Source: Frateuria sp.
GTDB lineage: Bacteria; Pseudomonadota; Gammaproteobacteria; Xanthomonadales; Rhodanobacteraceae
Assembly: GCF_035943815.1 (NCBI RefSeq)
Contig: NZ_DASZBU010000018.1
Coordinates: 23,353 to 87,352 of the forward strand
Length of the DNA: 64,000 bases
Reading direction: 5' to 3'
Below the pieces are notes generated by a model that worked only from the letters and a program-made list of their open reading frames with translations, did not search any database and was not told where the DNA came from. Of the stretch, positions 1 to 64,000 are shown piece after piece (the first letter of the stretch is position 1; the number at the start of each line of letters is the position of its first letter). Position numbers and translations under genes: made by a program.

Positions 1-46
1 GCGCCCTTGGTTTCAAAGAAAATCGTTATGGTCGCAAAAGAAAAAA

Positions 47-60
47 GGTGTCAGGGACAA
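47..60 (+). repeat. Copy 1 of intergenic 14-nt motif GGTGTCAGGGACAA
   Basis: Exact 14-mer read directly in the sequence, preceded by AAAAAA. The core holds a small dyad, TGTC-N3-GACA. It lies downstream of the 3' end of the BLUF gene. Confidence 0.8.
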
Positions 61-194
61 TTAGGCGTTGATGTCGCGTATGCGTGACCGACCGGTGCTC
101 GTGTTTATCGGCTTGCTCATTGCGCGGCTGCAATAGGGAAAGCGAATACCGCGGCGCGCGACGGGCCCAGTCGGAGCCGTCGCGCGCGAAACGC

Positions 195-608
195 TCAGTT
201 CTGGAAGATCTTGAGCACCGTAGCGGCCGGAGAGGCGGCGCCGATCTTGCGGTCGGTCTTGGCCGCTTCGATGACTTCGACCAGCTCGGTGTACTTGTCC
301 GCCTGTCGATCCTCCAGGTTGATCATGTTCATGCTCCAGCGACCGAAGGTGCGGAACCTGGCCGGCTCGTTGTAGATGATGCGGGTGTTCCTGTGCCGCG
401 GGTCTTTTTCGATCCTGTGATACAGGCTGGTGAGGGTGACCAGCGGGCCTTCGAGGATCTGCAGGAACCAGCCCCCGTTGTAGAGCAGACTGCCCGTGAC
501 ATCGATCGGCTCGTTGTTTTGTTTGGCCTGCTCCTGGATCGACAACAGATCCTGGCGGGACATCTTCTGCACTGCCTCGCTGAGGTACACGAGCTGGTTT
601 ATCGACAT
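195..608 (-). CDS. BLUF-domain blue-light flavin photoreceptor (single domain, ~137 aa)
   Basis: ORF 195..650 trimmed to the ATG at 608, which has AGGA 6 nt upstream. INQLVYLSEA...GWFLQILEGP...FGRWSM matches the BLUF signature (conserved Tyr, Gln, Trp/Met). Confidence 0.85.
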   Translation of the reverse strand: MSINQLVYLSEAVQKMSRQDLLSIQEQAKQNNEPIDVTGSLLYNGGWFLQILEGPLVTLTSLYHRIEKDPRHRNTRIIYNEPARFRTFGRWSMNMINLEDRQADKYTELVEVIEAAKTDRKIGAASPAATVLKIFQN

Positions 609-862
609 GACAGATCCTGGTTGGGGCGAGGTGACGATCCAGGGCGTCATACGAACGAGGCGCGGAATTGGATGACCGGACCGAACAGAGGAACAAAGGT
701 GCCAAGGACATTTTTGGGACCTCGGCCCGGACGTCTAGCGGAGCTGAGAAAGGCGTCCATAGCGTTGCGTCGCTTGTGACCCGTCAACTTGCGACCTGGC
801 AGGAACGTCAAAGCGCACGTGTTGCTTCGGCGGGTCAGGAGCGATCATGGGGATACTTGCTC

Positions 863-900
863 GTGCCCAATCTGGGCATTAATATGCCCGATATGGGCAC
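863..900. promoter_or_regulatory. Twin palindromes (TGCCCA-N3-TGGGCA and TGCCC-N5-GGGCA) overlapping the MNT start codon; putative TA operator
   Basis: The sequence gtgcccaatctgggcat-taat-atgcccgatatgggcac was read directly. The two arms are also inverted relative to each other (13/17). The second palindrome covers the ATG at 884. Confidence 0.55.
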
Positions 901-1531
901 GAAGACTAGGGGGAGAATCAGCGAGGCGGCTGCGCTTTATGCGCAGGCCAACCTTTCCGATGCGCTTTTCACCACGACCCAGCAGCGCGTGCTCGGCTGC
1001 CTTTTCGGCCAGCCCGAGCGCAGCTTCACCATCAGCGACCTCAAGAACACCACCGGCGCGGGCAGCGGGGCGGTGCAGCGCGAGGTGGCCCGCCTGGCCG
1101 GCAGTGGGTTGCTCGCGCTGGAGCAGGTCGGCAACCAGAAGCACTACCGCGCCAACCCCGATTGCCCGATCCATGATGAGTTGGTGGCCATCGTCCGCAA
1201 GACCTTCGGGCTGGCCGAGCCGCTGCGCCAAGCCTTGGCGCCTTTGGCGGACCGCATCCAGGCGGCTTTCGTGTACGGCTCCGTGGCCAAGCGCAGCGAT
1301 ACCGCGTCCAGCGACGTCGACCTGATGCTGATTTCGGACACGCTGACCTATGCGGAGGCGATGGCCGCGCTGCACGATGTCTCCGACCAATTGGGGCGTG
1401 AGATCAATCCCACCATCTACAGCCTGGACGAGTGGCGCTCGCGCGTGGAGGCCGGCAACAGCTTCGTTACCCGGGTGCTTGCCCAGCCGCGAATCGATCT
1501 GATGGGGAGCGCTGATGGCCTCGGCGCTTGA
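884..1531 (+). CDS. wHTH + minimal nucleotidyltransferase (MNT-type antitoxin of a HEPN/MNT pair)
   Basis: ORF 668..1531 trimmed to the ATG at 884. Carries the NTase motif VYGSVAKRSDTASSDVDLMLISD. The N-terminal ~90 aa look like a winged helix (QQRVLGCLF...TISDLKNTTGAGSGAVQREVARLAGSGLL). Its stop overlaps the next gene. Confidence 0.8.
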   Translation: MPDMGTKTRGRISEAAALYAQANLSDALFTTTQQRVLGCLFGQPERSFTISDLKNTTGAGSGAVQREVARLAGSGLLALEQVGNQKHYRANPDCPIHDELVAIVRKTFGLAEPLRQALAPLADRIQAAFVYGSVAKRSDTASSDVDLMLISDTLTYAEAMAALHDVSDQLGREINPTIYSLDEWRSRVEAGNSFVTRVLAQPRIDLMGSADGLGA

Positions 1532-1932
1532 AAACCTCCGGCTCCGGCAAGGCCCTGGCTGTCGAACCGCCGGATGCTGCCGAGATCGCCGGCCTGATCC
1601 GCTCCGGCCACACGCGCCTCGGTGATGCGCGCAAGGCCAGCCTCTCGCTGGAAAGTCGCTTCGACCTTGCCTATAACGCCGCGCATGCGCTGTGCCTTGC
1701 GGCGTTGCGTCGGAAGGGCTTTCGACCAAGGCACCGCTACATCGTGTTCCAGGGGCTGCCGCACACGCTGGGTCTCGGCCCGGAGGTCTGGCGCGTGCTC
1801 GCCAAGGCGCATGACGCGCGCAACCTCGCCGAGTACGAGGGACACGTCGATGTACCGGAACGGCTGGTGTTGGACGTGATTGCAGCCGCCGAAGTGGTGG
1901 CAGTGCAACTTGACGGCAAGAGGATGGAATGA
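1528..1932 (+). CDS. HEPN-domain protein (toxin partner of the MNT)
   Basis: 134-aa all-helical ORF. The TTG start at 1528 overlaps the MNT TGA (TTGA). It has a HEPN-like C-terminal motif, AHDARNLAEYEGH, and sits in the typical MNT-then-HEPN gene order. Confidence 0.7.
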   Translation: MKTSGSGKALAVEPPDAAEIAGLIRSGHTRLGDARKASLSLESRFDLAYNAAHALCLAALRRKGFRPRHRYIVFQGLPHTLGLGPEVWRVLAKAHDARNLAEYEGHVDVPERLVLDVIAAAEVVAVQLDGKRME

Positions 1933-2194
1933 AGTCGGTCGTTAGGTGAGCGCTGCTGCCTTGCTTCGTCCTTTCCGCGATCTGGTGTGCATGCTATGTG
2001 GCTACAGGTAGCGCTTCGTTCGCGACTACGGTTGGCGGGTTTGTCTTGTTAGTTGCGCTGATAGGTCTTCTGTACACCTAGCGAAGCGAAAATGCGGGTC
2101 ATAGTGCACTTCTCGATCCGGACTGGCCGAGCGTCGACCCAAGAAAGGGGCGAAGCAATCAAATAGCAGTAATTGCCTCTGGGCTGGCCCGGGT

Positions 2195-3139
2195 TCATTT
2201 TTCCGTGTTGCTGAATGAACCTGGCTCCTTCGGTTCCTCTCCTTGCCGCCGTTCCAGTGCGGCACGATCCCAATGGCCCAACTCGGCTGCCTGATCCCAG
2301 GTGCTTTGCAGAAACGCCCGGAGCATCTGTTCGGGGGATGCGGCCTCCTGGACTGCCTGATAGGGCAGGATGAATTCGCTCAGCTCCGGGTGGAAATAGG
2401 CCTGTGGGGGCTGCACGGCTGCCTCGGCCAGTCCCGCCGGCTGTGGCACGGCATAGGCGTAGAACGCCGCTTCCGGGAGTCGTGCGTCGCCGGGCCAGAA
2501 GCCGTGGCTGATCACTTCGTGCGAGTAGGCGTCGCGCTCGAACGCCGGCCCGCTGCGCGGCGGCGCCCGGCGCCCGGAGAACCGGGTCACCGCCAGGTCG
2601 AAGCTGCCCCAGAAGAAATTGACCGGGCTGCTCTTGCCGGCATAGCCGCAGCGCCACGAGGCGAACACGCGGTCGACCCTAACCAGGATGCGCCAGAACC
2701 GCTGCGCCCAGGCGCCGTCGTAGATAGCCGGCCGGCTGTCGTCGTCCAGCCGTACCGGCGTGGGCATCTCGACCGTCACTGGCCAGATCCGCACCGCGAG
2801 GTCCATGTCCGCGAGCGCCTCCATCAGCGCTCTGTAGAACGCGCCGATGCTGTGTGATGCCAGCGGCAGCCTTCGTGTCGCACCGTCGGTGCAGTCGATC
2901 TGCAGGACGTGATCGAGGAAGTCGAAGGCGAGCGTAAACGAGCGTGAGCCATGCGGCAGCATGCCGGTGGACAGGCCGCGCGCAGTCACGTGCAGCGCCA
3001 CGCCCCAGCAATGGTTGAGCGGCGGCGCCAGCGCCAGCGCCACCTTGCCCACCATCTGCGAATACAGATGCAGGGTTGCGTAGGTGTCCTTCCAAGAGGC
3101 GTATGGCAAGGACGGCCAGGCCCGGTCGTCGTCCGTCAT
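2195..3139 (-). CDS. Conserved hypothetical protein (resembles the DUF5996 family)
   Basis: 314-aa ORF. Strings such as WPSLPYASWKDTYATLHLYSQMVGK, SPVNFFWGSFDLAVTRFSGRRAP and AYSHEVISHGFWPG match my recollection of DUF5996 proteins. Confidence 0.7.
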   Translation of the reverse strand: MTDDDRAWPSLPYASWKDTYATLHLYSQMVGKVALALAPPLNHCWGVALHVTARGLSTGMLPHGSRSFTLAFDFLDHVLQIDCTDGATRRLPLASHSIGAFYRALMEALADMDLAVRIWPVTVEMPTPVRLDDDSRPAIYDGAWAQRFWRILVRVDRVFASWRCGYAGKSSPVNFFWGSFDLAVTRFSGRRAPPRSGPAFERDAYSHEVISHGFWPGDARLPEAAFYAYAVPQPAGLAEAAVQPPQAYFHPELSEFILPYQAVQEAASPEQMLRAFLQSTWDQAAELGHWDRAALERRQGEEPKEPGSFSNTEK

Positions 3140-3238
3140 GCGGCACCTCCGATACCCGTTGCCACAGGTCGTGCGGGAAGCTGAGGGTAGGGTGCTAGCC
3201 GTTACGGGGGCCGCATGGGATCGTGGAGAAGGACAAAG

Positions 3239-3252
3239 GGTGTCAGGGACAA
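3239..3252 (+). repeat. Copy 2 of GGTGTCAGGGACAA
   Basis: Exact 14-mer, intergenic between the DUF5996 5' end and the DsbA-like 3' end. It is followed by a local hairpin, AGGGAcaacTCCCT. Confidence 0.8.
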
Positions 3253-3393
3253 CTCCCTAAATCAGGCCCCTGGCTTCGCACTTTCTTGCACCTCGCGCTC
3301 GGAGTGAGCCTTGCCCGCTCCGCCGTTCCCGGATCGACGCTTCGCGGCCCCCGACCAGGACCATCCTTCCGCCTGGCTCCTTGGCCCAGGGAA

Positions 3394-3939
3394 TCACCGC
3401 CCCGCCAGTGCCCCCTCGATCTGCCGACCCAGCGCGCGGGAGTCGCCTTCGAACAGCCGCCCGTTGACGAAGAAGGAGGGCGTGCTGTTCACGCCACTTC
3501 GCTGTCCGCTTTGCATGTCCCGGCCTACGCGCTCGGCGGGCTCGCCGCTTTCGATGGCTCGGGCGATGGCGGTCTCGTCGACGCCAAGCTCCCGCAGCCC
3601 TTGCTGGAGGCCCGGGACGCCTTCGGCCACCCATCGGTCGTGATTGTCGTAGAGCCAGTCGTGCATGGCCCAGAAGTCGCCGCGCAGGCCGACCGCCTCG
3701 GCGACCTGGGCCGCCGGCATCGCCAGCTCATGCATCCCGGTGAGCGGAAAGTGCCGGAAGACCAGGCGCAGGTCCTCCCCATACTGTTGCTGCAGCTGCT
3801 TGACCATGGGATGCGCCATCGCGCAGTAGCGGCATTGGTAGTCGCCGTACTCGATCACGGTGACCGCGGCGTCCGGGCTGCCCTGGACATGGTCGTCGTG
3901 TGAAACCGGATCAGTCAGCGTGGCGTCGTGTGCATTCAT
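3394..3939 (-). CDS. DsbA-family thioredoxin-fold protein (no signal peptide)
   Basis: ORF 3394..4170 trimmed to the ATG at 3939. Has a CxxC motif in VIEYGDYQCRYCAM and a C-terminal GVNSTPSFFVNG motif typical of the DsbA/Thioredoxin_4 fold. Confidence 0.8.
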   Translation of the reverse strand: MNAHDATLTDPVSHDDHVQGSPDAAVTVIEYGDYQCRYCAMAHPMVKQLQQQYGEDLRLVFRHFPLTGMHELAMPAAQVAEAVGLRGDFWAMHDWLYDNHDRWVAEGVPGLQQGLRELGVDETAIARAIESGEPAERVGRDMQSGQRSGVNSTPSFFVNGRLFEGDSRALGRQIEGALAGR

Positions 3940-4327
3940 CGGTCGAGGGCCGTCTGGCCGTCCGCAGGACGAAAAGCACAGCCTGGAGGGGAGCGGGTTG
4001 TCGAGGCGTCGACTGGCGGTGAGGAATAGCAGAGGCGGGGAAACGGGGGCGGGCTCACTTCGCCGCGTGCCTTCAACATCCGGGAAGCGGTGGGTCGCCC
4101 GATCCCGTGCGCTGGGTCTGCGCCTGCGACGGACAGGATGCGGCCCCGTGTCCTTGTGGTCTCCTGCCAAACTGCCCCATCATGGTCGGCACGCGCGGCG
4201 CACCGGGCCGCGACCTCATGCCTGTTGCCCTTTCGTGGCAATGTCCGCATTGGCCGGTCGAGATCCTTGCGGTACCGAGGTCGCCTGTCGTGCCCACCGT
4301 TCTGCCGCGACCGACAAGGACCAAGGC

Positions 4328-5533
4328 ATGTACCCGTCGCCTGCCGTACAAGCTGCCGATACCGAGGTCTTCATTACCCCCAAGTTGTACGCCCGGGTCC
4401 CCCGCAAGGTCGACTACCGGCAGGAGAAGGCCGCGCTGCAGGACCTGGCGGGGCGCATGGCCGGCAGCCCCGACGAGCTCCTTCCGCGGCTGGTCGACCT
4501 CGCCCTGGAGACGACAGGCGCGACGACCGGCGGATTGAGCCTCTACGAGGAAGCGTCCACGCCCGCCGTCTTTCGCTGGCACTTTTTGCGCGGCAAGCTG
4601 GCGCCCTTGGTCGGCGGGACGGCGCCGCGCGACTACAGCCCCTGCGGCATCACGCTGGACCAGCGCGCCCCCGTGCTCGCCCAGAACCCCGAAAAGCTCT
4701 ACGACTGGCTGGCCGAAGCGGGCATGTCGCTGCCGGAGGTATTGCTCGTGCCGCTGTACGTCGGCAACGAGGCGCCGCTGGGTACGCTTTGGGTGGTCGC
4801 GGAAAGCAACGGGCACTTCGATGGTGAGCATGCCCGCGTCCTGAGCGAATTCGCCTCGTTCGTGGATATCGCCCTGCGCATGGTGCGCAGCGAGCAGCAC
4901 CTGCGCCAGGCACTCGACGAGCAGGAGATGCTCACGCGGGAGATGAACCACCGCATCCAGAACCTGTTCGCGATGACCCACAGCCTGGTCCGCATGAGCG
5001 CACGCCACGCCGGCAGCGCAGGCGAACTGGCCGATACGCTGCTGGGACGGCTCGGCGCGCTGCAGCGCGCCCACGGGTTGGTGCGCCGCGGTTTCGCCTC
5101 GACCCAGGCCACCGCCACGGGATCGGACCTGGCTGGCCTGATCCGGGACATCATGAAGCCGCACGAAGGCCAGCCCGGTAACGAGTCGACGCGATGCATC
5201 ATCCGTGGAGCGCCGCTTTCCTGCGGCCAGCGCAGCACGACGGCTCTTGCGCTCGTCTTCCACGAGCTGGCGACCAACGCAGCCAAGTACGGTGCCCTCT
5301 CCACCGAGGCTGGCCGGGTCGCCATCGAGTGGCGGGAAGAGGATGGCAACCTGCTACTGCGTTGGGTGGAGAGTGGAGGGCCGCTGATCGAGGCCGCGCC
5401 TGGCCATTCCGGCTTCGGGGCCACCCTGGTCTCGAACTCCGTGACCCGGCAGCTTGGCGGCACGCTCCGGCAGGATTGGCAGCCGGCAGGGCTGGTGCTG
5501 GAGATCGAGCTGCCGATGGCGGCGCTTGAATAA
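4328..5533 (+). CDS. GAF-domain sensor histidine kinase, HWE/HisKA_2 type (orphan)
   Basis: ORF 3860..5533 trimmed to the ATG at 4328 (AAGGA upstream). The N-terminal region is GAF-like. H-box is EMNHRIQNLFAMTHSLV, followed by RLGALQRAHGLV. ATPase motifs are HELATNAAKYGAL and GFGATL. Confidence 0.85.
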   Translation: MYPSPAVQAADTEVFITPKLYARVPRKVDYRQEKAALQDLAGRMAGSPDELLPRLVDLALETTGATTGGLSLYEEASTPAVFRWHFLRGKLAPLVGGTAPRDYSPCGITLDQRAPVLAQNPEKLYDWLAEAGMSLPEVLLVPLYVGNEAPLGTLWVVAESNGHFDGEHARVLSEFASFVDIALRMVRSEQHLRQALDEQEMLTREMNHRIQNLFAMTHSLVRMSARHAGSAGELADTLLGRLGALQRAHGLVRRGFASTQATATGSDLAGLIRDIMKPHEGQPGNESTRCIIRGAPLSCGQRSTTALALVFHELATNAAKYGALSTEAGRVAIEWREEDGNLLLRWVESGGPLIEAAPGHSGFGATLVSNSVTRQLGGTLRQDWQPAGLVLEIELPMAALE

Positions 5534-5537
5534 AAAA

Positions 5538-5551
5538 GGTGCCAGGGACAA
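5538..5551 (+). repeat. Copy 3 (one mismatch) GGTGCCAGGGACAA
   Basis: 13/14 match, preceded by AAAAAA. It starts 4 nt after the kinase TAA stop and lies between convergent genes. Confidence 0.7.
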
Positions 5552-5584
5552 TTCTCGAAAGAACTGGAGTCGGAGCGCGCCTTT

Positions 5585-6904
5585 TTAGGGGTGGCTCGGC
5601 GATCTCTTCCGCAGAACCTCGCCCGCCTTGCCGCGCGTGGTCAGCACGGCGGCGAAGCCGCCGTGGGGCGTGCGCATGTTGGTGGTCTGGCCCTGGTACA
5701 GGCGCGCGGCGAACAGGATCACCCCGCGCTCGGTGGCGTAGCAGCGCACGTCGGTCTTGAGCGGCACGCCGGAGGCGCTGATCCGCACGCCCGGCGGCTC
5801 GAATGCCTGCGCGACGTAGTCCGCGCCGGCGATGGTCTCCCACATGCGTCGGGTGAGCTTGTCGCCGCGGTACGAGCCGCGGCTGCCGTAGCCGTTGGCC
5901 GGCTTGAAGAAGTAGTGCGCACGGTCGGCCCATAGCGCTTCGCGGTTGTCCGCCGTCACCTGCACCGTGGGAGGGATGCCGCCGGCCAGCACGGTGGCGT
6001 CGCCCGGGTTCAGGCCCAGCGAGAGCAGAAAGTCGCGGTTGCCCAGGACGGTCATGTTGCGCTTGTCCGCCAGCAGGGCGTGCGCGCGCGGGTGGGGCGA
6101 AAGGGCCACGGCGCCCTGGCGATAGGCCGTCGCGAGCGCGGCCGAGCCGGCCTCGCCCAGGGCGAAGTCGGTCAGGCGGTTGTAGACGAAATCCACGGCG
6201 CCGCCGGCGTCGCGCAACGCACGCCCGTCCCAGGACAGCGTGGCCGGCGCGTGGATCGTGCACGGCACGCCATGCTGTTCGAACGCCTGCCGGTAGAGGT
6301 GAAACTCCGGGTACAGGAACTGCGCCGGCGGGTCTTCATCGACGATCGCCATGCGTGAGGGTGGGTGCCCGAGCTGCGCCTTTGCCTCATCCAACCACGC
6401 CTGCGTGCCCGCCGCCACCGCGGCGTCGGTGGTGGTCGTCGTCGTCCAGGCGTGGGGCACGCAGGATTCCACGGCATCGAGCGCGAACGCGTTCAGCAAC
6501 AGGCCGCCGGGGTTGGTGTTGATCTCGATGAGCCGCGGGCCGTGCTCGGTCAGGTGGAAGTCCAGGCCGATCACGCCGCCGGGCGAATGGGGATCGTGCC
6601 GGGCGATCGGCGGCGCCCAGGCGAGCACGCGCTCGGCATAGGCCGGCGCGTGGCCCACCGCGAACAGCGCGCGGGTGATGTGCTCCATGGTGGCCAGCGA
6701 GGCGCGATCGACGAACAGCGCCTGGGGCGCAAAGAGATGCGCGTGCCGGGTCGGGTCCAGCCCGGCGGTGTCCTGCAGGATGTGCACGATGCGCGCGTGC
6801 AGCTGCGCCGGCGCGACGACGGAACAGCCGCACTGCCGGTTCAGCGACGCGGCCGCCAGCGTGGCGTCGTCATCCGCGCAAGCGTTCCTGCAGCGTGTGC
6901 TCAT
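5585..6904 (-). CDS. ATP-grasp-fold protein of unknown specificity
   Basis: ORF 5585..7132 trimmed to the ATG at 6904. The segments GVIGLDFHLTEHGPRLIEINTNPGG, FFKPANGYGSRGSYRG, YVAQAF and RCYATERGVILFAARLYQGQTTNMRTPHGGFAAV are ATP-grasp-like. The subfamily is not resolved. Confidence 0.6.
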   Translation of the reverse strand: MSTRCRNACADDDATLAAASLNRQCGCSVVAPAQLHARIVHILQDTAGLDPTRHAHLFAPQALFVDRASLATMEHITRALFAVGHAPAYAERVLAWAPPIARHDPHSPGGVIGLDFHLTEHGPRLIEINTNPGGLLLNAFALDAVESCVPHAWTTTTTTDAAVAAGTQAWLDEAKAQLGHPPSRMAIVDEDPPAQFLYPEFHLYRQAFEQHGVPCTIHAPATLSWDGRALRDAGGAVDFVYNRLTDFALGEAGSAALATAYRQGAVALSPHPRAHALLADKRNMTVLGNRDFLLSLGLNPGDATVLAGGIPPTVQVTADNREALWADRAHYFFKPANGYGSRGSYRGDKLTRRMWETIAGADYVAQAFEPPGVRISASGVPLKTDVRCYATERGVILFAARLYQGQTTNMRTPHGGFAAVLTTRGKAGEVLRKRSPSHP

Positions 6905-7472
6905 GCGTCTCAGGCCCTTACTGTCCGGAGTGCAGGTTACCGGTCGCGGACTGAATGCCCAAAGAGAAACAGGGGCGAAAGCGCATTTCCTTGAACGCGG
7001 GGCACCGGAAGGCGGCGGTGGCTTCATTTGCGGTGCCGCGCGCCTGCGTCTGTTTTGGTATCGTGAAAAAGCATGCTCTGCCCCGAATGCCAATCCGCTG
7101 CGGATTCCGGTGATGGCCGAACACCGTTCCATGACGGTCTGGGCCGCGTCGACCGGCAGGCGTCCGCCATCCGCAAAGACGCGGATGTACTTGCGAGCAC
7201 GTCCGCGTCGGAAGCGTAAGCGGACAAGCGATCTGCGAAAGGGGCGCGCGACGAAGCCGCAGGCCGGCTAAAGGAGATCGCCGGCGACAACAAGCCATAT
7301 CGACCACCCGACCCGCCCACGGGCGCATGGTCGAATGACAAGACACCCACGCTTGGGCGAGTACGTAGGAATGTGCTTCACAGCGTAGTCCGGGCGACAA
7401 TCACCGACCCGGCGCCCGTGCCATGCCGACCTCCAATATGTTGGCGGCGGAGCTGCGGTGGAACTTCCAGCC

Positions 7473-8858
7473 ATGACCGAACAAGCTCCCATGTCGACCG
7501 AGCACACCCCTTCGGTTTCGCTGCGCGAAGCCACTCGCGTATGGACCAAGGTCGGGCTATTGAGTTTCGGCGGCCCCGCTGGACAGATCGCGGTGATGCA
7601 TCGCGAGCTGGTTGAGACCCGTCGCTGGATCAGCGATGCGCGCTTCCTGCACGCGCTCAACTATTGCATGTTGCTGCCAGGTCCCGAGGCCACGCAGCTG
7701 GCGATCTATATCGCTTGGATGCTGCATCGAACGGTGGGCGGCTTGATCGCCGGCGTGCTGTTCGTCTTGCCGGGCTTCTTCACAATCCTTGCGCTGAGCA
7801 TCGTCTACGCGCTCTATGGCCAAGTCCCGCTCGTCTTCGCAATCTTCATCGGGTTGAAAGCGGCGGTGCTGGCGGTGGTAGTCCAGGCAGTCATCCGGAT
7901 CGGCCGCAAGGCGCTCAAGAACCGGATGATGGTACTTATCGCCGCACTGGCCTTCGTGGCGATCTACTTCTTCCGCGTGCCGTTCCCGTTGATCGTGCTT
8001 GGCGCCGGTTTCTGGGGCCTGCTTGGACGCTGGTGGATGCCGCGCAGCTTCCCGGCGCCAGCGTCGTCCGCGGCGGATGCATCGTCGGACTTCCTCATCG
8101 ACCGCCTGCTGGGCCAGGGGCGGCTTACCCACACGCGGCCCTCGGCTGCCCGCGCACTTCGCGTAACGCTGGCCTGGCTGGCGCTCTGGTGGATACCGGT
8201 GATCGCAGTGATCGCCGCATTCGGCCGGCACAGCGTGCTTGCGGGTGAAGGATTGTTTTTCAGCCAAGCCGCCGTGGTCACCTTCGGCGGCGCCTACGCC
8301 GTACTTGCTTACATTGCCCAGCGCGCCGTGGTCAGCTTCCATTGGATCACGCCAGGGCAGATGCTCGATGGCCTGGCGCTGGCCGAAACCACGCCCGGTC
8401 CTTTGATCATGGTCGTGCAATTCGTCGCTTTCCTTGGCGCCTACCATCACGAGACCAACCTGTCGCCAATGCTCGCCGGCGTGGTGGGATCGGTGCTGAC
8501 CACCTGGGTCACGTTTGTCCCGTGCTTCCTTTGGATCTTCCTCGGTGCGCCCTACATCGAAGCCCTGCGGAGCAACCGCGCGTTGCATGCAGCGCTGTCG
8601 GCGGTAACCGCTGCGGTGGTGGGCGTGGTGCTGAACCTGTCGGTGTGGTTCACCCTGCACGCGATCTTCGGACGCATAGATGAGCACTACTACGGCTGGT
8701 TGCGGCTGGAAAGCCCGGTCTGGGCCACGTTGCAGTGGCCATCGGCTGCGATTGCCGCTGCCGCGATGCTCGCCATGCTTCGCTTCAAGATTGGTATGGG
8801 TTGGGTGCTTCTGGCGAGTGGCCTGGCCGGCTTAGGGGTAGGTCTTGTCTTCAAATGA
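7473..8858 (+). CDS. chrA: Chromate efflux transporter ChrA
   Basis: GLLSFGGPAGQIAVMHRELVETRRWISDARFLHALNYCMLLPGPEATQLA is the classic ChrA N-terminal motif, and the second half is duplicated (TFGGAYAVLAYI...TPGPLIMV). Start is the ATG at 7473, or the GTG at 7458. Confidence 0.9.
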   Translation: MTEQAPMSTEHTPSVSLREATRVWTKVGLLSFGGPAGQIAVMHRELVETRRWISDARFLHALNYCMLLPGPEATQLAIYIAWMLHRTVGGLIAGVLFVLPGFFTILALSIVYALYGQVPLVFAIFIGLKAAVLAVVVQAVIRIGRKALKNRMMVLIAALAFVAIYFFRVPFPLIVLGAGFWGLLGRWWMPRSFPAPASSAADASSDFLIDRLLGQGRLTHTRPSAARALRVTLAWLALWWIPVIAVIAAFGRHSVLAGEGLFFSQAAVVTFGGAYAVLAYIAQRAVVSFHWITPGQMLDGLALAETTPGPLIMVVQFVAFLGAYHHETNLSPMLAGVVGSVLTTWVTFVPCFLWIFLGAPYIEALRSNRALHAALSAVTAAVVGVVLNLSVWFTLHAIFGRIDEHYYGWLRLESPVWATLQWPSAAIAAAAMLAMLRFKIGMGWVLLASGLAGLGVGLVFK

Positions 8859-9218
8859 GCGCTCCGCAAGCCTGCCTTCGGTTGCGCTGATCCTGAAGAA
8901 TGTCCGCTGGCGACGGCGGTTTCAATCGGCCAATGCAACAGCAGGGTGTTCAGCGCTCTGCGGAACGGATGTTCGATCAGTCCGGGAATCCGCAATCCAG
9001 CTACCACTCCCCTTACGCTCGCTTTGAGCGCGTCGCGGTCGACCCGCACGTGCCCAGTTTCCTGATGCGCTGCAGTAGTGTGGCGCCCGGTGGAACGAGA
9101 CGTCCGGCGCACCGGAAGTGCTCACGCGCACCCACGCACGCGGGCTGTATCCAGGGGCCCGGATCTAGCCGACAAAACCAGGACGGGTGACAGAGTGCGC
9201 TTTTCAAAGCTGAAACCG

Positions 9219-9674
9219 ATGCTCGTACGTAACGCGCCCCGTGGGCTGGCGCTCCTGCTGCTCGCACTCGCCGGTTGCGGGATCGCCAGGCCGCCGCCGA
9301 CGAGTGTGCTGGGCCAGCTTGGGGTGGTGGCCGAGCCAGGCGCGAACGATGATGCGGCGACCGCGCTCGACGTCGTGTTCGTCTATGACCCGCAGGCCGG
9401 CTCCTTATTGCCACTTACCGGACCGGAATGGTTCGCGCGCAAGGTCGCCTATCGGCAAAACCTCGGATCGGCGATCGATGTGGTATCGCTGGAGCTTGCG
9501 CCTGCGACGACGGTACGGGACGTTGCGTTGCCGCCGCGCTACCGGCGGGCGGTGGCCGTCTACGCCTACGCCAGCTACCTTGCCCCTGCCGGCCAGCCCC
9601 GCCTGAGCTTGGGTGCGTACCCCCGCGCGGTGATCCGGTTGGCTCCAGACCATGTCGTTGTCGAGCAAAGGTAA
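9219..9674 (+). CDS. Lipoprotein of unknown function
   Basis: Signal peptide and lipobox in MLVRNAPRGLALLLLALAGCG. ORF 9078..9674 trimmed to the ATG at 9219; a GTG at 9195 is also possible. Confidence 0.55.
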   Translation: MLVRNAPRGLALLLLALAGCGIARPPPTSVLGQLGVVAEPGANDDAATALDVVFVYDPQAGSLLPLTGPEWFARKVAYRQNLGSAIDVVSLELAPATTVRDVALPPRYRRAVAVYAYASYLAPAGQPRLSLGAYPRAVIRLAPDHVVVEQR

Positions 9675-9854
9675 CGGGGCCTGAGCCCCTTCCTGGCTGG
9701 AGCAAAACACCTCCTTGGCCCGGCCCGGTGATGGCCGGCAAGCGGTTATGCGGCCAGTCGCCGCAATGGCTGCACCGCGATCGCTATCGGCCGGAGGCGT
9801 TCTTTTGTCCGTCGGGTGCTGAACGGGCTCCCGGAAACCTCACTTGCGCCCGCT

Positions 9855-12560
9855 ATGATCGATGCGCCCCGCGTGACCGGTCAGGGCGGGGCCTGCCGAG
9901 GGGGATTCGTGCCACCTAAACCGATCGACGAGCGTCACCGCACACCGCACGCCGCCGCCCCGGAGGCGTTGCCGCTGGCTAGCCGGGTGCCAGGCGTGGC
10001 CTGGGGGCTGCTCGTGGTCGGCTGCGGGATTCTGCTGACGCTCTGGCTTTACCGTGTCCAGGCGCGGCAGTGGCAAGCGGCGCGGCATGATGCCGTGGTG
10101 GCGGAAGCGGAGAAAGGGCTCGTCCAGTTGAGGGCGAAGCTGCGCTCGGCCGAACTGCTGGTGCGGTCTTTGCAGACGATGTTTCTGGTCGCCGGTGATA
10201 TGGATGAGCACCAGTTCGCACGCGCGTACGCCAACCTGGACCCGCGCCGGGAGTTCCCCAGCCTGCTGGCCGTGGCGTATTCGGTTCGCGTGCATGGGCA
10301 CGACGGCGATCATTTCCCGACCACGCTGGTCGCGCCCTTGGATGGCAACCGCAAGCTGCTGGGGTTGGACGTGGTCGACCAGCCGGCCAACATGAAGGCG
10401 CTGGCCGAGTCGCGAGATACCGACCATCTGGCCGTGTCGGAACCGTTTCCGCTCGTGCAGGACACGGGTTCCCACGGACGCGGGCAGGGCATCACGTTGC
10501 GGTTGCCCGACTACGGGCCTGGCGCTTCGCTCGACTCGCTGGCTGTGCGCCGGCAACGGTTGCGTGGATCGGTCGCGGTTTCGTTCCGGGTTGCCGACCT
10601 GATCCGGACCGGCTTGCCGGCGCAGCTATTGCAGGTGGCGGGCATCTCAGTCACGGACGTCGCCCGGGCATCGCGCGTTCCCCTGTTCGATTCGGGCACC
10701 GGCGTGCCCTGGACGAAACCCTCGATCGTTTATCGCATAGCGTTCGGGGGGCGCCTGTGGGAGATGGCCGTCTTTCCGGGATCGACCAGCGACCCCTCCT
10801 GGTCGCAGTCGGTGGTGCCCCCTGGGCTGCTGGTCAGCGTATTGCTTGGCCTGCTGGTATGGTCGCTGACCGACACGCGGCGCCGTGCCGTGCAACTGGG
10901 GTGGCGCCTGGGTGAGCGCTACCGCGAAAGCGAGGAGCGCTTTCGCACGCTCAACGAACTGCTGCCCGCGCTCGTGGTGCTTGCCGACGCCGCCGACGGG
11001 CGCATCGTCTACGCCAACCAGGCCGCGCGCGGACGATTGGGAGAGGGCATCCAGGGAACGCGGTTGGGTTCGCTGTTGGGGATGGACGAGAGCGAGGTGG
11101 AGCGGCGCCTGGCCAATCCGCAGGCCGGTGCGACCGAGGTGGGCCTGCGCGACACGGCCGGCGGACGTTTCTGGGCCAGCGTGGCGATCTCCTGGCTGAT
11201 GCTCGAGGGTCGCCCCCAGTGGGTGATGGTCGCCAGTGACGTGACCGAGCAACGCGCGCTGACCGAATTGCTCGGTTACCAGGCGACGCACGACGAGCTC
11301 ACGGGCCTGATCAACCGGCGTGAGTTCGAGCGTCGCCTGCAGCGGATGACCCAGGACATGGGCGAGTCACCGCCTTATGCCGCGGTGCTCTTCATCGACC
11401 TGGACCAGTTCAAGCTCGTCAATGACACATCCGGGCATGTGGCAGGTGATCAGCTTTTGCTGCAGTTGGCGACAGTGATGCGTGCGAGGCTGGGCGAAGA
11501 GCATGTACTGGCGCGGCTGGGCGGTGACGAGTTCGGCGTGATCCTGGCGGGGCTGGACACGCCCGGGCGCGCGGTGGAGCTGGCCGAGCATCTGCGTCTG
11601 GGGCTGGACGGTTTCGTCTTCGTCTGGGAAGCCAAGAGCTACATGGCGAGCATCAGTGTGGGCGGCGTACTGGTCGATCGCCCGGGGATGCCACTGGCCG
11701 AGTTGCTCGCCGCCGCCGATACCGCCTGCTACATGGCCAAGGAGCAGGGGCGCAACCGCGTGCACTTCTACTCCGAACGGGATGAGCAGAGCGCGCTGCG
11801 GCGCGGCGAGATGGAGTGGGCCAATCGGTTGCGCTGGGCGGTACAGGAACAGCGCTTCGTGCTGACCTACCAGGAGCTGCGTGCGCTCGGCGCGGAGCCG
11901 TCGGCGATTCATGTGGAGCTGTTGCTGCGCTTTCGCAATGAACTGGGCGAGCTGGTGTCGCCCGGCGCGTTCATTCCCGCGGCGGAACGCTATGGCCTGA
12001 TGCCGCTGATCGATCGCTGGGTGATCGAGACCGCGCTGGCCAACGTCGATCGGCTGCATCCGGCGGGGGCGGCGCTGCGCATGGTGGCGGTCAACCTGTC
12101 CGGTGCCAGCATCGACGATGACACGCTGGCCGAGCGGATCGTCGAACTGCTGCGCCTGCACCAGGTGGCGCCCGAGCGCGTCTGCTTCGAGATCACCGAG
12201 ACGGTGGCAGTACGCCAACTGACCGACGTGATCCGTTTCGTGACCCGGCTGAGGGAGGCTGGCTGCCATGTCGCGCTGGACGATTTCGGCGTGGGCATGT
12301 CGTCGTTCTCCTACCTCAAGCATCTGCCGGTGGACATCGTCAAGATCGATGGCAGCTTCATCCGCGACATGCTGAGCGACCCGATCAGCCACGCGATGGT
12401 GCGCGCGGTGACCGACATCGCGCACCGGCTGGGCCTGGTGGTGATTGCCGAATGGGTGATGGACGAGGCGATCATGGGGTCGCTGCGGGAGCTGGGGGTA
12501 GACATGGCCCAGGGCTATGCACTGCACCAGCCCGAGCGCGTCATGTGGCAGCGCGACTGA
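9855..12560 (+). CDS. CHASE-TM-PAS-GGDEF-EAL c-di-GMP signalling protein
   Basis: Periplasmic CHASE-like segment between two TMs. GGDEF motif in RLGGDEFGVIL. EAL-domain motifs are FEITE, DDFGVGMSSFSYLKHLPVDIVKIDGSF, EWV and QGY. The start is uncertain (ATG at 9855 versus GTG at 9816). Confidence 0.9.
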   Translation: MIDAPRVTGQGGACRGGFVPPKPIDERHRTPHAAAPEALPLASRVPGVAWGLLVVGCGILLTLWLYRVQARQWQAARHDAVVAEAEKGLVQLRAKLRSAELLVRSLQTMFLVAGDMDEHQFARAYANLDPRREFPSLLAVAYSVRVHGHDGDHFPTTLVAPLDGNRKLLGLDVVDQPANMKALAESRDTDHLAVSEPFPLVQDTGSHGRGQGITLRLPDYGPGASLDSLAVRRQRLRGSVAVSFRVADLIRTGLPAQLLQVAGISVTDVARASRVPLFDSGTGVPWTKPSIVYRIAFGGRLWEMAVFPGSTSDPSWSQSVVPPGLLVSVLLGLLVWSLTDTRRRAVQLGWRLGERYRESEERFRTLNELLPALVVLADAADGRIVYANQAARGRLGEGIQGTRLGSLLGMDESEVERRLANPQAGATEVGLRDTAGGRFWASVAISWLMLEGRPQWVMVASDVTEQRALTELLGYQATHDELTGLINRREFERRLQRMTQDMGESPPYAAVLFIDLDQFKLVNDTSGHVAGDQLLLQLATVMRARLGEEHVLARLGGDEFGVILAGLDTPGRAVELAEHLRLGLDGFVFVWEAKSYMASISVGGVLVDRPGMPLAELLAAADTACYMAKEQGRNRVHFYSERDEQSALRRGEMEWANRLRWAVQEQRFVLTYQELRALGAEPSAIHVELLLRFRNELGELVSPGAFIPAAERYGLMPLIDRWVIETALANVDRLHPAGAALRMVAVNLSGASIDDDTLAERIVELLRLHQVAPERVCFEITETVAVRQLTDVIRFVTRLREAGCHVALDDFGVGMSSFSYLKHLPVDIVKIDGSFIRDMLSDPISHAMVRAVTDIAHRLGLVVIAEWVMDEAIMGSLRELGVDMAQGYALHQPERVMWQRD

Positions 12561-12745
12561 CTGCCGACACAGGTGCCAGCAACCAAGGAGCGGCGAGCGT
12601 CCCTTCCGCGGGCCGCCTGATCGCGGATTCCCAACGAGTTCTGCGGGGCGTCGGTGCGCGCTGCGGTCGCCATGGCGGCCGCGGACTTTGCCCACCCCTT
12701 CATGCGGGTGCGCCTAGGTTGGCGTCATCCCCAAAGGACGACCCC

Positions 12746-13243
12746 ATGGATCGCCAACCGCCGCCCACCGTGTCTTCGCTGGACCTCGCCCGCTATCTCG
12801 GTACCTGGTACGAGATTGCGCGCCTGCCGATGCGCCACGAACCGGCCGACTACACCGACATCACCGCCAGCTACACCCGCGAGCCCGATGGCGCCATCCG
12901 GGTGGACAACCGCGCCCGCAACGGCAAGGGCGAGCTGAAGGAATCGGTCGGGGAGGCGAGGGTGGTCGACCCGGCCGAGCCGGGTCGGCTGGAGGTGACC
13001 TTTCTGCCCGAGGGCTTGCGGTGGATTCCCTTCACCAAGGGTGACTACTGGATCCTGCGCGTGGACGATGACTACCGCACCGCGCTGGTGGGCAGTCCCG
13101 ACTTCGAATACCTGTGGCTGCTCCATCGCGAGCCCGAGCTGGATGCCGGCACGCAGGAGATCTTTCTGAAGTACGCGCAGTCACTCGGGTACCGGCTGGA
13201 CCAGCTCATCCGTACGCCGCACACGGGGCGCCGCACGGCCTGA
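12746..13243 (+). CDS. blc: Bacterial lipocalin (Blc-like), apparently without signal peptide
   Basis: Motifs LARYLGTWYEIARLP, GDYWILRVDDDYRTALVGSP and YLWLLHREP. The ATG at 12746 has AAGGA 7 nt upstream. Confidence 0.85.
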   Translation: MDRQPPPTVSSLDLARYLGTWYEIARLPMRHEPADYTDITASYTREPDGAIRVDNRARNGKGELKESVGEARVVDPAEPGRLEVTFLPEGLRWIPFTKGDYWILRVDDDYRTALVGSPDFEYLWLLHREPELDAGTQEIFLKYAQSLGYRLDQLIRTPHTGRRTA

Positions 13244-13248
13244 GCAGT

Positions 13249-13262
13249 GGTGTCAGGGACAA
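13249..13262 (+). repeat. Copy 4 of GGTGTCAGGGACAA
   Basis: Exact 14-mer starting 5 nt after the blc TGA. It is followed by TGTCTGAAGAATCGAAC, which resembles the flank of copy 3 (TTCTCGAAAGAAC). Confidence 0.8.
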
Positions 13263-13589
13263 TGTCTGAAGAATCGAACGATCTGGCTCAAGCGCGCGCG
13301 TCGCCCGCACCTGCGTCGCACGACGCCACCGTGAAGTGAAGGTTGCCCACGCCGAAGCGATCGCGGCAGGTGACGAAGCATCCAGGTGCTGAATGCAACG
13401 TCGAAGCTGCGTTCTGGAAACGGCAACGCCTCCGGCCGCGAGCCTGAAATTCGACGGCGCTCCGCGTCGTTGCACCTTGCGCGTGGGGCGCTGCCGCTAA
13501 AAAAAGAAAGTGGCGCAGGTTCCTTGACCTGGCGCTTGAGCCGGTTCCAGGGGCAAGGGGACAGGCCGCGCACAGGAAGGCCCGGCGCC

Positions 13590-14624
13590 TCAATGGAGCT
13601 GGGCGGCGGGCCGGGGTGCCGTGATGCGCAACACGGGGTGGCCCTTCCAGTCCTTCAGCGGAAAGTATGCACGGTGCGTAGCGGCATCCACCGCCACCAC
13701 GTGGGCATCGGGAGCCAGCATGGCAAGGCCGAGGGGGTGTAGGGCGCGGCCCTTCAGCTCGAACAGCGCGACCTTGCCCGATTCGCTGGCGACATAGAGC
13801 CAGCCCAGCGCGGGGTCGAAGGCCAGCACGTCGGGATCTTCGCCGACCTCGTAGGACGCGATGACCCGGCGCGTGCCCAGATCTAGCACCAGCAACTTTG
13901 CGTTGTCCTCGCAGGCGATGAAGGCCAACCGCGCGGGCGCGTCGATGTAGAGCCCGTGGTTGCCCTTGGCGCCGGGCAGGTCGATGCGCGCGATCACTTT
14001 GTCGGTGCTCGGGTCGATTTCCACCAACTGCCGGCGGGTCTGCACGTTGGCAAAGATATGCTTGCTCGCCGGGTCGTATTGCGTGTTGCCTACCTCGCCG
14101 CCGAGCGGGATGGTGGCGACCCGCTGATGGGTGCGCACGTCGATCACCGTATCGCTGCCCCCGTGCTCGTCGGAGACGTACAGCTTGTGTGCGTCCGGTG
14201 CGTAGGCCATGCCGTCCGGATAGTCACCGGCGGGCGTGCGAGCCAAAATCTTGAAGGTCTTGGCATCGATCGCCACCACCTCGTCGGTGCCGGTGGCCGA
14301 GGCGTAGATGCGACCGAGTGCGGGAACCGCCAGCACGCCATGAACGTGGCTGACGTCTGGAATATCAGCGACCACCCGTCGGCCCTCGGTATCGAACACG
14401 GTGACCACGCTATCGCCCAGGTGGGCGAGGAACAGGTGGTGCTGGCCCGGGTCGAAGCTGGCGTAGTCCCACCGCGTGGTGCCGCCGGTCAATGGGACGT
14501 CGGCCACCGTGGTTAGCGGCAGCGGTGTGTCGTTCGTGCGGCCGCAGGCAGCGGAGGATGCGACCAAGAGGATGGCGACCATGCTGGCGAGCGCGGGCAT
14601 GCTTCGATAGCCGGAAAACGACAT
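13590..14624 (-). CDS. YncE/YVTN-type beta-propeller lipoprotein
   Basis: ORF trimmed to the ATG at 14624 (GGAGA upstream). Signal and lipobox in LLVASSAACG. Repeated blades of the type HGVLAVPALGRIYAS, PDGMAYAPDAHKLYVS and PDVLAFDPALGWLYVAS. Confidence 0.75.
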   Translation of the reverse strand: MSFSGYRSMPALASMVAILLVASSAACGRTNDTPLPLTTVADVPLTGGTTRWDYASFDPGQHHLFLAHLGDSVVTVFDTEGRRVVADIPDVSHVHGVLAVPALGRIYASATGTDEVVAIDAKTFKILARTPAGDYPDGMAYAPDAHKLYVSDEHGGSDTVIDVRTHQRVATIPLGGEVGNTQYDPASKHIFANVQTRRQLVEIDPSTDKVIARIDLPGAKGNHGLYIDAPARLAFIACEDNAKLLVLDLGTRRVIASYEVGEDPDVLAFDPALGWLYVASESGKVALFELKGRALHPLGLAMLAPDAHVVAVDAATHRAYFPLKDWKGHPVLRITAPRPAAQLH

Positions 14625-14791
14625 AGTGGTCTCCTTCACCAGGTTGCATATAGAGCCGTGCGCGTTGTCGCGCGGTCTTCGTGTGAACCTATAGGGGCCA
14701 GAGCGCACTTGCTCCGAACTGATTGCTTCCGGCCCCTTGTTCCCGAGGTGGCGACACCGATCTTTCCTGGTGGCGGTCGAAGCGTACTTTC

Positions 14792-16798
14792 TTAGTGCTC
14801 GAGCACGTGCATGTCACGCGTCAGCAGGCCAAGCCTTTTCTTCATGAATGCCTGGGTCTGGTTCGAATCGACGCTGTAGTAGGCGGTGTACAACACATCG
14901 CCGGCGGCCTTGGGCGAAGCGACCGCACCGATGTTCATGGTGCCGTTTTCATAGCGCGCCTCGCCGCTGTAGGGGTACTGCCGACCGGACACGGTCTGCC
15001 AGTGGCTGGTCATGTCCGCGTCGAGGCCCGTGGGGGGCATGGCCTGACGTTGGACGGTCAGTTCGTCCTGGTTGTCGTTGGTCGATGTTTTCCAGACACC
15101 GATGTAGCCCACGTCCCAAGCGGGCCGTCCGTGGTCCAGCAGGAAACGAAAGCCGAGGTTGAGCACGCTGTCGGGCAGGATCGCCTGGACGGCAGGGGTG
15201 TAGGAGAACGTCACCCGTTGCGACTGGTAGGCGAAGCGGCGTCCGTAATCGATTTGCAGGTGGATTTGCTTGAACGCCGCCGGCAGGGCCGCTTCCTGCA
15301 GATACTGCGTCCATTGCGCCAGCGTGCCGCCGTAGGTGGCGTAGACGAAATTGGCAAGCTCGTCCAGGTCCAGCCGATGTCCGCTGACCTGCGCGGCAGG
15401 GGCCATGCGCAACATCATCACGCAGCCATCGGGTACCGGCAGGGTGTAGGTGACGACCTGATGATTGAGGTGAGGAAAGGGCCAGGTGGATACCTGCCAC
15501 GGACGCTGCCAACGGTCAGTGTAGGTCGCTTCGAACGAGGGCTTGCCCAGGGAGGTGATCTTGATCTTCTCTCCGGCGACCACGCGTTGGAACACGCCGA
15601 CACGGGCCAGCAGGTCCATGCGTGCCTTGGCGTCATGATAGAAAAGCGTCGCGTCCGTCTGGTCGGGTCGCCGGATGTGCAGGAGCAGGGTATGACCGGC
15701 CTGGCCGATATCCACGTAGCCGTTCGAATCCAGCGCGGCACGACGGCGGACTTCGCCCGTACGTACCCACTGCCCATTGCTGTCGCGCACGATCAGCGTG
15801 GGGAAGGCATAGATCTGCGTCTGTTGGACCAGTAGACGCGTGGATCCGTCGCCGCGAGGGAAAAGATTCGAGGACTCCTTGGCAAGCAGGGCCTGGAGTT
15901 GTTCACGGCTATTCGCATCCCCGCTGAGCTGCAAGTCGCGGTAGAAATCGGACAAGCTCAAAGGCAGCGCGAAGTCGGCTTTCCAACGGCCATTCTGCAA
16001 AGCCTGGAAGATGTCCAGCTGGTAGACGCTTTTGCTGTCGACCACAGCGTGACCTTCCGGTGCATCGAGCACCTGGGAGATCGGCAGGGCGTAATTGAGG
16101 TTCTCGTTCGGCGACTTCATCAGCACGATGCCGATCACCTTGCCGCGGCTGTCCAGCAAGGGGCCGCCGCTGTTGCCCGGCGAGGCCGGGGCGGAGAAGC
16201 GCATCCACTTCCAGAGGCCGTCCTGTTCTTCTGGCGTGTCGGAGGTGTACAGGCCGTCGCGGATCACCACGCCGGTTCCCAGCGCGTTGCCCACCGCATA
16301 CACCACGCTGTTCAACGGCGGGGCGGGATTGGTTTCCAGCGCGGCTTTCCCGGAGTCGCCCGCCAGCGTGAAAACCACGAAATCCCTGCCCATCGAGAAC
16401 TTTTCGATCTTGTCTATGGGGTACACGTGGCCGGTCGCATCCCGCAGCTGCGGCGGACCCCACAAGCTGTTCATGCCCGCCAGCAACACGTGCCCGGCGG
16501 TCACGTAGCGATGGTTGCCGATAGCGAAGGCCGTCCCTATCGAGTAGTACTTGTCGTTGCGTTCCTGATAGGGCAGCAGATCGAGCGGCAGCGGCTTTTC
16601 GTAACTCAACGGATCGACCGTAGGCTTGGCCTGCACCACCTCGAACGTGGCGGCCTGGATCTTGGGAAGCATGGATGGGTCGAGCGTGGCAGCGTGTCCT
16701 GCTGCCGAATGTCCCAGGCCTGCTGCGAACAGGATGGCCAATCCCAGTCGCGCCGCAACGATGCCGATGCGGCGCGTGGCCAAACGCACGATGTACAT
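14792..16798 (-). CDS. Secreted trypsin-like (S1) serine peptidase with ~450-aa uncharacterised C-terminal region
   Basis: ORF trimmed to the ATG at 16798 and has a signal peptide. Catalytic motifs are TAGHVLL (His) and SPGNSGGPLLD (Ser). I recognise nothing in the remainder. Confidence 0.8.
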   Translation of the reverse strand: MYIVRLATRRIGIVAARLGLAILFAAGLGHSAAGHAATLDPSMLPKIQAATFEVVQAKPTVDPLSYEKPLPLDLLPYQERNDKYYSIGTAFAIGNHRYVTAGHVLLAGMNSLWGPPQLRDATGHVYPIDKIEKFSMGRDFVVFTLAGDSGKAALETNPAPPLNSVVYAVGNALGTGVVIRDGLYTSDTPEEQDGLWKWMRFSAPASPGNSGGPLLDSRGKVIGIVLMKSPNENLNYALPISQVLDAPEGHAVVDSKSVYQLDIFQALQNGRWKADFALPLSLSDFYRDLQLSGDANSREQLQALLAKESSNLFPRGDGSTRLLVQQTQIYAFPTLIVRDSNGQWVRTGEVRRRAALDSNGYVDIGQAGHTLLLHIRRPDQTDATLFYHDAKARMDLLARVGVFQRVVAGEKIKITSLGKPSFEATYTDRWQRPWQVSTWPFPHLNHQVVTYTLPVPDGCVMMLRMAPAAQVSGHRLDLDELANFVYATYGGTLAQWTQYLQEAALPAAFKQIHLQIDYGRRFAYQSQRVTFSYTPAVQAILPDSVLNLGFRFLLDHGRPAWDVGYIGVWKTSTNDNQDELTVQRQAMPPTGLDADMTSHWQTVSGRQYPYSGEARYENGTMNIGAVASPKAAGDVLYTAYYSVDSNQTQAFMKKRLGLLTRDMHVLEH

Positions 16799-17197
16799 TC
16801 GTTTCCCCCCAAGGTGACGCCTCGGCATGGAGCCCCCCGGCCCCTCGCTGGCGACATCATCTTGACATGCTCTCCGGAGACATGGGGAAACGCCGCGAAC
16901 CCGCCGAAGGCCCGTTTCATGCGCACGTTTCGGCGCCGATGGGGCGGCTTGCGGGCAACCTGCGGGCCTGCGCTCCACGGTTGTCGGTCACGACGCGGCC
17001 CGTCTTACCGCCACCAAATGCGACCGGTGAGCCATGACCTTCTTTGGCGACCAGGCCTCGCCCGGGCAAGGGTAGGGAGCAGAGTGCTTTTCCTCGAGCT
17101 GGCTGCCCGAACTCGCCACCTGTTCATCGCCGCCTGTCTACCGGGGTGGCGACTGGGCGACGGCGCTGCTCAAGGGTCGGAAGAGGGACGCGGCCAT

Positions 17198-17692
17198 TCA
17201 GCGATGTGCCAGGGCCTGCGCAAGCTTCGCACCGGCGGCCAGGCCAAGCGCCAATACGCCATAGGTCACCGCCAGGCAGCGCCTGCCGAGCACGAGTTCC
17301 CAGCCCGGCGTGAGTCGTTTCGGAGTCACACCGTAGTCAACGGCCGCCGCGACGGCGGACGTTACGCAGGCGCCCCGCAGAAGTGCGCCGCCGGAAAGCG
17401 CGCGGCGCCTGACGCGCCAGTACTCGAAGGGCAGCGCCCAGAACACGGCCGATGCGTAATGGGTGACGAAGCCGACCCATGTATGCGCGGTATCGAGCTC
17501 GTCGCATGCGGCGGCTTTCTCGCCGTGCAGCCAGTGACTGGTCGCATTGATGGGTTGCAGGGCGCCCTTGCCTTCGGCTCTGGCCAGCAGCGCCAGGGTG
17601 GCCGCCGAGGCGAGGCTCGCCACGGTGCCGGTAAGCAGAGCGCTGGCAAGGAGTGGCGTGCGATCGCCGTGGCCGTTCGTTCGCGTGTGCAT
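17198..17692 (-). CDS. Hypothetical membrane protein
   Basis: Hydrophobic segments LLASALLTGTVASLASAATLALL, WVGFVTHYASAVFWAL and LAVTYGVLALGLAAG. Start chosen at the ATG at 17692; earlier starts are possible. Confidence 0.45.
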   Translation of the reverse strand: MHTRTNGHGDRTPLLASALLTGTVASLASAATLALLARAEGKGALQPINATSHWLHGEKAAACDELDTAHTWVGFVTHYASAVFWALPFEYWRVRRRALSGGALLRGACVTSAVAAAVDYGVTPKRLTPGWELVLGRRCLAVTYGVLALGLAAGAKLAQALAHR

Positions 17693-18027
17693 CCAGTCGC
17701 CTCGCTCGTTGCGTATTTCCAAGACTGCGGCGTCTCGGGTCGGGGCCATGTGACCCGCGCGCCGAACTTCCATGAAGGCAACCTCGGCCTTGTCGCACGG
17801 GGCGGCCGGAGGCATTCCAGGTCGATGTCGATTTCGGACGGCCCGCCTCGTCGTTCCCATGAGCGGTCGACTGCCCGCTCGAGTCTCGAACAGAGCCGGG
17901 CAGCCGGCGCCACACAGAGGACCACGCAATGCTTACGACGACGACCGCAGGGATGTCTGGCGGCAATGAACACGGCACTCGCCGGACCGTTCGCAGCCCG
18001 GCGAGTCCGCGCGTCACGGGCAGGCGT

Positions 18028-18750
18028 GTGGCCAGGCGGATGGCTTGCCTCGCCCTGGTCTCGCTCGCCTCGGTCGGCGCTGCGGCGAGGGTGGCCGAGC
18101 CCTACCCCCGCATGGCTCCCGTCAAGGCCTACCTGATGGAGCGTGCCCAGGAAATCGCCCTGGCCCGCAGTGCCGCACCCGCTTCCATTTCCAGGGACGC
18201 GACGGTCCTGGTGCTGACCCCGACGGGCTATGAATCCGCTGTCACCGGTACCAACGGGTTTGTCTGCTGGGTGGCCAGGGGCTTCAGCGGCGCGCCGGAC
18301 TGGCCCGAGCGCTGGAACCCGAAGATTCGCGCCGCGGGGTGCGACAACCCGCAGGCCGCACGCAGCGTGACGCCGATCGCCAGGCTGCGCACGGCGATGA
18401 CGCTCGCTGGCCGTTCCGATGCCGACATCGCCGAACGCATCAAGGTCGCCCTTCGCACCAAGGACATCCCACCGCTGGAGCCGGGCGCCATGTGTTACAT
18501 GATGTCGAAGTCGTCCTATCTGTCGGACGACGGCGGCCACGACATGGCGCACGTCATGTTCTACGTCCCGCTCAAGGATGGCACCGACTGGGGCGCCAAC
18601 GCATCCGGATCGCCCGTCTTCGGCGGCAACTACTGGTTCTATACGCCGGAGCACCGGGCCGACGCTGCCAAGCTGCCACCCCTGACGGTTCTACTGGTCG
18701 GGGTAGCCACCTGGTCCGACGGGACGCCGGCCGAGATGCCCTCGATGTGA
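18028..18750 (+). CDS. Secreted hypothetical protein (paralogue of 41933..42487)
   Basis: The GTG at 18028 gives a signal peptide, MARRMACLALVSLASVGAAA; an ATG at 18040 is also possible. Shares ...AAPA...ATV...GTNGF.C... with the protein at 41933..42487. Confidence 0.55.
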   Translation: MARRMACLALVSLASVGAAARVAEPYPRMAPVKAYLMERAQEIALARSAAPASISRDATVLVLTPTGYESAVTGTNGFVCWVARGFSGAPDWPERWNPKIRAAGCDNPQAARSVTPIARLRTAMTLAGRSDADIAERIKVALRTKDIPPLEPGAMCYMMSKSSYLSDDGGHDMAHVMFYVPLKDGTDWGANASGSPVFGGNYWFYTPEHRADAAKLPPLTVLLVGVATWSDGTPAEMPSM

Positions 18751-18809
18751 GAGCCCTTTCGAATCTTGCTATCGAGCCAACTGTGCCGGGCCACGTCCCG
18801 CGATCGAGG

Positions 18810-19154
18810 CTAGGTTTTGAACCGCCGAACCTCCTGCGGCCAGCCGCAGGCTTCGGCCACCCTGCCTGCCCAGTGTCTTGCCGCCTGCTCGTCGGGCACG
18901 TCGATCACGGTGAATCCGCCAAGGAACTGCGGGTTGCGCACGTACGGCCCGTCGGTGAACGCCAGCGTGCCGCTGGTGGTATCCGCGCTGAAGGCTTCCT
19001 GCGGGTCTTCCACCAGGCCGCCGGCGAACACGTAGACGCCGGCCGCCTTCATATCATCCACGACCGCACGCGCAAGCGGACCGCGGGCGGCGAACCACGT
19101 CTGCGTGTGCTCGCCGACCCACGCCTGGTTGAAATAGATGAGGTACTTGCTCAT
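18810..19154 (-). CDS. YciI-family (DGPF-domain) protein
   Basis: 114 aa. FTDGPYVRNPQFLGGFTVIDVPDEQAARHWAGR matches the YCII-related motif. Confidence 0.75.
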   Translation of the reverse strand: MSKYLIYFNQAWVGEHTQTWFAARGPLARAVVDDMKAAGVYVFAGGLVEDPQEAFSADTTSGTLAFTDGPYVRNPQFLGGFTVIDVPDEQAARHWAGRVAEACGWPQEVRRFKT

Positions 19155-19278
19155 GCCATGCCCCGGGGCCGCGCAGCCCAGCGGCTGCCATCGTCCTCAC
19201 GACGGGCGGGTGTATAGCGATTCGACACAAGTGGGGCTCACGAACTGTCACGGGGTCGGAGCCGCCGTTTTGGAGCGC

Positions 19279-19827
19279 TCAGCCGACAGGCGCCTTGATC
19301 GGCTCCGCAGCCTTGGTGGGGTAGGTGAGCAGGTAGAGCAGCACCAGTATTCCTCCCACCGGCGCCAGGCTGATGAGCTGCCACCAGGGGCTCAAGCCCG
19401 CGTCGCGCAGGCGCCGGGTACACGCCGCAATCCATGGCAGCAGCACGGCCAGGGAGGCGATCTGCAGCGGCAACGGGCCGATGGCCTCGGAAAGCAGCTC
19501 GGCGAAGGCCAGCAGCATGGTCACGGCCAGTGCGAACCACCAGAACGCCGCGCGTGGGGTCGTGCCGGTGAATTCCAGGCCGCGCAGCACGCCTTCGCGC
19601 ATGGCCTGGAGCGCCGGCTGACTGGGCACCGGGTGGCCCACCAGCAGGCTCTCGGCCGGCACCTCGAACACGGCGGCCAGTGCGCGCAAGGACTCGGTCG
19701 AAACCCTGGCACCCGATTCGAGGCGCTGGATGGTCCGCAGGTTCAGGCCGCTCAGCTCGGCCAACTGTTCCTGCGACCACTGGCGGGCGGCGCGCAGCTC
19801 ACGGAGTCGGGCGCTATTGATCTGCAT
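19279..19827 (-). CDS. XRE-family HTH fused to a DUF805-like membrane domain
   Basis: The ATG at 19827 has AAGGAG upstream. HTH is LRELRAARQWSQEQLAELSGLNLRTIQRLESG. The C-terminus is WWFALAVTMLL...RRLRDAGLSPWWQLISLAPVGGILVLLYLL. Confidence 0.75.
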   Translation of the reverse strand: MQINSARLRELRAARQWSQEQLAELSGLNLRTIQRLESGARVSTESLRALAAVFEVPAESLLVGHPVPSQPALQAMREGVLRGLEFTGTTPRAAFWWFALAVTMLLAFAELLSEAIGPLPLQIASLAVLLPWIAACTRRLRDAGLSPWWQLISLAPVGGILVLLYLLTYPTKAAEPIKAPVG

Positions 19828-20108
19828 GGATGCTCCTTGGCATCGGGGGCTCGGGTTCCCGCCATCATCCTGCCGTACCCCGCTTTCCGCGACGACAGCG
19901 ACCCGAAATGAGCACGACAGGAGCCCGACTGCGTGCTGTCGAGCCGCTGTATCCGGGCCATAAGGTCCTCCCCAACGCCAAGGTGATGCTTGGCGCGAGG
20001 GGACCCGCGCCCGGGCCCAGCAGTGAAACTTAGTTATTGACCTAAGTAAAATCGACTGCCAGACTCGGCCATCGCACTGAAGTCTCCCATCGAGTGGCCG
20101 GCATCGAG

Positions 20109-20450
20109 ATGAATCCATCCGCCGTCGTTGACGACGTCTTTTATGCCTTGTCCAACGCGACCCGGCGACAAGTCCTGGAACAACTGTTCAGCGGGCCGGC
20201 CACGGTCAGCGAGCTTGCCGCGCCGTTCGACATGAAGCTCCCCTCGTTCGTGCAGCACCTGGCGGTGCTCGAGCAGAGCTGCCTGGTGAAATCCACGAAA
20301 CAGGGAAGGGTGCGGACCTACGAGATCGCACCCGAGCGGTTCAAGGCCGCCGAAGACTGGCTCGCCGAGCGGCGCCAGCTGTGGGAAGCCCGACTCGATC
20401 GTTTCGATACGTACGTCCAGCAACTCAAGGAAAAGGAACCGCAAGCATGA
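20109..20450 (+). CDS. ArsR/SmtB-family transcriptional regulator
   Basis: FYALSNATRRQVLEQLFSGPATVSELAAPFDMKLPSFVQHLAVLEQSCLV. The start is either the ATG at 20109 or the GTG at 20094. Confidence 0.8.
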   Translation: MNPSAVVDDVFYALSNATRRQVLEQLFSGPATVSELAAPFDMKLPSFVQHLAVLEQSCLVKSTKQGRVRTYEIAPERFKAAEDWLAERRQLWEARLDRFDTYVQQLKEKEPQA

Positions 20451-20935
20451 GCAAGCCATCCGCGTTCGATCCCAAGCTCGATATCGTTTTCGAGCGGTTC
20501 CTCGATGCGCCGCCGCGCCTGGTCTGGGAAGCCCTGACCCAGCCGGAGCACGTCAGCCAGTGGTACATGCCCAAGGCCTGGGGGCGCGTGTCGCGCTGCG
20601 AGATGGACCTGCGGCCGGGCGGCGTCTTCGGCATCGATATCGTCGTGGGCAACGGCCCGGAGGTACCCAACCTCGGCTGCTTTCTGGACGTGGTTCCGAT
20701 GCAGCGGCTGGTCTGGACCTCCATGCTGTTCCCCGGCTATCGCCCGGCCGTCTTCGACGACGTTCCGATCACGGCCATCATGACGCTGGAGCCGCAGGGG
20801 ACAGGAACGCGCTATGTCTTCACGGCGCTGCACCGCAACGAGGCCGACGTTGCGGCGAACAAGGAGTCCGGCTGGAAGGAGGGCACCGATATCGCCCTCG
20901 ATCAATTGGTCGCGCATGTCGCGTCGATGAAATAA
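20447..20935 (+). CDS. SRPBCC/AHSA1-family protein
   Basis: The ATG at 20447 overlaps the ArsR stop (ATGA). FERFLDAPPRLVWEALTQPEHVSQWY is a typical AHSA1 start, and the ArsR+SRPBCC pair is common. Confidence 0.75.
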   Translation: MSKPSAFDPKLDIVFERFLDAPPRLVWEALTQPEHVSQWYMPKAWGRVSRCEMDLRPGGVFGIDIVVGNGPEVPNLGCFLDVVPMQRLVWTSMLFPGYRPAVFDDVPITAIMTLEPQGTGTRYVFTALHRNEADVAANKESGWKEGTDIALDQLVAHVASMK

Positions 20936-20999
20936 GGGCGGTCGCATCCGTTCCATCCGAGTGGAACATTCCGCGTCGGTCAGTTGCAGTCGCGGCGGA

Positions 21000-21545
21000 T
21001 CACACCTGCGGCTTGCGACGAGTGCGCTTCCTTGTCGCGGCCGCGCCCAATGGAGCCGCGGAGCCCGCGTCACCCAACTGCTCCATCCACGCCAGGTCAT
21101 CGACGTAGGCGAGAAACGACCGCAGATAGTCCGGCGACAGCTCGCGCATCAGCGCGATGGCTCGGCTGGCCAGCGCGGTGGAGTTGAGCGGGCCGGCATC
21201 GGTGGGGGCGTGGGCGAGGGATTGCTGGAGCTGGCTGTCGGTGCGCAGGGTGGACCAGAGCTGGCGAAGGCCGACGAGCGCGGGTAGGTTCGGGTAGGCG
21301 CCGCGCTCCGTGCTTGCCTCGCGGTCCAGGCGTTCTACCAGTTCGCGCAGCGGACCCGGATGCGTCGGAGTGGCGTCGCGGGCGGATGTTTCGTCCCGCG
21401 CATCGGCATCGGGCGTTCGCAGTTCGGCCAGACGCGCATCCAACGCGCGTCGCGCTTCGCCGTCGAGGCTCGCGGCGCGCTGTTCCATGGCCGCGATCAG
21501 GTGCGCGCGGATGGCCGAGGCGATGTCAGGGCGCATGGCCGGCAT
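21000..21545 (-). CDS. Small helical protein (resembles DUF2894), fourth gene of the stator-like operon
   Basis: Overlaps the MotB-like stop; the ATG is at 21545 or 21536. The sequence is Ala/Arg/Leu-rich and helical. The family name is from memory only. Confidence 0.55.
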   Translation of the reverse strand: MPAMRPDIASAIRAHLIAAMEQRAASLDGEARRALDARLAELRTPDADARDETSARDATPTHPGPLRELVERLDREASTERGAYPNLPALVGLRQLWSTLRTDSQLQQSLAHAPTDAGPLNSTALASRAIALMRELSPDYLRSFLAYVDDLAWMEQLGDAGSAAPLGAAATRKRTRRKPQV

Positions 21546-22191
21546 CGGTGCCGTTCGGTGTGGCGTTGGCGGCCGACGAGCGGGGGATCGGAGCAATCTC
21601 CACGCGGCGGTTCTTCGCCCGGCCGGTTTCATCCGTGTTGGTGCTGACCGGCTGCTGCGCGCCGAAGGCGGCGGCGAAGACCGCGTCGGCGGGCACGCCG
21701 GCGGCGATCAGCGCGCGGGTGACGGTGAGCGCGCGCTGGGCGGAGAGCTCCCAGTTGTCGGCGAACTGGCGGTTGTCGCCGTGCACGGGCCGGTCGTCGG
21801 TGAAGCCGCTGACCATCAGCAGCTCGTCGCGCGACTGCAGGTACTGCGCCAGCGGCGCGGCGAGACTCTGCACGAGCTGGCGGCCTTCCGGCTGCAGCTG
21901 GTCGGAATTGAGCGCGAACAGCAGGCTGCCGCGGATGCCGATGCGGCCGTTGACCAGGGTCACGCGGCCCTGCGCCAGCGGCGTTGCCAGCGCCTGTTCC
22001 AGCGTGGTGCGGCGTTGCAGTTCGGCCTGGCGCTGCTTCTGGGCCACCTCCAGCTTGTGCGAGAGCTGCAGCTGCACGCCGATGACGCCGACCAGGATCA
22101 GCACGAACGCGCCCAGCAGCACCGACATCAGGTCGCCGAAGGCCCAGATCGGCGCGGTCGACTCGGCGTCGAACTCGACCTCGTCGCTCAT
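21526..22191 (-). CDS. MotB/OmpA-like peptidoglycan-binding stator subunit
   Basis: N-terminal TM with an invariant-type Asp (IWAFGDLMSVLLGAFVLIL). C-terminal OmpA-like motifs are FALNSDQL, SGFTDDRPV, NWELSAQRA and NRRVEI. The ATG overlaps the upstream stop (ATGA). Confidence 0.85.
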   Translation of the reverse strand: MSDEVEFDAESTAPIWAFGDLMSVLLGAFVLILVGVIGVQLQLSHKLEVAQKQRQAELQRRTTLEQALATPLAQGRVTLVNGRIGIRGSLLFALNSDQLQPEGRQLVQSLAAPLAQYLQSRDELLMVSGFTDDRPVHGDNRQFADNWELSAQRALTVTRALIAAGVPADAVFAAAFGAQQPVSTNTDETGRAKNRRVEIAPIPRSSAANATPNGTDAGHAP

Positions 22192-24287
22192 GCCTTCGCC
22201 GCCTTACCGCCCGGCGCGCGGCGGCCGGCAAGCTGCTGCATGTCGGCGATGATCTGCTGCTGCGAGAGCACGCTGAGCTCGACCACTTCCCTGGCCTGCG
22301 CCACGTAGTAGGCGAGTTGCTCGTCGCTGCGCGCGAGCGAGGCGTCGAGCGCGCCGGCGATCTGCTGCAGGCGTTCCATCAGCGCGTCGTTGGCCTGGCC
22401 GAACTGCGCCACGCCCGCGCCGAAGGCTTCGCCCAGGCTGGCGACTTCGACGGCGCCGGCGGCGACCTGCGCCGCGGCGGTGTCGAGCTTGCCGGCCTCC
22501 GCTTCGACCTGCGCGGCGAAGCGGCTGCCGACGCGGTCGAGCAGCTCGGCCGAGGTGCCGACCAGCGCGTCGATCGCGCTGCGCTGTTCGGTGGAGGCGT
22601 GGTTGACCGCCTCGAGCAGGGTTTCCAGGGTGGCCAGCAGGCGGCTGCGTTCCTCCAGCATGGCGGTGTCGCGCACCATGCTGTCGGAGAGCTTCTGGCG
22701 CAGCTCGCCGACGACTTCGGCGGCGACGCGCGGTGCTTCCGACGCGGCCTCGACCAGGCGGGCGATCTCGGCGAGAGTCTGGCTGGCATGGGCCTGGGTA
22801 CGCGCCACCACGGCGCCGGCGGTCTGCTCCAGCGTGTCGCAGATGGCCTGCTGGCGGCTCGCGGTGGCTTCGCCGGCCGCGTTCCATCGAGCGGCGAGGT
22901 CCGCGGTGATGGCGTCGAGCTTGTGCGTCCAGGCGGCCAGGCGCTCCTCGTCTCGTGATTGGAGTGCCGACTGCAGTTGCGCGTGCGAGCGGTCGACCGC
23001 CTGCACCAGCGCGGCCGCGTGCGACTCGAAGCTCGCGCCGGCGGCGGCAAGCGCCTGCCGGTTGCGCTCGGCGAGCCCGGCGTGCACGGCGTCCTGCTTG
23101 GACAGCGCGCTCTGCCATGCCTCGGCCGCGCGGTCGGCGCTCGCGTCCAGGCGCGTGGCGACGCCGGCCAGCAAGGCGGACGAGCGTTGCTCGAAGGTGT
23201 CGGCGAAGCGGGCCAGGGTGTCGCCCAGCGCCTGCGCGTGGGCCTCGTTGGTCTGCCGATGGTGGGCGAGCGCATCGTTCCATATGCCGGTGACGGTGCG
23301 CGCGGTGGTGTCGAAGCCGGCCGCCAGGCCGTCGAGCTGGCGTTGTACGGCCTCGCCCACGCTGGCCTGGATCGCGGCGCTCTCGCGGGCAAGGCTGGCC
23401 AGGGTGGATTCGACCACCGGCTGCAGCACGCCGGCGGCGGTGCGCGCACTGTCGGCCACGCTGGCCTGCAGCGACTGTTCGACCGAGCGGGCCAGGCGCG
23501 TATAGGCCTCCTCGGTGTGGCGGTGGAAGGCCGCGCGGTCGGCGGACTGGCGCTCGTGGGCGGCGGCGCTTTGCTGCTCCAGCGTTGCGGCCATCGCCTG
23601 CAGGCGGTCGACCAGAGCGGGCATCGCCGCGGCCTGCTGCTGCAGCAGGCGCAAGGCCTCCTCGCGCCGGTGTGCCTGCGAATGGATGCGCAGGGTGGTG
23701 GCGATGGCCGCGTCCAGCGCGTGCACCACCTGCAACCGCTCCCAGCGGACCAGCGCGGAGAGCAGGCCGAGCATCGCCGAGCTGGCGACGCCGGCGATGG
23801 AGGTGCCGAAGGCGAAGGCCAGTCCATTGACCGGCGCGGCCAGCGAGCCGCGGATCGCCTGCAGGTCGCTGGCGCTGCCGAGCGCCGTGCCGGTGCCGCG
23901 CAGCGTGGCCATCATGCCCAGCAAGGTGCCGAGCATGCCCAGCAGTACCAGCAGGCCGACCAGGTAGGGCGTCATCGCCGGCGCCGGCAGCGCGGCACGC
24001 TCGCCTTCGACGCGCAGGCGCACGGCGTGGCGCAGGCCGGGAGCCAGGCGCTCCAGCCAGCGGCCGAGCTCGGCCGGCGGCTCGGCCAGTTCGTCCACCG
24101 CCTGGCGCAACGTGGCGGTGGCCTGGCGGTAGCGGAACAGCTCGAAGGCACCGGCGAGGTAGCAGGCGCCGATCAGCAGGGCGACGGCCAGGCCGAGCGG
24201 ATTGCTGCCGACGTAACCGGCGACGATCCAGCCGATGGCGACCAGGCCCAGCGCGAACACGCAAAGAAGGAGCAGACGTTTGAACAT
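22188..24287 (-). CDS. MotA/ExbB-like channel domain fused to a ~490-aa Ala-rich coiled-coil tail (resembles DUF802)
   Basis: ORF trimmed to the ATG at 24287 (MFKRLLLLCVF). Four TMs. The second pair, YLVGLLVLLGMLGTLLGMMATL...VNGLAFAFGTSIAGVASSAMLGLL, matches the MotA_ExbB signature. The rest is repetitive helical sequence. Confidence 0.75.
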   Translation of the reverse strand: MFKRLLLLCVFALGLVAIGWIVAGYVGSNPLGLAVALLIGACYLAGAFELFRYRQATATLRQAVDELAEPPAELGRWLERLAPGLRHAVRLRVEGERAALPAPAMTPYLVGLLVLLGMLGTLLGMMATLRGTGTALGSASDLQAIRGSLAAPVNGLAFAFGTSIAGVASSAMLGLLSALVRWERLQVVHALDAAIATTLRIHSQAHRREEALRLLQQQAAAMPALVDRLQAMAATLEQQSAAAHERQSADRAAFHRHTEEAYTRLARSVEQSLQASVADSARTAAGVLQPVVESTLASLARESAAIQASVGEAVQRQLDGLAAGFDTTARTVTGIWNDALAHHRQTNEAHAQALGDTLARFADTFEQRSSALLAGVATRLDASADRAAEAWQSALSKQDAVHAGLAERNRQALAAAGASFESHAAALVQAVDRSHAQLQSALQSRDEERLAAWTHKLDAITADLAARWNAAGEATASRQQAICDTLEQTAGAVVARTQAHASQTLAEIARLVEAASEAPRVAAEVVGELRQKLSDSMVRDTAMLEERSRLLATLETLLEAVNHASTEQRSAIDALVGTSAELLDRVGSRFAAQVEAEAGKLDTAAAQVAAGAVEVASLGEAFGAGVAQFGQANDALMERLQQIAGALDASLARSDEQLAYYVAQAREVVELSVLSQQQIIADMQQLAGRRAPGGKAAKA

Positions 24288-24298
24288 GGGGAACCGCG

Positions 24299-24958
24299 TC
24301 AGGGGGTGCGAAGCGCCGCGAGCAGCGCGTCGACCGGTTGGAAACGAAGATCCAGCTCCGCCAGCAACACGCTCTGCATGTCGCGGCGGAAGCCATCGAG
24401 CCACGGGGTGGAGGCCTGCCCGGCGGCACGCAGGCGTTCGAAGCGCCGGCCCAGCAGCTCGGTCACCTGGGCGAGCAGGGCGTGCTCGCGCGGGGTGAGG
24501 GCCGCTTCCATCACCGCATCCACCTCGGCCAGTCGCGCCATGTCGGGCGAAGCCTGGGCGAGCGCGTCACGCAGCGTGCCGCGCAGGCGGCCGACGGTGG
24601 CCTGCATGGTGCGCTGGCGGGCGAGGCAAAGCTGGCGGAAGGCGGCGTAGTCGGGTTCGGCCGGCGCCGATGCCCGGGCGGCGAGCAGCGGATCGTCCTT
24701 GATCGCCGTGGCCAGCACCTCGCGGGCCCGTTTGCATTGCCCGTGCAGGTCCTCTGGCGCCGGTGCGTCCACCGTGGGCGCGACCGGCCGGCCGTCGAGC
24801 GCGGCGGCGAGCGAGAGCGCGTGCTTCCAGTCCAGCCACTGGCCCAGTCGGTCGGGCAGCGACTGGCCGGATGCGGCCACGTCGACCTCTGCCAGGCGCG
24901 CCAGCAAACGAATGAACGTGGGCCCGCGAACCGTCGGGCGGAGTGCAGCTTGCGCCAT
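24299..24958 (-). CDS. Small helical protein (resembles DUF3348), first gene of the stator-like operon
   Basis: 219-aa ORF whose stop lies 11 nt before the next start. The family name is from memory only. Confidence 0.55.
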   Translation of the reverse strand: MAQAALRPTVRGPTFIRLLARLAEVDVAASGQSLPDRLGQWLDWKHALSLAAALDGRPVAPTVDAPAPEDLHGQCKRAREVLATAIKDDPLLAARASAPAEPDYAAFRQLCLARQRTMQATVGRLRGTLRDALAQASPDMARLAEVDAVMEAALTPREHALLAQVTELLGRRFERLRAAGQASTPWLDGFRRDMQSVLLAELDLRFQPVDALLAALRTP

Positions 24959-25161
24959 GTTTTCCGGAGCAAAACCGGCAGTTTAGCGCGGCAGCGGTCC
25001 GGCGTGGCGCTCCCCCTGTACCGCCCTTTTCTTCGGCGCCGTCCGGGGAGGATCGGACGTGGCGCCGCGAGCCGCAGGGCGCCGGGCATGAAAGCGGTGC
25101 TGCGGTAGGAGCGGGAATGAACCTACCGGTCCGGCCCTTTGCCACCGGCCTGCGGGTAAGG

Positions 25162-26085
25162 CTAGAAGGCGTACTCCGCCGAGATGCCCGCGCCGCTGTC
25201 GTGCAGGTAGACCGCGTTGCCGTCCTCGCGGCTGCGCTCGTCCTGCGCGAACTCGGTGTGGAAAATGTAGGCAGCGAAACGCCAGTGCGGGTTCGCCCGG
25301 TAGGCCAGGGCGACTTGTTCCTCGCTGTCGGTCTGCGCCAGGCGCACTTCGCCACCTTCGGTGCGCAGGCTGTTTACCCACGGCAGGCGGCCCCAGCTGG
25401 CATCGGCCGTGAGCTGCAGGGCATCGCTGAGCGGGTAACGCAGGTGCAGCCCCAGCATGGGTACGGGAAGCTCCTGTACGTAGAAGTCTTCCTTCAGCTC
25501 GTGGCCGGGGCTGTCCGCGGCGATGGTGCCGTCCAGCTTGAAATTGAGCATGACGTAGCGGGCGCCCAGGCTGCCCCACAGGCTGCCGCCGCTGCCCACG
25601 TCCGCCAGGCGGCGCCAGTAGCTCGCGTCCAGTTCGATGAAATCCTGGAAGTGGGTGACGGTATCCAGCCGGCCGGGCGCCACCTTGGTGCCGTTGAAGT
25701 AGACCGGGGCGGCGAACCGGGCGCTGCCGTCCAGGCGATGGGTGGTCAGCCCCAGATGCAGTTCGCCGGCTTCGCCCAGCGGCGTCCAGGCGAGCACTCG
25801 CAACGACTGCATGTGACCGGCCCGGAGATCGTCGTTCAAGCGCAGGCGCGTGGTGGGCACGTCGTTCTCGCGTACCCGGATCCAGCCGCCGGTCCAGCCT
25901 TGTTGGGCGGCCAGCGCCACATGCCAGTCCGTGGCATGCAGCGGGCCGCAGCCCAGCGCACCGGCGAGCAGCAGGGAGAGCACCTGCAGGCGCCTGCTGC
26001 TTCGTCCGCAGGCGCCTGCAGATGCATCGGCGACGCGGTGCAGTCGCCGCCCGACGCGCGGGAACGAGGGCGCCTGCCTGCGCAT
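25162..26085 (-). CDS. Outer-membrane beta-barrel protein (hypothetical)
   Basis: Alternating-hydrophobicity strands and a C-terminal ...GISAEYAF ending in Phe. A signal-like LQVLSLLLAGALGCGPLHA is present. The N-terminus is uncertain. The start lies 1 nt after the cytochrome b stop. Confidence 0.6.
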   Translation of the reverse strand: MRRQAPSFPRVGRRLHRVADASAGACGRSSRRLQVLSLLLAGALGCGPLHATDWHVALAAQQGWTGGWIRVRENDVPTTRLRLNDDLRAGHMQSLRVLAWTPLGEAGELHLGLTTHRLDGSARFAAPVYFNGTKVAPGRLDTVTHFQDFIELDASYWRRLADVGSGGSLWGSLGARYVMLNFKLDGTIAADSPGHELKEDFYVQELPVPMLGLHLRYPLSDALQLTADASWGRLPWVNSLRTEGGEVRLAQTDSEEQVALAYRANPHWRFAAYIFHTEFAQDERSREDGNAVYLHDSGAGISAEYAF

Positions 26086-26086
26086 C

Positions 26087-26653
26087 TCACAGCATCCTGC
26101 GCAAGGTGTTGTCGCGCACGATGAAGTGGTGCCACAGGGCCGCGGCGACGTGCAGGCCGATGATCCAGTAGAAGATTTCGCCGATGGCCTCGTGCAGTTC
26201 CCCGATCCGCTCGTGCCACGTGGCGTCCGGCGGGACCAGCGACGGCAGCGACCATCCCAGCACGGGCAGCGTCACCCTGTCGCCGGCCAGGTCGACCTGC
26301 ACAATGCCCAGCAGCGGTTGCACAAGCAGGAAGGCGTAGAGCGCCAGGTGGGTGATCCGGGCGACCAGGTGCGTGAACCGTCCCGGAGCCGGCTGGATCG
26401 GGGGAAATCGTCCGATCGCCAGGACCGGCAGGCGGACCAGCAGCAGGAGCAGCACCAGCAGTCCGGCAAGGTAGTGCCACTGCAACGCCGCGCTGGGGCC
26501 GCCGGCCTCCTTGTCTTCGCCGCCGAATTCGACCAGCAGGTAGGCGGCAAACACGGCGAGCACGGTGAGCCAATGCGCAGCGCGCACGAGGGCGGGGTAG
26601 CGGCTGCGCGTCGCGACCCGAGCGGGGGTTCCAGTTCCGATGGTCGCGCTCAT
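26087..26653 (-). CDS. Cytochrome b561-family membrane protein (CybB-like)
   Basis: Four TMs with conserved His residues (AAHWLTV, LQWHYLAG, THLALYAF, GLHVAAALWHHF). The ATG overlaps the peroxidase stop (ATGA). Confidence 0.8.
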   Translation of the reverse strand: MSATIGTGTPARVATRSRYPALVRAAHWLTVLAVFAAYLLVEFGGEDKEAGGPSAALQWHYLAGLLVLLLLLVRLPVLAIGRFPPIQPAPGRFTHLVARITHLALYAFLLVQPLLGIVQVDLAGDRVTLPVLGWSLPSLVPPDATWHERIGELHEAIGEIFYWIIGLHVAAALWHHFIVRDNTLRRML

Positions 26654-27687
26654 GGGTTCGGTTGCGGCGTAGTGGCCACGCTCGGTGGCAGGATCGGGAG
26701 GGTCACCTGCGGCTGGTCACCGGTGAGTGCGCCGAGGAAGGCAGTGATGCGGTCGACCTCCGCGTCGGTGAGCTTTGCACCGAGCTGGCTGCTGCCCATC
26801 ACCGCGACCGCCTGGCGCAGGTCCCATACCTTGCCGGAATGGAAGTACGGCGGCGTCAGCGCCACGTTGCGCAGCGACGGCACGCGGAAGACGTACTCGT
26901 CGCTGACCGTCTTGGTGACGGCGAAGCGTCCCTTGTCGCCCGGCGGCAGGATGTCGGCGCCGGGGCGTTCCACCACGCCGAACGGGGCATACCGGCCGCC
27001 GCCGACGTTGATGCCGTTGTGGCACGCGGCGCAGCCCTTGTCGATGAACAGGGCCAGGCCTTGCATCTGCTGGGCGTCGAGCGCCTTGCCGTCGCCCTTG
27101 AGGTAGCGGTCGAACGGCGCGTTCGGGGTGATCAGCGTGGCCTCGAACAGGGCGATGGCGCGGCGGACATTGTCGAAAGTGATCGGATCGCTGCCGCCGA
27201 AAGCCTTCGCAAAGAGCGGTGCGTAGCCGGGAATGCCCTTCAATTGCTCGACCACGTGCGTGGCTGTGGCGTCCATCTCGATCGGGTTGACCAGCGGTCC
27301 GCCGGCCTGCTGCTCGAGGTCCTTGGCGCGGCCGTCCCAGAACTGGGCGACATCGAAGACCGCGTTGTACACCGTCGGCGCGTTGCGTCCGCCGTGTTGC
27401 CAGCGGTGCCCGAGCGACGTCTGCTGCAGGTCGACCCCGCCCATGCCGATCATGTGGCACGAGTTGCAGCTGATCGCGTGACTCTCGGACAGACGGGGGT
27501 CGAAGTAGAGCATCCTGCCCAGCGCCGTCCTGGCCGGCGAGGCGGGGTTGCCGGGCAGTGCCGGGGGCTGGGTCGGGATCGGCTTGAACAGGCCCCGAGC
27601 CTGCGCCACCCGGTCCGCCTGCGCCCAGGCCGGCGCCGTGCAGGCACCTGCCAGGACCAGACAGGAGACCAGCGTGAACGGTCGCAT
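26650..27687 (-). CDS. Di-haem cytochrome c peroxidase (CCP/MauG family)
   Basis: ORF trimmed to the ATG at 27687 (AAGGAGA upstream) and has a signal peptide. Two CxxCH motifs (CNSCHM, CAACHN), plus FRVPSLRNV and PYFHSG. Confidence 0.9.
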   Translation of the reverse strand: MRPFTLVSCLVLAGACTAPAWAQADRVAQARGLFKPIPTQPPALPGNPASPARTALGRMLYFDPRLSESHAISCNSCHMIGMGGVDLQQTSLGHRWQHGGRNAPTVYNAVFDVAQFWDGRAKDLEQQAGGPLVNPIEMDATATHVVEQLKGIPGYAPLFAKAFGGSDPITFDNVRRAIALFEATLITPNAPFDRYLKGDGKALDAQQMQGLALFIDKGCAACHNGINVGGGRYAPFGVVERPGADILPPGDKGRFAVTKTVSDEYVFRVPSLRNVALTPPYFHSGKVWDLRQAVAVMGSSQLGAKLTDAEVDRITAFLGALTGDQPQVTLPILPPSVATTPQPNP

Positions 27688-28008
27688 GTTCGTCTCCTTT
27701 TTTGCTGCGCAAGAAGAGGGGGAAGGGGGCTGGTCGGTGCCCGCGCGGAGCGTCCCGTGTCGCGTCCGCCGTCGCAGGCGGCGCGCAAGCCGAGCCTCGC
27801 CCGGTATCGGGGAGACTCGCCCGCGGGCAGGTGTGGCTTGTTGATCCAGGTCAACCTGGCGACGCGAAGCGTCATTCCGCGCACCGCTCTCACGCGACGA
27901 GGCCATCCGCCGGCCTCCATGCAGCGCGTCGTCCGGCATGACCTTCGGGGTTCCACGAAATGCCCGGCCGCATGCAAAGATCGCATTCCCTACGTCCCGG
28001 GAACCTCC

Positions 28009-30060
28009 ATGACTCCTTTAGCGATCACCCTCCGTAACTCGCTGCTGTCCGTCGCGCTGGCCAGCGCCTGCGCCGGCGCCTTCGCCGCGGACGCCATGCC
28101 CAAGCAGGATTTCCTCGCGGCGCACATCGACAGCTCGGTCGATCCGGGCGTGGATTTCTTCCAGTACGCCAACGGCGCCTGGCTGAAGGCGCATCCGATC
28201 CCGACGTCCGAGGCAGCCTGGGGTATCGGCAACGAGGTGGACGACGAGCTGTATGCGCGGCTGCGCGGCATCAGCGAGGCGGCGGCCGGACAGAAGGCCG
28301 CGCCGGGCAGCGACCAGCAGAAGATCGGCGACTTCTGGGCCACCGCCATGGACGTGGCGAAGGCCGATCGGCTGGGCACGCGGCCGCTGCACGCCGAGCT
28401 GGCCCGCATCGACGCCATCGCCTCGCCCGCGGGCGTGCTCGACACGGTGTTCGCGTTCAAGCCGATCGGCGTCGGCGCGTTGTTCCGCATCGGCATCGGC
28501 CAGGACGACAAGGACAGCGCCACGATGGCGGTGCAGATCCGCCAGGGCGGCCTGGGCCTGCCCAATCGCGACTTCTACTTCAACCCGGAAGCGGGCGTGG
28601 CCAAGGTCCGCGGCGCGTACGTCCAGCACATGGCGCGCACCTTCGCGCTGCTCGGCCGCGACCCGGCCGCCGCCAAGGCCGCGGCCGCGAAGGTGATGGC
28701 GTTCGAAACGGCGCTGGCCAAGGCCTCGCGCAAGCTCGAGGAGCTGCGTGATCCGGAGAAGAACTACAACAAGATGACGCCGGCGGACTTCACCGCCAAG
28801 TACACGCCGTCCATCGACTGGAGCGCGCGGCTGGCCGCCTGGGGCATCCGACCCTCCTACGTGGTCGTCGGCCAGCCGGAGTTCTTCGCGGCCGAGGACC
28901 GCCTGCTTCGCGGGACGCCGCTGCCGGTGCTCAAGGACTACCTGCGCTATCACCTGGTCGACGACTACGCACCGTTCCTTTCCACCGCGCTGGACGGGGA
29001 GCACTTCGATTTCCACGGCCGCGCGATGTCCGGCCAGCAGGAGCAGCGCCCGCGCTGGAAGCGCGCGCTGGACGAGGAAAACGACGCCATGGGTATGGTG
29101 CTCGGGCGCATCTTCGTCAGGCAGTATTTCCCGCAGGCGTCCAAGCAGCGCTACCAGGCGATGGTCGAGGCGGTGCGCGGCACCTTCCACGACCGCATCG
29201 AGCGGCTGGACTGGATGGGCGCCGACACCAAGGCCAAGGCGCTGGCCAAGCTCGCCGCGGTCACGCCCAAGGTCGGCTATCCGGACAAGTGGAAGGACTA
29301 TTCGGCACTCGAGGTCGGGCGCGAGTCCTATGCGGCGAACGTGATGTCGGCGCGCCGCTGGGAGTTCCAGGACAACCTGTCCAAGTTCGGCAAGCCGGTC
29401 GACCGCACCGAATGGGACATGACCCCGCAGACCTACAACGCCTACTACAACCCGTCCAACAACGAGATCGTGCTGCCGGCGGCGATCTTCATGGTGCCTG
29501 GCGTGCCCGACGATCAGGTGGACGATGCGGTCGCCTACGGCTACGTGGCGGCCAGCACGATCGGCCACGAGATCACCCATGGCTTCGACGACGAGGGCCG
29601 CCAGTACGACGCGCAGGGCAACCTGTCCGCCTGGTGGTCGGCGCAGGACGCCGCCCGCTTCAACGCCGCCGCGCAGGTGATGGTCAAGCAGTTCGATGCC
29701 TACGAGCCGCTGCCGGGCCTGCACATCAACGGCAAGGCCAGCCTGGGCGAGAACATCGCCGACTACGGCGGCGTGCTGCCCGGCCTGGAGGCGTTCGAGA
29801 AGACCGCGCAGTTCAAGGAAGGCAAGGCGATCGGCGGGCTGACCCCGACCCAGCGTTACTTCCTCGGCTACGCGCTGGGCTGGATGAGCCAGCAGCGCCA
29901 GCAGCAGCTGCGCCAGCGCCTGCTGTCGGACGTGCATGCGCCGGCCAAGTGGCGCGTGCTCGGCCCCATGTCGAACATCCCCGCGTTCTACGAGGCGTTC
30001 GGTGTCAAGCCCGGCCAGCCGATGTGGCGCGCGCCGCAGGATCGGGTGCGAATCTGGTAG
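28009..30060 (+). CDS. M13-family zinc metallopeptidase (PepO/endothelin-converting-enzyme-like)
   Basis: Frame of ORF 26662..30060, trimmed to the ATG at 28009, with a signal peptide. Motifs are NAYYNPSNNEIVLPAAI, HEITHGFDDEG, GENIADYGG and a final W. Confidence 0.9.
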   Translation: MTPLAITLRNSLLSVALASACAGAFAADAMPKQDFLAAHIDSSVDPGVDFFQYANGAWLKAHPIPTSEAAWGIGNEVDDELYARLRGISEAAAGQKAAPGSDQQKIGDFWATAMDVAKADRLGTRPLHAELARIDAIASPAGVLDTVFAFKPIGVGALFRIGIGQDDKDSATMAVQIRQGGLGLPNRDFYFNPEAGVAKVRGAYVQHMARTFALLGRDPAAAKAAAAKVMAFETALAKASRKLEELRDPEKNYNKMTPADFTAKYTPSIDWSARLAAWGIRPSYVVVGQPEFFAAEDRLLRGTPLPVLKDYLRYHLVDDYAPFLSTALDGEHFDFHGRAMSGQQEQRPRWKRALDEENDAMGMVLGRIFVRQYFPQASKQRYQAMVEAVRGTFHDRIERLDWMGADTKAKALAKLAAVTPKVGYPDKWKDYSALEVGRESYAANVMSARRWEFQDNLSKFGKPVDRTEWDMTPQTYNAYYNPSNNEIVLPAAIFMVPGVPDDQVDDAVAYGYVAASTIGHEITHGFDDEGRQYDAQGNLSAWWSAQDAARFNAAAQVMVKQFDAYEPLPGLHINGKASLGENIADYGGVLPGLEAFEKTAQFKEGKAIGGLTPTQRYFLGYALGWMSQQRQQQLRQRLLSDVHAPAKWRVLGPMSNIPAFYEAFGVKPGQPMWRAPQDRVRIW

Positions 30061-30397
30061 GGCGAGAGCGGCCGGGGTCCGCGCGTAAAGCGCGTACTGC
30101 GGCCCGGGCACACCGTTCAAGGCGAGGCAGGCCAGCGCCAGACTGCAAGTGACGACCTCGCCGTGGTTTCCGTCGCTGTCGCTCAGCGCCAGTCGTCCCA
30201 ACTGCCTGCGTCGGCGCCGGCCATCCCGATGCGGCCACCGCGATAGACCTGCGGCTTGAAGAACGCGAGGCCGTGGATCGCCAACGTCCGGAAAGAGGAG
30301 TCAGCGTGATGGGCATCGCGCCGCAGTGCCGCAAGCGGCTGGGATGGCTAGCGGAGCTCCCGGTACGGATGTCCAAGGGGATCGAGGCCGACCTCGG

Positions 30398-30424
30398 GGG
30401 CGCGCAATCCGGGATTGCGCGCCC
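30398..30424. other. Perfect 13+13 palindrome gggcgcgcaatcc-g-ggattgcgcgccc
   Basis: Read directly. It lies just downstream of the SH3-protein gene 3' end, between convergent genes. There is no U-tract, so it is not a classical terminator. Confidence 0.6.
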
Positions 30425-30445
30425 GTTGGTCAGGCGCGTCCCGGG

Positions 30446-31213
30446 CTAGTGCTGATCGTCCCTGTCATGGTCCGACGGCGGGTGGTCGTCGCCGTGGTGC
30501 GCGTCCGTGCGGTGGCCTGCTGGCGCGTGGTCGCCGGGCGGGCGGCCGGCGGGCACGTCGCGCGGCTCCACGGTCGGAGTCGTTGCGGGCGACCGCTGCA
30601 ACTGCTGCTCCGGCTCGTGCGGCGGCAGGTGCCGGTCGTCGGGCACATGGGGCGGCGCACGGTCCGGCATCGGCTCGGCCCGGCGGTAGGGCACGGGGGC
30701 GGCGTGCCTGTCGTCGCGGTCGTGGTAGTCGCGGTCGTGGTCGCCGCGGTTGTCCTCCCTGCGCTGCGGGTGCGACCAGGGCTGGCGCGAAGGCGGCGGC
30801 GGCGCGTGGTGCGGCGGCGGATTGTGATACCAGCGCTCGCGTTCGCGGTAGAACGGCCGGTCGACGTAGTAGCGGTCCCAGTACGTCACGATGGAGAACG
30901 AAACGATCGGGATGCCGAGACGCTCGCCGTACGCGGGAACCAGCACCGGCTGGTTGTCATACTCGTCCTGGATGAAGTTGCCGGCCACCCAGCCGCGCTC
31001 GCCGTCGAACACCACGTCGCACCATTCCCAGCCGTCCGTGCAACCCTCGATGCCGATGGGCGCACCCGCCGGAATCATGTCCACCGCCGGATAGTCGATG
31101 TCCGGCCCGGCGCGCAGCGTGGCGTCGCCGGTCACGTAGCCGTCCGCGGCCATGGACTGCACCGGAACGCCCACCAGCAGCGCCAGTGCGCCGTACCAGG
31201 CAAATCGCTTCAT
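30446..31213 (-). CDS. Secreted SH3-domain protein with His/Asp/Arg/Pro-rich low-complexity tail
   Basis: Signal peptide MKRFAWYGALALLVGVPVQSMA. Bacterial SH3-like segment LRAGPDIDYPAVDMIPAGAPIGIEGCTDGWEWCDVVFDGERGWVAGNF. The tail contains HDRDYHDRDDRH...HHGDDHPPSDHDRDDQH. Confidence 0.7.
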   Translation of the reverse strand: MKRFAWYGALALLVGVPVQSMAADGYVTGDATLRAGPDIDYPAVDMIPAGAPIGIEGCTDGWEWCDVVFDGERGWVAGNFIQDEYDNQPVLVPAYGERLGIPIVSFSIVTYWDRYYVDRPFYRERERWYHNPPPHHAPPPPSRQPWSHPQRREDNRGDHDRDYHDRDDRHAAPVPYRRAEPMPDRAPPHVPDDRHLPPHEPEQQLQRSPATTPTVEPRDVPAGRPPGDHAPAGHRTDAHHGDDHPPSDHDRDDQH

Positions 31214-31487
31214 GGTTGCTCTCCTTATCGCAGGTTGGCCGCCCCTGGCCGGCCCGGCCAGCCTGTCCCGGCCAAACGGCGGCGCAAGCGCGCAGGCCGC
31301 GAGGGTTTATCCCTCATCCAGCGTGGTGGGGCGGGGGTGACGAAAACCCCAAATCCGGGTCAACCGGGCACGGCAAAAACGGCCGCTCCTGGTCGATGTA
31401 CTGGGTTTTCGGCCACAGGCCCTTACGGGCCCGAGGTGGCCCTCTCAAAAGCGGCAGGGCGCCGAACGGGTCAGACCCCGGCCTCGC

Positions 31488-32345
31488 TCAGCCTTCGGCC
31501 AACGCCGCTTCGCGCCCCTGCTGGCGGATGGCCGCTTCCTCGCGGGCATCGATGATGGACTGCATCACGCTGTCGACGTCGACGATGCCTTCGTCGAACG
31601 CGAAGCGCCCGGTCAGTTCGCTCTCCGGCTGCAGCTCACCTTGTTCGAACAGCGCCCACATTTCCTCGGCGTAATACGTATCGAGGAGTTCCGGGGCGAA
31701 GCGCGAGAGGTTGATGGTGATGTTGCTCACGTCGCGCCGCAGCATGGTGCGGGCGGCGTTGTTGCCGGAGGCGCTGACCACTTGGGGCAGGTCGATGATC
31801 ACCGGGCCGTCGGGCGCCACCAGGACGTTGTACGGGGAGAGGTCGCCATGGATGATGCCGACGCAAAGCATGCGCACGATCTGGCGGATCAGGATGCCGT
31901 GGTATTCGCGGGCGAGGTCGGCGGACAGCTCCACCTCGCCCAGCCGCGGGGCCGAGTGGCCGTGGGCGTCGGTGATCAGCTCCATCACCAGCACGCCGTT
32001 GAAGTAGCCGTGAGGCTGCGGCACGCGCACGCCGGCGCCGGCGAGCAGATACAGCGCGTCGACCTCGGCATTCTTCCAGGCCGCTTCGGCCTCCTTGCGG
32101 CCGAACTTGCTGGCCTTGCCGATCGCCCGCGCCTGCCGGCTGCCGCGCACCTTGCGACCTTCCTGGTATTGCACGCGCTGCTGGAAACTGCGCTGGGCCA
32201 TGTCCTTGTAGACCTTGGCGCAGCGCACGTCCTCGCCGGAGCGAACGATGTAGACGGAGGCCTCCTTGCCGCTCTTGAGCGGACGCAGGACCTCGTCGAT
32301 GACGCCGTCGTCGATGAGTTCGAGCAAGCCGGTGGGGGTTTTCAT
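31488..32345 (-). CDS. RIO1-like atypical protein kinase
   Basis: VLRPLKSGKEASVYIV, CAKVYK, GVLVMELI, IIHGDLSPYNVLV and VIIDLPQVV match RIO-type kinase motifs. Confidence 0.8.
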   Translation of the reverse strand: MKTPTGLLELIDDGVIDEVLRPLKSGKEASVYIVRSGEDVRCAKVYKDMAQRSFQQRVQYQEGRKVRGSRQARAIGKASKFGRKEAEAAWKNAEVDALYLLAGAGVRVPQPHGYFNGVLVMELITDAHGHSAPRLGEVELSADLAREYHGILIRQIVRMLCVGIIHGDLSPYNVLVAPDGPVIIDLPQVVSASGNNAARTMLRRDVSNITINLSRFAPELLDTYYAEEMWALFEQGELQPESELTGRFAFDEGIVDVDSVMQSIIDAREEAAIRQQGREAALAEG

Positions 32346-32688
32346 AAGCAGGTTGGGGCTAAGGGAAGCGTCGATTATGACGGGTTCGGTACGCCTGCCG
32401 GGCAGTCGTCTGCCTGGACGGCGTCGGGTGCCGCGCCTGCTCCGCCGAAGCCATGGGAGGGGCGAGGGTGTAGGATGCGTCGATCTGCGGCCTGTGTGCG
32501 CTGTCCCTGGTCGCCCGACGTCGGAAGCGCCGCCAGGCGATTCCGTTCGCTACGACACTTCTCGCCGCTCCGCTCGCTTGCCCGCATCGCTTGTGTCGGC
32601 GGCCACTTCGAGCGTATGCCGCCCGCAGCACGAGCATCGCCGCACGGCGGTGGCTACTTACGACTTAGCTCCCCAGAGGACTTCCCGA

Positions 32689-32832
32689 TTGGCCAAGATC
32701 AACTATGCATTCGAAAAACGTCAGCGCGAGATCGCCAAGAAGAAACAGCAGGACGAGAAACAATCCAAGAAGCGCACCGTAAGCGAGGGCGACAAGCCGG
32801 CCGATCCACCGCGCGATCCGCCGCGCCGTTGA
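32689..32832 (+). CDS. Small basic protein (47 aa)
   Basis: The TTG at 32689 has GAGGA 8 nt upstream. (M)AKINYAFEKRQREIAKKKQQDEKQSKKR... resembles a conserved small Lys/Arg-rich protein. It ends before a bidirectional terminator. Confidence 0.45.
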   Translation: MAKINYAFEKRQREIAKKKQQDEKQSKKRTVSEGDKPADPPRDPPRR

Positions 32833-32872
32833 CCGCGGCCGCTCGATAGCATCGGCGGCGCACCAAAAAGAA

Positions 32873-32895
32873 AAGCCCGGCACCGGGCCGGGCTT
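32873..32895. terminator. Bidirectional rho-independent terminator
   Basis: Stem aagcccgg/ccgggctt with a 7-nt loop, an A-run on the 5' side and a T-run on the 3' side. It lies between the convergent small ORF and cspA. Confidence 0.75.
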
Positions 32896-32918
32896 TTCCT
32901 GGAACGTGCGGCCGTCGC

Positions 32919-33128
32919 TTAGAGCGGCTGCACCTGGTCGGCCTGCAGGCCCTTCGGGCCCTTGGTCACGATGAAGGACACCTTCTGGCCTTCCTGCAGG
33001 CTCTTGAAGCCGGAGGCGGTGATCGCACGGAAGTGGACGAACACGTCATCGCCGCTGGCGCGGCTGATGAAGCCGAAGCCCTTGGCATCGTTGAACCACT
33101 TGACGGTACCGGTTTCGGTCTGGGACAT
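32919..33128 (-). CDS. cspA: Cold-shock protein CspA family
   Basis: 69 aa. [15 protein letters not shown] (RNP1) and DVFVHF (RNP2). GGAGA SD. Confidence 0.95.
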
Positions 33129-33412
33129 CGTTGTATCTCCTTGGAACGGGTGAAGGCCGCGTGGCGCGGCAGGAGCTGGTCGCAAGGAGGAAACGGGTAC
33201 AACGGTGTAGTGGAACTGCGTTCTACAGCATCGGGCCACAGTTCGGTGACCCCTGAAACTCAGCGCGGCCACATTAATGGCTGTCGCGCCGCGAAGCAAA
33301 TGTTTTCGAGCGCCAGCATTCAGCCTGGTGCGGTTTCAGCCTCGGGACGAGCTGCCGGCAGCCATGCCGAGGGGCGCCGAAGCGCCCCCCGTTTCGCACT
33401 GCATTGGAAGGG

Positions 33413-33616
33413 TCAGTCGTTCTTGTGGCTCTGCTCACCGGCTTTCACATGCTGCTCGTGGCTGCCCCCTTGGCTGCCGCGGTTGCCGGAAGAGCTTCCG
33501 CCGGCCGACTTCGACTTGTCGTCGTTCTTGTGGCTCTGCTCGCCTGCCTTGACGTGCTGCTCGTGAGAGCCGCCACGCTCGTGCGAGCCGCCACGGTTGT
33601 CGTTGCTATTGGGCAT
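33413..33616 (-). CDS. Small stress-type protein with internal duplication GGSHEQHVKAGEQSHKND (KGG-repeat-like)
   Basis: 67 aa and Gly/Ser/His/Lys-rich. The 18-aa unit occurs twice and is also visible as a DNA direct repeat. GGAGA SD. Confidence 0.6.
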   Translation of the reverse strand: MPNSNDNRGGSHERGGSHEQHVKAGEQSHKNDDKSKSAGGSSSGNRGSQGGSHEQHVKAGEQSHKND

Positions 33617-33784
33617 TTCCGATCTCCGATCTGAAGAAAAACGACGCGGTGGTTACCGCGCCGGGATCACCATCCGACAACCGGCCTTACGCTGGAGTGA
33701 GGATGAAGTCACGAGCGCCAGCATGTTTGGCGAGGGTCGCCGACGTCGTACAGTCGAGTCCGCAGGATGCGCGTGGAAGCGGAG

Positions 33785-34666
33785 CTATTCGCCGCGCACC
33801 GGACTGCCAACGCCTTCGCTACGGCGGTCGCGCTTGGCTTCGTACATCGCTCGGTCCGCGCGTGCCAGGAGCGTGTCCGGGTCGCTCCCGCCGTCCGGGA
33901 AGCAGGCGATGCCTATGCTGGCATCGAGATGGAACGTGCCCTCCGGCAGGTCGAACGGCAGCCTGAGGCAGGCGCGCAGACCTTCGGCCACGGTGCCGGC
34001 GGCCTGCACGTCGCCGCAGCCGGGAAGCAGGGCGACGAACTCATCGCCGCCGATGCGGGCCATCAGGTCGTCCTGGCGCAGGCCCTTGTGCAGGCGCCGC
34101 CCGGCTTCGCGCAACAGGCGGTCGCCCACGTCGTGTCCGTATCGGTCGTTGATGCGCTTGAACCCGTCCAGGTCCAGGTAGAGCACGGCCAGGCCGTTCT
34201 CCGTCCGGGATGCGTGCTCGAGGGCGTACTGCAGTTCGTGCTGCAGCCGGTGGCGGTTGGGCAGCCCGGTGAGCGGATCGTGGGTGGCGCGGTGCTCGAG
34301 TTCGCGCTCGGCGCGGCGCAGCTCGGTCACCTCGTGCGCCACGCCGAGGCGCACGCCGTATTCGGGCAGCCAGCGGGCCGACCACTGGATGTCCACACTG
34401 TGGCCATCCTTGTGGATGTAGCGATTGCGGAAGTTGAGCTGCGGCACCCCGTTCATGACCTTTTCGGCCTGTTGCATGGTCGTCGCGCGGTCGTCGGGGT
34501 GGACTAGCCGGAAGATCGGCTGCCCGATCACCTCCACGGGCGCGTAGCCCAGGATGCGTCCGAAACCCGCGCTGACGAAGAGCACCTGACCCTGGGCGTC
34601 GACGACGCAGACCGCGTCGGGCATCAGGTCCAGCAACTCGGCGGGCGTGGGGAGCTTTGGGATCAT
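33785..34666 (-). CDS. PAS-GGDEF diguanylate cyclase
   Basis: PAS segment LMPDAVCVVDAQGQVLFVSAGF...; GGDEF motif in RIGGDEFVALL. The start is the ATG at 34666; an alternative in-frame TTG at 34786 lies 12 nt past the upstream gene's stop. Confidence 0.85.
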   Translation of the reverse strand: MIPKLPTPAELLDLMPDAVCVVDAQGQVLFVSAGFGRILGYAPVEVIGQPIFRLVHPDDRATTMQQAEKVMNGVPQLNFRNRYIHKDGHSVDIQWSARWLPEYGVRLGVAHEVTELRRAERELEHRATHDPLTGLPNRHRLQHELQYALEHASRTENGLAVLYLDLDGFKRINDRYGHDVGDRLLREAGRRLHKGLRQDDLMARIGGDEFVALLPGCGDVQAAGTVAEGLRACLRLPFDLPEGTFHLDASIGIACFPDGGSDPDTLLARADRAMYEAKRDRRSEGVGSPVRGE

Positions 34667-34798
34667 GAAGGTCAGGGTTCGCGTTTGCAGGCGCAAGGCT
34701 ATCGGTCCCAAGCCAAGCAAGAAAGAGGCCAGCAACTGGCGAGGAACGACGACCCAACGTTGACGCGCATGTGGCCCGCTGCGCAAGGCTCATCCACG

Positions 34799-36472
34799 CT
34801 ACATCGGCCCGCGCTCGACCTGGCGCTCGCGCTGCATCAGCGTCCATTCGGCGTGTTCGGTCAGCGCCGCGTGGCCGAGCGCGCGCAGGATGGCGCGCTG
34901 TTCCGCGGAATTGGCCGCACGGTCCAACGCGGTGCGCGCGGCACCGAAGATGCGTTCCATGAAGCGATACTGCTTGAGCAGCACCTTGTCCGCCTTGCGG
35001 TAGGCATAGGCCTCGCGCACCGCGGCGATGATGGAGAGGATGCCCATCAGCGCCACCAGCGAGCCCTTGATCTGCTCGTCCAGGCGCAGCGCGAAGATCG
35101 CCAGCAGCACGCTGATCGAGACGCCGCCCCACAGGCTCAGCGCGCCCAGGGCTTCGGTGACGCGGTGCAGGCCGGCGCACTCGATGCTCTTGCGCTCGTA
35201 GTAATGCAGCTGGCCGGACCGGCCGGAGCGGCCCACCCATTCGTCGATGACGCAGGCCAGCGCCGCCGCATCGGCCGCGGGCGCGTGGCTGGGAGGCAGG
35301 CCGGCCGCGCGCATGACGTTGCGGATCCAGCCCAGTTCCACGTTCTGCTTCTGCAGGAAATCGTCGTGTGCGAAGGCGTAGTCCCGCGTCAGCGAGATGC
35401 CGGCCCGGCGCCAGTAGGACTGGATGCGCAGGCCTTCGGCCAATGCGCGGTAGTCCAGGTACTTGCGGTGCCAGCCGCGCCGGTTGGCCACGGCGGCGAC
35501 CGCCATGCCCAGCGCGAACAGCACCAGGAACAGATAGATCAGGCCGTTCTGCGCGCGGAAGTGCGCGTAGCAGGTGAAGGCGGCGCCCATCAGCGCCGCC
35601 AGGGTGTAGATGGTGCGCATCGACAACAGCACGCGGCGCTGGTAGTGCACCGCCAGCCAGTCGGCCTCGCGGAAGGTGCGGTCGATGCCCATGTCGGCGG
35701 CGGCATCGCCGGCAGGTGCGGGCGCCGTTCCGATCGCGGCCGCGTGCGCCTTGCAGTCGGCGTTGAACTCGGCCATGTGCTCGAACATCAGCCGGAACAG
35801 CGCCGGCATGGCCGGTTCGGGCGCGTCGGCCGCCGCATGGCACCAGTGCGCCGTCACCGGCGGGCGCTGGCCTTCCGGCACGTCGGCGCGGGCGCAGCGG
35901 ATGTGGAACAGCAGCCGCTCGTCGCCCGCGCCGAGGATGTGGCGCGGGTCGCGCTCCTGGCCAGGCGGCCCGGGCAGGGTGCCGGTAAGGTGGTAGCGCA
36001 CGATCTGCGCGGTGCCGCCGATCCGGTCGGAGGGCTGCTCGTCCCAGATCGCCAGCAGGATGTGGCAATGGCTGGCGATGTACACCCCGGCCTGTGCGTA
36101 CTGCCGGTCGCGCGCGTCGCCGGGGTTGCTGATCTCGTGGCGCGTGTGGCCCTGCCGGGTCGGCAGCACGATCGTCTCGGCCCGCGCGCACAGCGCCTCG
36201 AAGGCCTCGCGCGAGGCGGCACCGGCGAAGTCCTCCTCGTACAGCGCGGGCGGCAGCGGAAGCGGCGCGATGAGCCGCGCGCCGACCCGCAGCCCCTCCT
36301 CGGCGACCAGGCGGTCACCGCCTTCGGCCAGTGCGGAGAGCACGACCAGCGGCAGGCCCGGGAAGGCCTGCTGCAGTTCACCAAGGAACGTGCGCACGCG
36401 CAGGCGGATGGTCTCCGTGTCCCCGGGTGGCAGGTCGCGATGGCTGGTCACGCCGATCACCAGAGGCGTCAT
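34799..36472 (-). CDS. SLOG-like Rossmann domain fused to two 2-TM (SLATT-like) modules; putative signal-gated membrane effector
   Basis: 557 aa; the ATG at 36472 has GGGAG upstream. N-terminal beta-alpha pattern: VIGVTSHRDL, VVLSALAEGGDRLVAEE, ARLIAPLPLP, ILLAIWDEQPSDRIGGTAQIV. Then TM pairs TIYTLAALMGAAFTCYAHF/LIYLFLVLFALGMAVAAVA and ALSLWGGVSISVLLAIFAL/LVALMGILSIIAAV. Each pair is followed by a basic amphipathic segment (WHRKYLDYRALAEGLRIQSYW; YRKADKVLLKQYRFMERIF). The domain names are inferred. Confidence 0.6.
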   Translation of the reverse strand: MTPLVIGVTSHRDLPPGDTETIRLRVRTFLGELQQAFPGLPLVVLSALAEGGDRLVAEEGLRVGARLIAPLPLPPALYEEDFAGAASREAFEALCARAETIVLPTRQGHTRHEISNPGDARDRQYAQAGVYIASHCHILLAIWDEQPSDRIGGTAQIVRYHLTGTLPGPPGQERDPRHILGAGDERLLFHIRCARADVPEGQRPPVTAHWCHAAADAPEPAMPALFRLMFEHMAEFNADCKAHAAAIGTAPAPAGDAAADMGIDRTFREADWLAVHYQRRVLLSMRTIYTLAALMGAAFTCYAHFRAQNGLIYLFLVLFALGMAVAAVANRRGWHRKYLDYRALAEGLRIQSYWRRAGISLTRDYAFAHDDFLQKQNVELGWIRNVMRAAGLPPSHAPAADAAALACVIDEWVGRSGRSGQLHYYERKSIECAGLHRVTEALGALSLWGGVSISVLLAIFALRLDEQIKGSLVALMGILSIIAAVREAYAYRKADKVLLKQYRFMERIFGAARTALDRAANSAEQRAILRALGHAALTEHAEWTLMQRERQVERGPM

Positions 36473-36522
36473 GGAAGCTCCCGGCTCCAGGATGCGCCGC
36501 GCTGGCCGGCGCGTGCCCGCGG

Positions 36523-36550
36523 CCCCGCGCCGCTTGCCGGCGGCGCGGGG
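36523..36550 (-). promoter_or_regulatory. 10-bp GC stem-loop immediately downstream of small ORF B
   Basis: ccccgcgccg / cggcgcgggg with an 8-nt loop and no U-tract. It sits between small ORF B and the SLOG-like gene. Confidence 0.6.
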
Positions 36551-36574
36551 CGAGGGTGCTCAGTTGTTCTTGAT
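36550..36574 (-). repeat. Direct repeat copy B (3' end of small ORF B plus 9 nt past its stop)
   Basis: gcgagggtgctcagttgttcttgat is 24/25 identical to 36789..36813. On the minus strand it encodes ...IKNN*, followed by CACCCTCGC. Confidence 0.85.
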
Positions 36575-36706
36575 CGATGGGTGGGTGGTGGTGTCGGGCG
36601 TCAGCGTGCCGGAGAACTGGGGTTCGGCAAGCGGGGCCTGCTCGTCGGATGGCGAGTCGGGGGTGAGCTCCGGCGTGGGAGCCTGGGGTTCGCGTGGCTG
36701 GGACAT
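36560..36706 (-). CDS. Small ORF B, 48 aa, acidic/Pro-rich, C-terminal tail ...TTTHPSIKNN
   Basis: The ATG at 36706 has GGAGG 5 nt upstream. It shares its C-terminal tail and 3' flank with small ORF A. I recognise no homology. Confidence 0.5.
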   Translation of the reverse strand: MSQPREPQAPTPELTPDSPSDEQAPLAEPQFSGTLTPDTTTHPSIKNN

Positions 36707-36760
36707 GATTGCCTCCGCTGGGCGGGCGGCCGGGGACGGCCGCGGCTTGCGTGTACGTCG

Positions 36761-36777
36761 CGGGCCGTTACGGCCCG
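36761..36777 (-). promoter_or_regulatory. 7-bp stem-loop cgggccg-tta-cggcccg immediately downstream of small ORF A
   Basis: Perfect inverted repeat read directly, with no U-tract. Confidence 0.55.
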
Positions 36778-36788
36778 GTGACGCGGGC

Positions 36789-36813
36789 GCGAGGGTGGTC
36801 AGTTGTTCTTGAT
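36789..36813 (-). repeat. Direct repeat copy A (3' end of small ORF A plus 9 nt past its stop)
   Basis: gcgagggtggtcagttgttcttgat is 24/25 identical to 36550..36574. Confidence 0.85.
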
Positions 36814-37167
36814 GGAGGGGTTGGTGTTGGTGCCGGTGGTGTCGAGCGTGGAGTAGGTCTGGCCATCGAGCGCCACGCTCAGGCGGTAGACCCAGTCGCC
36901 GCTGCTGGCCGCATTTTTGTTGAGGTCGGTCATCTGCATGCTTTTGCCGTTGGACGACGGTTCGGCCGGCCCGAAGATGCCGTCGGGTGGCGTGTCCACC
37001 CAGGCGAGCGGCTGCAATTGCCCGTTGGCGGCATCGCCCTCCAGCTGCCACACGATCGTCTGCGGCTGCGCGCTGCGGTCGATGTGGTTGGCATTGCCGT
37101 TCTGGTCGATGTCGACCGTCCAGGGCTGGGTCGATTTGTCCAGGGTGACGCGAAGCAGGTGCTCCAT
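36799..37167 (-). CDS. Small ORF A, 122 aa, probable beta-rich domain, C-terminal tail ...TNTNPSIKNN
   Basis: The ATG at 37167 has a strong SD (AAGGAGAA 5 nt upstream) and lies 40 nt after the TIR gene stop. No signal peptide and no family that I can name with confidence. Confidence 0.65.
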   Translation of the reverse strand: MEHLLRVTLDKSTQPWTVDIDQNGNANHIDRSAQPQTIVWQLEGDAANGQLQPLAWVDTPPDGIFGPAEPSSNGKSMQMTDLNKNAASSGDWVYRLSVALDGQTYSTLDTTGTNTNPSIKNN

Positions 37168-37207
37168 GGCGTTCTCCTTTGCTGGCGGGGGGAAATCGCG
37201 GTGTTCT

Positions 37208-39361
37208 TCAGCGCACATCGGCCAAGGCTGCGCCGTCGAGCGCGTCGCGCAGGCGTTGTGCGAAGGCCGGGTTGGGCGGGAAGGGGATGCGGGCCTGGCG
37301 CAGCTCCTGCATGAGCGCCGCGTCGCGGTAGCCGGACGCCCAGAGCTGGCGCGCGAGCGGCTGCGCCTCGGCGGTCCGGTCCAGCGCGAGCAGCGCGTCC
37401 ACGCGCAGCGCGAGCAGGCGTACGTCGGCCGCGCCGCCGCGCACGCCGGCCAGGCGTTGCAGCGCCTTCTCGCGCAGTCGGCGGGCGCCGGCCGCGTCCT
37501 GCAGCTCGGCCAGTTGCAGGTCGGCGCGGGCGCTGGCGAGCAGCAGCGTGCGTTCTTCCGGCTGCCTGGCGAGCTGCGCCGCGAGCACGCGTGACGCAGC
37601 GCGTGCGTCGATCAGCGCCGCGCCCCGCGCGCCGCCGGCGAGCAGCACGGCGGCCCGTTCGGTCTGCGCCTGTGCCAGGTCCTGCTGCCAGTCGGTGTTG
37701 TCGGGATCGTGACGCGCGAGGGTCTGCAGCGTCGCGACTGCGCGCGCCAGCAGGCTGGCGGCGGTGCGGGAATCGCCCTGCATTCGCCGCAGCCGTCCGA
37801 GTTGGGTGGCGTAGAGGCCCACCTTGTCCTGGAAGTTCGCCTGCGCCGGGTCGAACCGGTGCAGATTCTCCGCGGTGGACAAGGCCTGGCTCAGCGCATC
37901 GGCGGCCCGCCCGTCCTCGCCGGCCAGCAGCAACGTACGGCCGAGGATGCCGCGCACCCGGGCCATGTTCTCGCGCTGGTCGTTGTCGTTCGGCCGGGCA
38001 TTGGCCAGCCGCGTTTCGATCGCATCGTCGGCGGCGTATTCCGTGATCGCCTGGAGCAGCTGCCCCTGCACGAGCGCGAGCTTGCCGAGGTTGTTGTGCG
38101 CCTCGCCCAGGTGTTCCAGCCACTCGCGCCTGGGCGAGGGCTGCAGGGCGAGCCGGCGGCAGCGCTCGAGCATGCGACGGTAGTGCGCGCCGGCCTCGTC
38201 CAGCCGGCCGCGCGCTTCGAACACGTGGCCGATGTCGTTGTCCAGCGTGCTCAGTTCGAACAGCACCTGCGGGTCGCCGCCCGCCTCCGCGCCCATGCGC
38301 TCGAGCGTGGACTGCGCGCCACCGAAGGCCCGCGCCGCCTCGTCCAGGTCGCCGCGGTACCAATCGGCCATGCCGATGAACGCCTGCACGCGTGCGTAGG
38401 CGATCTGCCGCTCGCGGTCGGACGGCGCCGCCTCGGCCAGCCGGCGCGCGAGCGGGGCGGCCGCCCCGAAAGCGCTTGCCGCCGGCGCGAGCTGGCCCTG
38501 GTCCATGCGCACGCTGCCGATCTTTTCCAGCGCCTTGACGCGCTGCTCGAGCGCCTCGTCGGTGACGTCGGTCGCCGGCAGCGAGTGGAAGTAGGCCATC
38601 GCCTTGTCGTCGACCGCTTCCATGATGTCCAGCCGCTGCACCTGCGCGAGCTTGTCGTTGAGGTCGCCGAGCATGAAGCCGACCAGATCCTCGGCCTGCT
38701 TCTGGCGGCGCTCGGCGGCGTGGCGGGCGAGCACGGCCTCGATCGCCAGCAGGCTGGTCACCAGCATCACCGCCGTGGCCAGCGCAGCTATCGCGGTCAG
38801 CCGGCGGTTGCGCCGCTGCAGCTCGCGCCGGCGCAGCTGATCCAGTTCCAGATCCAGCAGCCCGGCGATCAGCTTGAGCCTTGCGCTGGGTTTGCCGTCC
38901 TTGCCCGGGCGCACGTCGGCGGCGAGGGGTTCGGCGCCGCCCTGGCGCAACGCGGGCGGCAGGCATTCCTCCGGCGCGCCGGCATTCGGTTCGCCGGCGA
39001 CGATCAGGCAGAAGATGCGATCGCCCCGGCCCAGGCGCTGGAACGTCTCCAGTTCCTGCTCGACCCAGTGCGAGGCCGCCGCGGCCGGTGAGCAGATCAC
39101 GATGAGGTTGGCGGACTGGCGTAGCGCTTGCGCGACCTTGTCGCCCAGATCGGGCGAGCTGGCCAGTTCATCGCGGTCGCGGAAGATCGGCGCGAGGCGG
39201 CGGGTCACCGTGCCGGCGCGGGTTTCCTTGCCCACCAGCCGCGTGGGTACGCGGTAGGTTTCCAGGCCACGGTGCAGCCACTCCGCCCACGCCTTGTCGT
39301 GGTGGCTGTAGCTGATGAAGGCGCGGTACCGGTACGCCTGTGCGTGGAATGCCTGGTCCAT
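37208..39361 (-). CDS. TIR domain - single TM - TPR-like repeat protein
   Basis: 717 aa. TIR motifs are YRAFISYSHHDKAWAEWLHRGLE, FRDRDEL and NLIVICSPAAAASHWVEQELETF (conserved Glu present). A basic stretch RRRELQRRNRR precedes the TM LTAIAALATAVMLVTSLLAIEAV. About 480 aa of helical repeats follow (ALEKIGSVRMDQGQL, GMADWYRGDLDEAARAF, GHVFEARGRLDEAGAHY, LGKLALVQGQLLQAITEY). Confidence 0.85.
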   Translation of the reverse strand: MDQAFHAQAYRYRAFISYSHHDKAWAEWLHRGLETYRVPTRLVGKETRAGTVTRRLAPIFRDRDELASSPDLGDKVAQALRQSANLIVICSPAAAASHWVEQELETFQRLGRGDRIFCLIVAGEPNAGAPEECLPPALRQGGAEPLAADVRPGKDGKPSARLKLIAGLLDLELDQLRRRELQRRNRRLTAIAALATAVMLVTSLLAIEAVLARHAAERRQKQAEDLVGFMLGDLNDKLAQVQRLDIMEAVDDKAMAYFHSLPATDVTDEALEQRVKALEKIGSVRMDQGQLAPAASAFGAAAPLARRLAEAAPSDRERQIAYARVQAFIGMADWYRGDLDEAARAFGGAQSTLERMGAEAGGDPQVLFELSTLDNDIGHVFEARGRLDEAGAHYRRMLERCRRLALQPSPRREWLEHLGEAHNNLGKLALVQGQLLQAITEYAADDAIETRLANARPNDNDQRENMARVRGILGRTLLLAGEDGRAADALSQALSTAENLHRFDPAQANFQDKVGLYATQLGRLRRMQGDSRTAASLLARAVATLQTLARHDPDNTDWQQDLAQAQTERAAVLLAGGARGAALIDARAASRVLAAQLARQPEERTLLLASARADLQLAELQDAAGARRLREKALQRLAGVRGGAADVRLLALRVDALLALDRTAEAQPLARQLWASGYRDAALMQELRQARIPFPPNPAFAQRLRDALDGAALADVR

Positions 39362-39548
39362 GACGCCGACCCCGATGCGGTCGCTGGCGGCTGAGCGAAC
39401 CTAGCACCGCGGGCGTGACGGTCCGCTCACGGGCACCGTTGCCTTCGCCCACCGCCCGCCGCGGCTACCTGCCTGCGTGGCGCCCGTATTCCGCCGTCCG
39501 CCTGCCAGGGGCTTTGGCCATGCTTGCCGCTTCGCCACGGAGTCCGCC

Positions 39549-40451
39549 ATGTCCTTACGCGTCCTGCCCGCCCTCGCAGTGGCCTTCGGCCTGATCCTCG
39601 CGCCTGCAGTGACGCGCGCAGCCCAGCCCTCGGGCAAGCCGCCCCAGGCCATCTACGGCCAGCAATGGAATGCGCCGCAGAAGCCTTTCCGCATCTACGG
39701 CAACACCTGGTACGTGGGCCCGCATGGCCTCTCGGCGTTGATCGTCGATACGGGCCACGGGCTGGCCTTGTTCGACGGCGACCTGCCCGCATCCGCGGCG
39801 CTGATCGAGGCGAACATCCGCACGCTCGGGTTCCGCGTGCGCGACGTCAAATGGATCCTCAACTCGCACGCCCACGCCGACCATGCCGGCGGCATCGCCG
39901 CGTTGCAGCGGGACAGCGGGGCGCAGGTGCTGGCCAGTGCGCAGGGCGCGCCCGCGCTGGAGCTCGGCGGAGCCGACCCGAGCGACCCGCAGTACAGCCT
40001 GGCGCTGACGTATCCCGCCGTCGAACATGTGAGGCCCGTGCGCGACGGCGAAACCCTGCAACTGGGCGACGTGGCGATCACCGCGCACTACACGCCCGGC
40101 CACACCCCCGGGAGCACGTCGTGGACCTGGGACTCGTGCAGCGAAGGCCACTGCCTGCACATGGTCTACGCGGACAGCCTCACCGCGCTCGGATCCTCCG
40201 TATTCCGCTACAGCGACCACCCGCAGCAGATGAACACATTCCGCCGGTCGATCGCCATCGTGGCCGCACTCCCTTGCGACATCCTGCTGACGCCACACCC
40301 CGACGCCAGCGGCTTCTGGCAGAAAGTGGCGCGGCGCAAGTCCGACACCGACAGCGCGCCGCTGGTCGATGCGGGCGCGTGCCGCGCCTACGCCGCGACC
40401 GCCACCGAAAAGCTCGATGCGACGCTGGCAGGAGAGCGGGCGAAGAAGTAG
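39549..40451 (+). CDS. Subclass B3-like metallo-beta-lactamase
   Basis: ORF trimmed to the ATG at 39549 (GGAG upstream) and has a signal peptide. Motifs are FRIYGNTWYVG, ILNSHAHADHAGG (HxHxDH) and HYTPGHTPGSTSW, and it has L1/B3-like length. Confidence 0.8.
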   Translation: MSLRVLPALAVAFGLILAPAVTRAAQPSGKPPQAIYGQQWNAPQKPFRIYGNTWYVGPHGLSALIVDTGHGLALFDGDLPASAALIEANIRTLGFRVRDVKWILNSHAHADHAGGIAALQRDSGAQVLASAQGAPALELGGADPSDPQYSLALTYPAVEHVRPVRDGETLQLGDVAITAHYTPGHTPGSTSWTWDSCSEGHCLHMVYADSLTALGSSVFRYSDHPQQMNTFRRSIAIVAALPCDILLTPHPDASGFWQKVARRKSDTDSAPLVDAGACRAYAATATEKLDATLAGERAKK

Positions 40452-40516
40452 CAGGGTGAGAGCCTGGCGCGCACTCGCAAAGCACCCACGCCCGCGGTAC
40501 GTGGCGCCACCGTTGT

Positions 40517-41170
40517 TTACACGCCTGGATTCGTGCCCGTAAACACCGCCAGCTGCGCGGCGAATGCGCGCTTGTAGGCGGGACGCGCTTCGCCGCGGGC
40601 GACGTAGGCGGCGAGGTTGGGGTACTCGTCGAGCAGGCCGGAGGCCTTCAGCCGGAGCAGCACGCCCACCATCATCAGGTCGCCGGCGCTGAAGGCGCCA
40701 TCCAGCCAGTCGGCGTCGGCGAGCCGAAGCGAAAGCTCGCCCAGCCGCTGGCGAATGCGGTCCTTGATCAGCGGCAGGCGTTGTTCGGACCAGGGCTTGT
40801 CGCCCTCGGCGAACTTCGCCGTCTGGAGCTCGAGGATCGGCGCTTCCATGGTATTGAGCGCGGCGAACATCCATGCAATGGCCCGCGCCCGGGCGTCCGC
40901 GCCCTCGGGCAGCAGGCCGGCGTGGCGTTGCGCCAGGTGCAGCACGATGGCGCCCGACTCGAACAGGACCAGGTCGCCTTCCTCATAGGTCGGTATCTGC
41001 CCGAACGGATGAAGCGCGCGATGGGCGGGCTCCTTCATTGCCTTGAAGGAGAGCAGCCGGACCTCGTAGGGCTTGCCCACTTCCTCGAGCGCCCAGCGGA
41101 CGCGCATGTCGCGCGCTAGCCCCTGGCCGCGATCGGGCGAATGTTCGAAGGCGGTGATGGTCGGTGTCAT
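40517..41170 (-). CDS. Glutathione S-transferase
   Basis: ORF trimmed to the ATG at 41170. HPFGQIPTYEEGDLVLFESGAIVLHLA is a typical GST N-domain, followed by a helical C-domain. Confidence 0.85.
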   Translation of the reverse strand: MTPTITAFEHSPDRGQGLARDMRVRWALEEVGKPYEVRLLSFKAMKEPAHRALHPFGQIPTYEEGDLVLFESGAIVLHLAQRHAGLLPEGADARARAIAWMFAALNTMEAPILELQTAKFAEGDKPWSEQRLPLIKDRIRQRLGELSLRLADADWLDGAFSAGDLMMVGVLLRLKASGLLDEYPNLAAYVARGEARPAYKRAFAAQLAVFTGTNPGV

Positions 41171-41297
41171 CGATAGGTTCCCAGGTGATGTCATGGTCAT
41201 TCGGTGCATGGCAGGGTGCGGGCCGGCGAGCGGTATCGTCACACCGCGAGCCGCCACACCGATCGCAGGTTCTTCCAACGAGGCCACAAGCGCGGCA

Positions 41298-41777
41298 TCA
41301 GCCGCGCCGCGCGGCCTCGATCGCGGCGATGTCGATCTTGGTCATTTTCATCATGGCATCGAACGCGCGCTTGGCCGCGGCCGCGTCGGGGTCGGTGACC
41401 GCGGCGGTCAGCGCGCGCGGGGTGATCTGCCACGAAAGGCCCCAGCGATCCTTGCACCAGCCGCAGGCGCTGGGCTGGCCCCCGTTGCCGATGATCGCGT
41501 CCCACAGACGGTCGGTTTCGGCCTGGTCGTTGGTGGCCACCTGGAACGAGAAAGCCTCGGTCTGCGGGAACCCCGGGCCGCCGTTCAGGCCCAGACACGG
41601 GATGCCCATGACCGTGAACTCGACGGTCAACACGTCGCCCTGTTGCCCTGCCGGATAATCGCCCGGCGCGCGATGCACTGCGCCCACGGCACTGCCTGGA
41701 AACGTCTGGGCGTAGAAGGTGGCGGCGTCCAGGGCGGTGCCGTCGTACCAGAGGCAGATCGTGTTCTTGGCGGTCAT
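41298..41777 (-). CDS. VOC/glyoxalase-fold protein (3-demethylubiquinone-9 3-methyltransferase-domain type)
   Basis: NTICLWYDGTALDAATFYAQTFPGS...FTVMGIPCLGLNGGP...CGWCKDRWGLSWQI. Confidence 0.75.
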   Translation of the reverse strand: MTAKNTICLWYDGTALDAATFYAQTFPGSAVGAVHRAPGDYPAGQQGDVLTVEFTVMGIPCLGLNGGPGFPQTEAFSFQVATNDQAETDRLWDAIIGNGGQPSACGWCKDRWGLSWQITPRALTAAVTDPDAAAAKRAFDAMMKMTKIDIAAIEAARRG

Positions 41778-41932
41778 TGCGCGTCTCCAGGTTCAGGTCA
41801 CGGTGCCCCTTATGCCTGCGACGAACGACCAGCGCAAAAATCGACAACGACCCTGGGGCCACGATCACGCGTGGCCCGCCTCATCCGCGGCAGCCTGGGT
41901 CGCCGGGCTGCGCGGTTGCCTTTTTTCTTGTG

Positions 41933-42487
41933 TCAGCGGACGGGCACCATCAGGTGCCGGTAGGGCGTGCCCGACCACATGACATAGGGCGCGTCGGTCT
42001 GGGGATCGGCCAGTTTCGGGTACTGGTCGTAGAAGGCGTCGTCCGCGCCGACCACCATGACGTGCGGGCCGGTCCTGATCCAGTGCTTCGAGCCGGGCGT
42101 CTTGGCATATGGATCGGTGTTGCTAGCGTCGGTGCCGCCCTCGAGCATGTACATCAATCCGACCTGGCCGGCCGGCGGTGTCGCATGGGTCAGCCAGGCA
42201 TGCATCCAGGCCATCGCCGCCTTGTCGGCGCACATCGGGTCGGGGCCGGGCGTGGCGGGTGCATCGGGAATACAGGTGAAGCCATTGGTGCCCTGGCGCA
42301 GGGTGCGCATGCTGCCGTCGGGGGCGACGGCCATGACGGTGGCGTGCGGCCCCACGCCTGCGGGCGCCGCGCGCATGGCGCTTGCGATGAGCTTGGCATC
42401 GCTGGCTGCCTCGGGGTGGGCAGCTTGCACTGCGCCGGCGGCCAGGAGTGTGGTGGCAAATACGAGCGGGGCGATCGAAGTGCGCAT
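41933..42487 (-). CDS. Secreted hypothetical protein (paralogue of 18028..18750)
   Basis: Signal peptide MRTSIAPLVFATTLLAAGAVQA. Shares the AAPAGVGPHATV...GTNGFTC block with the other copy. Confidence 0.6.
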   Translation of the reverse strand: MRTSIAPLVFATTLLAAGAVQAAHPEAASDAKLIASAMRAAPAGVGPHATVMAVAPDGSMRTLRQGTNGFTCIPDAPATPGPDPMCADKAAMAWMHAWLTHATPPAGQVGLMYMLEGGTDASNTDPYAKTPGSKHWIRTGPHVMVVGADDAFYDQYPKLADPQTDAPYVMWSGTPYRHLMVPVR

Positions 42488-42749
42488 GGCAACCTCCCGT
42501 AACAACTGGCACGGCCAGTCCGGGGTTCCCGAGCGAAGCGTGTCCCCCCTTGCGTTACCTGCGGATCAAGCGCGGGTCATGGAGCGGTGGTATCGACCGC
42601 TGCCGGCTTCCCGCGGACAACTCGGATGCTGATGACGCCGGCCGGGACGTGCCACCGCGGGCCGGGCACGACCGTGCGATAGGCGGCTGCGCGTGGATCC
42701 CGGGCTGGATGCTAGGCTGCCGCTTCATCCGGAGCGGCAGGAGCAGGCG

Positions 42750-43217
42750 ATGTACAAGTCACGTCGTTGGATCGCATGCGGCCTGCTGCTGGCATGCGCC
42801 ATCGGACCGGCCTTCGGCGGAGGCAGTGCCGACGAGGCGGCGGCCATCCGCCAGGTGATGGCCGCCCAGCAGGCAGCGTGGAACCGCGCCGACGTCGAGA
42901 CTTTCATGCAGGGATACAAGGACGCGCCCGACACCACCTTCGTCGGCCGCTCCGTCCGCAAGGGCTATCGCGCGATTCTCGAAAGCTACCGCCGGCACTA
43001 TGCCGGCAAGGCGCAGATGGGCCGGCTCACCTTTTCCGATATCGACGTGCGGCTGCTTCCCTGCGCCCATGGCGAGGCGCGCTATGCGGCGGTAACCGGC
43101 CGCTTCCATCTCGACCGCACGGCGCACGGCGAGGTTGCGCAGGACGACGGCGTGTATTCGCTGCTGTGGGAGAAGACCGCGCAGGGCTGGAAGATCATCC
43201 TGGACCATTCCAGCTGA
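42750..43217 (+). CDS. NTF2-fold protein (SnoaL/DUF4440-like), secreted or lipoprotein
   Basis: The ATG at 42750 gives MYKSRRWIACGLLLACAIGPAFG. Also AAIRQVMAAQQAAWNRADVETFMQGY...GWKIILDHSS. Confidence 0.7.
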   Translation: MYKSRRWIACGLLLACAIGPAFGGGSADEAAAIRQVMAAQQAAWNRADVETFMQGYKDAPDTTFVGRSVRKGYRAILESYRRHYAGKAQMGRLTFSDIDVRLLPCAHGEARYAAVTGRFHLDRTAHGEVAQDDGVYSLLWEKTAQGWKIILDHSS

Positions 43218-43235
43218 GCGCCCGGCGGCGCGGGT

Positions 43236-43895
43236 TCAGGCGCGCCGATCGAGCCGGAAGACGTCGGTAGCCATGGCGCTCAGGCCCTGTTCGGCCCAGC
43301 CCGGATCGTCGGCGTAGATGTCGCGGTGTTCCAGCATCGTGACCTGCCAGTCGCGTCCGTAAAGCTCCCGCACTTCCGTCGGCGGCACGGCGAAGGGTGG
43401 GCCGTCCATTTCGTCGGGCGGATAATCGAGCGTGATCACCAGGCCGCGGCAACCCTCAGGCAGGCGCCCGTAGACCGACTGGGCGTATTGCCTGCGCATC
43501 GGTGCGGGCAACGCGATCAGCGCGGCACGGTCGTAGACGGCGCGGCAACCGGCCAGGGTCGCATCGTCCAGGTCGAACACGTTGCCCTGGATGATCTCGA
43601 TGTCGCCCGCGACGTAGTGCTCGCCGCAGGCCGAAACATGCTGCTGCGGCCGCAGCCGATGTTCGGCGAAGAAGGCCTGCACCGCCAAGGGCGATAGTTC
43701 CACGCCCAGCACGCGCAGGCCCTGTGCCGCCAGCCAGACCATGTCCAGCGTCTTGCCGGCCAAAGGCACCAGGACGCGGCTGCCGCGCGGCACCTCCAGC
43801 GCAGGCCAGTGCTTGCGCAGCAGCGGCATGACGTCGGTGCGGTGGAAGCCGGTGCGGCCTTCGCGCCAGCGCTCGAGCCAGAAGTTTGCATCCAT
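43236..43895 (-). CDS. tpm: Thiopurine S-methyltransferase
   Basis: FWLERWREGRTGFH, VLVPLAGKTLDMVWLAAQG..VLGVELS, YDRAALIALP and GPPFAV are the Tpm signature. Confidence 0.9.
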   Translation of the reverse strand: MDANFWLERWREGRTGFHRTDVMPLLRKHWPALEVPRGSRVLVPLAGKTLDMVWLAAQGLRVLGVELSPLAVQAFFAEHRLRPQQHVSACGEHYVAGDIEIIQGNVFDLDDATLAGCRAVYDRAALIALPAPMRRQYAQSVYGRLPEGCRGLVITLDYPPDEMDGPPFAVPPTEVRELYGRDWQVTMLEHRDIYADDPGWAEQGLSAMATDVFRLDRRA

Positions 43896-44033
43896 GGCGT
43901 TCTCCCGATGAAGTCCGTCGATTGTGCGTAGGCCGGCTCCCGCTGCCTAGGCATTCCCTGGCGCGCCGACGGGTGAATGGTCGTAAATCCTGCCCCTTAT
44001 TTTGCGCCGACCCGACGTTGTCGCCGGTCGGTA

Positions 44034-44069
44034 GTTATCCGGCCAGTCGTTATCCGGCCAGTCGTTACC
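44034..44069 (+). repeat. Tandem 15-mer GTTATCCGGCCAGTC x2 plus a partial third unit
   Basis: Read directly at 44034-44048, 44049-44063 and then GTTACC. It lies in the tpm upstream region. Confidence 0.85.
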
Positions 44070-44110
44070 TTTGCGAAAGGCAGTAGCCCGCACAGGCAGA
44101 GTGATCGACG

Positions 44111-44141
44111 GAGGCCATCGTGGACGAGGGCCTCTTTTTTT
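44111..44141 (+). terminator. Orphan terminator-like hairpin + T7 on the plus strand
   Basis: gaggcc-N12-ggcctc followed by ttttttt. There is no plus-strand gene upstream within ~200 nt. Confidence 0.35.
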
Positions 44142-44423
44142 CGGTTGCGACATACGGCGCGTCCAGTGCGGCGTGCGCGTAGCGCCGACGATCGGCGCGG
44201 TCACACCAGCTGGCGCAGCAGCCAGGCCCGGGCGACCCGTGCACGCGTGGCGCCGAGCCGAGTGGCCACGTCACCCATACGGTCGGCCACCACGCTATCA
44301 GCCTCGCGCGTGGTGGCCTACAGGTCATCGCCTCAGTGGGTAGAACTGCCGCGCACGGTGCCGGGTTCGTCCTCCCAGGATGCGCGCCAGGCATCCACGC
44401 GCCAGCGGGCCCCAACCCACACG

Positions 44424-44780
44424 CTACCCGCCCAACGTCACCACCGGCGCGAACCCGCCGAAGATCATCCGCTTGCCGTCGAAGGGCATCGGGGTGTCGG
44501 GGCCGATGCGCGGGTCCTCCATGACCTTCTTCATGCCGGCGTCGCGGCTGGCTTTGTCCGGCCACTCGATCCACGAGAACACCACCGTCTCCTCCGCCGT
44601 GGCCTTCACGGCGCGATGGAAGTCGGTGAGCTTGCCCTCGGGCACGTCGTCGCCCCAGCACTCGCAGATGCGGGTCGCGCCGAACTCGAGGAACAGCTCG
44701 TCGAAACGCCTGGCGTGATCGATGAACTGCTGCTTGTTGGCCGTGGGCACGGCGATGACGAAGCCGTCGATATAGGACAT
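44424..44780 (-). CDS. DUF1428-family protein
   Basis: MSYIDGFVIAVPTANKQQFIDHARRFDELFLEFGA...VVFSWIEWPDKASRD. Confidence 0.75.
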   Translation of the reverse strand: MSYIDGFVIAVPTANKQQFIDHARRFDELFLEFGATRICECWGDDVPEGKLTDFHRAVKATAEETVVFSWIEWPDKASRDAGMKKVMEDPRIGPDTPMPFDGKRMIFGGFAPVVTLGG

Positions 44781-44934
44781 GGGGATCCTCCTGCGTTTCG
44801 CTCAGGCGGAATGCCTGCGCCTTAGGGAAGCCCCGGAGTGGATGCGGCGCCGAAGGCTAACCGGCGACGCACCGAGATCAGGGCTACCCATCGCGACGAA
44901 CCGGCTATGGCGGAATCGACACCCCGCCCGGTCA

Positions 44935-46008
44935 TCAGGCGGCCTCGCGCCTCCACAGATGCTCCCAGCCGAGCCCGCGGAAGCAGGGGCCGGTGGTCGC
45001 CTCGGAGAACTTGATGTCGTTGTAGCGCGCGTTCCATTCCATGATGCGCGGCCGCTCCTGCCGGTCGATGCACAGGTCCCAGCCCAGGCAGAGCATGTGC
45101 GGGCAGCTCTGGTGCAGCGTCTTGCACAGCTCTGCCGCCTCGTCGTAGCGCGGGATCGCCTGGCCGGCGAAGCGGAAGCCGGTGTCGGGGTGGGTTTCCG
45201 TGCGCTGCCAGTCGTGCAGGTAGCCGGTGTCGCCCAGCGTGCCGCGCGCGGCATCCACGGCCACGCGTACGTGGCTGCGGCAGCTCACGATGTCGTCGCT
45301 GGCGCGGCCCAGCCGCAGGTAGGCGGCCTTCACCGCGATGCGGCCGTCGAGCTCGCGCGCGGTGGTGATGCGCAGCGTCGCGGTGGAGCGCGGGCTCATC
45401 GCGGCGAAGAAATCGTGCTGGTGGATCGGCGCCTGGAACACGCCATCCGGAAGCCGGACCGCGCCGCCCGCAGGAAAATCCGCCCGCGTCATGAAGGTCA
45501 CGCTGCGGCCCTGGTAGGAGTTGTCGGCCTTGAACACGGTGCGCTCGTCCTGGGCGAACAGGATCTCGGGCAGCTCCGCCGCCGAGACCGGACGGTAATC
45601 GCGTGCGTAGAAGATGCCGTCGATCACGTAGGCGAGGTCCGGCAGCGCGTCGGTGTCCAGGATGCGGTTGGTGAAGGACTTGACCAGCGCGACCTTGGCC
45701 ACCTCGCCGCCCTTGAGCGGATCGACCACCAGGCCGTAGTAGTTGTCCGGAATCCAGCCTTCGCGGAAGCCACCGCTGACGGCGGTGTAGACCTGCAGCC
45801 AGGGCGCGTAGCGGGCGCTGCCCAGCACTTCCCGCGCGTACTCGTCCGCGCGACGGACGTGCGCCTTGTTGGTCAGTCCGCGCTGGCGCTCCACCGCGCG
45901 AAGCACGGTGTGTGCTTGGTGGTTGGAATGGATCTGGCGCAGCTCCGTGAAGACGCGGGCGGCGGCGGCGGCAGTGGAGTTCTTCAGCGATGTGGGCGAG
46001 AGGGGCAT
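44935..46008 (-). CDS. ATP-grasp protein of the 'sugar-transfer-associated' type
   Basis: ORF trimmed to the ATG at 46008. ...ELDGRIAVKAAYLRLGR..., THPDTGFRFAGQAIPRYDEA and LGWDLCIDRQERPRIMEWNA resemble ATPgrasp_ST proteins. The assignment is from memory. Confidence 0.55.
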   Translation of the reverse strand: MPLSPTSLKNSTAAAAARVFTELRQIHSNHQAHTVLRAVERQRGLTNKAHVRRADEYAREVLGSARYAPWLQVYTAVSGGFREGWIPDNYYGLVVDPLKGGEVAKVALVKSFTNRILDTDALPDLAYVIDGIFYARDYRPVSAAELPEILFAQDERTVFKADNSYQGRSVTFMTRADFPAGGAVRLPDGVFQAPIHQHDFFAAMSPRSTATLRITTARELDGRIAVKAAYLRLGRASDDIVSCRSHVRVAVDAARGTLGDTGYLHDWQRTETHPDTGFRFAGQAIPRYDEAAELCKTLHQSCPHMLCLGWDLCIDRQERPRIMEWNARYNDIKFSEATTGPCFRGLGWEHLWRREAA

Positions 46009-46164
46009 CCTGCGCTCCTTACGGTGGACGGCCGGGCAGGGCGGATGACCTGCGGAATGCGCCTGCGCGGGCGTCACCATGGTCGTCCGCGCCCACGGCA
46101 GGTGGCCACGCGTGATACCGGGGCGGTCCTCAAGAGGCCGTGAAAGAGCGTGGCGCGCGCCGCC

Positions 46165-46671
46165 TCAGCCCGCTTCGGCGCGCCGGGGCAGCTTCCAGCC
46201 GGGCCGCACGAAGTGGCAGGTGTAGCCGGTGGGGTAGTGCTGCAGGTAGTCCTGGTGCTCGGGCTCGGCCTCCCAGAAATCGCCGGCCGGCTCGACTTCG
46301 GTCACCACCTTGCCGGGCCACAGGCCGGAGGCGTCCACGTCGGCGATGGTGTCCTCGGCGACGCGCCGCTGCTCCTCGCTGGTGAAGTAGATCGCCGAGC
46401 GGTAGCTGCTGCCGCGGTCGTTGCCCTGCCGATCGGGCGTGCTCGGGTCGTGGATCTGGAAGAAGAATTCCAGCAACTGGCGGTAGCTGATGCGCTGCGG
46501 GTCGAACAGGATCTCCACCGCCTCGGCGTGGCTGCCGTGGTTGCGGTAGGTGGCGTTGCGCACGTCACCGCCGGAGTAGCCCACGCGGGTGGAGATCACG
46601 CCCGGCTGCTGGCGCAGCAGTTCCTGCACGCCCCAGAAGCAGCCGCCGGCAAGGATCGCTCGTTCATTCAT
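46165..46671 (-). CDS. msrA: Peptide-methionine (S)-S-oxide reductase MsrA
   Basis: [11 protein letters not shown] active-site motif, then GYSGG...[17 protein letters not shown]. The ATG overlaps the msrB stop (ATGA). Confidence 0.95.
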
Positions 46672-47123
46672 GGCGTGGCCCTCTGCTCGAACAGTTTGCG
46701 GTAGTCGCCGTAGCCCTCGCGCTCCAGGTCATCGAGCGGCACGAATCGCAGCGAGGCGGAGTTGATGCAATAGCGCAGGCCGCCGGTCTCGCGCGGGCCG
46801 TCCGGGAAGACGTGGCCCAGATGGCTGTCGCCGTGGCTGGAGCGAACCTCGGTGCGGACCATGCCATGACTCATGTCGCGCTTCTCGACCACGTGCGCCG
46901 GCTCGACCGGGCGGCTGAAGCTGGGCCAGCCGCAATGGCTGTCGAACTTGTCCAGCGAAGTGAACAGCGGCTCACCCGATACCACGTCCACGTACAGGCC
47001 CGGCTCGCGGTGATCGTTGAAGGCGTTGTCGAAGGGCCGCTCGGTGCCGTTCTGCTGGGTCACGCGGAACTGCTCGGGCGTGAGGCGGGCGAGCGCCTCG
47101 GGCGTCTTGCGGTAGTCGGGCAT
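46668..47123 (-). CDS. msrB: Peptide-methionine (R)-S-oxide reductase MsrB
   Basis: ORF trimmed to the ATG at 47123. Motifs are [27 protein letters not shown] and RYCINS. Confidence 0.95.
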
Positions 47124-47281
47124 GGGCGGCCTCTCGGGATGCGTCGGCGTGTGCGGGAGGACATGGGGGCGGGCCGATGCCATCCAAGCGTGGGCAAGAA
47201 AAAGACGGCCCGCCTCGCGGCGGGCCGTAACGATCACCGCAACCGGCGGCTCCGGCGCAAGGGCGGAGCCGGGCGGGCAGG

Positions 47282-47758
47282 TCAGGCGGCCTGCGCCTCG
47301 AGCTGGCGCTGGCCGGTCGATTCGAGCGCGGTGTCCGCGCCGCCGATGGCGATGCGACGCGGGCGCATCGCTTCGGGAATCTCGCGCTCCAGCTCGATGG
47401 TGAGCAGACCGTCGGCGAGATGGGCGCCGGTCACCTTCACATGGTCGGCCAGTTCGAAGCGCCGGGAGAAGGCGCGACTGGCGATGCCGCGATACAGGTA
47501 TTCGCCGTCCTGATCGCCGTTCTTGCGCTCGCCGGTGACCACCAGCAGGTTGGGCTGCACCGAAATGTCCAGGTCCTCGCGGCGGAAGCCGGCGACCGCC
47601 ATGGTGATGCGGTAGCGGTCCTCGCTGAGCTTGACCGTGTCGTAGGGCGGCCAGTTGTCCACCGCCTGTGCGCGCGTGGCGTTTTCCAGCATGTCGAAAA
47701 TGCGGTCGAAACCGATGCTTGACCGATGCAGCGGAGCCAGATCGAACATCGTACGCAT
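47282..47758 (-). CDS. Small heat-shock protein (Hsp20/IbpA family)
   Basis: The ATG at 47758 has GAGGAGG upstream. [25 protein letters not shown]...[22 protein letters not shown]...LLTIEL. Confidence 0.9.
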
Positions 47759-47843
47759 GACCATATCCTCCTCAAGAGCAACATGGAAAGGGAAGCCACC
47801 GGCCCATGGCCCGGGGGCGCCAGCCTGCCGGCTGGCGATCGGC

Positions 47844-47871
47844 ATTTAGGGGCGTCGTGGCAGCTTTCAAG
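47844..47871 (-). promoter_or_regulatory. RpoH (sigma-32)-type heat-shock promoter for hsp20
   Basis: The minus strand reads CTTGAAA-N12-CCCCTAAAT, compared with the consensus CTTGAA-N13-14-CCCCATNT. It lies ~85 nt upstream of the hsp20 ATG. Confidence 0.7.
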
Positions 47872-48049
47872 CGCCGAATTTCAGCGGACGTTTAGGCGCC
47901 CATTTGCGCGCATCGATCAATCGCGTGCGGTCAGGCCACCGGAGCGGGCGCTGCGCTGCGGTCGCGGGCATTGCCGTGGATGTGTTCGCCGCGGGGCCCT
48001 GCGGTGACCCGGCAAGGGACGCCGGCCCGCAAGGTGAGCATCGATGCGG

Positions 48050-48501
48050 TCAGCGCGCGTCCGACCGGCCGCGCGCGGCAGGGCGCTCCCACGGAGCCAT
48101 CGGTCCGGGTTCGAGCAGGAACAGTGGATGGCAGGCAGGACGCTTGGTGCGCCAGCGCTCCAGCAGCGCCGGATCGCGCAGCGTCAGCTTGGCGAGAAGG
48201 TGCTGCCACTCGAACTCCAACTGGCCGGCCGTCACCACGATCCCGGCGGCGGGCACCAGCGGACCGAGCTTGCCGCGGTCGAAGGCATAGCCGCGTACGG
48301 CGGCCTCCTGCTGCACCACGGCAAGGTAGGCATCGATCGCCACCTCGGGCGCGGCGTGCGCCCGGAAACGCTCCAGTTGCGGATGGTGCCGGTAGCCGCG
48401 CGTCTGTCCGCGCAGCACGGCGCGCGCCAGCAGCCCTCGCGCCACAGGGCGAGCAGGCCCTGGCGGTCCAGGTGCTTGGGGTGCAGGGTCCAGAGGCGCA
48501 T
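48050..48501 (-). pseudogene. Pyrimidine-dimer DNA glycosylase (endonuclease V-like), disrupted by a 1-nt frameshift near 48433-48436
   Basis: MRLWTLHPKHLDRQGLLALWREG is in one frame (from the ATG at 48501). It continues as (G)LLARAVLRGQTRGYRHHPQLERF... in the -1 neighbouring frame (ORF 48050..48568). The two ORF-track frames abut at GAGGGCTGCTGG. Confidence 0.75.
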
Positions 48502-48556
48502 GTGAAGGCCGGTCGACGGAGCGGGTGGCATTATGGCTCGCCCCGATCCGCACACC

Positions 48557-48570
48557 GGGCAGGGACAACT
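48557..48570 (+). repeat. Possible degenerate fifth copy of the motif (GGGCAGGGACAACT)
   Basis: Shares CAGGGACAAC with copy 2 but lacks the TGT, and is intergenic. Confidence 0.3.
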
Positions 48571-48659
48571 AGCTGCTTCGCCGGCCCCGGTTCCGGTTAC
48601 GCATGCCCTCGGGCCGACGCACCCGCACCGCTCGCGCGGTGCCTGCCGGAGCGACCCGC

Positions 48660-49673
48660 ATGCAAGCGCAACCCACTCCTGACACCATCCTGCAGACCGG
48701 CCTGGCGTTCTGGGCCTCCAAGACCCTGCTCAGCGCGATCGAGCTCGGCGTGTTCACCGAGCTTGCCTACGGCCCGCAGGCGCTGGAGAGCCTGCGCGAC
48801 GCGCTGGGCCTGCACCCGCGCGCGGCGCGCGACTTCCTCGACGCGCTGGTCGCGCTGGGCTTCCTCACGCGCAGCGACGGCCGCTACGCCAACACGCCCG
48901 ACACCGAGCTGTTCCTCGACCGCGGCAAGCCGTCCTACGTCGGCGGCATCCTGGAGATGGCCAACGCGCGCCTCTATCCGTTCTGGGCCGGCCTGACCCA
49001 GGCACTGCGCACCGGCCTGCCGCAGAACGAAGTCGCGCACGGCGATCCGGACCTGTTCGACACGCTCTACGCCGACCCGGCGCGGCTGAGGCAATTCCTC
49101 GCCGCGATGACCGGCATCAGCCACGGCGCCAACCTGGCGATCGCCCGCCAGTTCCCATGGGCGGACTACCGCACCTTCGTCGACGTCGGCACGGCGCAGG
49201 GCGATCTCGCCGCGCAGATCGCGCTGGCCCATCCGCACCTGCACGGCACCGGCTTCGACCTGCCGCCGGTGCGCCCGATCTTCGAGGAACACGTGCGCGC
49301 CCTCGGCGTCGCCGACCGCGTCACCTTCACGCCCGGCAGCTTCTTCGACCAGGCGCTGCCCCAGGCCGACGTCGTGCTGATGGGTCACATCCTGCACGAC
49401 TGGGACCTACCGACCAAACGCATGCTGATCGGCAAGGCCTACGACGCGCTGCCCGACGGCGGCGCGCTGTTGGTGTACGAGTCGATCATCGACGACGAGC
49501 GCAAGAGCAACGCCTTCGGCCTGCTGATGAGCCTCAACATGCTGATCGAGACCCCCGGCGGCTTCGACTACACCGGCGCCGATTGCGCCGGTTGGATGAC
49601 GGACGCCGGCTTTCGCCAGACGCGCGTCGAGCACCTGGTGGGGCCGGATTCAATGGTGGTGGGGATCCGGTAG
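48660..49673 (+). CDS. Class I SAM-dependent O-methyltransferase (Methyltransf_2 type with N-terminal dimerisation domain)
   Basis: ORF trimmed to the ATG at 48660. Motifs are [27 protein letters not shown] and [12 protein letters not shown]. Confidence 0.8.
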
Positions 49674-49782
49674 CTACGGCGGGTGTTGCGGTAGGGATAT
49701 GGCCACAAGACGCCAATTGAACGGCTCGACGACTTATTCACTTTCAAGTGCTCGCCAAGGACAATCCGCCCTCCACCACCGA

Positions 49783-51108
49783 TCAGCGCGAGGTTTCCGT
49801 CCCGCCCTGCTTGTAGATCACCCCACCCTTCATCACGAACGGCACGTGCTGCAGTGCGCCGATGTCGGTGGTGGGGTCGCCCTGTACGGCGATGATGTCG
49901 GCGTCCAGCCCGGGCTTGAGCTGACCGAATTTATCCTGCTGGCGCAGGATCTTCGCGTCGACGGCGGTGGCGGCGAGCAGGGCCTGGGCGGGGCGCATGC
50001 CGTCGCGCACCATCCACGCCAGTTCCTTGTAGTTGTCGCCGTGGGTGAACACGCCCACGTCGCTGCCGTTGCCGATGGTGACGCCGGCCTGCATGGCGAG
50101 CTTGAAGGCATGGGCGGACTGCTGCATGTCGGCATCGAGCGGCTGGCCGGGCTTCCAGCCGCGGAAGTATTCGGCGTAGGCGGCTTCGGCTTCCAGCGTG
50201 GGCAGGTAGGCGACGCCGTGCTGCTTCATCAGCGCGAACACTTCGGCGGTGCCGCCGTAGCCGTGCTCGATGGTGTCCACGCCGGCCAGCACGGCGCGAC
50301 GCATGCCTTCGGGCGTGGTCGAGTGCACGGATACGGGCAGGCCCAGCGAGTGCGCCGTTTCGACGCCGGCCTTCAGTTCTTCTTCGCTGAAGGTGGGCAC
50401 CGAGCCGTGGCTCTTGCCGCAGTGGTAGTCGGCGTAGATCTTGATCCAGTCGGCGCCGTGGCCGGCCTGATCGCGCACCGCGTCGATCATCTGCGGCACG
50501 CCGCTGACCGGGATGCCGCCTTGCGGCAGGTCCAGATCGCTGCGAACGCCCATCGGGCCGGGGCCGTAGCAATGGCTGGCGATGGTGGCGCGGGTGGCGA
50601 CGAACAGGTGCGGGCCGGGGATCAGGCCCTGGTCGATGGCGCGCTGCACGTCCACGTCGGCGTAGCCGGCGCCCTCGGTGCCCAGGTCGCGCAGCGCGGT
50701 GAAGCCGGCCATCAGCGTGTCGTGCGCGTGCTGCACGGCCTCGACGGTGCGGTAGGGCAGGCTCTCCTTGAGCACCTGGTCGTTCCACAGGGTTTCGTTG
50801 TACGGGTGCAGGAAGATGTGCGAGTGCGCGTCGATCAGGCCTGGCAGCAGGGTGGTGCCGGGCAGCTCGATGGTCTGCGTGCCGGGCGGGGCCTGGACCT
50901 GGCCCGCCGGGCCGATGGCGGCGATGCGGTCGCCCTGCACCAGTACGACCCAGCCGGGGTGCGCCTGCTCGCCGCGGGCGTCGAAGACGCGATCGGCCTT
51001 GAGCAGCCAAGGGTGGTCGGCCGGCTTGCGCACCGGCGCGGCGACGGCGGTGCCGGCCAGCAGCAGGCCGAGCAAGGCGGCCAGGACGTGGCGTGGGCGA
51101 TGGGGCAT
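49783..51108 (-). CDS. Secreted metal-dependent amidohydrolase
   Basis: ORF trimmed to the ATG at 51108 and has a signal peptide. [13 protein letters not shown] (HxH) and VSVHSTT...IEHG are amidohydrolase motifs. Confidence 0.8.
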
Positions 51109-51218
51109 GGGCGTTCTCCGGAGGGGCCTGACGGGCCTTTGTATCACCGCCGTGGCGGTCGGACCCATCGGTTGGACGCAATGAAGCGCACGCGGAGGCC
51201 GAGCGGCCGCGAAGCGGA

Positions 51219-52469
51219 TCAGTGCGTAGCGCTCACCGCCAGCTTCTGGCCGATCTGGATGTCGTCGCCGTGCAGGTGGTTCCAGTGCCTCAATTGGGCC
51301 ACCCGCACGTGGTAGTGCTGCGCGATCTTGAGCAGCGTGTCGCCGGCCTTGACCACGTGCGTGTGCACCTGCGCCGTGGCGGCCGGCGCGGGCGGCGGCG
51401 GGACATTCTCCGGCCGACGTGTCGCCGGGGACGGGTCGTCGCCCAGGTCGGGCAGGGCGGGCGCGGCTCCCACGCTGGCCATCAGGTTGGCCGAGCCGCC
51501 GGTGGCCTGCGCCAGCAGGGCCGTGCGCAATTGCGCTGCCTGCTTGCGCGGCAGCAGCAGGCTGCCGCCACGGCGGGCGTCCACGACGCCATTGCGGTAG
51601 CCCGCGTTGAGGCTGGCCAGCGTCGAGGGCGACATGCCCGTCAGGCGCGCCGCCTTGTCCAGCGACAACCGCTGGGTCACGGCCACTTCGACCAACTGCT
51701 GCTCGTCCTCGAGCACCGGCAGGGTGACGCCGAAGCGTTCTGGCTCGCGCACCACGCAGGCGATCGCCAGCAGCTTGACCAGGTGCTCGCGCGTGCCCGC
51801 ACGCACCTGCATCACCGGTACCGCCTGCCCGGACGGCGGCGCGCCGTCACGGGCCAGCAGGCGGTCGATGCTGAAGCGGCCGGCGTTGTACGCATAGTCG
51901 GCCAGCCGCCAGTCCTGGAACCAGTCGTGGTAGTGGCTGAGCAGGGCCATCACCGCATCGGTGGAGGCGGTGAGGTCGAGCCGGGCGTCGTAGGTGCGGT
52001 CGACCGCCAGGCCCATGTGGCGTGCCGTGTTCGGCACGATCTGCCACATGCCGGCCGGGCGGCTCTTCTGCGGCGGTACCGGCCGGAAGTGGCTTTCCAC
52101 CCAGGGCAATAGCGCAAATTCGCCGGGCACCTCGTGGCGCGCGGCGATTTCCTGCACGTAGAGCAGCCGCGGCAGCACCGCGCGCATCTGCGACTCGAAC
52201 CGCTGCGGGGAGGCGGTGTAGCGACGGGCCCAGGCCTCGATACCCGGGTCGCCGGCGCAGTCGGCCATCGCGAAGCTGCCGCGCAGGCGGTCCCAGACGT
52301 CGCTGCCGGTCGTGACCGTGGGGCTGGCCTGCTTGGCCGTGGCGATGTCGTGGATCTCGGCCGTCGGCGGCTCGACGCCGGGAGCGTGGGGCCGGGACGT
52401 GGGCGCGGTGGCGCAGGCGGTCAGCAGCAGCGCGAGCGCGAGCGGCAGGGGGCGCAGACGGTGTTTCAT
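51219..52469 (-). CDS. mltD: Membrane-bound lytic murein transglycosylase D-like lipoprotein with C-terminal LysM
   Basis: The ATG at 52469 overlaps the gloB stop (ATGA). Lipobox LLLTAC. SLT motifs are [15 protein letters not shown] and YAYNAG. LysM is [16 protein letters not shown]... Confidence 0.85.
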
Positions 52470-53227
52470 CCTTGGAAAGCGTCCTTGGCGGCGCGCAGTG
52501 CTGCAAAGCGCGCGATGCGGTCGCCGGCGGCGTGCCGCCGGCCCCACTGGACCAGCGCGTCGCTGTCGATGCGCAGGAAGGGATTGCAGGCCAGTTCGCT
52601 GGACAGCGGCACCGGCACGGTGGGCTGCCCTTGCTCGCGGACGGCCGCGACACGTTCGCAGCGCGCGGCCAGTTCCGGGTTGGCGGGGTCCACCTGGCGG
52701 GCGAAGCGGCCGTTGGCCGCGGTGTATTCGTGGCCGCAGCAGACCAGCGTATCGCCGGGCAAGGCGGCAAGCCGTTCCAGCGAGGCGAGCATCTGCGCCG
52801 GCGTGCCCTCGAACAGGCGCCCGCAGCCGAGGCTGAACAAGGTATCGCCGCAGAGCAGCACGCCGGCACCGACATAGGCGATGTGGCTGCGCGTGTGGCC
52901 GGGCACCGCGAGCACGTCGAAGCGGGCCTGCGGCTGTTCCAGCGTGAACGCGTCGCCGTCGCCCACGCGGCGGTCGGCGTCGGCGATGCGCTCGTCCCAT
53001 GGCGCCACCACCTCGGCGCCGTGGCGCTCGCGCAGTGCGGCAGCGGCGCCGATGTGGTCGTTGTGGTGGTGGGTGAGCAAAATGGCGCGCAGCTGCAGCG
53101 CCCGCTCCTGCAGGGCGGCCTCGACCGGGGCTCGGTCGCCGGGATCGACGACGATCGCCTGGCCGCGGTCGTCGTGCAGCAACCATATGTAGTTGTCGGC
53201 GAGCGCCGGTAACGGTACGACGTGCAA
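52466..53227 (-). CDS. gloB: Hydroxyacylglutathione hydrolase (glyoxalase II)
   Basis: LADNYIWLL, ILLTHHHNDHIGA, VPGHTRSHIAY and CGHEYT. Confidence 0.95.
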   Translation of the reverse strand: MHVVPLPALADNYIWLLHDDRGQAIVVDPGDRAPVEAALQERALQLRAILLTHHHNDHIGAAAALRERHGAEVVAPWDERIADADRRVGDGDAFTLEQPQARFDVLAVPGHTRSHIAYVGAGVLLCGDTLFSLGCGRLFEGTPAQMLASLERLAALPGDTLVCCGHEYTAANGRFARQVDPANPELAARCERVAAVREQGQPTVPVPLSSELACNPFLRIDSDALVQWGRRHAAGDRIARFAALRAAKDAFQG

Positions 53228-53426
53228 GAACGGTCTCCGCAGCTTTTCGTATCGACTGGCGCAGGCAAGCGCTTGCGCGGGGCGCTCGACTATAGGCGGC
53301 GTCTGCGGGGCACGACGTTAGTGAGTCGTTAAACACGCGATTTGCGTTCAGCCTCGCCATGGCGATGCGTGACGCGCTTTCGGGCCCCAGCGGCTACACT
53401 CCCCTTTTGGGAGATCCGGGCGCGAC

Positions 53427-54107
53427 ATGGCACAGCGCAATCAAGACATCTATGCCAGCAAACCCATGCGCGGCCTGCTCGCCGCGGAGGCGCAGGCGCT
53501 GGCCGGAGAGCTGCAGCGTTGTGTCGGTGCCTATGCGCTGCAGGTTTCGGCGGTCGCGCACGCTCAGCCGCCCGCTTCACCGATGCTCGACCGCTGGGTG
53601 CACCTGCACCTGGACGGCAACCGTTGCGGCGGCGACCTGCACGCCCGCACCGACGAGCCGCTGCCGTTCCTCGACGATGCCTTCGGCCTGGTCCTGCTGA
53701 ACCATGCCGTGGAAGTAGCGCGGGATCCGCAGGTGCTGCTGCGCGAGGCCGCGCGCGTGCTGGCGCCCGGCGGCATGCTGGCGCTGACCGGCATGCACCC
53801 GGCGAGCGGCTGGCTGCCCTGGCTGCTGTGGCGGGCCCGGGCCGGCGTGAATCCCGAATCGCCGTTGCGCATCGGACGCTGGCTGCGCAGCGCCGAGCTC
53901 AACGTCGAACGCGTGCAGCGGGTGGGGCCGCTGTGGCCCAGCTCTGCTACCGTGCCGCACCATGGCGGTCCGCTGGGTGGCGGCTATCTGCTGATCGCAC
54001 GCAAGCGGCGCCAGGCCACCGCACCGATCCGGCTGCGTCCGCGGGCGATCGCCGCAGCGCCGGTGGCCGGACTCGCGCCCGGCGCACGCCGCAGCGCCGC
54101 CGCCTGA
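53427..54107 (+). CDS. Class I SAM-dependent methyltransferase (YafS-like position between gloB and rnhA)
   Basis: LPFLDDAFGLVLLNHAVE...REAARVLAPGGMLALTG. It occupies the same position as in the E. coli mltD-gloB-yafS-rnhA-dnaQ synteny. Confidence 0.7.
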   Translation: MAQRNQDIYASKPMRGLLAAEAQALAGELQRCVGAYALQVSAVAHAQPPASPMLDRWVHLHLDGNRCGGDLHARTDEPLPFLDDAFGLVLLNHAVEVARDPQVLLREAARVLAPGGMLALTGMHPASGWLPWLLWRARAGVNPESPLRIGRWLRSAELNVERVQRVGPLWPSSATVPHHGGPLGGGYLLIARKRRQATAPIRLRPRAIAAAPVAGLAPGARRSAAA

Positions 54108-54122
54108 GGTCTCCGGGAAACG

Positions 54123-54566
54123 ATGACCGAAGTCGAAGCGTTCACCGACGGCGCCTGCCTGGGCAACCCCGGGCCCGGCGGCTGGGCCGCGCTGCTGCGC
54201 GCCAAGGGTGTCGAGCGCCTGCTCGCCGGCGGCGAGCCGGACACCACCAACAACCGCATGGAGCTGATGGCCGCGATCGGCGCGCTGGAGGCGCTGACGC
54301 GCCCGTGCAAGGTCGTGCTCACCACCGATTCGCGCTACGTCATGCAGGGCATCGAAGAGTGGCTGCCGCGCTGGGTCGCCAACGGCTGGCGCACCTCCGA
54401 CAAGAAGCCGGTGAAGAACCAGGACCTGTGGGAGCGGCTGGCGGCGGCCAAGTCGCCCCATCAGGTACGCTGGCAGTGGGTGCGCGGCCACAACGGCCAC
54501 GTGGAAAACGAACGGGTGGACGTGGCGGCGCGCGAACAGGCCGAGCGTCACAGGGGCAGGGCATGA
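54123..54566 (+). CDS. rnhA: Ribonuclease HI
   Basis: [37 protein letters not shown] and [15 protein letters not shown]. Confidence 0.95.
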
Positions 54567-55294
54567 GGCAGATCGTTCTGGATACCGAGACCACTGGCCT
54601 GGAAGTGCGCCAGGGGCACCGGCTGATCGAAATCGCCTGCGTGGAACTGATCGAGCGCCGGCCCAGCGGGCGGCACTGGCAGACCTACCTGAACCCCGAA
54701 CGCGCGATCGACGAAGGCGCGCGGCAGGTCACCGGCATCGAGGACGAGTTCCTGCTCGACAAGCCGCATTTCGCCGAGGTGGTGGAAGAGTTCCTGGCTT
54801 TCATCGGCGACGCCGAGCTGATCATCCACAACGCGAGCTTCGACGTCGGCTTCCTCGATGCAGAGCTGGCGCGCGTGGGCGCGCACCTGGGCTGCATCGC
54901 CGATCGCTGCCGCGTGATCGACACGCTGGCGATGGCGCGCGAACGCTACCCCGGCCAGCGCAACAGCCTGGACGCGCTGTGCAAGCGCCTGGGCGTGGAC
55001 AACTCCGCGCGCGACCTGCACGGCGGCCTGATCGACGCCCAGCTGCTGGCCGACGTCTACCTGGCGATGACCTCGGGCCAGGTGGCACTGGACCTGGCCT
55101 TCGATCATGCGGCCGAGGAAGGCGGCGCCGCGGTGCTGGCGCCGGTCGCGCTGCTGCGCCGTCCGCGCGTGCTGCGTGCCGATGCCGCCGAACTGGCCGC
55201 GCACGAACAGCGCCTGGATGCGCTGGACAAGGCCGCCCAAGGCGGCAGCGTTTGGCGCCGTGCGCCGGCCGAGGTACTGGCCGCGGAGGCCTGA
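54563..55294 (+). CDS. dnaQ: DNA polymerase III epsilon subunit (3'-5' proofreading exonuclease)
   Basis: The ATG at 54563 overlaps the rnhA stop. Motifs are [23 protein letters not shown] and [14 protein letters not shown]. Confidence 0.95.
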
Positions 55295-55339
55295 GAATCC
55301 GGCACACGCAACGGGCGCCGGGGTATTTGCATCCGCCGG

Positions 55340-56044
55340 TTACTTCACGCGCGCCAGAATCACCGTGATGTTGTCGTCCGCGCTGCCATCGAGCGCGGCG
55401 AGGAGCAGGTGATCGACGCATTCCTGTGCGGCGAGATCGTTGCGACCGACGATCCGAGCGATCGTGGCGTCCGCCAGGCCCTCGGTCAGTCCATCGCTGC
55501 ACAGCACAAACGCGCTGCCTGATTCGGTCCGCCCGCGGGCCATGCCGACGTGCAGGTGCTCGATCGCGGTGACGCCGAGCGCCTGGGTCAATACGTTGCG
55601 CTGCGGATGGCGCTCGGCCAGTGCCGGATCGAGCTGGCCGGCGGCGACCAGTTCCTGCACCAGCGAATGGTCGTGGCTGACCTGGCGCAGCGTGTCCGCC
55701 TGCCAGAGGTAGATGCGGCTGTCGCCGACCCAGGCCACCTCGTAGCGGTCGCCGGACAGGCGCAGGGCGGCGACGGTCGTGCCCATCGGCGGCGCATCGG
55801 GCGAGCCGCCAGCCTGCCTGAGCAGGCGCTCGCCCGCACCGCGCACTGCCTCGACCAGGCCGCGCCCTTGCGCGACCTGCTCCACGATGGCATCGCGCAC
55901 CAGCGCCGCGGCCACCTCACCATGCTGGTGCCCGCCCATGCCGTCGGCCACCAGGAACAGGCCCAGTGCCGGATCGGCGTAGTAGGTATCTTCGTTGCTC
56001 GCGCGGCGCAGGCCGACGTGGGTGCCGTGTCCGAACTCGATCAT
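55340..56044 (-). CDS. PP2C-family Ser/Thr phosphatase
   Basis: GLRRASNEDTY, FLVADGMGGHQHGEVA, VLCSDGL and DNITVILARV. Confidence 0.9.
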   Translation of the reverse strand: MIEFGHGTHVGLRRASNEDTYYADPALGLFLVADGMGGHQHGEVAAALVRDAIVEQVAQGRGLVEAVRGAGERLLRQAGGSPDAPPMGTTVAALRLSGDRYEVAWVGDSRIYLWQADTLRQVSHDHSLVQELVAAGQLDPALAERHPQRNVLTQALGVTAIEHLHVGMARGRTESGSAFVLCSDGLTEGLADATIARIVGRNDLAAQECVDHLLLAALDGSADDNITVILARVK

Positions 56045-56199
56045 GGGGGCGATGGGTAGTCGAAGCGATGCCCAGCATGCCGGATGCAGGCAGGCTTCGC
56101 AAAAATGCGAATGTCGACGTCAGGCCTCCATGCCTTCGAAAAGCATGGCCTCCCCTTGAGCCTTAACCCTTTGACCCGTTACCTCATTTTGCCCGTCTA

Positions 56200-56562
56200 T
56201 CAGTGGGCTGGTTTCTTCTTTGAGAGCGCTGCCAGACACACCAGCAGGACGGCTACAGGCACCAACGCGCCCACCAGCGGAAGGATCAATGCAGGTGTGC
56301 GGCATACCATCGGGACCAGTTGCGTGGCGCTCGCGTAGGCGACGACCCAAAGGCGCCAGCTGCGGCGATGGCGAGCAACCCATAAGCTTGCCGTGATGAG
56401 AGCGACGGCGATCGAGGATGCCACTAAGTCAAGGACCGGCATTGGCCACCAGGGCGCGAAAATCAAGCGGCACCCGATGACGGAGACGAGCACCACCAGA
56501 AGACACAGGCTGGTGATGGACTCCACTTTGTCCCAAGTGCGCTGCGGCTGAGCAGTGTTCAT
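56200..56562 (-). CDS. Hypothetical small membrane protein (120 aa, 3-4 TMs)
   Basis: ATG at 56562. Hydrophobic segments LCLLVVLVSVIG, VLDLVASSIAVALITASLWV and LILPLVGALVPVAVLLVCLAAL. It is visibly less GC-rich and less GC3-biased than its neighbours, and it lies next to tRNA-Ser. Confidence 0.5.
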   Translation of the reverse strand: MNTAQPQRTWDKVESITSLCLLVVLVSVIGCRLIFAPWWPMPVLDLVASSIAVALITASLWVARHRRSWRLWVVAYASATQLVPMVCRTPALILPLVGALVPVAVLLVCLAALSKKKPAH

Positions 56563-56636
56563 AGGCGATCCACCAACCAGTTTGAGTCCAAGCCACCAAC
56601 GTGTGACGGTGCGGCGAATGGACATGATCGTACGGC

Positions 56637-56665
56637 AACAAAAAAGCCCCCGAAAGCAGGGGCTT
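56637..56665 (-). terminator. Rho-independent terminator downstream of tRNA-Ser
   Basis: The minus strand reads aagcccc-tgctttcg-ggggctt followed by TTTTTTGTT. Confidence 0.8.
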
Positions 56666-56674
56666 AGATGCATT

Positions 56675-56766
<92 letters not shown>

Positions 56767-56852
56767 GAAAAGGTGCGCGGGTCGGCGCGAGCCGGCGATT
56801 TTACGGGGAGCCGGGAGTTCTGACAAGCGCTCCCGGCATGACCGCTTGGGTC

Positions 56853-59225
56853 TCAGCCCGCCTTCTTCTTCGCCAGCCGCAGCCAAGTGTCGACGACCGT
56901 GTCGGGGTTGAGCGACACCGACTCGATGCCCTGGTCCATCAGCCACTCGGCCAAGTCCGGATGATCGCTCGGGCCCTGGCCGCAGATGCCGACGTACTTG
57001 CCCTTCTCGCGCGCGGTCTTGATGGCCAGGGCGAGCAGCTTCTTGACCGCCGGGTCGCGTTCGTCGAACAGGCTGGCGACGATGCCCGAATCTCGGTCCA
57101 GGCCGAGCGTGAGCTGGGTGAGGTCGTTGGAGCCGATCGAGAAACCGTCGAAGATCTCCAGGAACTCCTCGGCGAGCAGGGCGTTGGAGGGCACCTCGCA
57201 CATCATGATGACCTTCAAATCGTTCTGGCCCTGCTTGAGGCCGTTCTTGTCCAGCACCTCGACCACCTTGCGGCCTTCGCCCAGCGTGCGCACGAACGGG
57301 ATCATCACCCACACGTTGGTGAGGCCCATCGTCTCTCGCACCTTCTTGACCGCCTTGCACTCCAGCGCGAAGGACTCGGCGAAGCCCGGGTCGACGTAGC
57401 GGCTGGCGCCGCGGTAGCCGATCATCGGGTTCTCTTCGTGCGGCTCATAGCGCGCGCCGCCGATCAGCCCGGCGTATTCGTTGGACTTGAAGTCGGACAG
57501 GCGCACGATCACCGGCTTGGGATACACCGAGGCGGCGATGGTCGCGATGCCTTCGGCCAGGCGGTCAACGTAGAAGCTCACCGGGTCGGCGTAGCCGGCC
57601 ATGCGCTCGTCGATCTTGGCCTTGGTCTCGGCATCCTGCCGGTTGTATTCGAGCAGCGCCTTCGGATGCACGCCGATGTGGCTGGCGATGATCATCTCCA
57701 GCCGCGCCAGGCCGATGCCGGCATTGGGCAGCATGCCGAAGTCGAACGCGCGCTCGGGGTTGGCGACGTTCATCATGATCTTCAGCGGGGCCTCGGGCAT
57801 GGCGCCCAGGTCCGCTGTGATGCGGTCGAAGGCGAGCTTGCCCTCGTAGATGGTGCCGGTATCGCCCTCGGCGCAGGACACGGTGATCTCGGCGCCGTCG
57901 GGAATCGTCTGCAGCGCGTTGCCGGTGCCGACCACCGCCGGCACGCCGAGCTCGCGCGCGATGATCGCGGCGTGGCAGGTGCGGCCGCCGCGATTGGTCA
58001 CGATGGCGGCGGCGCGCTTCATGATCGGCTCCCAGTCGGGATCGGTCATGTCGGCGACCAGCACGTCGCCGTTCTGGAACTCGTGCATCTGGCTGATCGA
58101 CTTGACCACGCGGGCCTTGCCCGAGCCGATCTTCTGGCCGATGGCACGACCCTCGGCCAGCACCTTGCCCTTCTCGTTGAGCTGGAAGCGTTCCAGCTGC
58201 GTGGCATGGGCGCGCGACTTCACCGTCTCCGGACGCGCCTGGACGATGTAGAGCTTGCCGGTATTGCCGTCCTTCGCCCACTCGATATCCATCGGGCGGC
58301 CGTAATGCTGCTCGATGACCAGCGCCTGCTTGGACAGCTCCTGCACGTCCTCATCGGAGATGCAGAACCGGTTGCGCAGCTCGGCCGGGGTTTCCTCGAT
58401 GCGTACGCGCTCGCCCAGCTTGTCCGAATAGACCATGCGCTGTTGCTTGGCGCCCAGGCTGCGGCGGAGCAGGGCGGGCTTGCCCGCTTTCAGCGTGGGC
58501 TTGAACACGTAGAACTCATCGGGGTTGACCGCGCCCTGCACGACCATCTCGCCCAGGCCGTAGGAGCCGGTGACGAACACGACGTCGCGGAAGCCCGATT
58601 CGGTGTCCAGCGTGAACAGCACGCCCGAGGCGCCGATGTCCGAGCGCACCATCAGCTGCACGCCGGCGGAGAGGAACACCTCCTCGTGCTTGAAGCCCTG
58701 GTGCACGCGGTAGGCGATCGCGCGGTCGTTGTAGAGCGAGGCGAAGACCTCCTTGACCTTGTGCAGCACGTCGTCGATGCCGACCACGTTCAGGAAGGTT
58801 TCCTGCTGGCCGGCGAAGGATGCGTCCGGGAGGTCTTCGGCGGTCGCCGACGAACGCACGGCCACGGCGATGTCGTCGGCGCCGGCGTCCTTGCACAGCC
58901 TGGCGTAGGCCTCGCGGATCGCCTGGTCCAGCTCCTGCGGCAGCGGCGTTTCGGTGACCCAGCTGCGGATCTCCTTGCCGGCGGCGGTCAGCGCCTCGAC
59001 GTCGTCGACGTCCAGCGACGCCAGGCGCTCGCGGATGCGCTTGGCCACGCCGCTCTTGTCCAGGTATTGCTGGAAGGCGTCGGCGGTGGTGGCGAAGCCG
59101 CCGGGCACCGAGACGCCGAGCTTGGCGAGGTTGCCGATCATCTCGCCGAGGGAGGCGTTCTTGCCGCCCACCTTGCCCAGGTCGGTCATGCGCAGTTTGT
59201 CCAGCCAAAGCACCAGGTCGTTCAA
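56853..59225 (-). CDS. ppsA: Phosphoenolpyruvate synthase
   Basis: [41 protein letters not shown] (phospho-His) and the C-terminal PEP-utilising domain. There is no in-frame ATG near the conserved N-terminus. The TTG at 59225 has AAGGAGAG 4 nt upstream. Confidence 0.95.
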
Positions 59226-59437
59226 GTGACTCTCCTTAGAAAAGCTTGGGGAAATGCGCTGCGCAGGTCCGGATTCCGGGCCGCAAAGGACTGGTATTGT
59301 CCGCTGTCGATGGTGCATGGCACAAGAAGACCATTTGTTCGCGGCGCCGGGCCAACTGCATACCAGTCAGCCGGGAGTCAAGCGAACACGGGCTTCGCCG
59401 CATGCGCTAAGGTTCCGGGCAGGCCACCTTCGGGCGA

Positions 59438-60265
59438 ATGGACATCCGCATGCAACGCACGGTTTTTTTCATCTCCGACTCCACTGGTATTACCGCGGAG
59501 ACGATCGGCAACTCCATCCTCGCCCAGTTCGAGGGCATCCATTTCGACAAGCATCGCCTGCCGTTCGTGGACGATCCGCATAAGGCCGAGGCCGCTGCGC
59601 TGCGCATCAAGACGCGCTACGCGCAGACCGGCGAGCGGCCGATCGTGGTCAACACCATGGCCGACCGCGGCTTGTGCGAGATCGTCGCCGCAAGCGGCGC
59701 GCTGATGCTGGACGTGTTCGCGCCCTTCATCGGGCCGCTGGAAGAGGAACTGGCCGCCAAGCGCTCGGGTGCCGTCAACCGCTCGCACGGCCTGGTCGAC
59801 TTCGACAAGTACGAGGCGCGCATCAACGCCACCAACTATGCGCTCGCGCACGACGACGGCATCGACGTGGACTACGAGCAGGCCGACCTGATCCTGGTCG
59901 GCGTGTCGCGCTCGGGCAAGACGCCCACATGCCTCTACATGGCCTTGCATTACGGTGTCAAAGCCGCCAACTATCCACTCACCGACGACGACCTGGACAA
60001 GCTGGAGCTGCCCAAGCGGCTCAAGCCGTACAAGGATCGCCTGTTCGGACTTTCCATCGACCCGCAGCGTCTTGCGCAGATCCGCGAGCAACGCCGTCCG
60101 GGCAGTCGCTACGCCACCCTGCAGCAATGCCGCTGGGAACTGGAGCAGGCCGAACGGCTGATGCGCCAGGCGGGCATCTCCTCGCTCAACACCACCCACG
60201 TTTCGATCGAAGAGATCGCCAGCAAGATCTTCGAACGCTTCGGTATCGAGCGCACCATGTTTTGA
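59438..60265 (+). CDS. ppsR: PEP synthase regulatory kinase/pyrophosphorylase PpsR
   Basis: VFFISDSTGITAET and LVGVSRSGKTPTCLYMA; divergent from ppsA. The start is the ATG at 59438 or 59450. Confidence 0.9.
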   Translation: MDIRMQRTVFFISDSTGITAETIGNSILAQFEGIHFDKHRLPFVDDPHKAEAAALRIKTRYAQTGERPIVVNTMADRGLCEIVAASGALMLDVFAPFIGPLEEELAAKRSGAVNRSHGLVDFDKYEARINATNYALAHDDGIDVDYEQADLILVGVSRSGKTPTCLYMALHYGVKAANYPLTDDDLDKLELPKRLKPYKDRLFGLSIDPQRLAQIREQRRPGSRYATLQQCRWELEQAERLMRQAGISSLNTTHVSIEEIASKIFERFGIERTMF

Positions 60266-60281
60266 GGTATCTGTAGAACCG

Positions 60282-60752
60282 ATGAGTGCCGTATTGGACA
60301 GCCGCTCCGCCTTGCTCCCGGGCCGCTTCGAGTTCCTGATGGGCCTGTATGCGGAAAACTATCACCGCCTGGCGCACCTGTTCGCGCCGCAGACGCTGGC
60401 GCCAGGGCGCTACCGCTCCAGCGTGGACGATGGGCTGGACGTGCACATGCATGTGCAGGAGCGACATCCCTACACGCTGGAACTGGAGCTGACCTACGGC
60501 TTCGTGGATGCGAACACCGGCCACCCCTCGCCGTCGGCGCAGCTGCGCATGTACACCGACGCGCACGTGGCGGAGGCGCTGCACTGCCATCCGGGGCGCC
60601 ACCTGTGGCAGGTGCTGGGACCGTTCCCGGAGGCGCACACGGTGCTGCAGCATCGCTTGCGCATGAACGGGTTCCTTTCCCGCTGGCTGGAATACCTGGC
60701 CGCGCAGGGGCATTCGGTCGGAACGCTCGAGCACATCGACGCGCAGGATTGA
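60282..60752 (+). CDS. DUF1249-family protein
   Basis: FEFLMGLYAENYHRLAHLF...LRMYTDAHVAEAL...NGFLSRWLEYL. The family name is from memory. Confidence 0.65.
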   Translation: MSAVLDSRSALLPGRFEFLMGLYAENYHRLAHLFAPQTLAPGRYRSSVDDGLDVHMHVQERHPYTLELELTYGFVDANTGHPSPSAQLRMYTDAHVAEALHCHPGRHLWQVLGPFPEAHTVLQHRLRMNGFLSRWLEYLAAQGHSVGTLEHIDAQD

Positions 60753-60851
60753 CCGGATGCGATGCAAGGGCGAAGCCCTTGCGGGAAGTGCGGCCACGGA
60801 TGGCCGCATCGGCCGTTGCGCTCAAGGACGAGCGCACGAAAAAAATCCCAA

Positions 60852-60876
60852 CAAAAAACCCGCGCATGGCGGGCTT
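60852..60876 (-). terminator. Rho-independent terminator downstream of the tRNA cluster
   Basis: The minus strand reads agcccgc-catgc-gcggg followed by TTTTTTGT. Confidence 0.7.
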
Positions 60877-60884
60877 CTCGTAGA

Positions 60885-60961
60885 TGGCGGAGCGGACGGG
60901 ACTCGAACCCGCGACCTCCGGCGTGACAGGCCAGCATTCTAACCGACTGAACTACCGCTCC
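60885..60961 (-). tRNA. tRNA-Asp (anticodon GTC)
   Basis: 77 nt: GGAGCGGTAGTTCAGTCGGTTAGAATG...CCTGTCACG...GGTTCGAGTCCCGTCCGCTCCGCCA. Confidence 0.95.
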
Positions 60962-60999
60962 GCGTTGTCTTCCAGCTACACAAAGTGCGAGGCCAACCT

Positions 61000-61075
61000 T
61001 GGCGTCCCCACGGGGATTCGAACCCCGGTCGCCACCGTGAAAGGGTGATGTCCTAGGCCTCTAGACGATGGGGAC
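61000..61075 (-). tRNA. tRNA-Glu (anticodon TTC)
   Basis: 76 nt: GTCCCCATCGTCTAGAGGCCTAGGACA...CCTTTCACGG...GGTTCGAATCCCCGTGGGGACGCCA. Confidence 0.95.
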
Positions 61076-61084
61076 GGGTAAGAT

Positions 61085-61160
61085 TGGTGGAGCCAGGCGG
61101 GATCGAACCGCCGACCTCCTGCATGCCATGCAGGCGCTCTCCCAGCTGAGCTATGGCCCC
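61085..61160 (-). tRNA. tRNA-Ala (anticodon GGC)
   Basis: 76 nt: GGGGCCATAGCTCAGCTGGGAGAGCG...CATGGCATG...GGTTCGATCCCGCCTGGCTCCACCA. Confidence 0.95.
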
Positions 61161-61307
61161 GCCGCTGGAAGCCAGAAAGAATAGGCAGGGTTCGCAATTC
61201 CGTCAAGCTTTTTTTCGAAATTTCTGCGCGCCTCCGTCACGCCGGCGACGTCGCGTCGGCGACCAGGTTGTGACGTAAGCTGCTTGGCCACTCTTCGCGG
61301 AGCGCGC

Positions 61308-63062
61308 ATGCACGAGATCGGTTTCATCGGTGACCTCGCCATGGTGATGATCGTGGCCGGCGCCACCACGGTGCTGTTCCAGCGCCTGCGCCAGCCCGTG
61401 CTGCTGGGCTACATCCTGGCCGGTGTGCTGATCGGCCCGCACACGCCGGGCATGCTGGTCGGCGATCCCCGTGCGATCGACGACATCTCCAACCTCGGCG
61501 TGGTGCTGCTGATGTTCACGCTGGGCCTGGAGTTCAGCGTGCGCAAGCTGCGCGAGGTCGGCCTCGGCGTGCTGATGGTCGCCGTGATCGAGGTAGGCCT
61601 GATGCTCTGGATCGGCACCGGCCTGGGTGAGCTGATGGGCTGGAAGAGCATGGATGCGCTGTTCCTCGGCGCACTGATCTCGTTGTCCTCGACCATGGTG
61701 GCGACCCGCACGCTCGCCGAAGGCGGACTGCGGCAGCTGCCGTTCGCGCAGCGGGTGGTGGGGGTACTGGTTGCCGAGGACGTGCTCGCCATCGTGATCC
61801 TGACGGTGCTGAGCGCGGTGGCGATCGGCGGCGCGATGGAGGCGGGCACTGCGCTGGCCGTGGTGGGGCAGGTCGGCTTGTTCGTGGTGGCCGGGATGAT
61901 CCTCGGCCTGTTGCTGCTGCCCAGGCTGATCGATTATGTCGCCGGCTTCGGCCGGGACGAGACCTTGCTGGTCAGCGCCTTGGGCGTGTGTTTCGGAGCC
62001 AGCTTGTTCGCGGCATGGCTGGGTTTCAGCGTGGCGCTGGGCGCGTTCCTCGCCGGCGCGGTGATCGCCGAGGCGCGCAACGCTCATCGCGTGATGCAGC
62101 TGGTCGAGCCGCTGCGGGACATGTTCGCCGCGCTGTTCTTCGTGGCGATCGGCTTGAAGATCGATCCCATGCTGCTGTGGCAATACGCGCTTCCGGCGCT
62201 GGGCATCGCCGCGGTGGTGATGGTGGGCAAGACGCTGGCGGTCGGCATGGGCATGGTGGCGGTGGGGAAGGATCCGCGCTCGTCGATCCGTACGGGGTTG
62301 AGCATGGCGCAGATCGGCGAGTTCTCTTTCGTCATTGCGGCGCTCGGCGCTTCGCTGGGCGTGGTCAGCGAGTTCATCTATCCGATCGCGGTGGCGGTGT
62401 CGGTGGTCTGCATGGCCGCTTCGCCCTATCTGGTAGGACATGCCAACGGCATCGTCGACGGCATGCGCCGGATCGCGCCAGGGCCCCTGCGGCTGCTGCT
62501 GACGAGCTACTCGGGCTGGCTGGGTGGGCTCAAGCCGGTGGAGCAGAACGCGATGATCGCGGCCATGCTGCGTCGGCTGCTCTGGCACATCGGGATCAAT
62601 GTCGTGCTGGTGGTCACCCTGTTCGTGATCGGGGCCTACGTCAACGCGCACAACTGGGCCTGGTTCTCCAGCTTCGGCGCGAACCGTGACACCCGCCATT
62701 CGCTGATCTTCGCCGCCGCGCTGTTTCTGTCGCTGCCGATGCTGATCGCCATCTACCGCAAGGCGGAGGCGCTGGGCATGCTGCTGGCGGAACTGGGCAT
62801 CCGCGAGCACTTCGCCGGCGGCTATACCCACGCCATCCGCAGTCTGCTGGCGCGGCTGATCCCGCTGGGCGCGCTGCTGGCGCTGGGCCTGTTGGTGAGC
62901 GTGCTGGGCTCGGCGATCCTGCCGCCGCGGGGCGTGGCGATCGTCCTGGTGGTAGCTGGCGTGGCGCTTTCGGCGGTGCTCTGGCGGGCGCTGGTGAAAA
63001 TGCACGCCAGGTTGCAGGCGGCTCTGCGCGAGACACTGGAACGGCCGCCGCCGCCGGGCTGA
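61308..63062 (+). CDS. Cation:proton antiporter (CPA2 family)
   Basis: ATG at 61308. LRQPVLLGYILAGVLIGPH, VVLLMFTLGLEFS and AFLAGAVIAE, with multiple TMs throughout. Confidence 0.85.
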   Translation: MHEIGFIGDLAMVMIVAGATTVLFQRLRQPVLLGYILAGVLIGPHTPGMLVGDPRAIDDISNLGVVLLMFTLGLEFSVRKLREVGLGVLMVAVIEVGLMLWIGTGLGELMGWKSMDALFLGALISLSSTMVATRTLAEGGLRQLPFAQRVVGVLVAEDVLAIVILTVLSAVAIGGAMEAGTALAVVGQVGLFVVAGMILGLLLLPRLIDYVAGFGRDETLLVSALGVCFGASLFAAWLGFSVALGAFLAGAVIAEARNAHRVMQLVEPLRDMFAALFFVAIGLKIDPMLLWQYALPALGIAAVVMVGKTLAVGMGMVAVGKDPRSSIRTGLSMAQIGEFSFVIAALGASLGVVSEFIYPIAVAVSVVCMAASPYLVGHANGIVDGMRRIAPGPLRLLLTSYSGWLGGLKPVEQNAMIAAMLRRLLWHIGINVVLVVTLFVIGAYVNAHNWAWFSSFGANRDTRHSLIFAAALFLSLPMLIAIYRKAEALGMLLAELGIREHFAGGYTHAIRSLLARLIPLGALLALGLLVSVLGSAILPPRGVAIVLVVAGVALSAVLWRALVKMHARLQAALRETLERPPPPG

Positions 63063-63216
63063 CGGGGCCGGGTACACGGGAACCTTTCCCAAACGTGACG
63101 GTCGACAGCCGGTGTCGTTGCCAAGACCGCTCGACGCGCCTCACAATGCCTGGCCTGCCTCCATCGGGGAGGCCCGGTCGCATTGCCGGCACATCCAATA
63201 CACGAGGGAGTTTTCG

Positions 63217-63972
63217 ATGAAGCATTTTCTGCGTCCCACGCTGACGGCGGCCGCTCTGGCCGTTGCGCTGGGCATGACCGCGGGCGTCCACGCCCAGGCC
63301 GCCAAGTCTGGCGCCGCGGGCACGGTCGACAAGACCAAGGCCAGCTACGTGGTCGGCTGGGACCTGGCCAGCCAGCTGCCGCCGCTGGTGCGCGAGGAAG
63401 TCGATCCGGCGACGGTCGCCCGCGCCGTGCAGTCCGCGCTCTCGGGCCAGAAGCCGACCATGAGCGAGGCTGAGGCCAAGAGCGTGCGTGACGCCTTCGT
63501 CGCCAAGCTGCAGGCCAAGGCCAAGGCCCAGTACGAAAAGGTCGCCGCCGAGAACAAGACCAAGGGCGAGGCTTTCATCGCCAAGAACAAGAGCGCGCCG
63601 GGCGTGAAGACCACCGCCTCGGGCCTGCAGTACAAGGTGATCAGCGAAGGTACCGGCGCGCGTCCGGGCCCGAACGACACCGTGCAGGTGAACTACGTCG
63701 GTACCTTCGTCGATGGCCAGAAGTTCGATGCCTCCGCCGAACACGGCAATACGCCGGCCTCGATCCCGCTGCAGGGGGTGATCCCGGGCTTCCGCGAAGG
63801 CCTGGAGCTGATGAAGACGGGCGCGCACTACATGCTCTACATCCCGTCGAACCTGGCCTATGGCGCGCAGCCGCAGAACGGCTTCCCGCCGAACGCCACG
63901 ATCATCTTCGACGTGACCCTGGTGAAGACCGGCCCGACGCCGGCTGGCGGCCAGGGCGAAGCCGGCAAGTAA
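63217..63972 (+). CDS. Periplasmic FKBP-type peptidyl-prolyl isomerase (FkpA/Mip-like)
   Basis: The ATG at 63217 is followed by a signal peptide and a helical dimerisation region. The FKBP core is VNYVGTFVDGQKFD...GVIPGFREGLELMKTGAHYMLYIPSNLAYG...LIFDV-type. Confidence 0.9.
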   Translation: MKHFLRPTLTAAALAVALGMTAGVHAQAAKSGAAGTVDKTKASYVVGWDLASQLPPLVREEVDPATVARAVQSALSGQKPTMSEAEAKSVRDAFVAKLQAKAKAQYEKVAAENKTKGEAFIAKNKSAPGVKTTASGLQYKVISEGTGARPGPNDTVQVNYVGTFVDGQKFDASAEHGNTPASIPLQGVIPGFREGLELMKTGAHYMLYIPSNLAYGAQPQNGFPPNATIIFDVTLVKTGPTPAGGQGEAGK

Positions 63973-64000
63973 GCGGTTTCGCTGAAAGTCGTACAGAGGG

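What the first reader, a model, noticed from the sequence alone, without database searches (positions are those of the whole stretch)
21000..24958. Translationally coupled four-gene operon encoding a MotA/ExbB-like channel with a very long coiled-coil tail plus a MotB-like partner (ZorAB-like architecture) and two small helical proteins
Seen in the sequence:
- 22188..24287 encodes ~699 aa. It has four TMs carrying the MotA_ExbB signature (LLGMLGTLLGMMATL...GLAFAFGTSIAGVASSAMLGLL), followed by ~490 aa of Ala/Gln/Arg-rich repetitive helix.
- Its stop overlaps (ATGA) the start of a 221-aa MotB/OmpA-like protein. That protein has the conserved TM Asp (FGDLMSVLL) and a peptidoglycan-binding domain.
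- The MotB-like stop overlaps the start of a ~180-aa helical protein.
- A 219-aa helical protein ends 11 nt before the channel gene.

Established knowledge: MotAB/ExbBD/TolQR are ion-driven motors. In the Zorya anti-phage system, ZorA is a MotA-like protein with a long helical tail and ZorB is its MotB-like, PG-anchored partner, and the sizes are similar to those here.

From memory, the three non-OmpA proteins resemble DUF3348, DUF802 and DUF2894, for which I know of no assigned function.

Inference: this is a PG-anchored, ion-driven motor with a long cytoplasmic lever and two unknown clients. It lacks the large ZorC/D/E-type effectors, so it is either a different output for a Zorya-like motor or an envelope-stress or mechanosensing device.
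Basis: partly seen in the sequence, partly recalled or inferred. Interest (0 to 1): 0.72.

Follow-up and report, generated by a model that had tools for sequence, protein, structure and literature searches.

The report
Type III Zorya anti-phage operon
This is an ordinary copy, in a Frateuria genome, of the already described type III Zorya anti-phage system: a cell-wall-anchored membrane motor protein with a very long cytoplasmic tail, plus two small helper proteins whose job nobody has yet worked out.

Summary
Four tightly packed minus-strand genes lie at 24958..21000: DUF3348 (219 aa), a DUF802 protein (699 aa), an OmpA/MotB-like protein (221 aa) and DUF2894 (178 aa).

PADLOC profiles identify them as ZorG3 (5e-79), ZorA3 (E=0, full length 1-696/698), ZorB3 (1e-111) and ZorF3 (8e-51). 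They sit in the canonical zorGABF order.

This is Zorya type III. Payne et al. 2021 named it, counted 6,401 instances, and showed that the Stenotrophomonas nitritireducens system protects E. coli from phage.

The missing ZorC/D/E is simply what defines type III.

What I added:
- The four-gene set keeps its order in 79 of 81 loci from Xanthomonadales and Burkholderiales. The other two lack only ZorF.
- No fifth gene recurs next to it, so no nuclease is encoded.
- In Frateuria it is syntenic and has diverged as much as its flanking genes.
- It occurs on ~2-Mb secondary replicons but not in phage records.
- ZorG is predicted as a helical bundle with no known fold match. ZorF is poorly predicted and carries a conserved basic C-terminal tail.
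- The ZorA tail shows coherent 3.67-residue hydrophobic periodicity.

The mechanism of ZorF and ZorG remains unknown. Already known; low interest.

The parts
24299..24958 (-). zorG in PADLOC-DB naming (DUF3348 protein, 219 aa). It is the first gene of the operon. Payne et al. 2021 call the DUF3348 protein ZorF in their text.
   Evidence: Pfam DUF3348 7e-71 over 1-217. PADLOC ZorG3 5.2e-79. AlphaFold2 mean pLDDT 80.9: a helical bundle (H68-87, H104-136, H138-180, H185-217) with a low-confidence but sequence-conserved N-terminus. No PDB fold match, best E=0.66.
23733..24287 (-). zorA head (residues 1-185). It has four hydrophobic segments. The TM3/TM4-equivalent region carries the invariant polar residues T121, T162 and S163.
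   Evidence: Hydropathy. Invariant columns. Weak but concordant hits all fall within residues ~105-251: PADLOC ZorA2 1e-6 and ZorA1 8e-4, NCBIfam antiphage_ZorA_2 5.4e-7 below cutoff, PDB 8vvn_C (annotated as a MotA/TolQ/ExbB proton channel domain protein; I take it to be a type I ZorA) E=0.011 at 109-179, Pfam MotA_ExbB E=0.17.
22188..23732 (-). zorA cytoplasmic tail (residues 186-699 plus stop). It is Ala/Leu/Gln/Arg-rich with only 4 prolines, contains two DUF802 stretches, and has a strongly conserved last ~220 residues.
   Evidence: PADLOC ZorA3 E=0, profile 1-696/698. Pfam DUF802 1.8e-26 with 2 stretches. Hydrophobic periodicity of 3.67 residues: power 3.2 against a maximum of 1.77 in 500 shuffles. 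Mean pairwise identity is 73% for the tail tip and 55% for the tail middle.
21526..22191 (-). zorB (221 aa). It has one TM helix carrying Asp20 (FGDLM), a charged linker of about 35 residues, and an OmpA-type peptidoglycan-binding domain. Its start overlaps the zorA stop (ATGA).
   Evidence: PADLOC ZorB3 1.2e-111. NCBIfam PRK09040 8e-111. Pfam OmpA 8e-19. PDB MotB/PomB periplasmic domains 7e-15 to 1e-11. The FGDLM or FADLM motif is present in 77 of 80 loci and NRRVE in 80 of 80.
21000..21536 (-). zorF in PADLOC-DB naming (DUF2894 protein, 178 aa). It is the last gene and overlaps zorB by 11 nt. It ends in a basic tail, TRKRTRRKPQV.
   Evidence: Pfam DUF2894 3.9e-37. PADLOC ZorF3 7.9e-51. AlphaFold2 pLDDT 52: helices joined by low-confidence linkers. 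A K/R-rich C-terminus is seen in all 13 sampled loci. The family has 1,942 clusters, and the best 150 are all 101-295 aa stand-alone proteins.
24959..25161 (-). 203-nt intergenic region upstream of zorG. This is the presumed promoter region of the operon.
   Evidence: Position only. The sigma-70 consensus scan found nothing here, which says little for a 68% GC genome.

Best explanation
The locus is a complete, canonical type III Zorya anti-phage system (zorG-zorA-zorB-zorF) on the chromosome of a Frateuria species.

Shown by profile matches and synteny: it belongs to the family.

Inferred from the solved type I system (Hu et al. 2024; Mariano et al. 2025):
- ZorA and ZorB form a 5:2 inner-membrane complex.
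- ZorB's OmpA domain grips peptidoglycan.
- Protons passing ZorB Asp20 and the ZorA TM3/TM4 polar residues drive ZorA, with its roughly 75-nm helical tail, around ZorB.
- The motor engages only when phage entry perturbs the envelope.

Inferred here: ZorG and ZorF are non-enzymatic helical partners of the tail, not nucleases. My best guess for the output has low confidence, about 0.3 for this step. ZorF, whose divergence tracks the tail and which carries a conserved basic C-terminal tail, would dock on the acidic tail tip. Together with ZorG it would bind or trap incoming phage DNA near the entry site. Any degradation would then be left to host nucleases, because the module encodes none.
For: - PADLOC ZorA3 E=0 (full length), ZorB3 1.2e-111, ZorF3 7.9e-51 and ZorG3 5.2e-79.
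- Pfam DUF3348, DUF802, OmpA and DUF2894.
- The order G-A-B-F on one strand matches the published canonical zorGABF order. It holds in 79 of 81 loci.
- The zorA/zorB ATGA overlap is present in 57 of 80 loci.
- The ZorB Asp motif is present in 77 of 80 loci and NRRVE in 80 of 80.
- ZorA T121, T162 and S163 are invariant.
- The tail has coherent 3.67-residue hydrophobic periodicity.
- The type III system from S. nitritireducens reduced plaquing in E. coli (PMC8565338).
- zorG3 and zorF3 are up-regulated by phage in S. maltophilia.
- No recurrent fifth gene lies within 7 kb in 80 loci.
- ZorG has no enzyme fold. ZorF is always small and stand-alone among the best 150 family representatives.
- The ZorA tail tip has net charge -11 and the ZorF C-terminal tail +6.
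- ZorF divergence tracks the tail: partial r is 0.54-0.59, against 0.28-0.40 for ZorG.
Against: - No experiment exists on this locus.
- The only functional test of type III that I found is heterologous inducible expression of one system.
- The 5:2 stoichiometry, rotation and envelope sensing are extrapolated from type I. Type I is very distant: the PDB ZorA chain matches at E=0.011 over 70 residues only.
- The head seems to have four hydrophobic segments, against three TM helices in ZorA type I.
- The ZorF model has low confidence.
- The co-variation hint uses non-independent pairs, and proteins with similar evolutionary rates correlate anyway.
- The proposed DNA-trapping role of ZorF and ZorG has no direct support.
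Confidence: 0.85

Rival explanations
1. This is a type III Zorya system, but the output is abortive. ZorF and ZorG gate the ZorAB channel, and on infection the complex leaks protons. The membrane depolarises and the infected cell stops growing or dies. This is the original hypothesis of Doron et al. for Zorya.
For: - No nuclease or other enzymatic effector is encoded in or next to the module in 80 loci.
- ZorG and ZorF have no catalytic fold.
- Payne et al. reported liquid-culture protection only at MOI below 0.1, and proposed ZorF and ZorG as regulators of ZorAB activity.
Against: - For type I the abortive model was refuted experimentally.
- Type I also protected mainly at low MOI, so that phenotype does not discriminate.
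- A roughly 515-residue tail whose tip is as conserved as the motor is hard to justify for a simple gated leak.
Confidence: 0.2
2. The four genes are primarily a resident envelope device, for stress sensing or mechanosensing, in Xanthomonadales and Burkholderiales. Phage protection on over-expression in E. coli would be a side effect.
For: - The locus is syntenic in Frateuria, and the Zor proteins have diverged about as much as the flanking genes. In L002 the flanks are 85-98% identical and the Zor proteins 84-95%.
- Clustering of ZorA head plus ZorB separates the beta and gamma classes, with no cross-class nearest neighbours.
- The context is ordinary metabolic and regulatory genes. No tRNA gene lies within 30 kb. 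PADLOC gave only weak or generic hits to the 10 other window proteins I scanned.
- There are 135 hits on ~2-Mb Ralstonia secondary replicons and none in 50,697 phage records.
- The motor, tail tip and ZorB are highly conserved, at 73-74% mean pairwise identity across two classes.
Against: - There is direct experimental evidence of anti-phage activity.
- zorG3 and zorF3 are induced by phage in S. maltophilia.
- Mariano et al. describe a strain-variable distribution typical of defence systems.
- Two distinct lineages coexist within Dyella and Rhodanobacter, and flanks differ between genera.
- I could not measure presence or absence across genomes.
Confidence: 0.1
3. It is a paralogue of a housekeeping 5:2 motor, either a flagellar MotAB/PomAB stator or ExbBD/TolQR.
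For: - ZorB matches MotB and PomB periplasmic domains and NCBIfam MotD/MotB models below their cutoffs.
- ZorA shows a four-segment hydropathy pattern like that of MotA (the MotA topology is from my own knowledge).
Against: - Pfam MotA_ExbB is not significant (E=0.17).
- All MotB-type NCBIfam hits are far below their cutoffs, whereas PRK09040 and ZorB3 are far above.
- No flagellar, TonB or Tol-Pal genes are adjacent.
- A 515-residue tail and the DUF3348 and DUF2894 partners are absent from those systems.
Confidence: 0.02

Closest known systems
Zorya type III (zorGABF), defined by Payne et al. 2021 (PADLOC; PMC8565338). The tested example is from Stenotrophomonas nitritireducens DSM 12575.
   Same: - Same four families: ZorA3/DUF802, ZorB3/OmpA, DUF2894 and DUF3348.
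- Same gene order and strand, and the same tight coupling.
- Same taxonomic range. Mariano et al. list Xanthomonas, Stenotrophomonas, Burkholderia, Ralstonia and Paraburkholderia.
- Full-length profile matches.
   Different: Only the host differs (Frateuria, Rhodanobacteraceae), together with sequence divergence. Against the Stenotrophomonas loci retrieved here, identity is about 54-71% for ZorA, 71-76% for ZorB, 40-52% for ZorF and 47-55% for ZorG. This copy has the short tail class (699 aa), against up to 1,207 aa in Achromobacter. It has not been tested.
Zorya type I (E. coli EcZorI and Shewanella ZorAB; Hu et al. 2024 PMC11946911; Mariano et al. 2025 PMC11890865)
   Same: - A MotA-like ZorA with a cytoplasmic helical tail of about 500 residues.
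- A ZorB with the essential TM Asp and a peptidoglycan-binding domain.
- Conserved polar residues in the two ZorB-facing ZorA helices.
- A conserved tail tip.
   Different: - No ZorC or ZorD, so no DNA-binding EH-motif protein and no helicase-nuclease. Two small helical proteins take their place.
- Sequence similarity is confined to about 70 residues (E=0.011).
- ZorA here has four hydrophobic segments, against three TM helices in type I.
- ZorB here has no cysteines, as in 67 of 80 loci. ZorB type I needs two disulfides.
- No Ca2+-site or fatty-acid-site equivalents could be checked.
Flagellar stator MotAB/PomAB
   Same: An inferred 5:2 ion-driven motor architecture. The B subunit has a TM Asp and an OmpA-like peptidoglycan-binding domain.
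   Different: There is no flagellar context. Pfam MotA_ExbB is below threshold. No MotB plug motif was tested. A huge C-terminal tail takes the place of the rotor-facing MotA cytoplasmic domain.

Membership tests
Zorya type III | ZorA3: a MotA-like membrane head plus a long helical tail (DUF802) | tested here: met
   PADLOC PDLC00649 E=0, 1089 bits, query 1-696 against profile 1-696/698. Pfam DUF802 1.8e-26.
Zorya type III | ZorB3: a MotB-like protein with a TM Asp and an OmpA-type peptidoglycan-binding domain | tested here: met
   PADLOC ZorB3 1.2e-111. Pfam OmpA 8e-19. Asp20 lies in FGDLM and the NRRVEI motif is present.
Zorya type III | A DUF2894 protein and a DUF3348 protein flank zorAB, in place of ZorC/D/E | tested here: met
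   Pfam DUF2894 3.9e-37 and DUF3348 7e-71. PADLOC ZorF3 7.9e-51 and ZorG3 5.2e-79.
Zorya type III | Canonical gene order zorGABF on one strand | tested here: met
   The order on the minus strand is DUF3348, ZorA, ZorB, DUF2894. The published order is in Hu et al.. The same order holds in 79 of 81 loci.
Zorya type III | Protection against phage infection | not testable with these tools
   Shown only for the S. nitritireducens system expressed in E. coli (PMC8565338). This locus is untested.
5:2 ion-driven rotary motors (the MotAB/ExbBD/TolQR/ZorAB superfamily) | A5B2 stoichiometry, with A rotating around B | not testable with these tools
   No multimer prediction was available. This is inferred from the type I and type II cryo-EM structures.
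5:2 ion-driven rotary motors (the MotAB/ExbBD/TolQR/ZorAB superfamily) | Recognisable MotA/ExbB/TolQ channel domain in the A subunit | tested here: inconclusive
   Pfam MotA_ExbB gives E=0.17, 12.1 bits, against a cutoff of 22.9. Concordant weak hits fall within the same ~105-251 region: ZorA1 and ZorA2 profiles, NCBIfam ZorA_2 and PDB 8vvn_C.
Zorya type I / type II | ZorC plus ZorD (type I), or the ZorE HNH nuclease (type II), encoded next to zorAB | tested here: not met
   The operon ends at zorF. It faces a convergent AHSA1 gene downstream, and an OMP, cytochrome b561 and peroxidase cassette lies upstream. No recurrent extra gene lies within 7 kb in 80 loci. ZorA1 and ZorA2 profiles match only weakly.
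Flagellar stator MotAB | Match to MotA and MotB equivalog models, and a flagellar gene context | tested here: not met
   NCBIfam MotB, MotD and MotS models score 48-95 bits against cutoffs of 250-312. No flagellar genes are nearby.

The most novel reading that the evidence does not exclude
Type III Zorya may be a Zorya with no nuclease of its own, and one that behaves more like a resident chromosomal gene set than a mobile defence island. In Xanthomonadales and Burkholderiales it looks vertically inherited: syntenic, co-diverging with its flanks, on chromosomes and chromids but not in phage records. Its only cytosolic components are two non-enzymatic helical proteins. The rotating tail would then have to produce immunity, or another envelope-linked output, without a dedicated DNA-cutting effector. 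It could do so by trapping DNA through the basic ZorF tail, or by recruiting host enzymes.
Probability: 0.25. Interest if true: 0.6.

Novelty: already known. Interest (0 to 1): 0.2.

Why it matters
As a discovery it matters little. The architecture was named in 2021, is found by standard defence-system finders, and occurs thousands of times.

Its remaining value is as a reminder that type III is the least understood Zorya. It has a motor, a tail and two small proteins of unknown function, but no recognisable effector. It also seems to be inherited more like a resident gene set than like a mobile island.

Working out what ZorF and ZorG do would show how a rotating cytoplasmic tail can produce immunity without its own nuclease. 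This short-tailed Frateuria copy (699-aa ZorA) would be a compact construct for such work.

Tried and rejected
- Sequence and profile searches of ZorG and ZorF against all PDB chains found nothing meaningful. The single-sequence ZorF search gave only chance-level hits (E about 1) and the others gave none, even at E up to 10.
- A Foldseek search of the ZorG model against PDB gave only generic helical bundles (best E=0.66). I rejected it as evidence of function.
- The ZorF model was too poor (pLDDT 52) to justify a fold search.
- A profile of the ZorA alignment against PDB found nothing.
- A search for a conserved fifth gene or effector in the flanks of 80 loci found only generic LysR (15 of 80 loci) and short-chain dehydrogenase-like (8 of 80) neighbours, on variable sides and strands.
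- The promoter and terminator consensus scan was uninformative.
- Self-BLAST of ZorA found no internal repeat.
- The exact-protein contig look-up returned only one 7.5-kb contig.
- A mirror-tree co-variation analysis gave a hint that ZorF tracks the tail. The pairs are not independent and evolutionary rate is confounded, so I use it only as a lead.
- UPGMA clustering is not a proper phylogeny.
- I considered and rejected flagellar-stator and ExbBD/TolQR membership.

Full report
**Observation**

The minus strand between 24958 and 21000 carries four tightly packed genes.
- A 219-aa protein at 24958..24299.
- After an 11-nt gap, a 699-aa protein at 24287..22188.
- A 221-aa protein at 22191..21526, whose ATG overlaps the previous stop as ATGA.
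- A 178-aa protein at 21536..21000, whose start overlaps the previous gene by 11 nt.

Third-position GC is 0.81-0.93 in all four. Pfam assigns DUF3348 (7e-71), DUF802 (1.8e-26, two stretches), OmpA (8e-19) and DUF2894 (3.9e-37).

There are three small corrections.
- Pfam MotA_ExbB does not reach significance on the head domain (E=0.17).
- The tail is about 515 residues.
- The tail shows no internal repeat by self-BLAST.

**Identity**

PADLOC-DB profiles match all four proteins as type III Zorya components.
- ZorG3: 5.2e-79.
- ZorA3: E=0, with the query aligned 1-696 to a 698-position profile.
- ZorB3: 1.2e-111.
- ZorF3: 7.9e-51.

Type I and type II ZorA and ZorB profiles match only weakly. NCBIfam places ZorB in PRK09040, far above its cutoff, and keeps it far below the cutoffs of all flagellar MotB-type models.

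Payne et al. 2021 defined Zorya type III as zorAB flanked by a DUF3348 and a DUF2894 protein. They counted 6,401 instances. They showed that the Stenotrophomonas nitritireducens DSM 12575 system lowers plaquing efficiency and prevents culture collapse at low MOI in E. coli (PMC8565338). Hu et al. 2024 give the canonical order as zorGABF, which is the order here. Mariano et al. 2025 list Xanthomonas, Stenotrophomonas, Burkholderia, Ralstonia and Paraburkholderia as the main hosts.

The ZorA protein of the window is identical to an NCBI protein from a Frateuria sp. metagenome-assembled genome. The host is therefore a member of the Rhodanobacteraceae, inside the known range.

**Comparative anatomy**

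A scan of one genome per species returned at least 578 relatives, and I kept 80 loci.
- All four genes occur in the order G-A-B-F on one strand in 79 of 81 loci. The other two lack only ZorF, and I attribute this to contig ends.
- The zorA/zorB ATGA overlap is present in 57 of 80 loci.
- The ZorB transmembrane Asp motif (FGDLM or FADLM) is present in 77 of 80, and the OmpA motif NRRVE in 80 of 80.
- ZorB has no cysteine in 67 of 80 loci. ZorB type I, by contrast, depends on two disulfides.
- In ZorA, T121, T162 and S163 are invariant. They lie in the two helices that align to the ZorB-facing helices of a solved MotA/TolQ/ExbB-domain chain, 8vvn_C, which I take to be a type I ZorA.
- Hydropathy gives four hydrophobic segments, and the flanking basic residues fit an N-in topology. 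This resembles MotA, which has four TM helices (my own knowledge), more than ZorA type I, which has three. This is an inference.

**The tail**

Residues about 186-699 are Ala/Leu/Gln/Arg-rich with four prolines. Hydrophobic residues show one coherent periodicity of 3.67 residues over the whole 514-residue stretch. The power is 3.2, against a maximum of 1.77 in 500 shuffles. This is what a long amphipathic helix packed in a bundle would give, and it argues against disorder.

Homologues range from 695 to 1,207 aa by insertion of extra tail segments, so the window copy is in the shortest class.

Mean pairwise identity over 51 loci is as follows.

| Part | Identity |
|---|---|
| ZorA head | 73% |
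| ZorA last 220 residues | 73% |
| ZorB | 74% |
| ZorA tail middle | 55% |
| ZorG | 55% |
| ZorF | 47% |

The tip is thus as constrained as the motor. This fits a tail tip that contacts conserved partners, as shown for type I.

**The two small proteins**

ZorG (DUF3348) is predicted with mean pLDDT 81 as a bundle of long helices. Its N-terminal ~60 residues have low confidence but are conserved in sequence. Foldseek finds no significant PDB match (best E=0.66).

ZorF (DUF2894) is predicted poorly, at pLDDT 52, as helices joined by low-confidence linkers. It ends in a basic tail, TRKRTRRKPQV here, with net charge +6. That tail is K/R-rich in all 13 sampled loci.

Neither protein has any relative among solved structures by sequence or profile.

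An exhaustive profile search finds 1,942 ZorF-family clusters. The best 150 are all stand-alone proteins of 101-295 aa, with no fusions to enzymes. No other gene recurs within 7 kb of the module in 80 loci. The module therefore encodes no recognisable nuclease or other enzyme. This is the real difference from types I and II.

**Context and inheritance**

The flanks in the window are ordinary genes.
- Downstream: ArsR-family and AHSA1-family genes, an XRE/DUF805 protein and a YCII protein.
- Upstream: an outer-membrane-like protein, cytochrome b561, a di-haem peroxidase and an M13 peptidase.

No tRNA gene lies within 30 kb. PADLOC gave only weak or generic hits to the 10 other window proteins I scanned.

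Flanking genes are shared only with other Frateuria loci. There the Zor proteins have diverged about as much as the flanks. In L002, for example, the flanks are 85-98% identical and the Zor proteins 84-95%.

Rough clustering of ZorA head plus ZorB separates beta- from gammaproteobacterial copies, with no cross-class nearest neighbours. Two lineages nevertheless coexist within Dyella and Rhodanobacter.

In PLSDB, all 15 listed hits lie on ~2-Mb secondary replicons, and 135 of the 166 matching records are from Ralstonia. The 50,697 phage records hold none.

This looks more resident and vertically inherited than a typical mobile defence island. I could not measure presence and absence across strains.

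**Mechanism**

I take the motor part from type I. There, a ZorA5B2 proton-driven rotary complex is anchored by the ZorB peptidoglycan-binding domain. It is activated by phage-induced envelope perturbation and signals through the tail.

For type III this is an inference. It is supported by the conserved Asp, the polar residues, the OmpA motif and the tail.

For ZorF and ZorG I commit, with low confidence, to non-enzymatic tail partners. ZorF divergence tracks the tail more than the motor: partial r is 0.54-0.59, against 0.28-0.40 for ZorG. This is a weak hint with non-independent data. The basic ZorF tail could bind the acidic tail tip (net charge -11) or DNA.

Two rivals remain. One is an abortive proton-leak output, with ZorF and ZorG as gates. 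The other is a primarily housekeeping envelope role. I found no paper that addresses the type III mechanism. The only native-host data are transcriptional.

**Verdict**

The finding is real and was read correctly, but it is an already known, named and routinely detected system. Interest is low. The open question it touches, how Zorya III works without an encoded effector, belongs to the field rather than to this locus.

Noticed in passing
window 34799..39361 (-): Three co-directional genes lie about 10 kb upstream of the Zorya module. The first is a 717-aa TIR plus TPR protein (37208..39361; Pfam TIR_2 8.6e-14, ThsB_TIR 1.3e-7). The second is a 139-aa ORF overlapping it by 11 nt (36799..37218, no family). 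The third is a 557-aa protein with a just-sub-threshold DUF4231 hit (34799..36472; 23.7 bits against a cutoff of 24.7). PADLOC gives only a weak SAVED_TIR hit (1.5e-4). This could be a second, unclassified TIR-based conflict locus.
   Followed up: partly
window 25162..27687 (-), compared with L002, L003 and L006: A three-gene cassette sits directly upstream of zorG: a 307-aa outer-membrane-like protein with no Pfam family, cytochrome b561, and a di-haem cytochrome c peroxidase. It is absent or only partly present at the same site in sister Frateuria genomes, which otherwise share the M13 peptidase and XRE/DUF805 flanks. Small indels therefore occur right next to the Zorya module.
   Followed up: partly
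literature and PADLOC-DB; genes at window 24299..24958 and 21000..21536: The names ZorF and ZorG are used inconsistently. The text of Payne et al. 2021 and Mariano et al. 2025 say ZorF is DUF3348 and ZorG is DUF2894. PADLOC-DB models say ZorG3 is DUF3348 and ZorF3 is DUF2894. Hu et al. 2024 write both zorFABG and zorGABF. Annotations should give the DUF number alongside the name.
   Followed up: yes
homologues P0057-P0120 and alignment A1: ZorA3 length falls into discrete classes: about 699, 749, 872, 959, 995, 1045, 1098, 1132 and 1200-1207 aa. The steps between classes are roughly 50-100 residues, through insertion of extra tail segments. The head and the last ~220 residues stay aligned.
   Followed up: partly
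loci L008-L011 against L012, L019, L023, L025, L027, L031 (Dyella); L004 and L007 against L016, L024, L026, L047 (Rhodanobacter): Two clearly different Zorya III lineages occur within the same genera of Rhodanobacteraceae. ZorA is 83-89% identical to the window copy in one lineage and 63-69% in the other. This implies either old paralogy or transfer within the order.
   Followed up: partly
PLSDB hits H1-H15; L082 (Ralstonia solanacearum CP071915.1, 926527..930670): 135 Ralstonia secondary-replicon records carry the same four-gene module, and the listed ones are ~2 Mb. GenBank annotates the genes only as DUF3348, DUF802, OmpA family and DUF2894 proteins. The module seems near-universal in the R. 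solanacearum species complex, and ordinary annotation does not flag it as Zorya.
   Followed up: partly
window 9816..12560 (+), 33785..34786 (-), 31488..32345 (-): Signalling genes are found in the neighbourhood: a CHASE-PAS-GGDEF-EAL protein, a PAS-GGDEF protein and a RIO1-type kinase. There is no evident link to the Zorya module.
   Followed up: no
window 56677..56766 and 60885..61160 (-): A tRNA-Ser(CGA) gene, and a tight tRNA-Asp, tRNA-Glu, tRNA-Ala(GGC) cluster. Both are far from the Zorya module.
   Followed up: no

Follow-up and report, generated by a model that had tools for sequence, protein, structure and literature searches.

A Thoeris-like gene cassette of the Rhodanobacteraceae with a receptor-like layout and small proteins sharing a C-terminal tail

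The pairing of a TIR protein with a membrane effector is already described, in type VII Thoeris and in a putative Thoeris type annotated as 'SLOG and 4TM'. In type VII, the TIR protein ThsB is accompanied by the effector ThsH, a SLATT protein with ligand pockets between the SLATT protomers, and the signal is canonical cADPR. Each 'SLOG and 4TM' example was collected as an operon of two genes (Tables S1/S2 in Yirmiya et al., bioRxiv 10.64898/2025.12.03.692087), with only the TIR domain sequences given in the supplement; the two tested systems, from Streptomyces and Nitrospira, provided no defence in E. coli. Among the other types, type I combines ThsB with ThsA (SIR2-SLOG), type III several TIRs with a DprA-type SLOG effector, and type II ThsB with a TM-Macro effector, the signal being His-ADPR. 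SLATT was predicted by Burroughs, Aravind and colleagues to be a membrane-permeability effector regulated by nucleotides or ADPR derivatives and encoded beside TIR genes. Their SLOG-SLATT fusions and TIR-SLATT neighbourhoods are computational predictions, and the searched literature of these authors mentions no TIR-TM-TPR partner and no small proteins with such tails.

The cassette described here, from a Frateuria-group soil bacterium, resembles a relative of Thoeris anti-phage signalling with a receptor-like layout. It lies within a stretch of 64,000 nucleotides (the window), in which an earlier note had reported four co-directional minus-strand genes; the ORF check recovered all four as claimed, with intergenic gaps of 40 (G1/G2), 92 (G2/G3), and 87 nt (G3/G4). 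The features are, in window coordinates:

37208..39361, minus strand: G1, 717 aa; TIR, single TM helix, and helical/TPR domain (ORF, Pfam matches)
38942..39328, minus strand: TIR domain of G1, approximately residues 12-140 (Pfam TIR_2 at 15-122; flax L6 TIR alignment)
39053..39055, minus strand: codon of E103 of G1, the second Glu of WVEQE (L6 alignment, conservation)
38729..38803, minus strand: predicted TM helix of G1, approximately residues 187-211 (Kyte-Doolittle scan)
37211..38728, minus strand: C-terminal helical/TPR domain of G1, residues 212-717 (TPR matches, conservation profile)
36799..37167, minus strand: G2, 122 aa; beta-rich small protein ending in NPSIKNN, without a signal peptide (ORF and Shine-Dalgarno site)
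36802..36822, minus strand: tail of G2, N116-P-S-I-K-N-N122, invariant in the alignment of close homologues
36560..36706, minus strand: G3, 48 aa; acidic, Pro/Thr-rich, ending in HPSIKNN (ORF and GGAGG Shine-Dalgarno site)
36563..36583, minus strand: tail of G3, H42-P-S-I-K-N-N48, the shared motif
34799..36472, minus strand: G4, 557 aa; SLOG-like domain and two SLATT-like 2-TM modules (ORF, AF2 model)
35828..36472, minus strand: N-terminal alpha/beta domain of G4, residues 1-215, SLOG-superfamily, YAcAr/DprA-like (Foldseek, Pfam)
35393..35689, minus strand: first 2-TM hairpin of G4 with basic amphipathic helix, residues 262-360, SLATT_3/DUF4231-like
34913..35221, minus strand: second 2-TM hairpin of G4 with basic helix, residues 418-520, SLATT_1-like

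The Shine-Dalgarno sites of G2 (AAAGGAGAA) and G3 (GGAGG) are clear. The claim that each gene has its own site is only partly right, because that of G4 (GGGAG) is moderate and that of G1 weak. A start of G2 at an upstream ATG (37218), giving 139 aa, is disfavoured, as its homologues have 122-125 aa.

Compared by annotation, the 'SLOG and 4TM' type is similar in that a TIR gene adjoins a gene for an effector with a SLOG domain and four TM helices, such as G4. Here, however, the TIR domain is fused to a TM helix and a TPR/helical domain of ~500 aa, tail-bearing small genes are present, and BLAST found no similarity between the published 'SLOG and 4TM' TIR domain sequences and G1. With type VII the cassette shares a TIR signal generator and a SLATT-type membrane effector, with membrane disruption as the predicted outcome, whereas its TIR is membrane-anchored and accompanied by the small tail proteins, and G4 differs from ThsH by an additional SLOG-like sensor domain (~215 aa) and by two different SLATT modules in tandem. 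In types I and III, too, a SLOG-superfamily domain is presumed to receive the ADPR derivative made by the TIR, but no SIR2 was found in the present cassette, its output consists of membrane helices instead of an NADase, and the profiles that match its SLOG-like domain are those of YAcAr and the DprA family, not STALD. The likeness to type II lies in a membrane-spanning effector that would be activated by the TIR product; no Macro domain was found, however, and G4 has a SLOG-like sensor, its four TM helices forming two SLATT-like modules.

More than 3000 homologues of G1 were found, the best 120 being full-length with 53-94% identity. Its TIR domain matches Pfam TIR_2 over the cut-off (8.6e-14, residues 15-122) and also ThsB_TIR (1.3e-7). 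As SKWCLMEL of the flax L6 TIR aligns with SHWVEQEL of G1, the catalytic-type Glu proposed in the earlier note corresponds to E103, which is conserved in at least 98% of 121 G1 homologues. The TM helix and the TPR-like repeats are also borne out: the Kyte-Doolittle scan shows one hydrophobic span (187-216, peak 2.23), and TPR_12 (6.8e-7), TPR_1, and TPR_2 match residues 371-442 only, each under its curated cut-off. The TPR region gives weak matches to O-GlcNAc transferase and a bacterial kinesin-light-chain-like protein, and the best-conserved stretch of the C-terminal domain is juxtamembrane (212-300 in the conservation profile). The TM helix is flanked by six Lys/Arg residues on its N-terminal and three on its C-terminal side; in the predicted topology, the TIR domain is cytoplasmic and the TPR/helical domain periplasmic. 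By analogy only, this arrangement recalls animal Toll-like receptors, in which one TM helix links a repeat ectodomain to a cytoplasmic TIR. The order is nevertheless inverted in G1 (the TIR is N-terminal), the ectodomain consists of TPR instead of LRR repeats, and the TIR is expected to be an enzyme and not an adaptor; no homology is claimed outside the TIR domain. The ligand of Drosophila Toll is an endogenous protein, Spaetzle.

G4 belongs to a large family (1497 clusters at 50% identity, E<1e-30, most of them full-length). In its AlphaFold (AF2) model (pLDDT 79.6, pTM 0.80), an alpha/beta region (1-215) is followed by long helices. The top PDB matches of the N-terminal domain in Foldseek are DprA (3uqz, 5mll, 3maj), ShosA (8zva), and the TM1055 protein (1rcu), with probabilities of 0.93-1.0 and no E-value below 1e-3, while a sequence search of G4 against PDB gave no match. 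Among 26 N-terminal-only members of the family, Pfam YAcAr matches 14 and the DprA family 5; the family invariants of the domain are H11, G51, D53, and W143. The evidence for the SLOG assignment, as the earlier note had it, is weak but consistent. Both of the proposed SLATT-like modules are recognizable in profiles, though under the curated cut-offs, and in the model. The first hairpin (helices 263-304, 309-332, and 334-356; invariant R342, E346, and R349) matches NCBIfam SLATT_3 (1.1e-6, residues 266-349) and, in Pfam, DUF4231 (6.8e-5) and SLATT_3 (1.8e-3). The second (helices 420-460, 466-493, and 496-518; TM segments 441-465 and 467-490) matches NCBIfam SLATT_1 (5.5e-10, residues 421-493). 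SLATT_1, SLATT_3, or DUF4231 also match 15-22 of 60 diverse G4 relatives.

The small ORFs are the part of the cassette that the earlier note underrated. PSIKNN is the common C-terminus of G2 and G3, and the tail is unchanged in all sixteen close homologues of G2. It is real and far above the chance level: in 1.2 Mb of related loci, the exact terminus P-x-[IVL]-K-N-x occurs in 79 of 21,531 ORFs, all of them at most 1.5 kb from G1 or G4. The tail is found again at 84 loci on small ORFs that are otherwise unrelated, with one to four such genes per cassette, and a tail-bearing small protein is present at nearly all G1-containing loci; at many of them the lone small ORF is a G3-like acidic peptide with the tail. 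It tracks the G1-type ectodomain, occurring only where the TIR partner has a TPR ectodomain of this type and being absent from four G4-only loci. The number and class of the small proteins differ strongly even among near relatives. Some tail proteins carry Sec signal peptides; G2 and G3 of the window have none and would therefore be separated by the membrane from the TPR receptor that is proposed.

The AF2 model of G2 is a beta-sandwich of moderate confidence (pLDDT 66). G2 matches nothing in Pfam and NCBIfam, and a broader profile of its family found nothing in PDB. The best fold match of the model, SO1698/DUF1888 from Shewanella oneidensis (PDB ID: 3n55 and mutants), is a self-cleaving beta-sandwich protein; the match is weak (probability 1.0, TM ~0.5, 20-23% identity, rmsd ~10.7 A), and SO1698 also heads the sequence-profile matches of the alignment of close G2 homologues (E 0.04). 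Each is a beta-sandwich of ~120 aa in which an X-Pro bond precedes a short C-terminal segment (D116-P117 in SO1698, from the mutant names in PDB titles, and N116-P117 in G2). Because relatives have various residues before the Pro (N, D, S, T, G, H), self-cleavage is only a lead. The annotation of the Frateuria MAG includes G3, which is of low complexity and probably disordered, as a gene.

A pathway leading from a TIR signal via a SLOG sensor to a membrane effector, the logic put forward earlier, is well supported by association because of the G1-G4 linkage and the TIR neighbours of distant homologues. Of the informative Rhodanobacteraceae genome loci, 67 of 71 have G1 and G4 side by side, even though order and orientation vary and flanks differ by genus. 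Distant G4 homologues (~30-45% identity to the P0340 query) are flanked by TIR genes as well, with architectures other than that of G1: such neighbours occur at 12 of 18 well-flanked metagenome loci, and five different architectures are represented among the TIR_2 proteins. We lean towards the cassette being a Thoeris-like second-messenger pathway with a membrane receptor at its centre, for which we infer topology, signalling direction, signal chemistry, pore formation, tail binding partners, and biological trigger. G1 would reside in the inner membrane, with the TIR facing the cytoplasm and the TPR/helical domain the periplasm. A change in the ectodomain, probably via the conserved tail of G2, G3, and their relatives, would activate the TIR, which would convert NAD+ to an ADP-ribose-derived signal. 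After its binding by the SLOG-superfamily domain of G4, the SLATT-like hairpins might open or oligomerise, making the inner membrane permeable or depolarising it. Cells would then stop growing or die, most plausibly by abortive infection. A function in anti-phage defence is plausible yet unproven, and the lack of protection from the two tested 'SLOG and 4TM' systems in E. coli weighs against this reading. The earlier claim of an undescribed composition does not extend to the TIR and membrane effector pairing, but the receptor-like layout and the tail proteins are absent from the searched literature. A Toll-like topology such as that predicted for G1 appears to have no description there, and the variable small proteins with a C-terminal P-x-I-K-N-x tail, found solely beside G1-type TPR ectodomains, as well as the conservation throughout the Rhodanobacteraceae lineage in surroundings that hold neither defence nor mobile genes, also appear undescribed.

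The same biochemistry (TIR signal, SLOG sensor, 4-TM channel) could alternatively serve housekeeping or stress signalling instead of phage defence, which seems rather unlikely. The periplasmic TPR domain would then report on the condition of the envelope or on the tail proteins as a peptide cue made by the cell itself, with G4 as a regulated channel and no suicide pore. In favour of such a role, the cassette occurs in 449 species-level genomes, of which the best 80 are all Rhodanobacteraceae-type lineages, and all named genera belong to this family. Identity follows taxonomy (75-96% in Frateuria, 59-65% in Rhodanobacter, Dyella, and Luteibacter, and 53-58% in deeper lineages), and genus-level groups have flanking genes in common. 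The cassette looks vertically inherited across the entire family, a conservation atypical of patchy defence systems. Its neighbours within +/-10 kb, read in a near-identical Frateuria MAG locus, are ordinary metabolic and regulatory genes (metallo-beta-lactamase, GST, cold-shock protein, RIO1-like kinase, M13 peptidase, and PAS-GGDEF directly after the cassette); no defence or mobile genes were found in this range, contrary to a defence island, and PADLOC models gave no system-level match. Of the Thoeris-like immune operon envisaged before, the domain calls (TIR with a catalytic-type Glu, TM helix, TPR, SLOG-like, and twin SLATT-like modules) and the inferred signalling logic stand; a defence-island setting is not supported. 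Sec export also gives some tail proteins a resemblance to autocrine ligands. On the other hand, distant G4 homologues have neighbours of the kind typical of conflict systems (SIR2-TIR, patatin, and giant WD40 proteins), the characterised bacterial TIR and effector operons in the searched literature are all defence systems, and the variability of the small proteins resembles that of diversifying conflict components.

It is improbable that the TIR of G1 acts as a toxic, NAD+-depleting output (cf. CBASS, Pycsar, and pAgo), with G4 as an independent or upstream membrane component whose SLOG-like domain possibly makes or destroys nucleotides. Unverified putative types may use the TIR as an NAD+-depleting effector (Yirmiya et al., 10.64898/2025.12.03.692087), enzymes exist among SLOG clades (e.g., the LOG clade), and the invariant polar H11 and D53 of G4 could be catalytic. 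However, the sensor-like part (TM helix and repeats) is located on G1, and the ligand-binding-type domain with an effector-type membrane module on G4, which fits a signal flow from G1 to G4; moreover, SLATT is described as an effector in CBASS and type VII Thoeris. That the four genes form no single functional unit, with fortuitous adjacency and tail or unexpressed small ORFs, is hardly credible: the small size and low complexity of G3 would agree with it, but the linkage of G1 and G4 withstands changes of orientation and flanks, none of the exact-tail ORFs lies away from the cassette, and the Shine-Dalgarno sites of G2 and G3 are strong.

The cassette comprises four minus-strand genes, and their positions and the gaps between them (40, 92, and 87 nt) are as the earlier note had claimed:

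37208..39361, minus strand, G1, TIR-TM-TPR protein of 717 aa
36799..37167, minus strand, G2, small tail-sharing protein of 122 aa
36560..36706, minus strand, G3, small tail-sharing protein of 48 aa
34799..36472, minus strand, G4, protein of 557 aa with a predicted SLOG-like domain and two SLATT-like 2-TM modules

The further claim of a separate Shine-Dalgarno sequence for each gene stands for G2 and G3, where it is strong (AAAGGAGAA and GGAGG, respectively), and to a moderate degree for G4, but the sequence preceding G1 is weak. A promoter and terminator scan found neither a sigma-70-like promoter nor a convincing terminator between the four genes, which is compatible with a single operon. The G+C content of the cassette (~0.70-0.72) is like that of the remainder of the window. 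The closest public locus, from a Frateuria sp. MAG, has the same neighbours and shares 96% identity in G4 and 92% in G1; both small ORFs are annotated there as genes.

G1 carries the TIR domain with a catalytic-type Glu, the single TM helix, and the TPR-like repeats that had been read from the sequence. Pfam TIR_2 matches residues 15-122 at 8.6e-14, over its cut-off, and ThsB_TIR matches at 1.3e-7. In a phmmer alignment with the TIR domain of flax L6, SHWVEQEL stands opposite SKWCLMEL, which points to E103, the second Glu of WVEQE, as the catalytic-type residue; it is kept in at least 98% of 121 full-length G1 homologues. The only hydrophobic segment (residues 187-216) is flanked by six Arg/Lys residues on its N-terminal side versus three on its C-terminal side. 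This bias would place the TIR domain in the cytoplasm and the ~500-residue helical/TPR domain in the periplasm. TPR models of Pfam match residues 371-442 of this predicted ectodomain (residues 212-717), while the best-conserved part of the protein outside the TIR domain lies just past the membrane (residues 212-300).

The AlphaFold2 model of G4, built from 63 homologues (pLDDT 79.6, pTM 0.80), consists of an alpha/beta domain (residues 1-215) and two helical hairpins, each followed by a conserved basic helix (HRKYLDYRALAEGLR and KQYRFMERIF). DprA structures from three species lead the Foldseek matches in the PDB, and ShosA and 1rcu (TM1055) are among the other high-probability matches; the probabilities are 0.93-1.0, and the E-values are only 0.02-0.3 because the query was the full-length model. 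In a profile scan of the N-terminal domains alone from 26 diverse relatives, YAcAr, a SLOG family, was matched by 14 and the DprA family by five, and no rival family recurred. Profile searches against PDB sequences with close, diverse, and N-terminal-only alignments gave nothing informative. The SLOG-like Rossmann domain proposed for the N-terminus can be retained with moderate confidence, as a member of the superfamily that includes DprA, LOG, and YpsA. The pair of 2-TM modules with basic segments is borne out by the modeled hairpins and helices, and by matches to SLATT_3/DUF4231 at residues 266-349 (SLATT_3 1.1e-6) and to SLATT_1 at residues 421-493 (5.5e-10), all under the curated cut-offs; the two regions indicate two different SLATT modules. 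An exhaustive profile search recovered 1497 clusters at E<1e-30, mainly full-length, so the architecture represents a large family. Among 60 diverse members there were 22 matches to DUF4231, 16 to SLATT_1, and 15 to SLATT_3, and His11, Gly51, Asp53, Trp143, Arg342, Glu346, and Arg349 (H11, G51, D53, W143, R342, E346, and R349) are invariant throughout the family. Confidence is moderate to good that G4 as a whole combines a SLOG-superfamily domain with twin SLATT-like modules.

Homologues of G1 and of G4 number in the thousands; in each case the top 120 are full-length proteins from Frateuria, Fulvimonas, Rhodanobacter, Dyella, and Metallibacterium. When each species was represented by a single genome, the scan yielded 449 genomes with a G4 relative, and the best 80 of these, all of Rhodanobacteraceae-type lineages, were analysed. 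G1 lies directly upstream of G4 and co-directional with it in 57 of the 80 loci, divergent from it in nine, and downstream of it in one; in nine more the flanks are too short to place it. The remaining four loci (L015, L041, L077, and L081) have no neighbouring G1, and no TIR gene or tail ORF (see below) occurs within at least 4 kb on each side of their G4 homologue. The co-occurrence of G1 and G4, a check proposed in the earlier note, is therefore found in 67 of 71 informative loci. The genes flanking the cassette are wholly different between genera but common to the members of a genus-level group.

A metagenome scan with distant G4 members (~30-46% identity to the P0340 query) added 80 loci. 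Of these, 34 contain a TIR ORF; among the 18 with flanks of 3 kb or more on each side, 12 do. The TIR partners display five architectures: a standalone TIR_2, a SIR2_2-TIR fusion, a TIR domain preceded by an N-terminal region, a TIR domain followed by a C-terminal region (neither region containing a recognised domain), and TIR-TM-TPR. TIR proteins thus have an old and robust association with the effector family, and this is the main support for a relationship of signal generator and effector. Patatin, K+-channel/RyR, and giant WD40 proteins are also recurrent beside the distant G4 homologues. Patatin-like phospholipases or K+-channel/TrkA/RyR genes occur near them at L147, L125, L133, L114, L093, and L149, and at L091, L092, and L106. 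At L115 (633..6741) and L088 (780..6738), a SIR2_2-TIR fusion of 466 aa and a WD40-repeat protein of ~1550 aa come before the G4 homologue, which gives this effector family another three-gene setting.

The shared tail of the two small proteins, noted earlier, is confirmed: the C-termini read TNPSIKNN in G2 and THPSIKNN in G3, and among 21,531 stop-to-stop ORFs from 84 related loci (1.2 Mb) the motif P-x-[IVL]-K-N-x was found near the end of 82 and at the exact C-terminus of 79, none of them farther than 1.5 kb from G1 or G4. Rhodanobacteraceae loci without the strict motif have variant tails (..PRIKPS, ..GAIKPS, ..DPSIVNH, ..NPTINNK, and ..DPTIQNK), as do distant metagenome relatives (..DPQIKNEN, ..DPRIDNGGGN, and ..NPWVRNN), and K-N and K-P variants coexist within single loci on different small proteins. 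The bodies that bear the tail belong to several unrelated classes: G2-like beta-rich proteins; G3-like acidic disordered peptides, the sole small ORF in many Luteibacter and Pinirhizobacter loci and some Rhodanobacter loci; a His-rich variant in the Dyella japonica group; an Ala-Pro repeat peptide; and proteins with a clear Sec signal peptide and two Cys residues (L037, L044, L045, L083, and L154), with bigger signal-peptide proteins in L151 and L152. Number and class vary fast between loci, up to three or four tail proteins per locus in L053 and L054. In these two Dyella loci, two extra tail ORFs lie upstream of the TIR gene (L053 2650..3411 and L054 2987..3940), another G2-like protein, which has a long linker, and the Ala-Pro repeat peptide (APAPAPAP...NPSIKNN). 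The 88-aa Sec-signal protein of metagenome locus L154 (4312..4578) contains the tail twice, as internal RDPAIINN and C-terminal RDPSIVNN, which suggests a duplication of the tail module.

The tail follows G1, not G4. Tail ORFs accompany TIR partners with a G1-type ectodomain (L119, L137, L144, L151, L152, and L154) and are likewise seen on three short contigs that would end before the TIR gene; none was found with a TIR-TM protein of another ectodomain, a standalone TIR, or a SIR2-TIR, and none in the four genome loci that have G4 only. Since TPR domains are well known for binding C-terminal peptides and some tail proteins are exported, the G1 ectodomain is the most economical candidate for the tail receptor; the absence of a signal peptide from G2 and G3 of the window is a difficulty for such a receptor in the periplasm.

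As stated in the earlier note, G2 and G3 belong to no recognised family: neither they nor ten diverse G2-like proteins matched any Pfam or NCBIfam model, DUF1888 included. G2 is modeled as a beta-sandwich, with moderate quality (pLDDT 66) and an ill-defined tail. The top Foldseek match of the model is the Shewanella oneidensis beta-sandwich protein SO1698, an "aspartic peptidase" of the DUF1888 family (PDB ID: 3n55), together with its point mutants (E 7e-3, probability 1.0), with a TM of about 0.5 but an rmsd of about 10.7 A. A profile built from close G2 homologues and run against all PDB sequences also ranks SO1698 first (E 0.04). The mutants named in the PDB titles (S114A, P115A, D116A, P117A, and Q118A) point to a functional X-Pro site close to the C-terminus. 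SO1698 cleaves itself at D116-P117. In G2 and its close relatives N116-P117 is invariant, whereas in the wider G2 family the Pro is invariant but is preceded by N, D, S, T, G, or H. A broad G2-family profile found no match in the PDB and did not strengthen the link, and both kinship with SO1698 and X-Pro cleavage are put forward as a possible lead, not a finding.

In published summaries of the Thoeris types, phage invasion is sensed by a TIR protein whose product targets an effector inside the infected cell. Two generic features of such systems are a TIR domain with the Glu required for NAD+ chemistry, which G1 has, and a neighbouring effector gene that combines a ligand-sensing domain with a toxic output domain, to which the predicted architecture of G4 corresponds. 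Type I relies on a SIR2 NADase with a STALD-type SLOG and type II on a TM-Macro effector, whereas no SIR2, STALD, or Macro domain is matched by Pfam in any of G1-G4. According to Yirmiya et al. (bioRxiv, December 2025; 10.64898/2025.12.03.692087), in which types V-XI are defined, type VII combines a TIR with a SLATT effector and uses the canonical cADPR signal. The SLATT-like matches on G4, under curated cut-offs, may point to an effector akin to ThsH as published; type VII differs in that it has two genes, ThsB and ThsH, whereas here the 717-aa G1 extends into a TM helix and a TPR/helical domain, G4 possesses a SLOG-like domain and a further SLATT module in addition, and two small genes lie between them. 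Closer in architecture are the "SLOG and 4TM" proteins listed beside TIRs in Table S2 of the same source, from Streptomyces sp. GKU 895 and Candidatus Nitrospira nitrosa, whose published description matches the predicted architecture of G4 beside G1. Both systems were tested in E. coli, with defence given as "No". The table also contains "SLOG Patatin" (No) and "Ion channel" (type X), the same partner types as those found beside distant G4 homologues. The Aravind group had predicted SLATT to be a membrane effector regulated by a nucleotide or ADPR derivative and reported TIR-SLATT neighbourhoods.

BLAST gave no significant match between the two published "SLOG and 4TM" TIR domains and the TIR domains of G1 and related loci, nor any meaningful match of type VII and type III TIR domains to G1 or to the TIRs of those loci, apart from type III TIR4, which matches two metagenome-locus TIRs at about 1e-5. 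The covered portion of the Yirmiya et al. supplements contains no G1-type peptides and no Rhodanobacteraceae genera. The published Thoeris type summaries mention no TIR sensor that spans the membrane and has an extracytoplasmic domain, and an incomplete coverage of the literature yielded no description of the TIR-TM-TPR receptor form, the tail proteins, or the family-wide conservation. The earlier view that the composition is undescribed therefore has to be narrowed: the pairing of TIR with SLOG/SLATT is already catalogued, with validation still missing, while the predicted receptor-like topology and the tail family are, as far as can be told, specific and new.

A chain in which the TIR product is sensed by the SLOG domain and leads to SLATT-type membrane action is, on balance, slightly favoured; a defensive purpose is held with somewhat less assurance than this mechanism. 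The characterised precedents are defensive throughout, the partners of the distant relatives are conflict-type genes, and the small proteins turn over rapidly. All three speak against the main rival, by which the cassette serves physiological signalling instead of defence, and which is considered rather unlikely. It draws on the surroundings and inheritance of the cassette: the checks for a defence island and a PADLOC system suggested in the earlier note came out negative, with neither defence genes nor mobile genes in the 10 kb on each side of the near-identical Frateuria MAG locus, and only weak TIR matches, with no system, from PADLOC models run on all four proteins. The cassette is conserved across Rhodanobacteraceae with identities that follow taxonomy, and its distribution looks vertical; in this lineage neither defence-island enrichment nor patchy spread was found.

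A more elaborate proposal, quite improbable in its entirety, ascribes a Toll-like logic to the cassette. The periplasmic TPR ectodomain of G1 would recognise the P-x-I-K-N-x-COOH end of diversifying self-encoded small proteins, the candidate ligands being Sec-exported two-Cys peptides, beta-sandwich proteins of the cytoplasm, which may cleave themselves at the X-Pro bond, and acidic disordered peptides. The trigger could be the binding of a ligand, or its loss or leakage across a damaged inner membrane; relayed through the single TM helix, it would activate the TIR enzyme in the cytoplasm, and the product of that enzyme would open the SLOG-gated 4-TM effector. If true, this would be the first bacterial TIR signalling triggered by endogenous protein ligands from outside the cytoplasm.

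A TIR enzyme behind a TM helix and a big repeat ectodomain, with accessories linked to that ectodomain by their common tail, would depart from the published Thoeris scheme; it would extend bacterial TIRs to trans-membrane sensing and provide a bacterial counterpart of the animal Toll-like receptor layout. The cassette also constitutes a natural and widely conserved case of the "SLOG and 4TM" effectors, a class that failed heterologously, perhaps for want of its native partners or host. If it is non-defensive, it would be a rare bacterial use of a TIR/NAD-derived second messenger in ordinary physiology.

Several neighbouring genes deserve mention. One group of Rhodanobacter genomes has genes for a PnuC-type nicotinamide mononucleotide transporter and a TonB-dependent receptor just downstream of G4 and convergent with it (e.g., L002 11734..14508, CP088923.1); a PnuC transporter beside a putative NAD-consuming TIR system is notable but may be a coincidence. 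In the window, G4 is followed on the same strand by a PAS-GGDEF gene of the diguanylate cyclase type (33785..34786, minus strand), which starts at most 12 nt past the G4 stop if its TTG start is used; the Frateuria MAG has the same neighbour, with PAS and GGDEF Pfam matches, but other genera do not. Divergent from G1 is a 324-aa ORF with a HAHADH motif (39477..40451, plus strand); its 299-aa MAG counterpart matches Pfam Lactamase_B, of the metallo-beta-lactamase fold. A Gly/Ser/Lys-rich ORF of 67 aa (33413..33616, minus strand), with the internal repeat GGSHEQHVKAGEQSHKND present twice, resembles a small stress-protein-type repeat peptide, and its 61-aa MAG counterpart has no Pfam match. Beyond it lies a cold-shock-domain protein (32919..33130, minus strand), the listed ORF of which is stretched artificially upstream to 33299.
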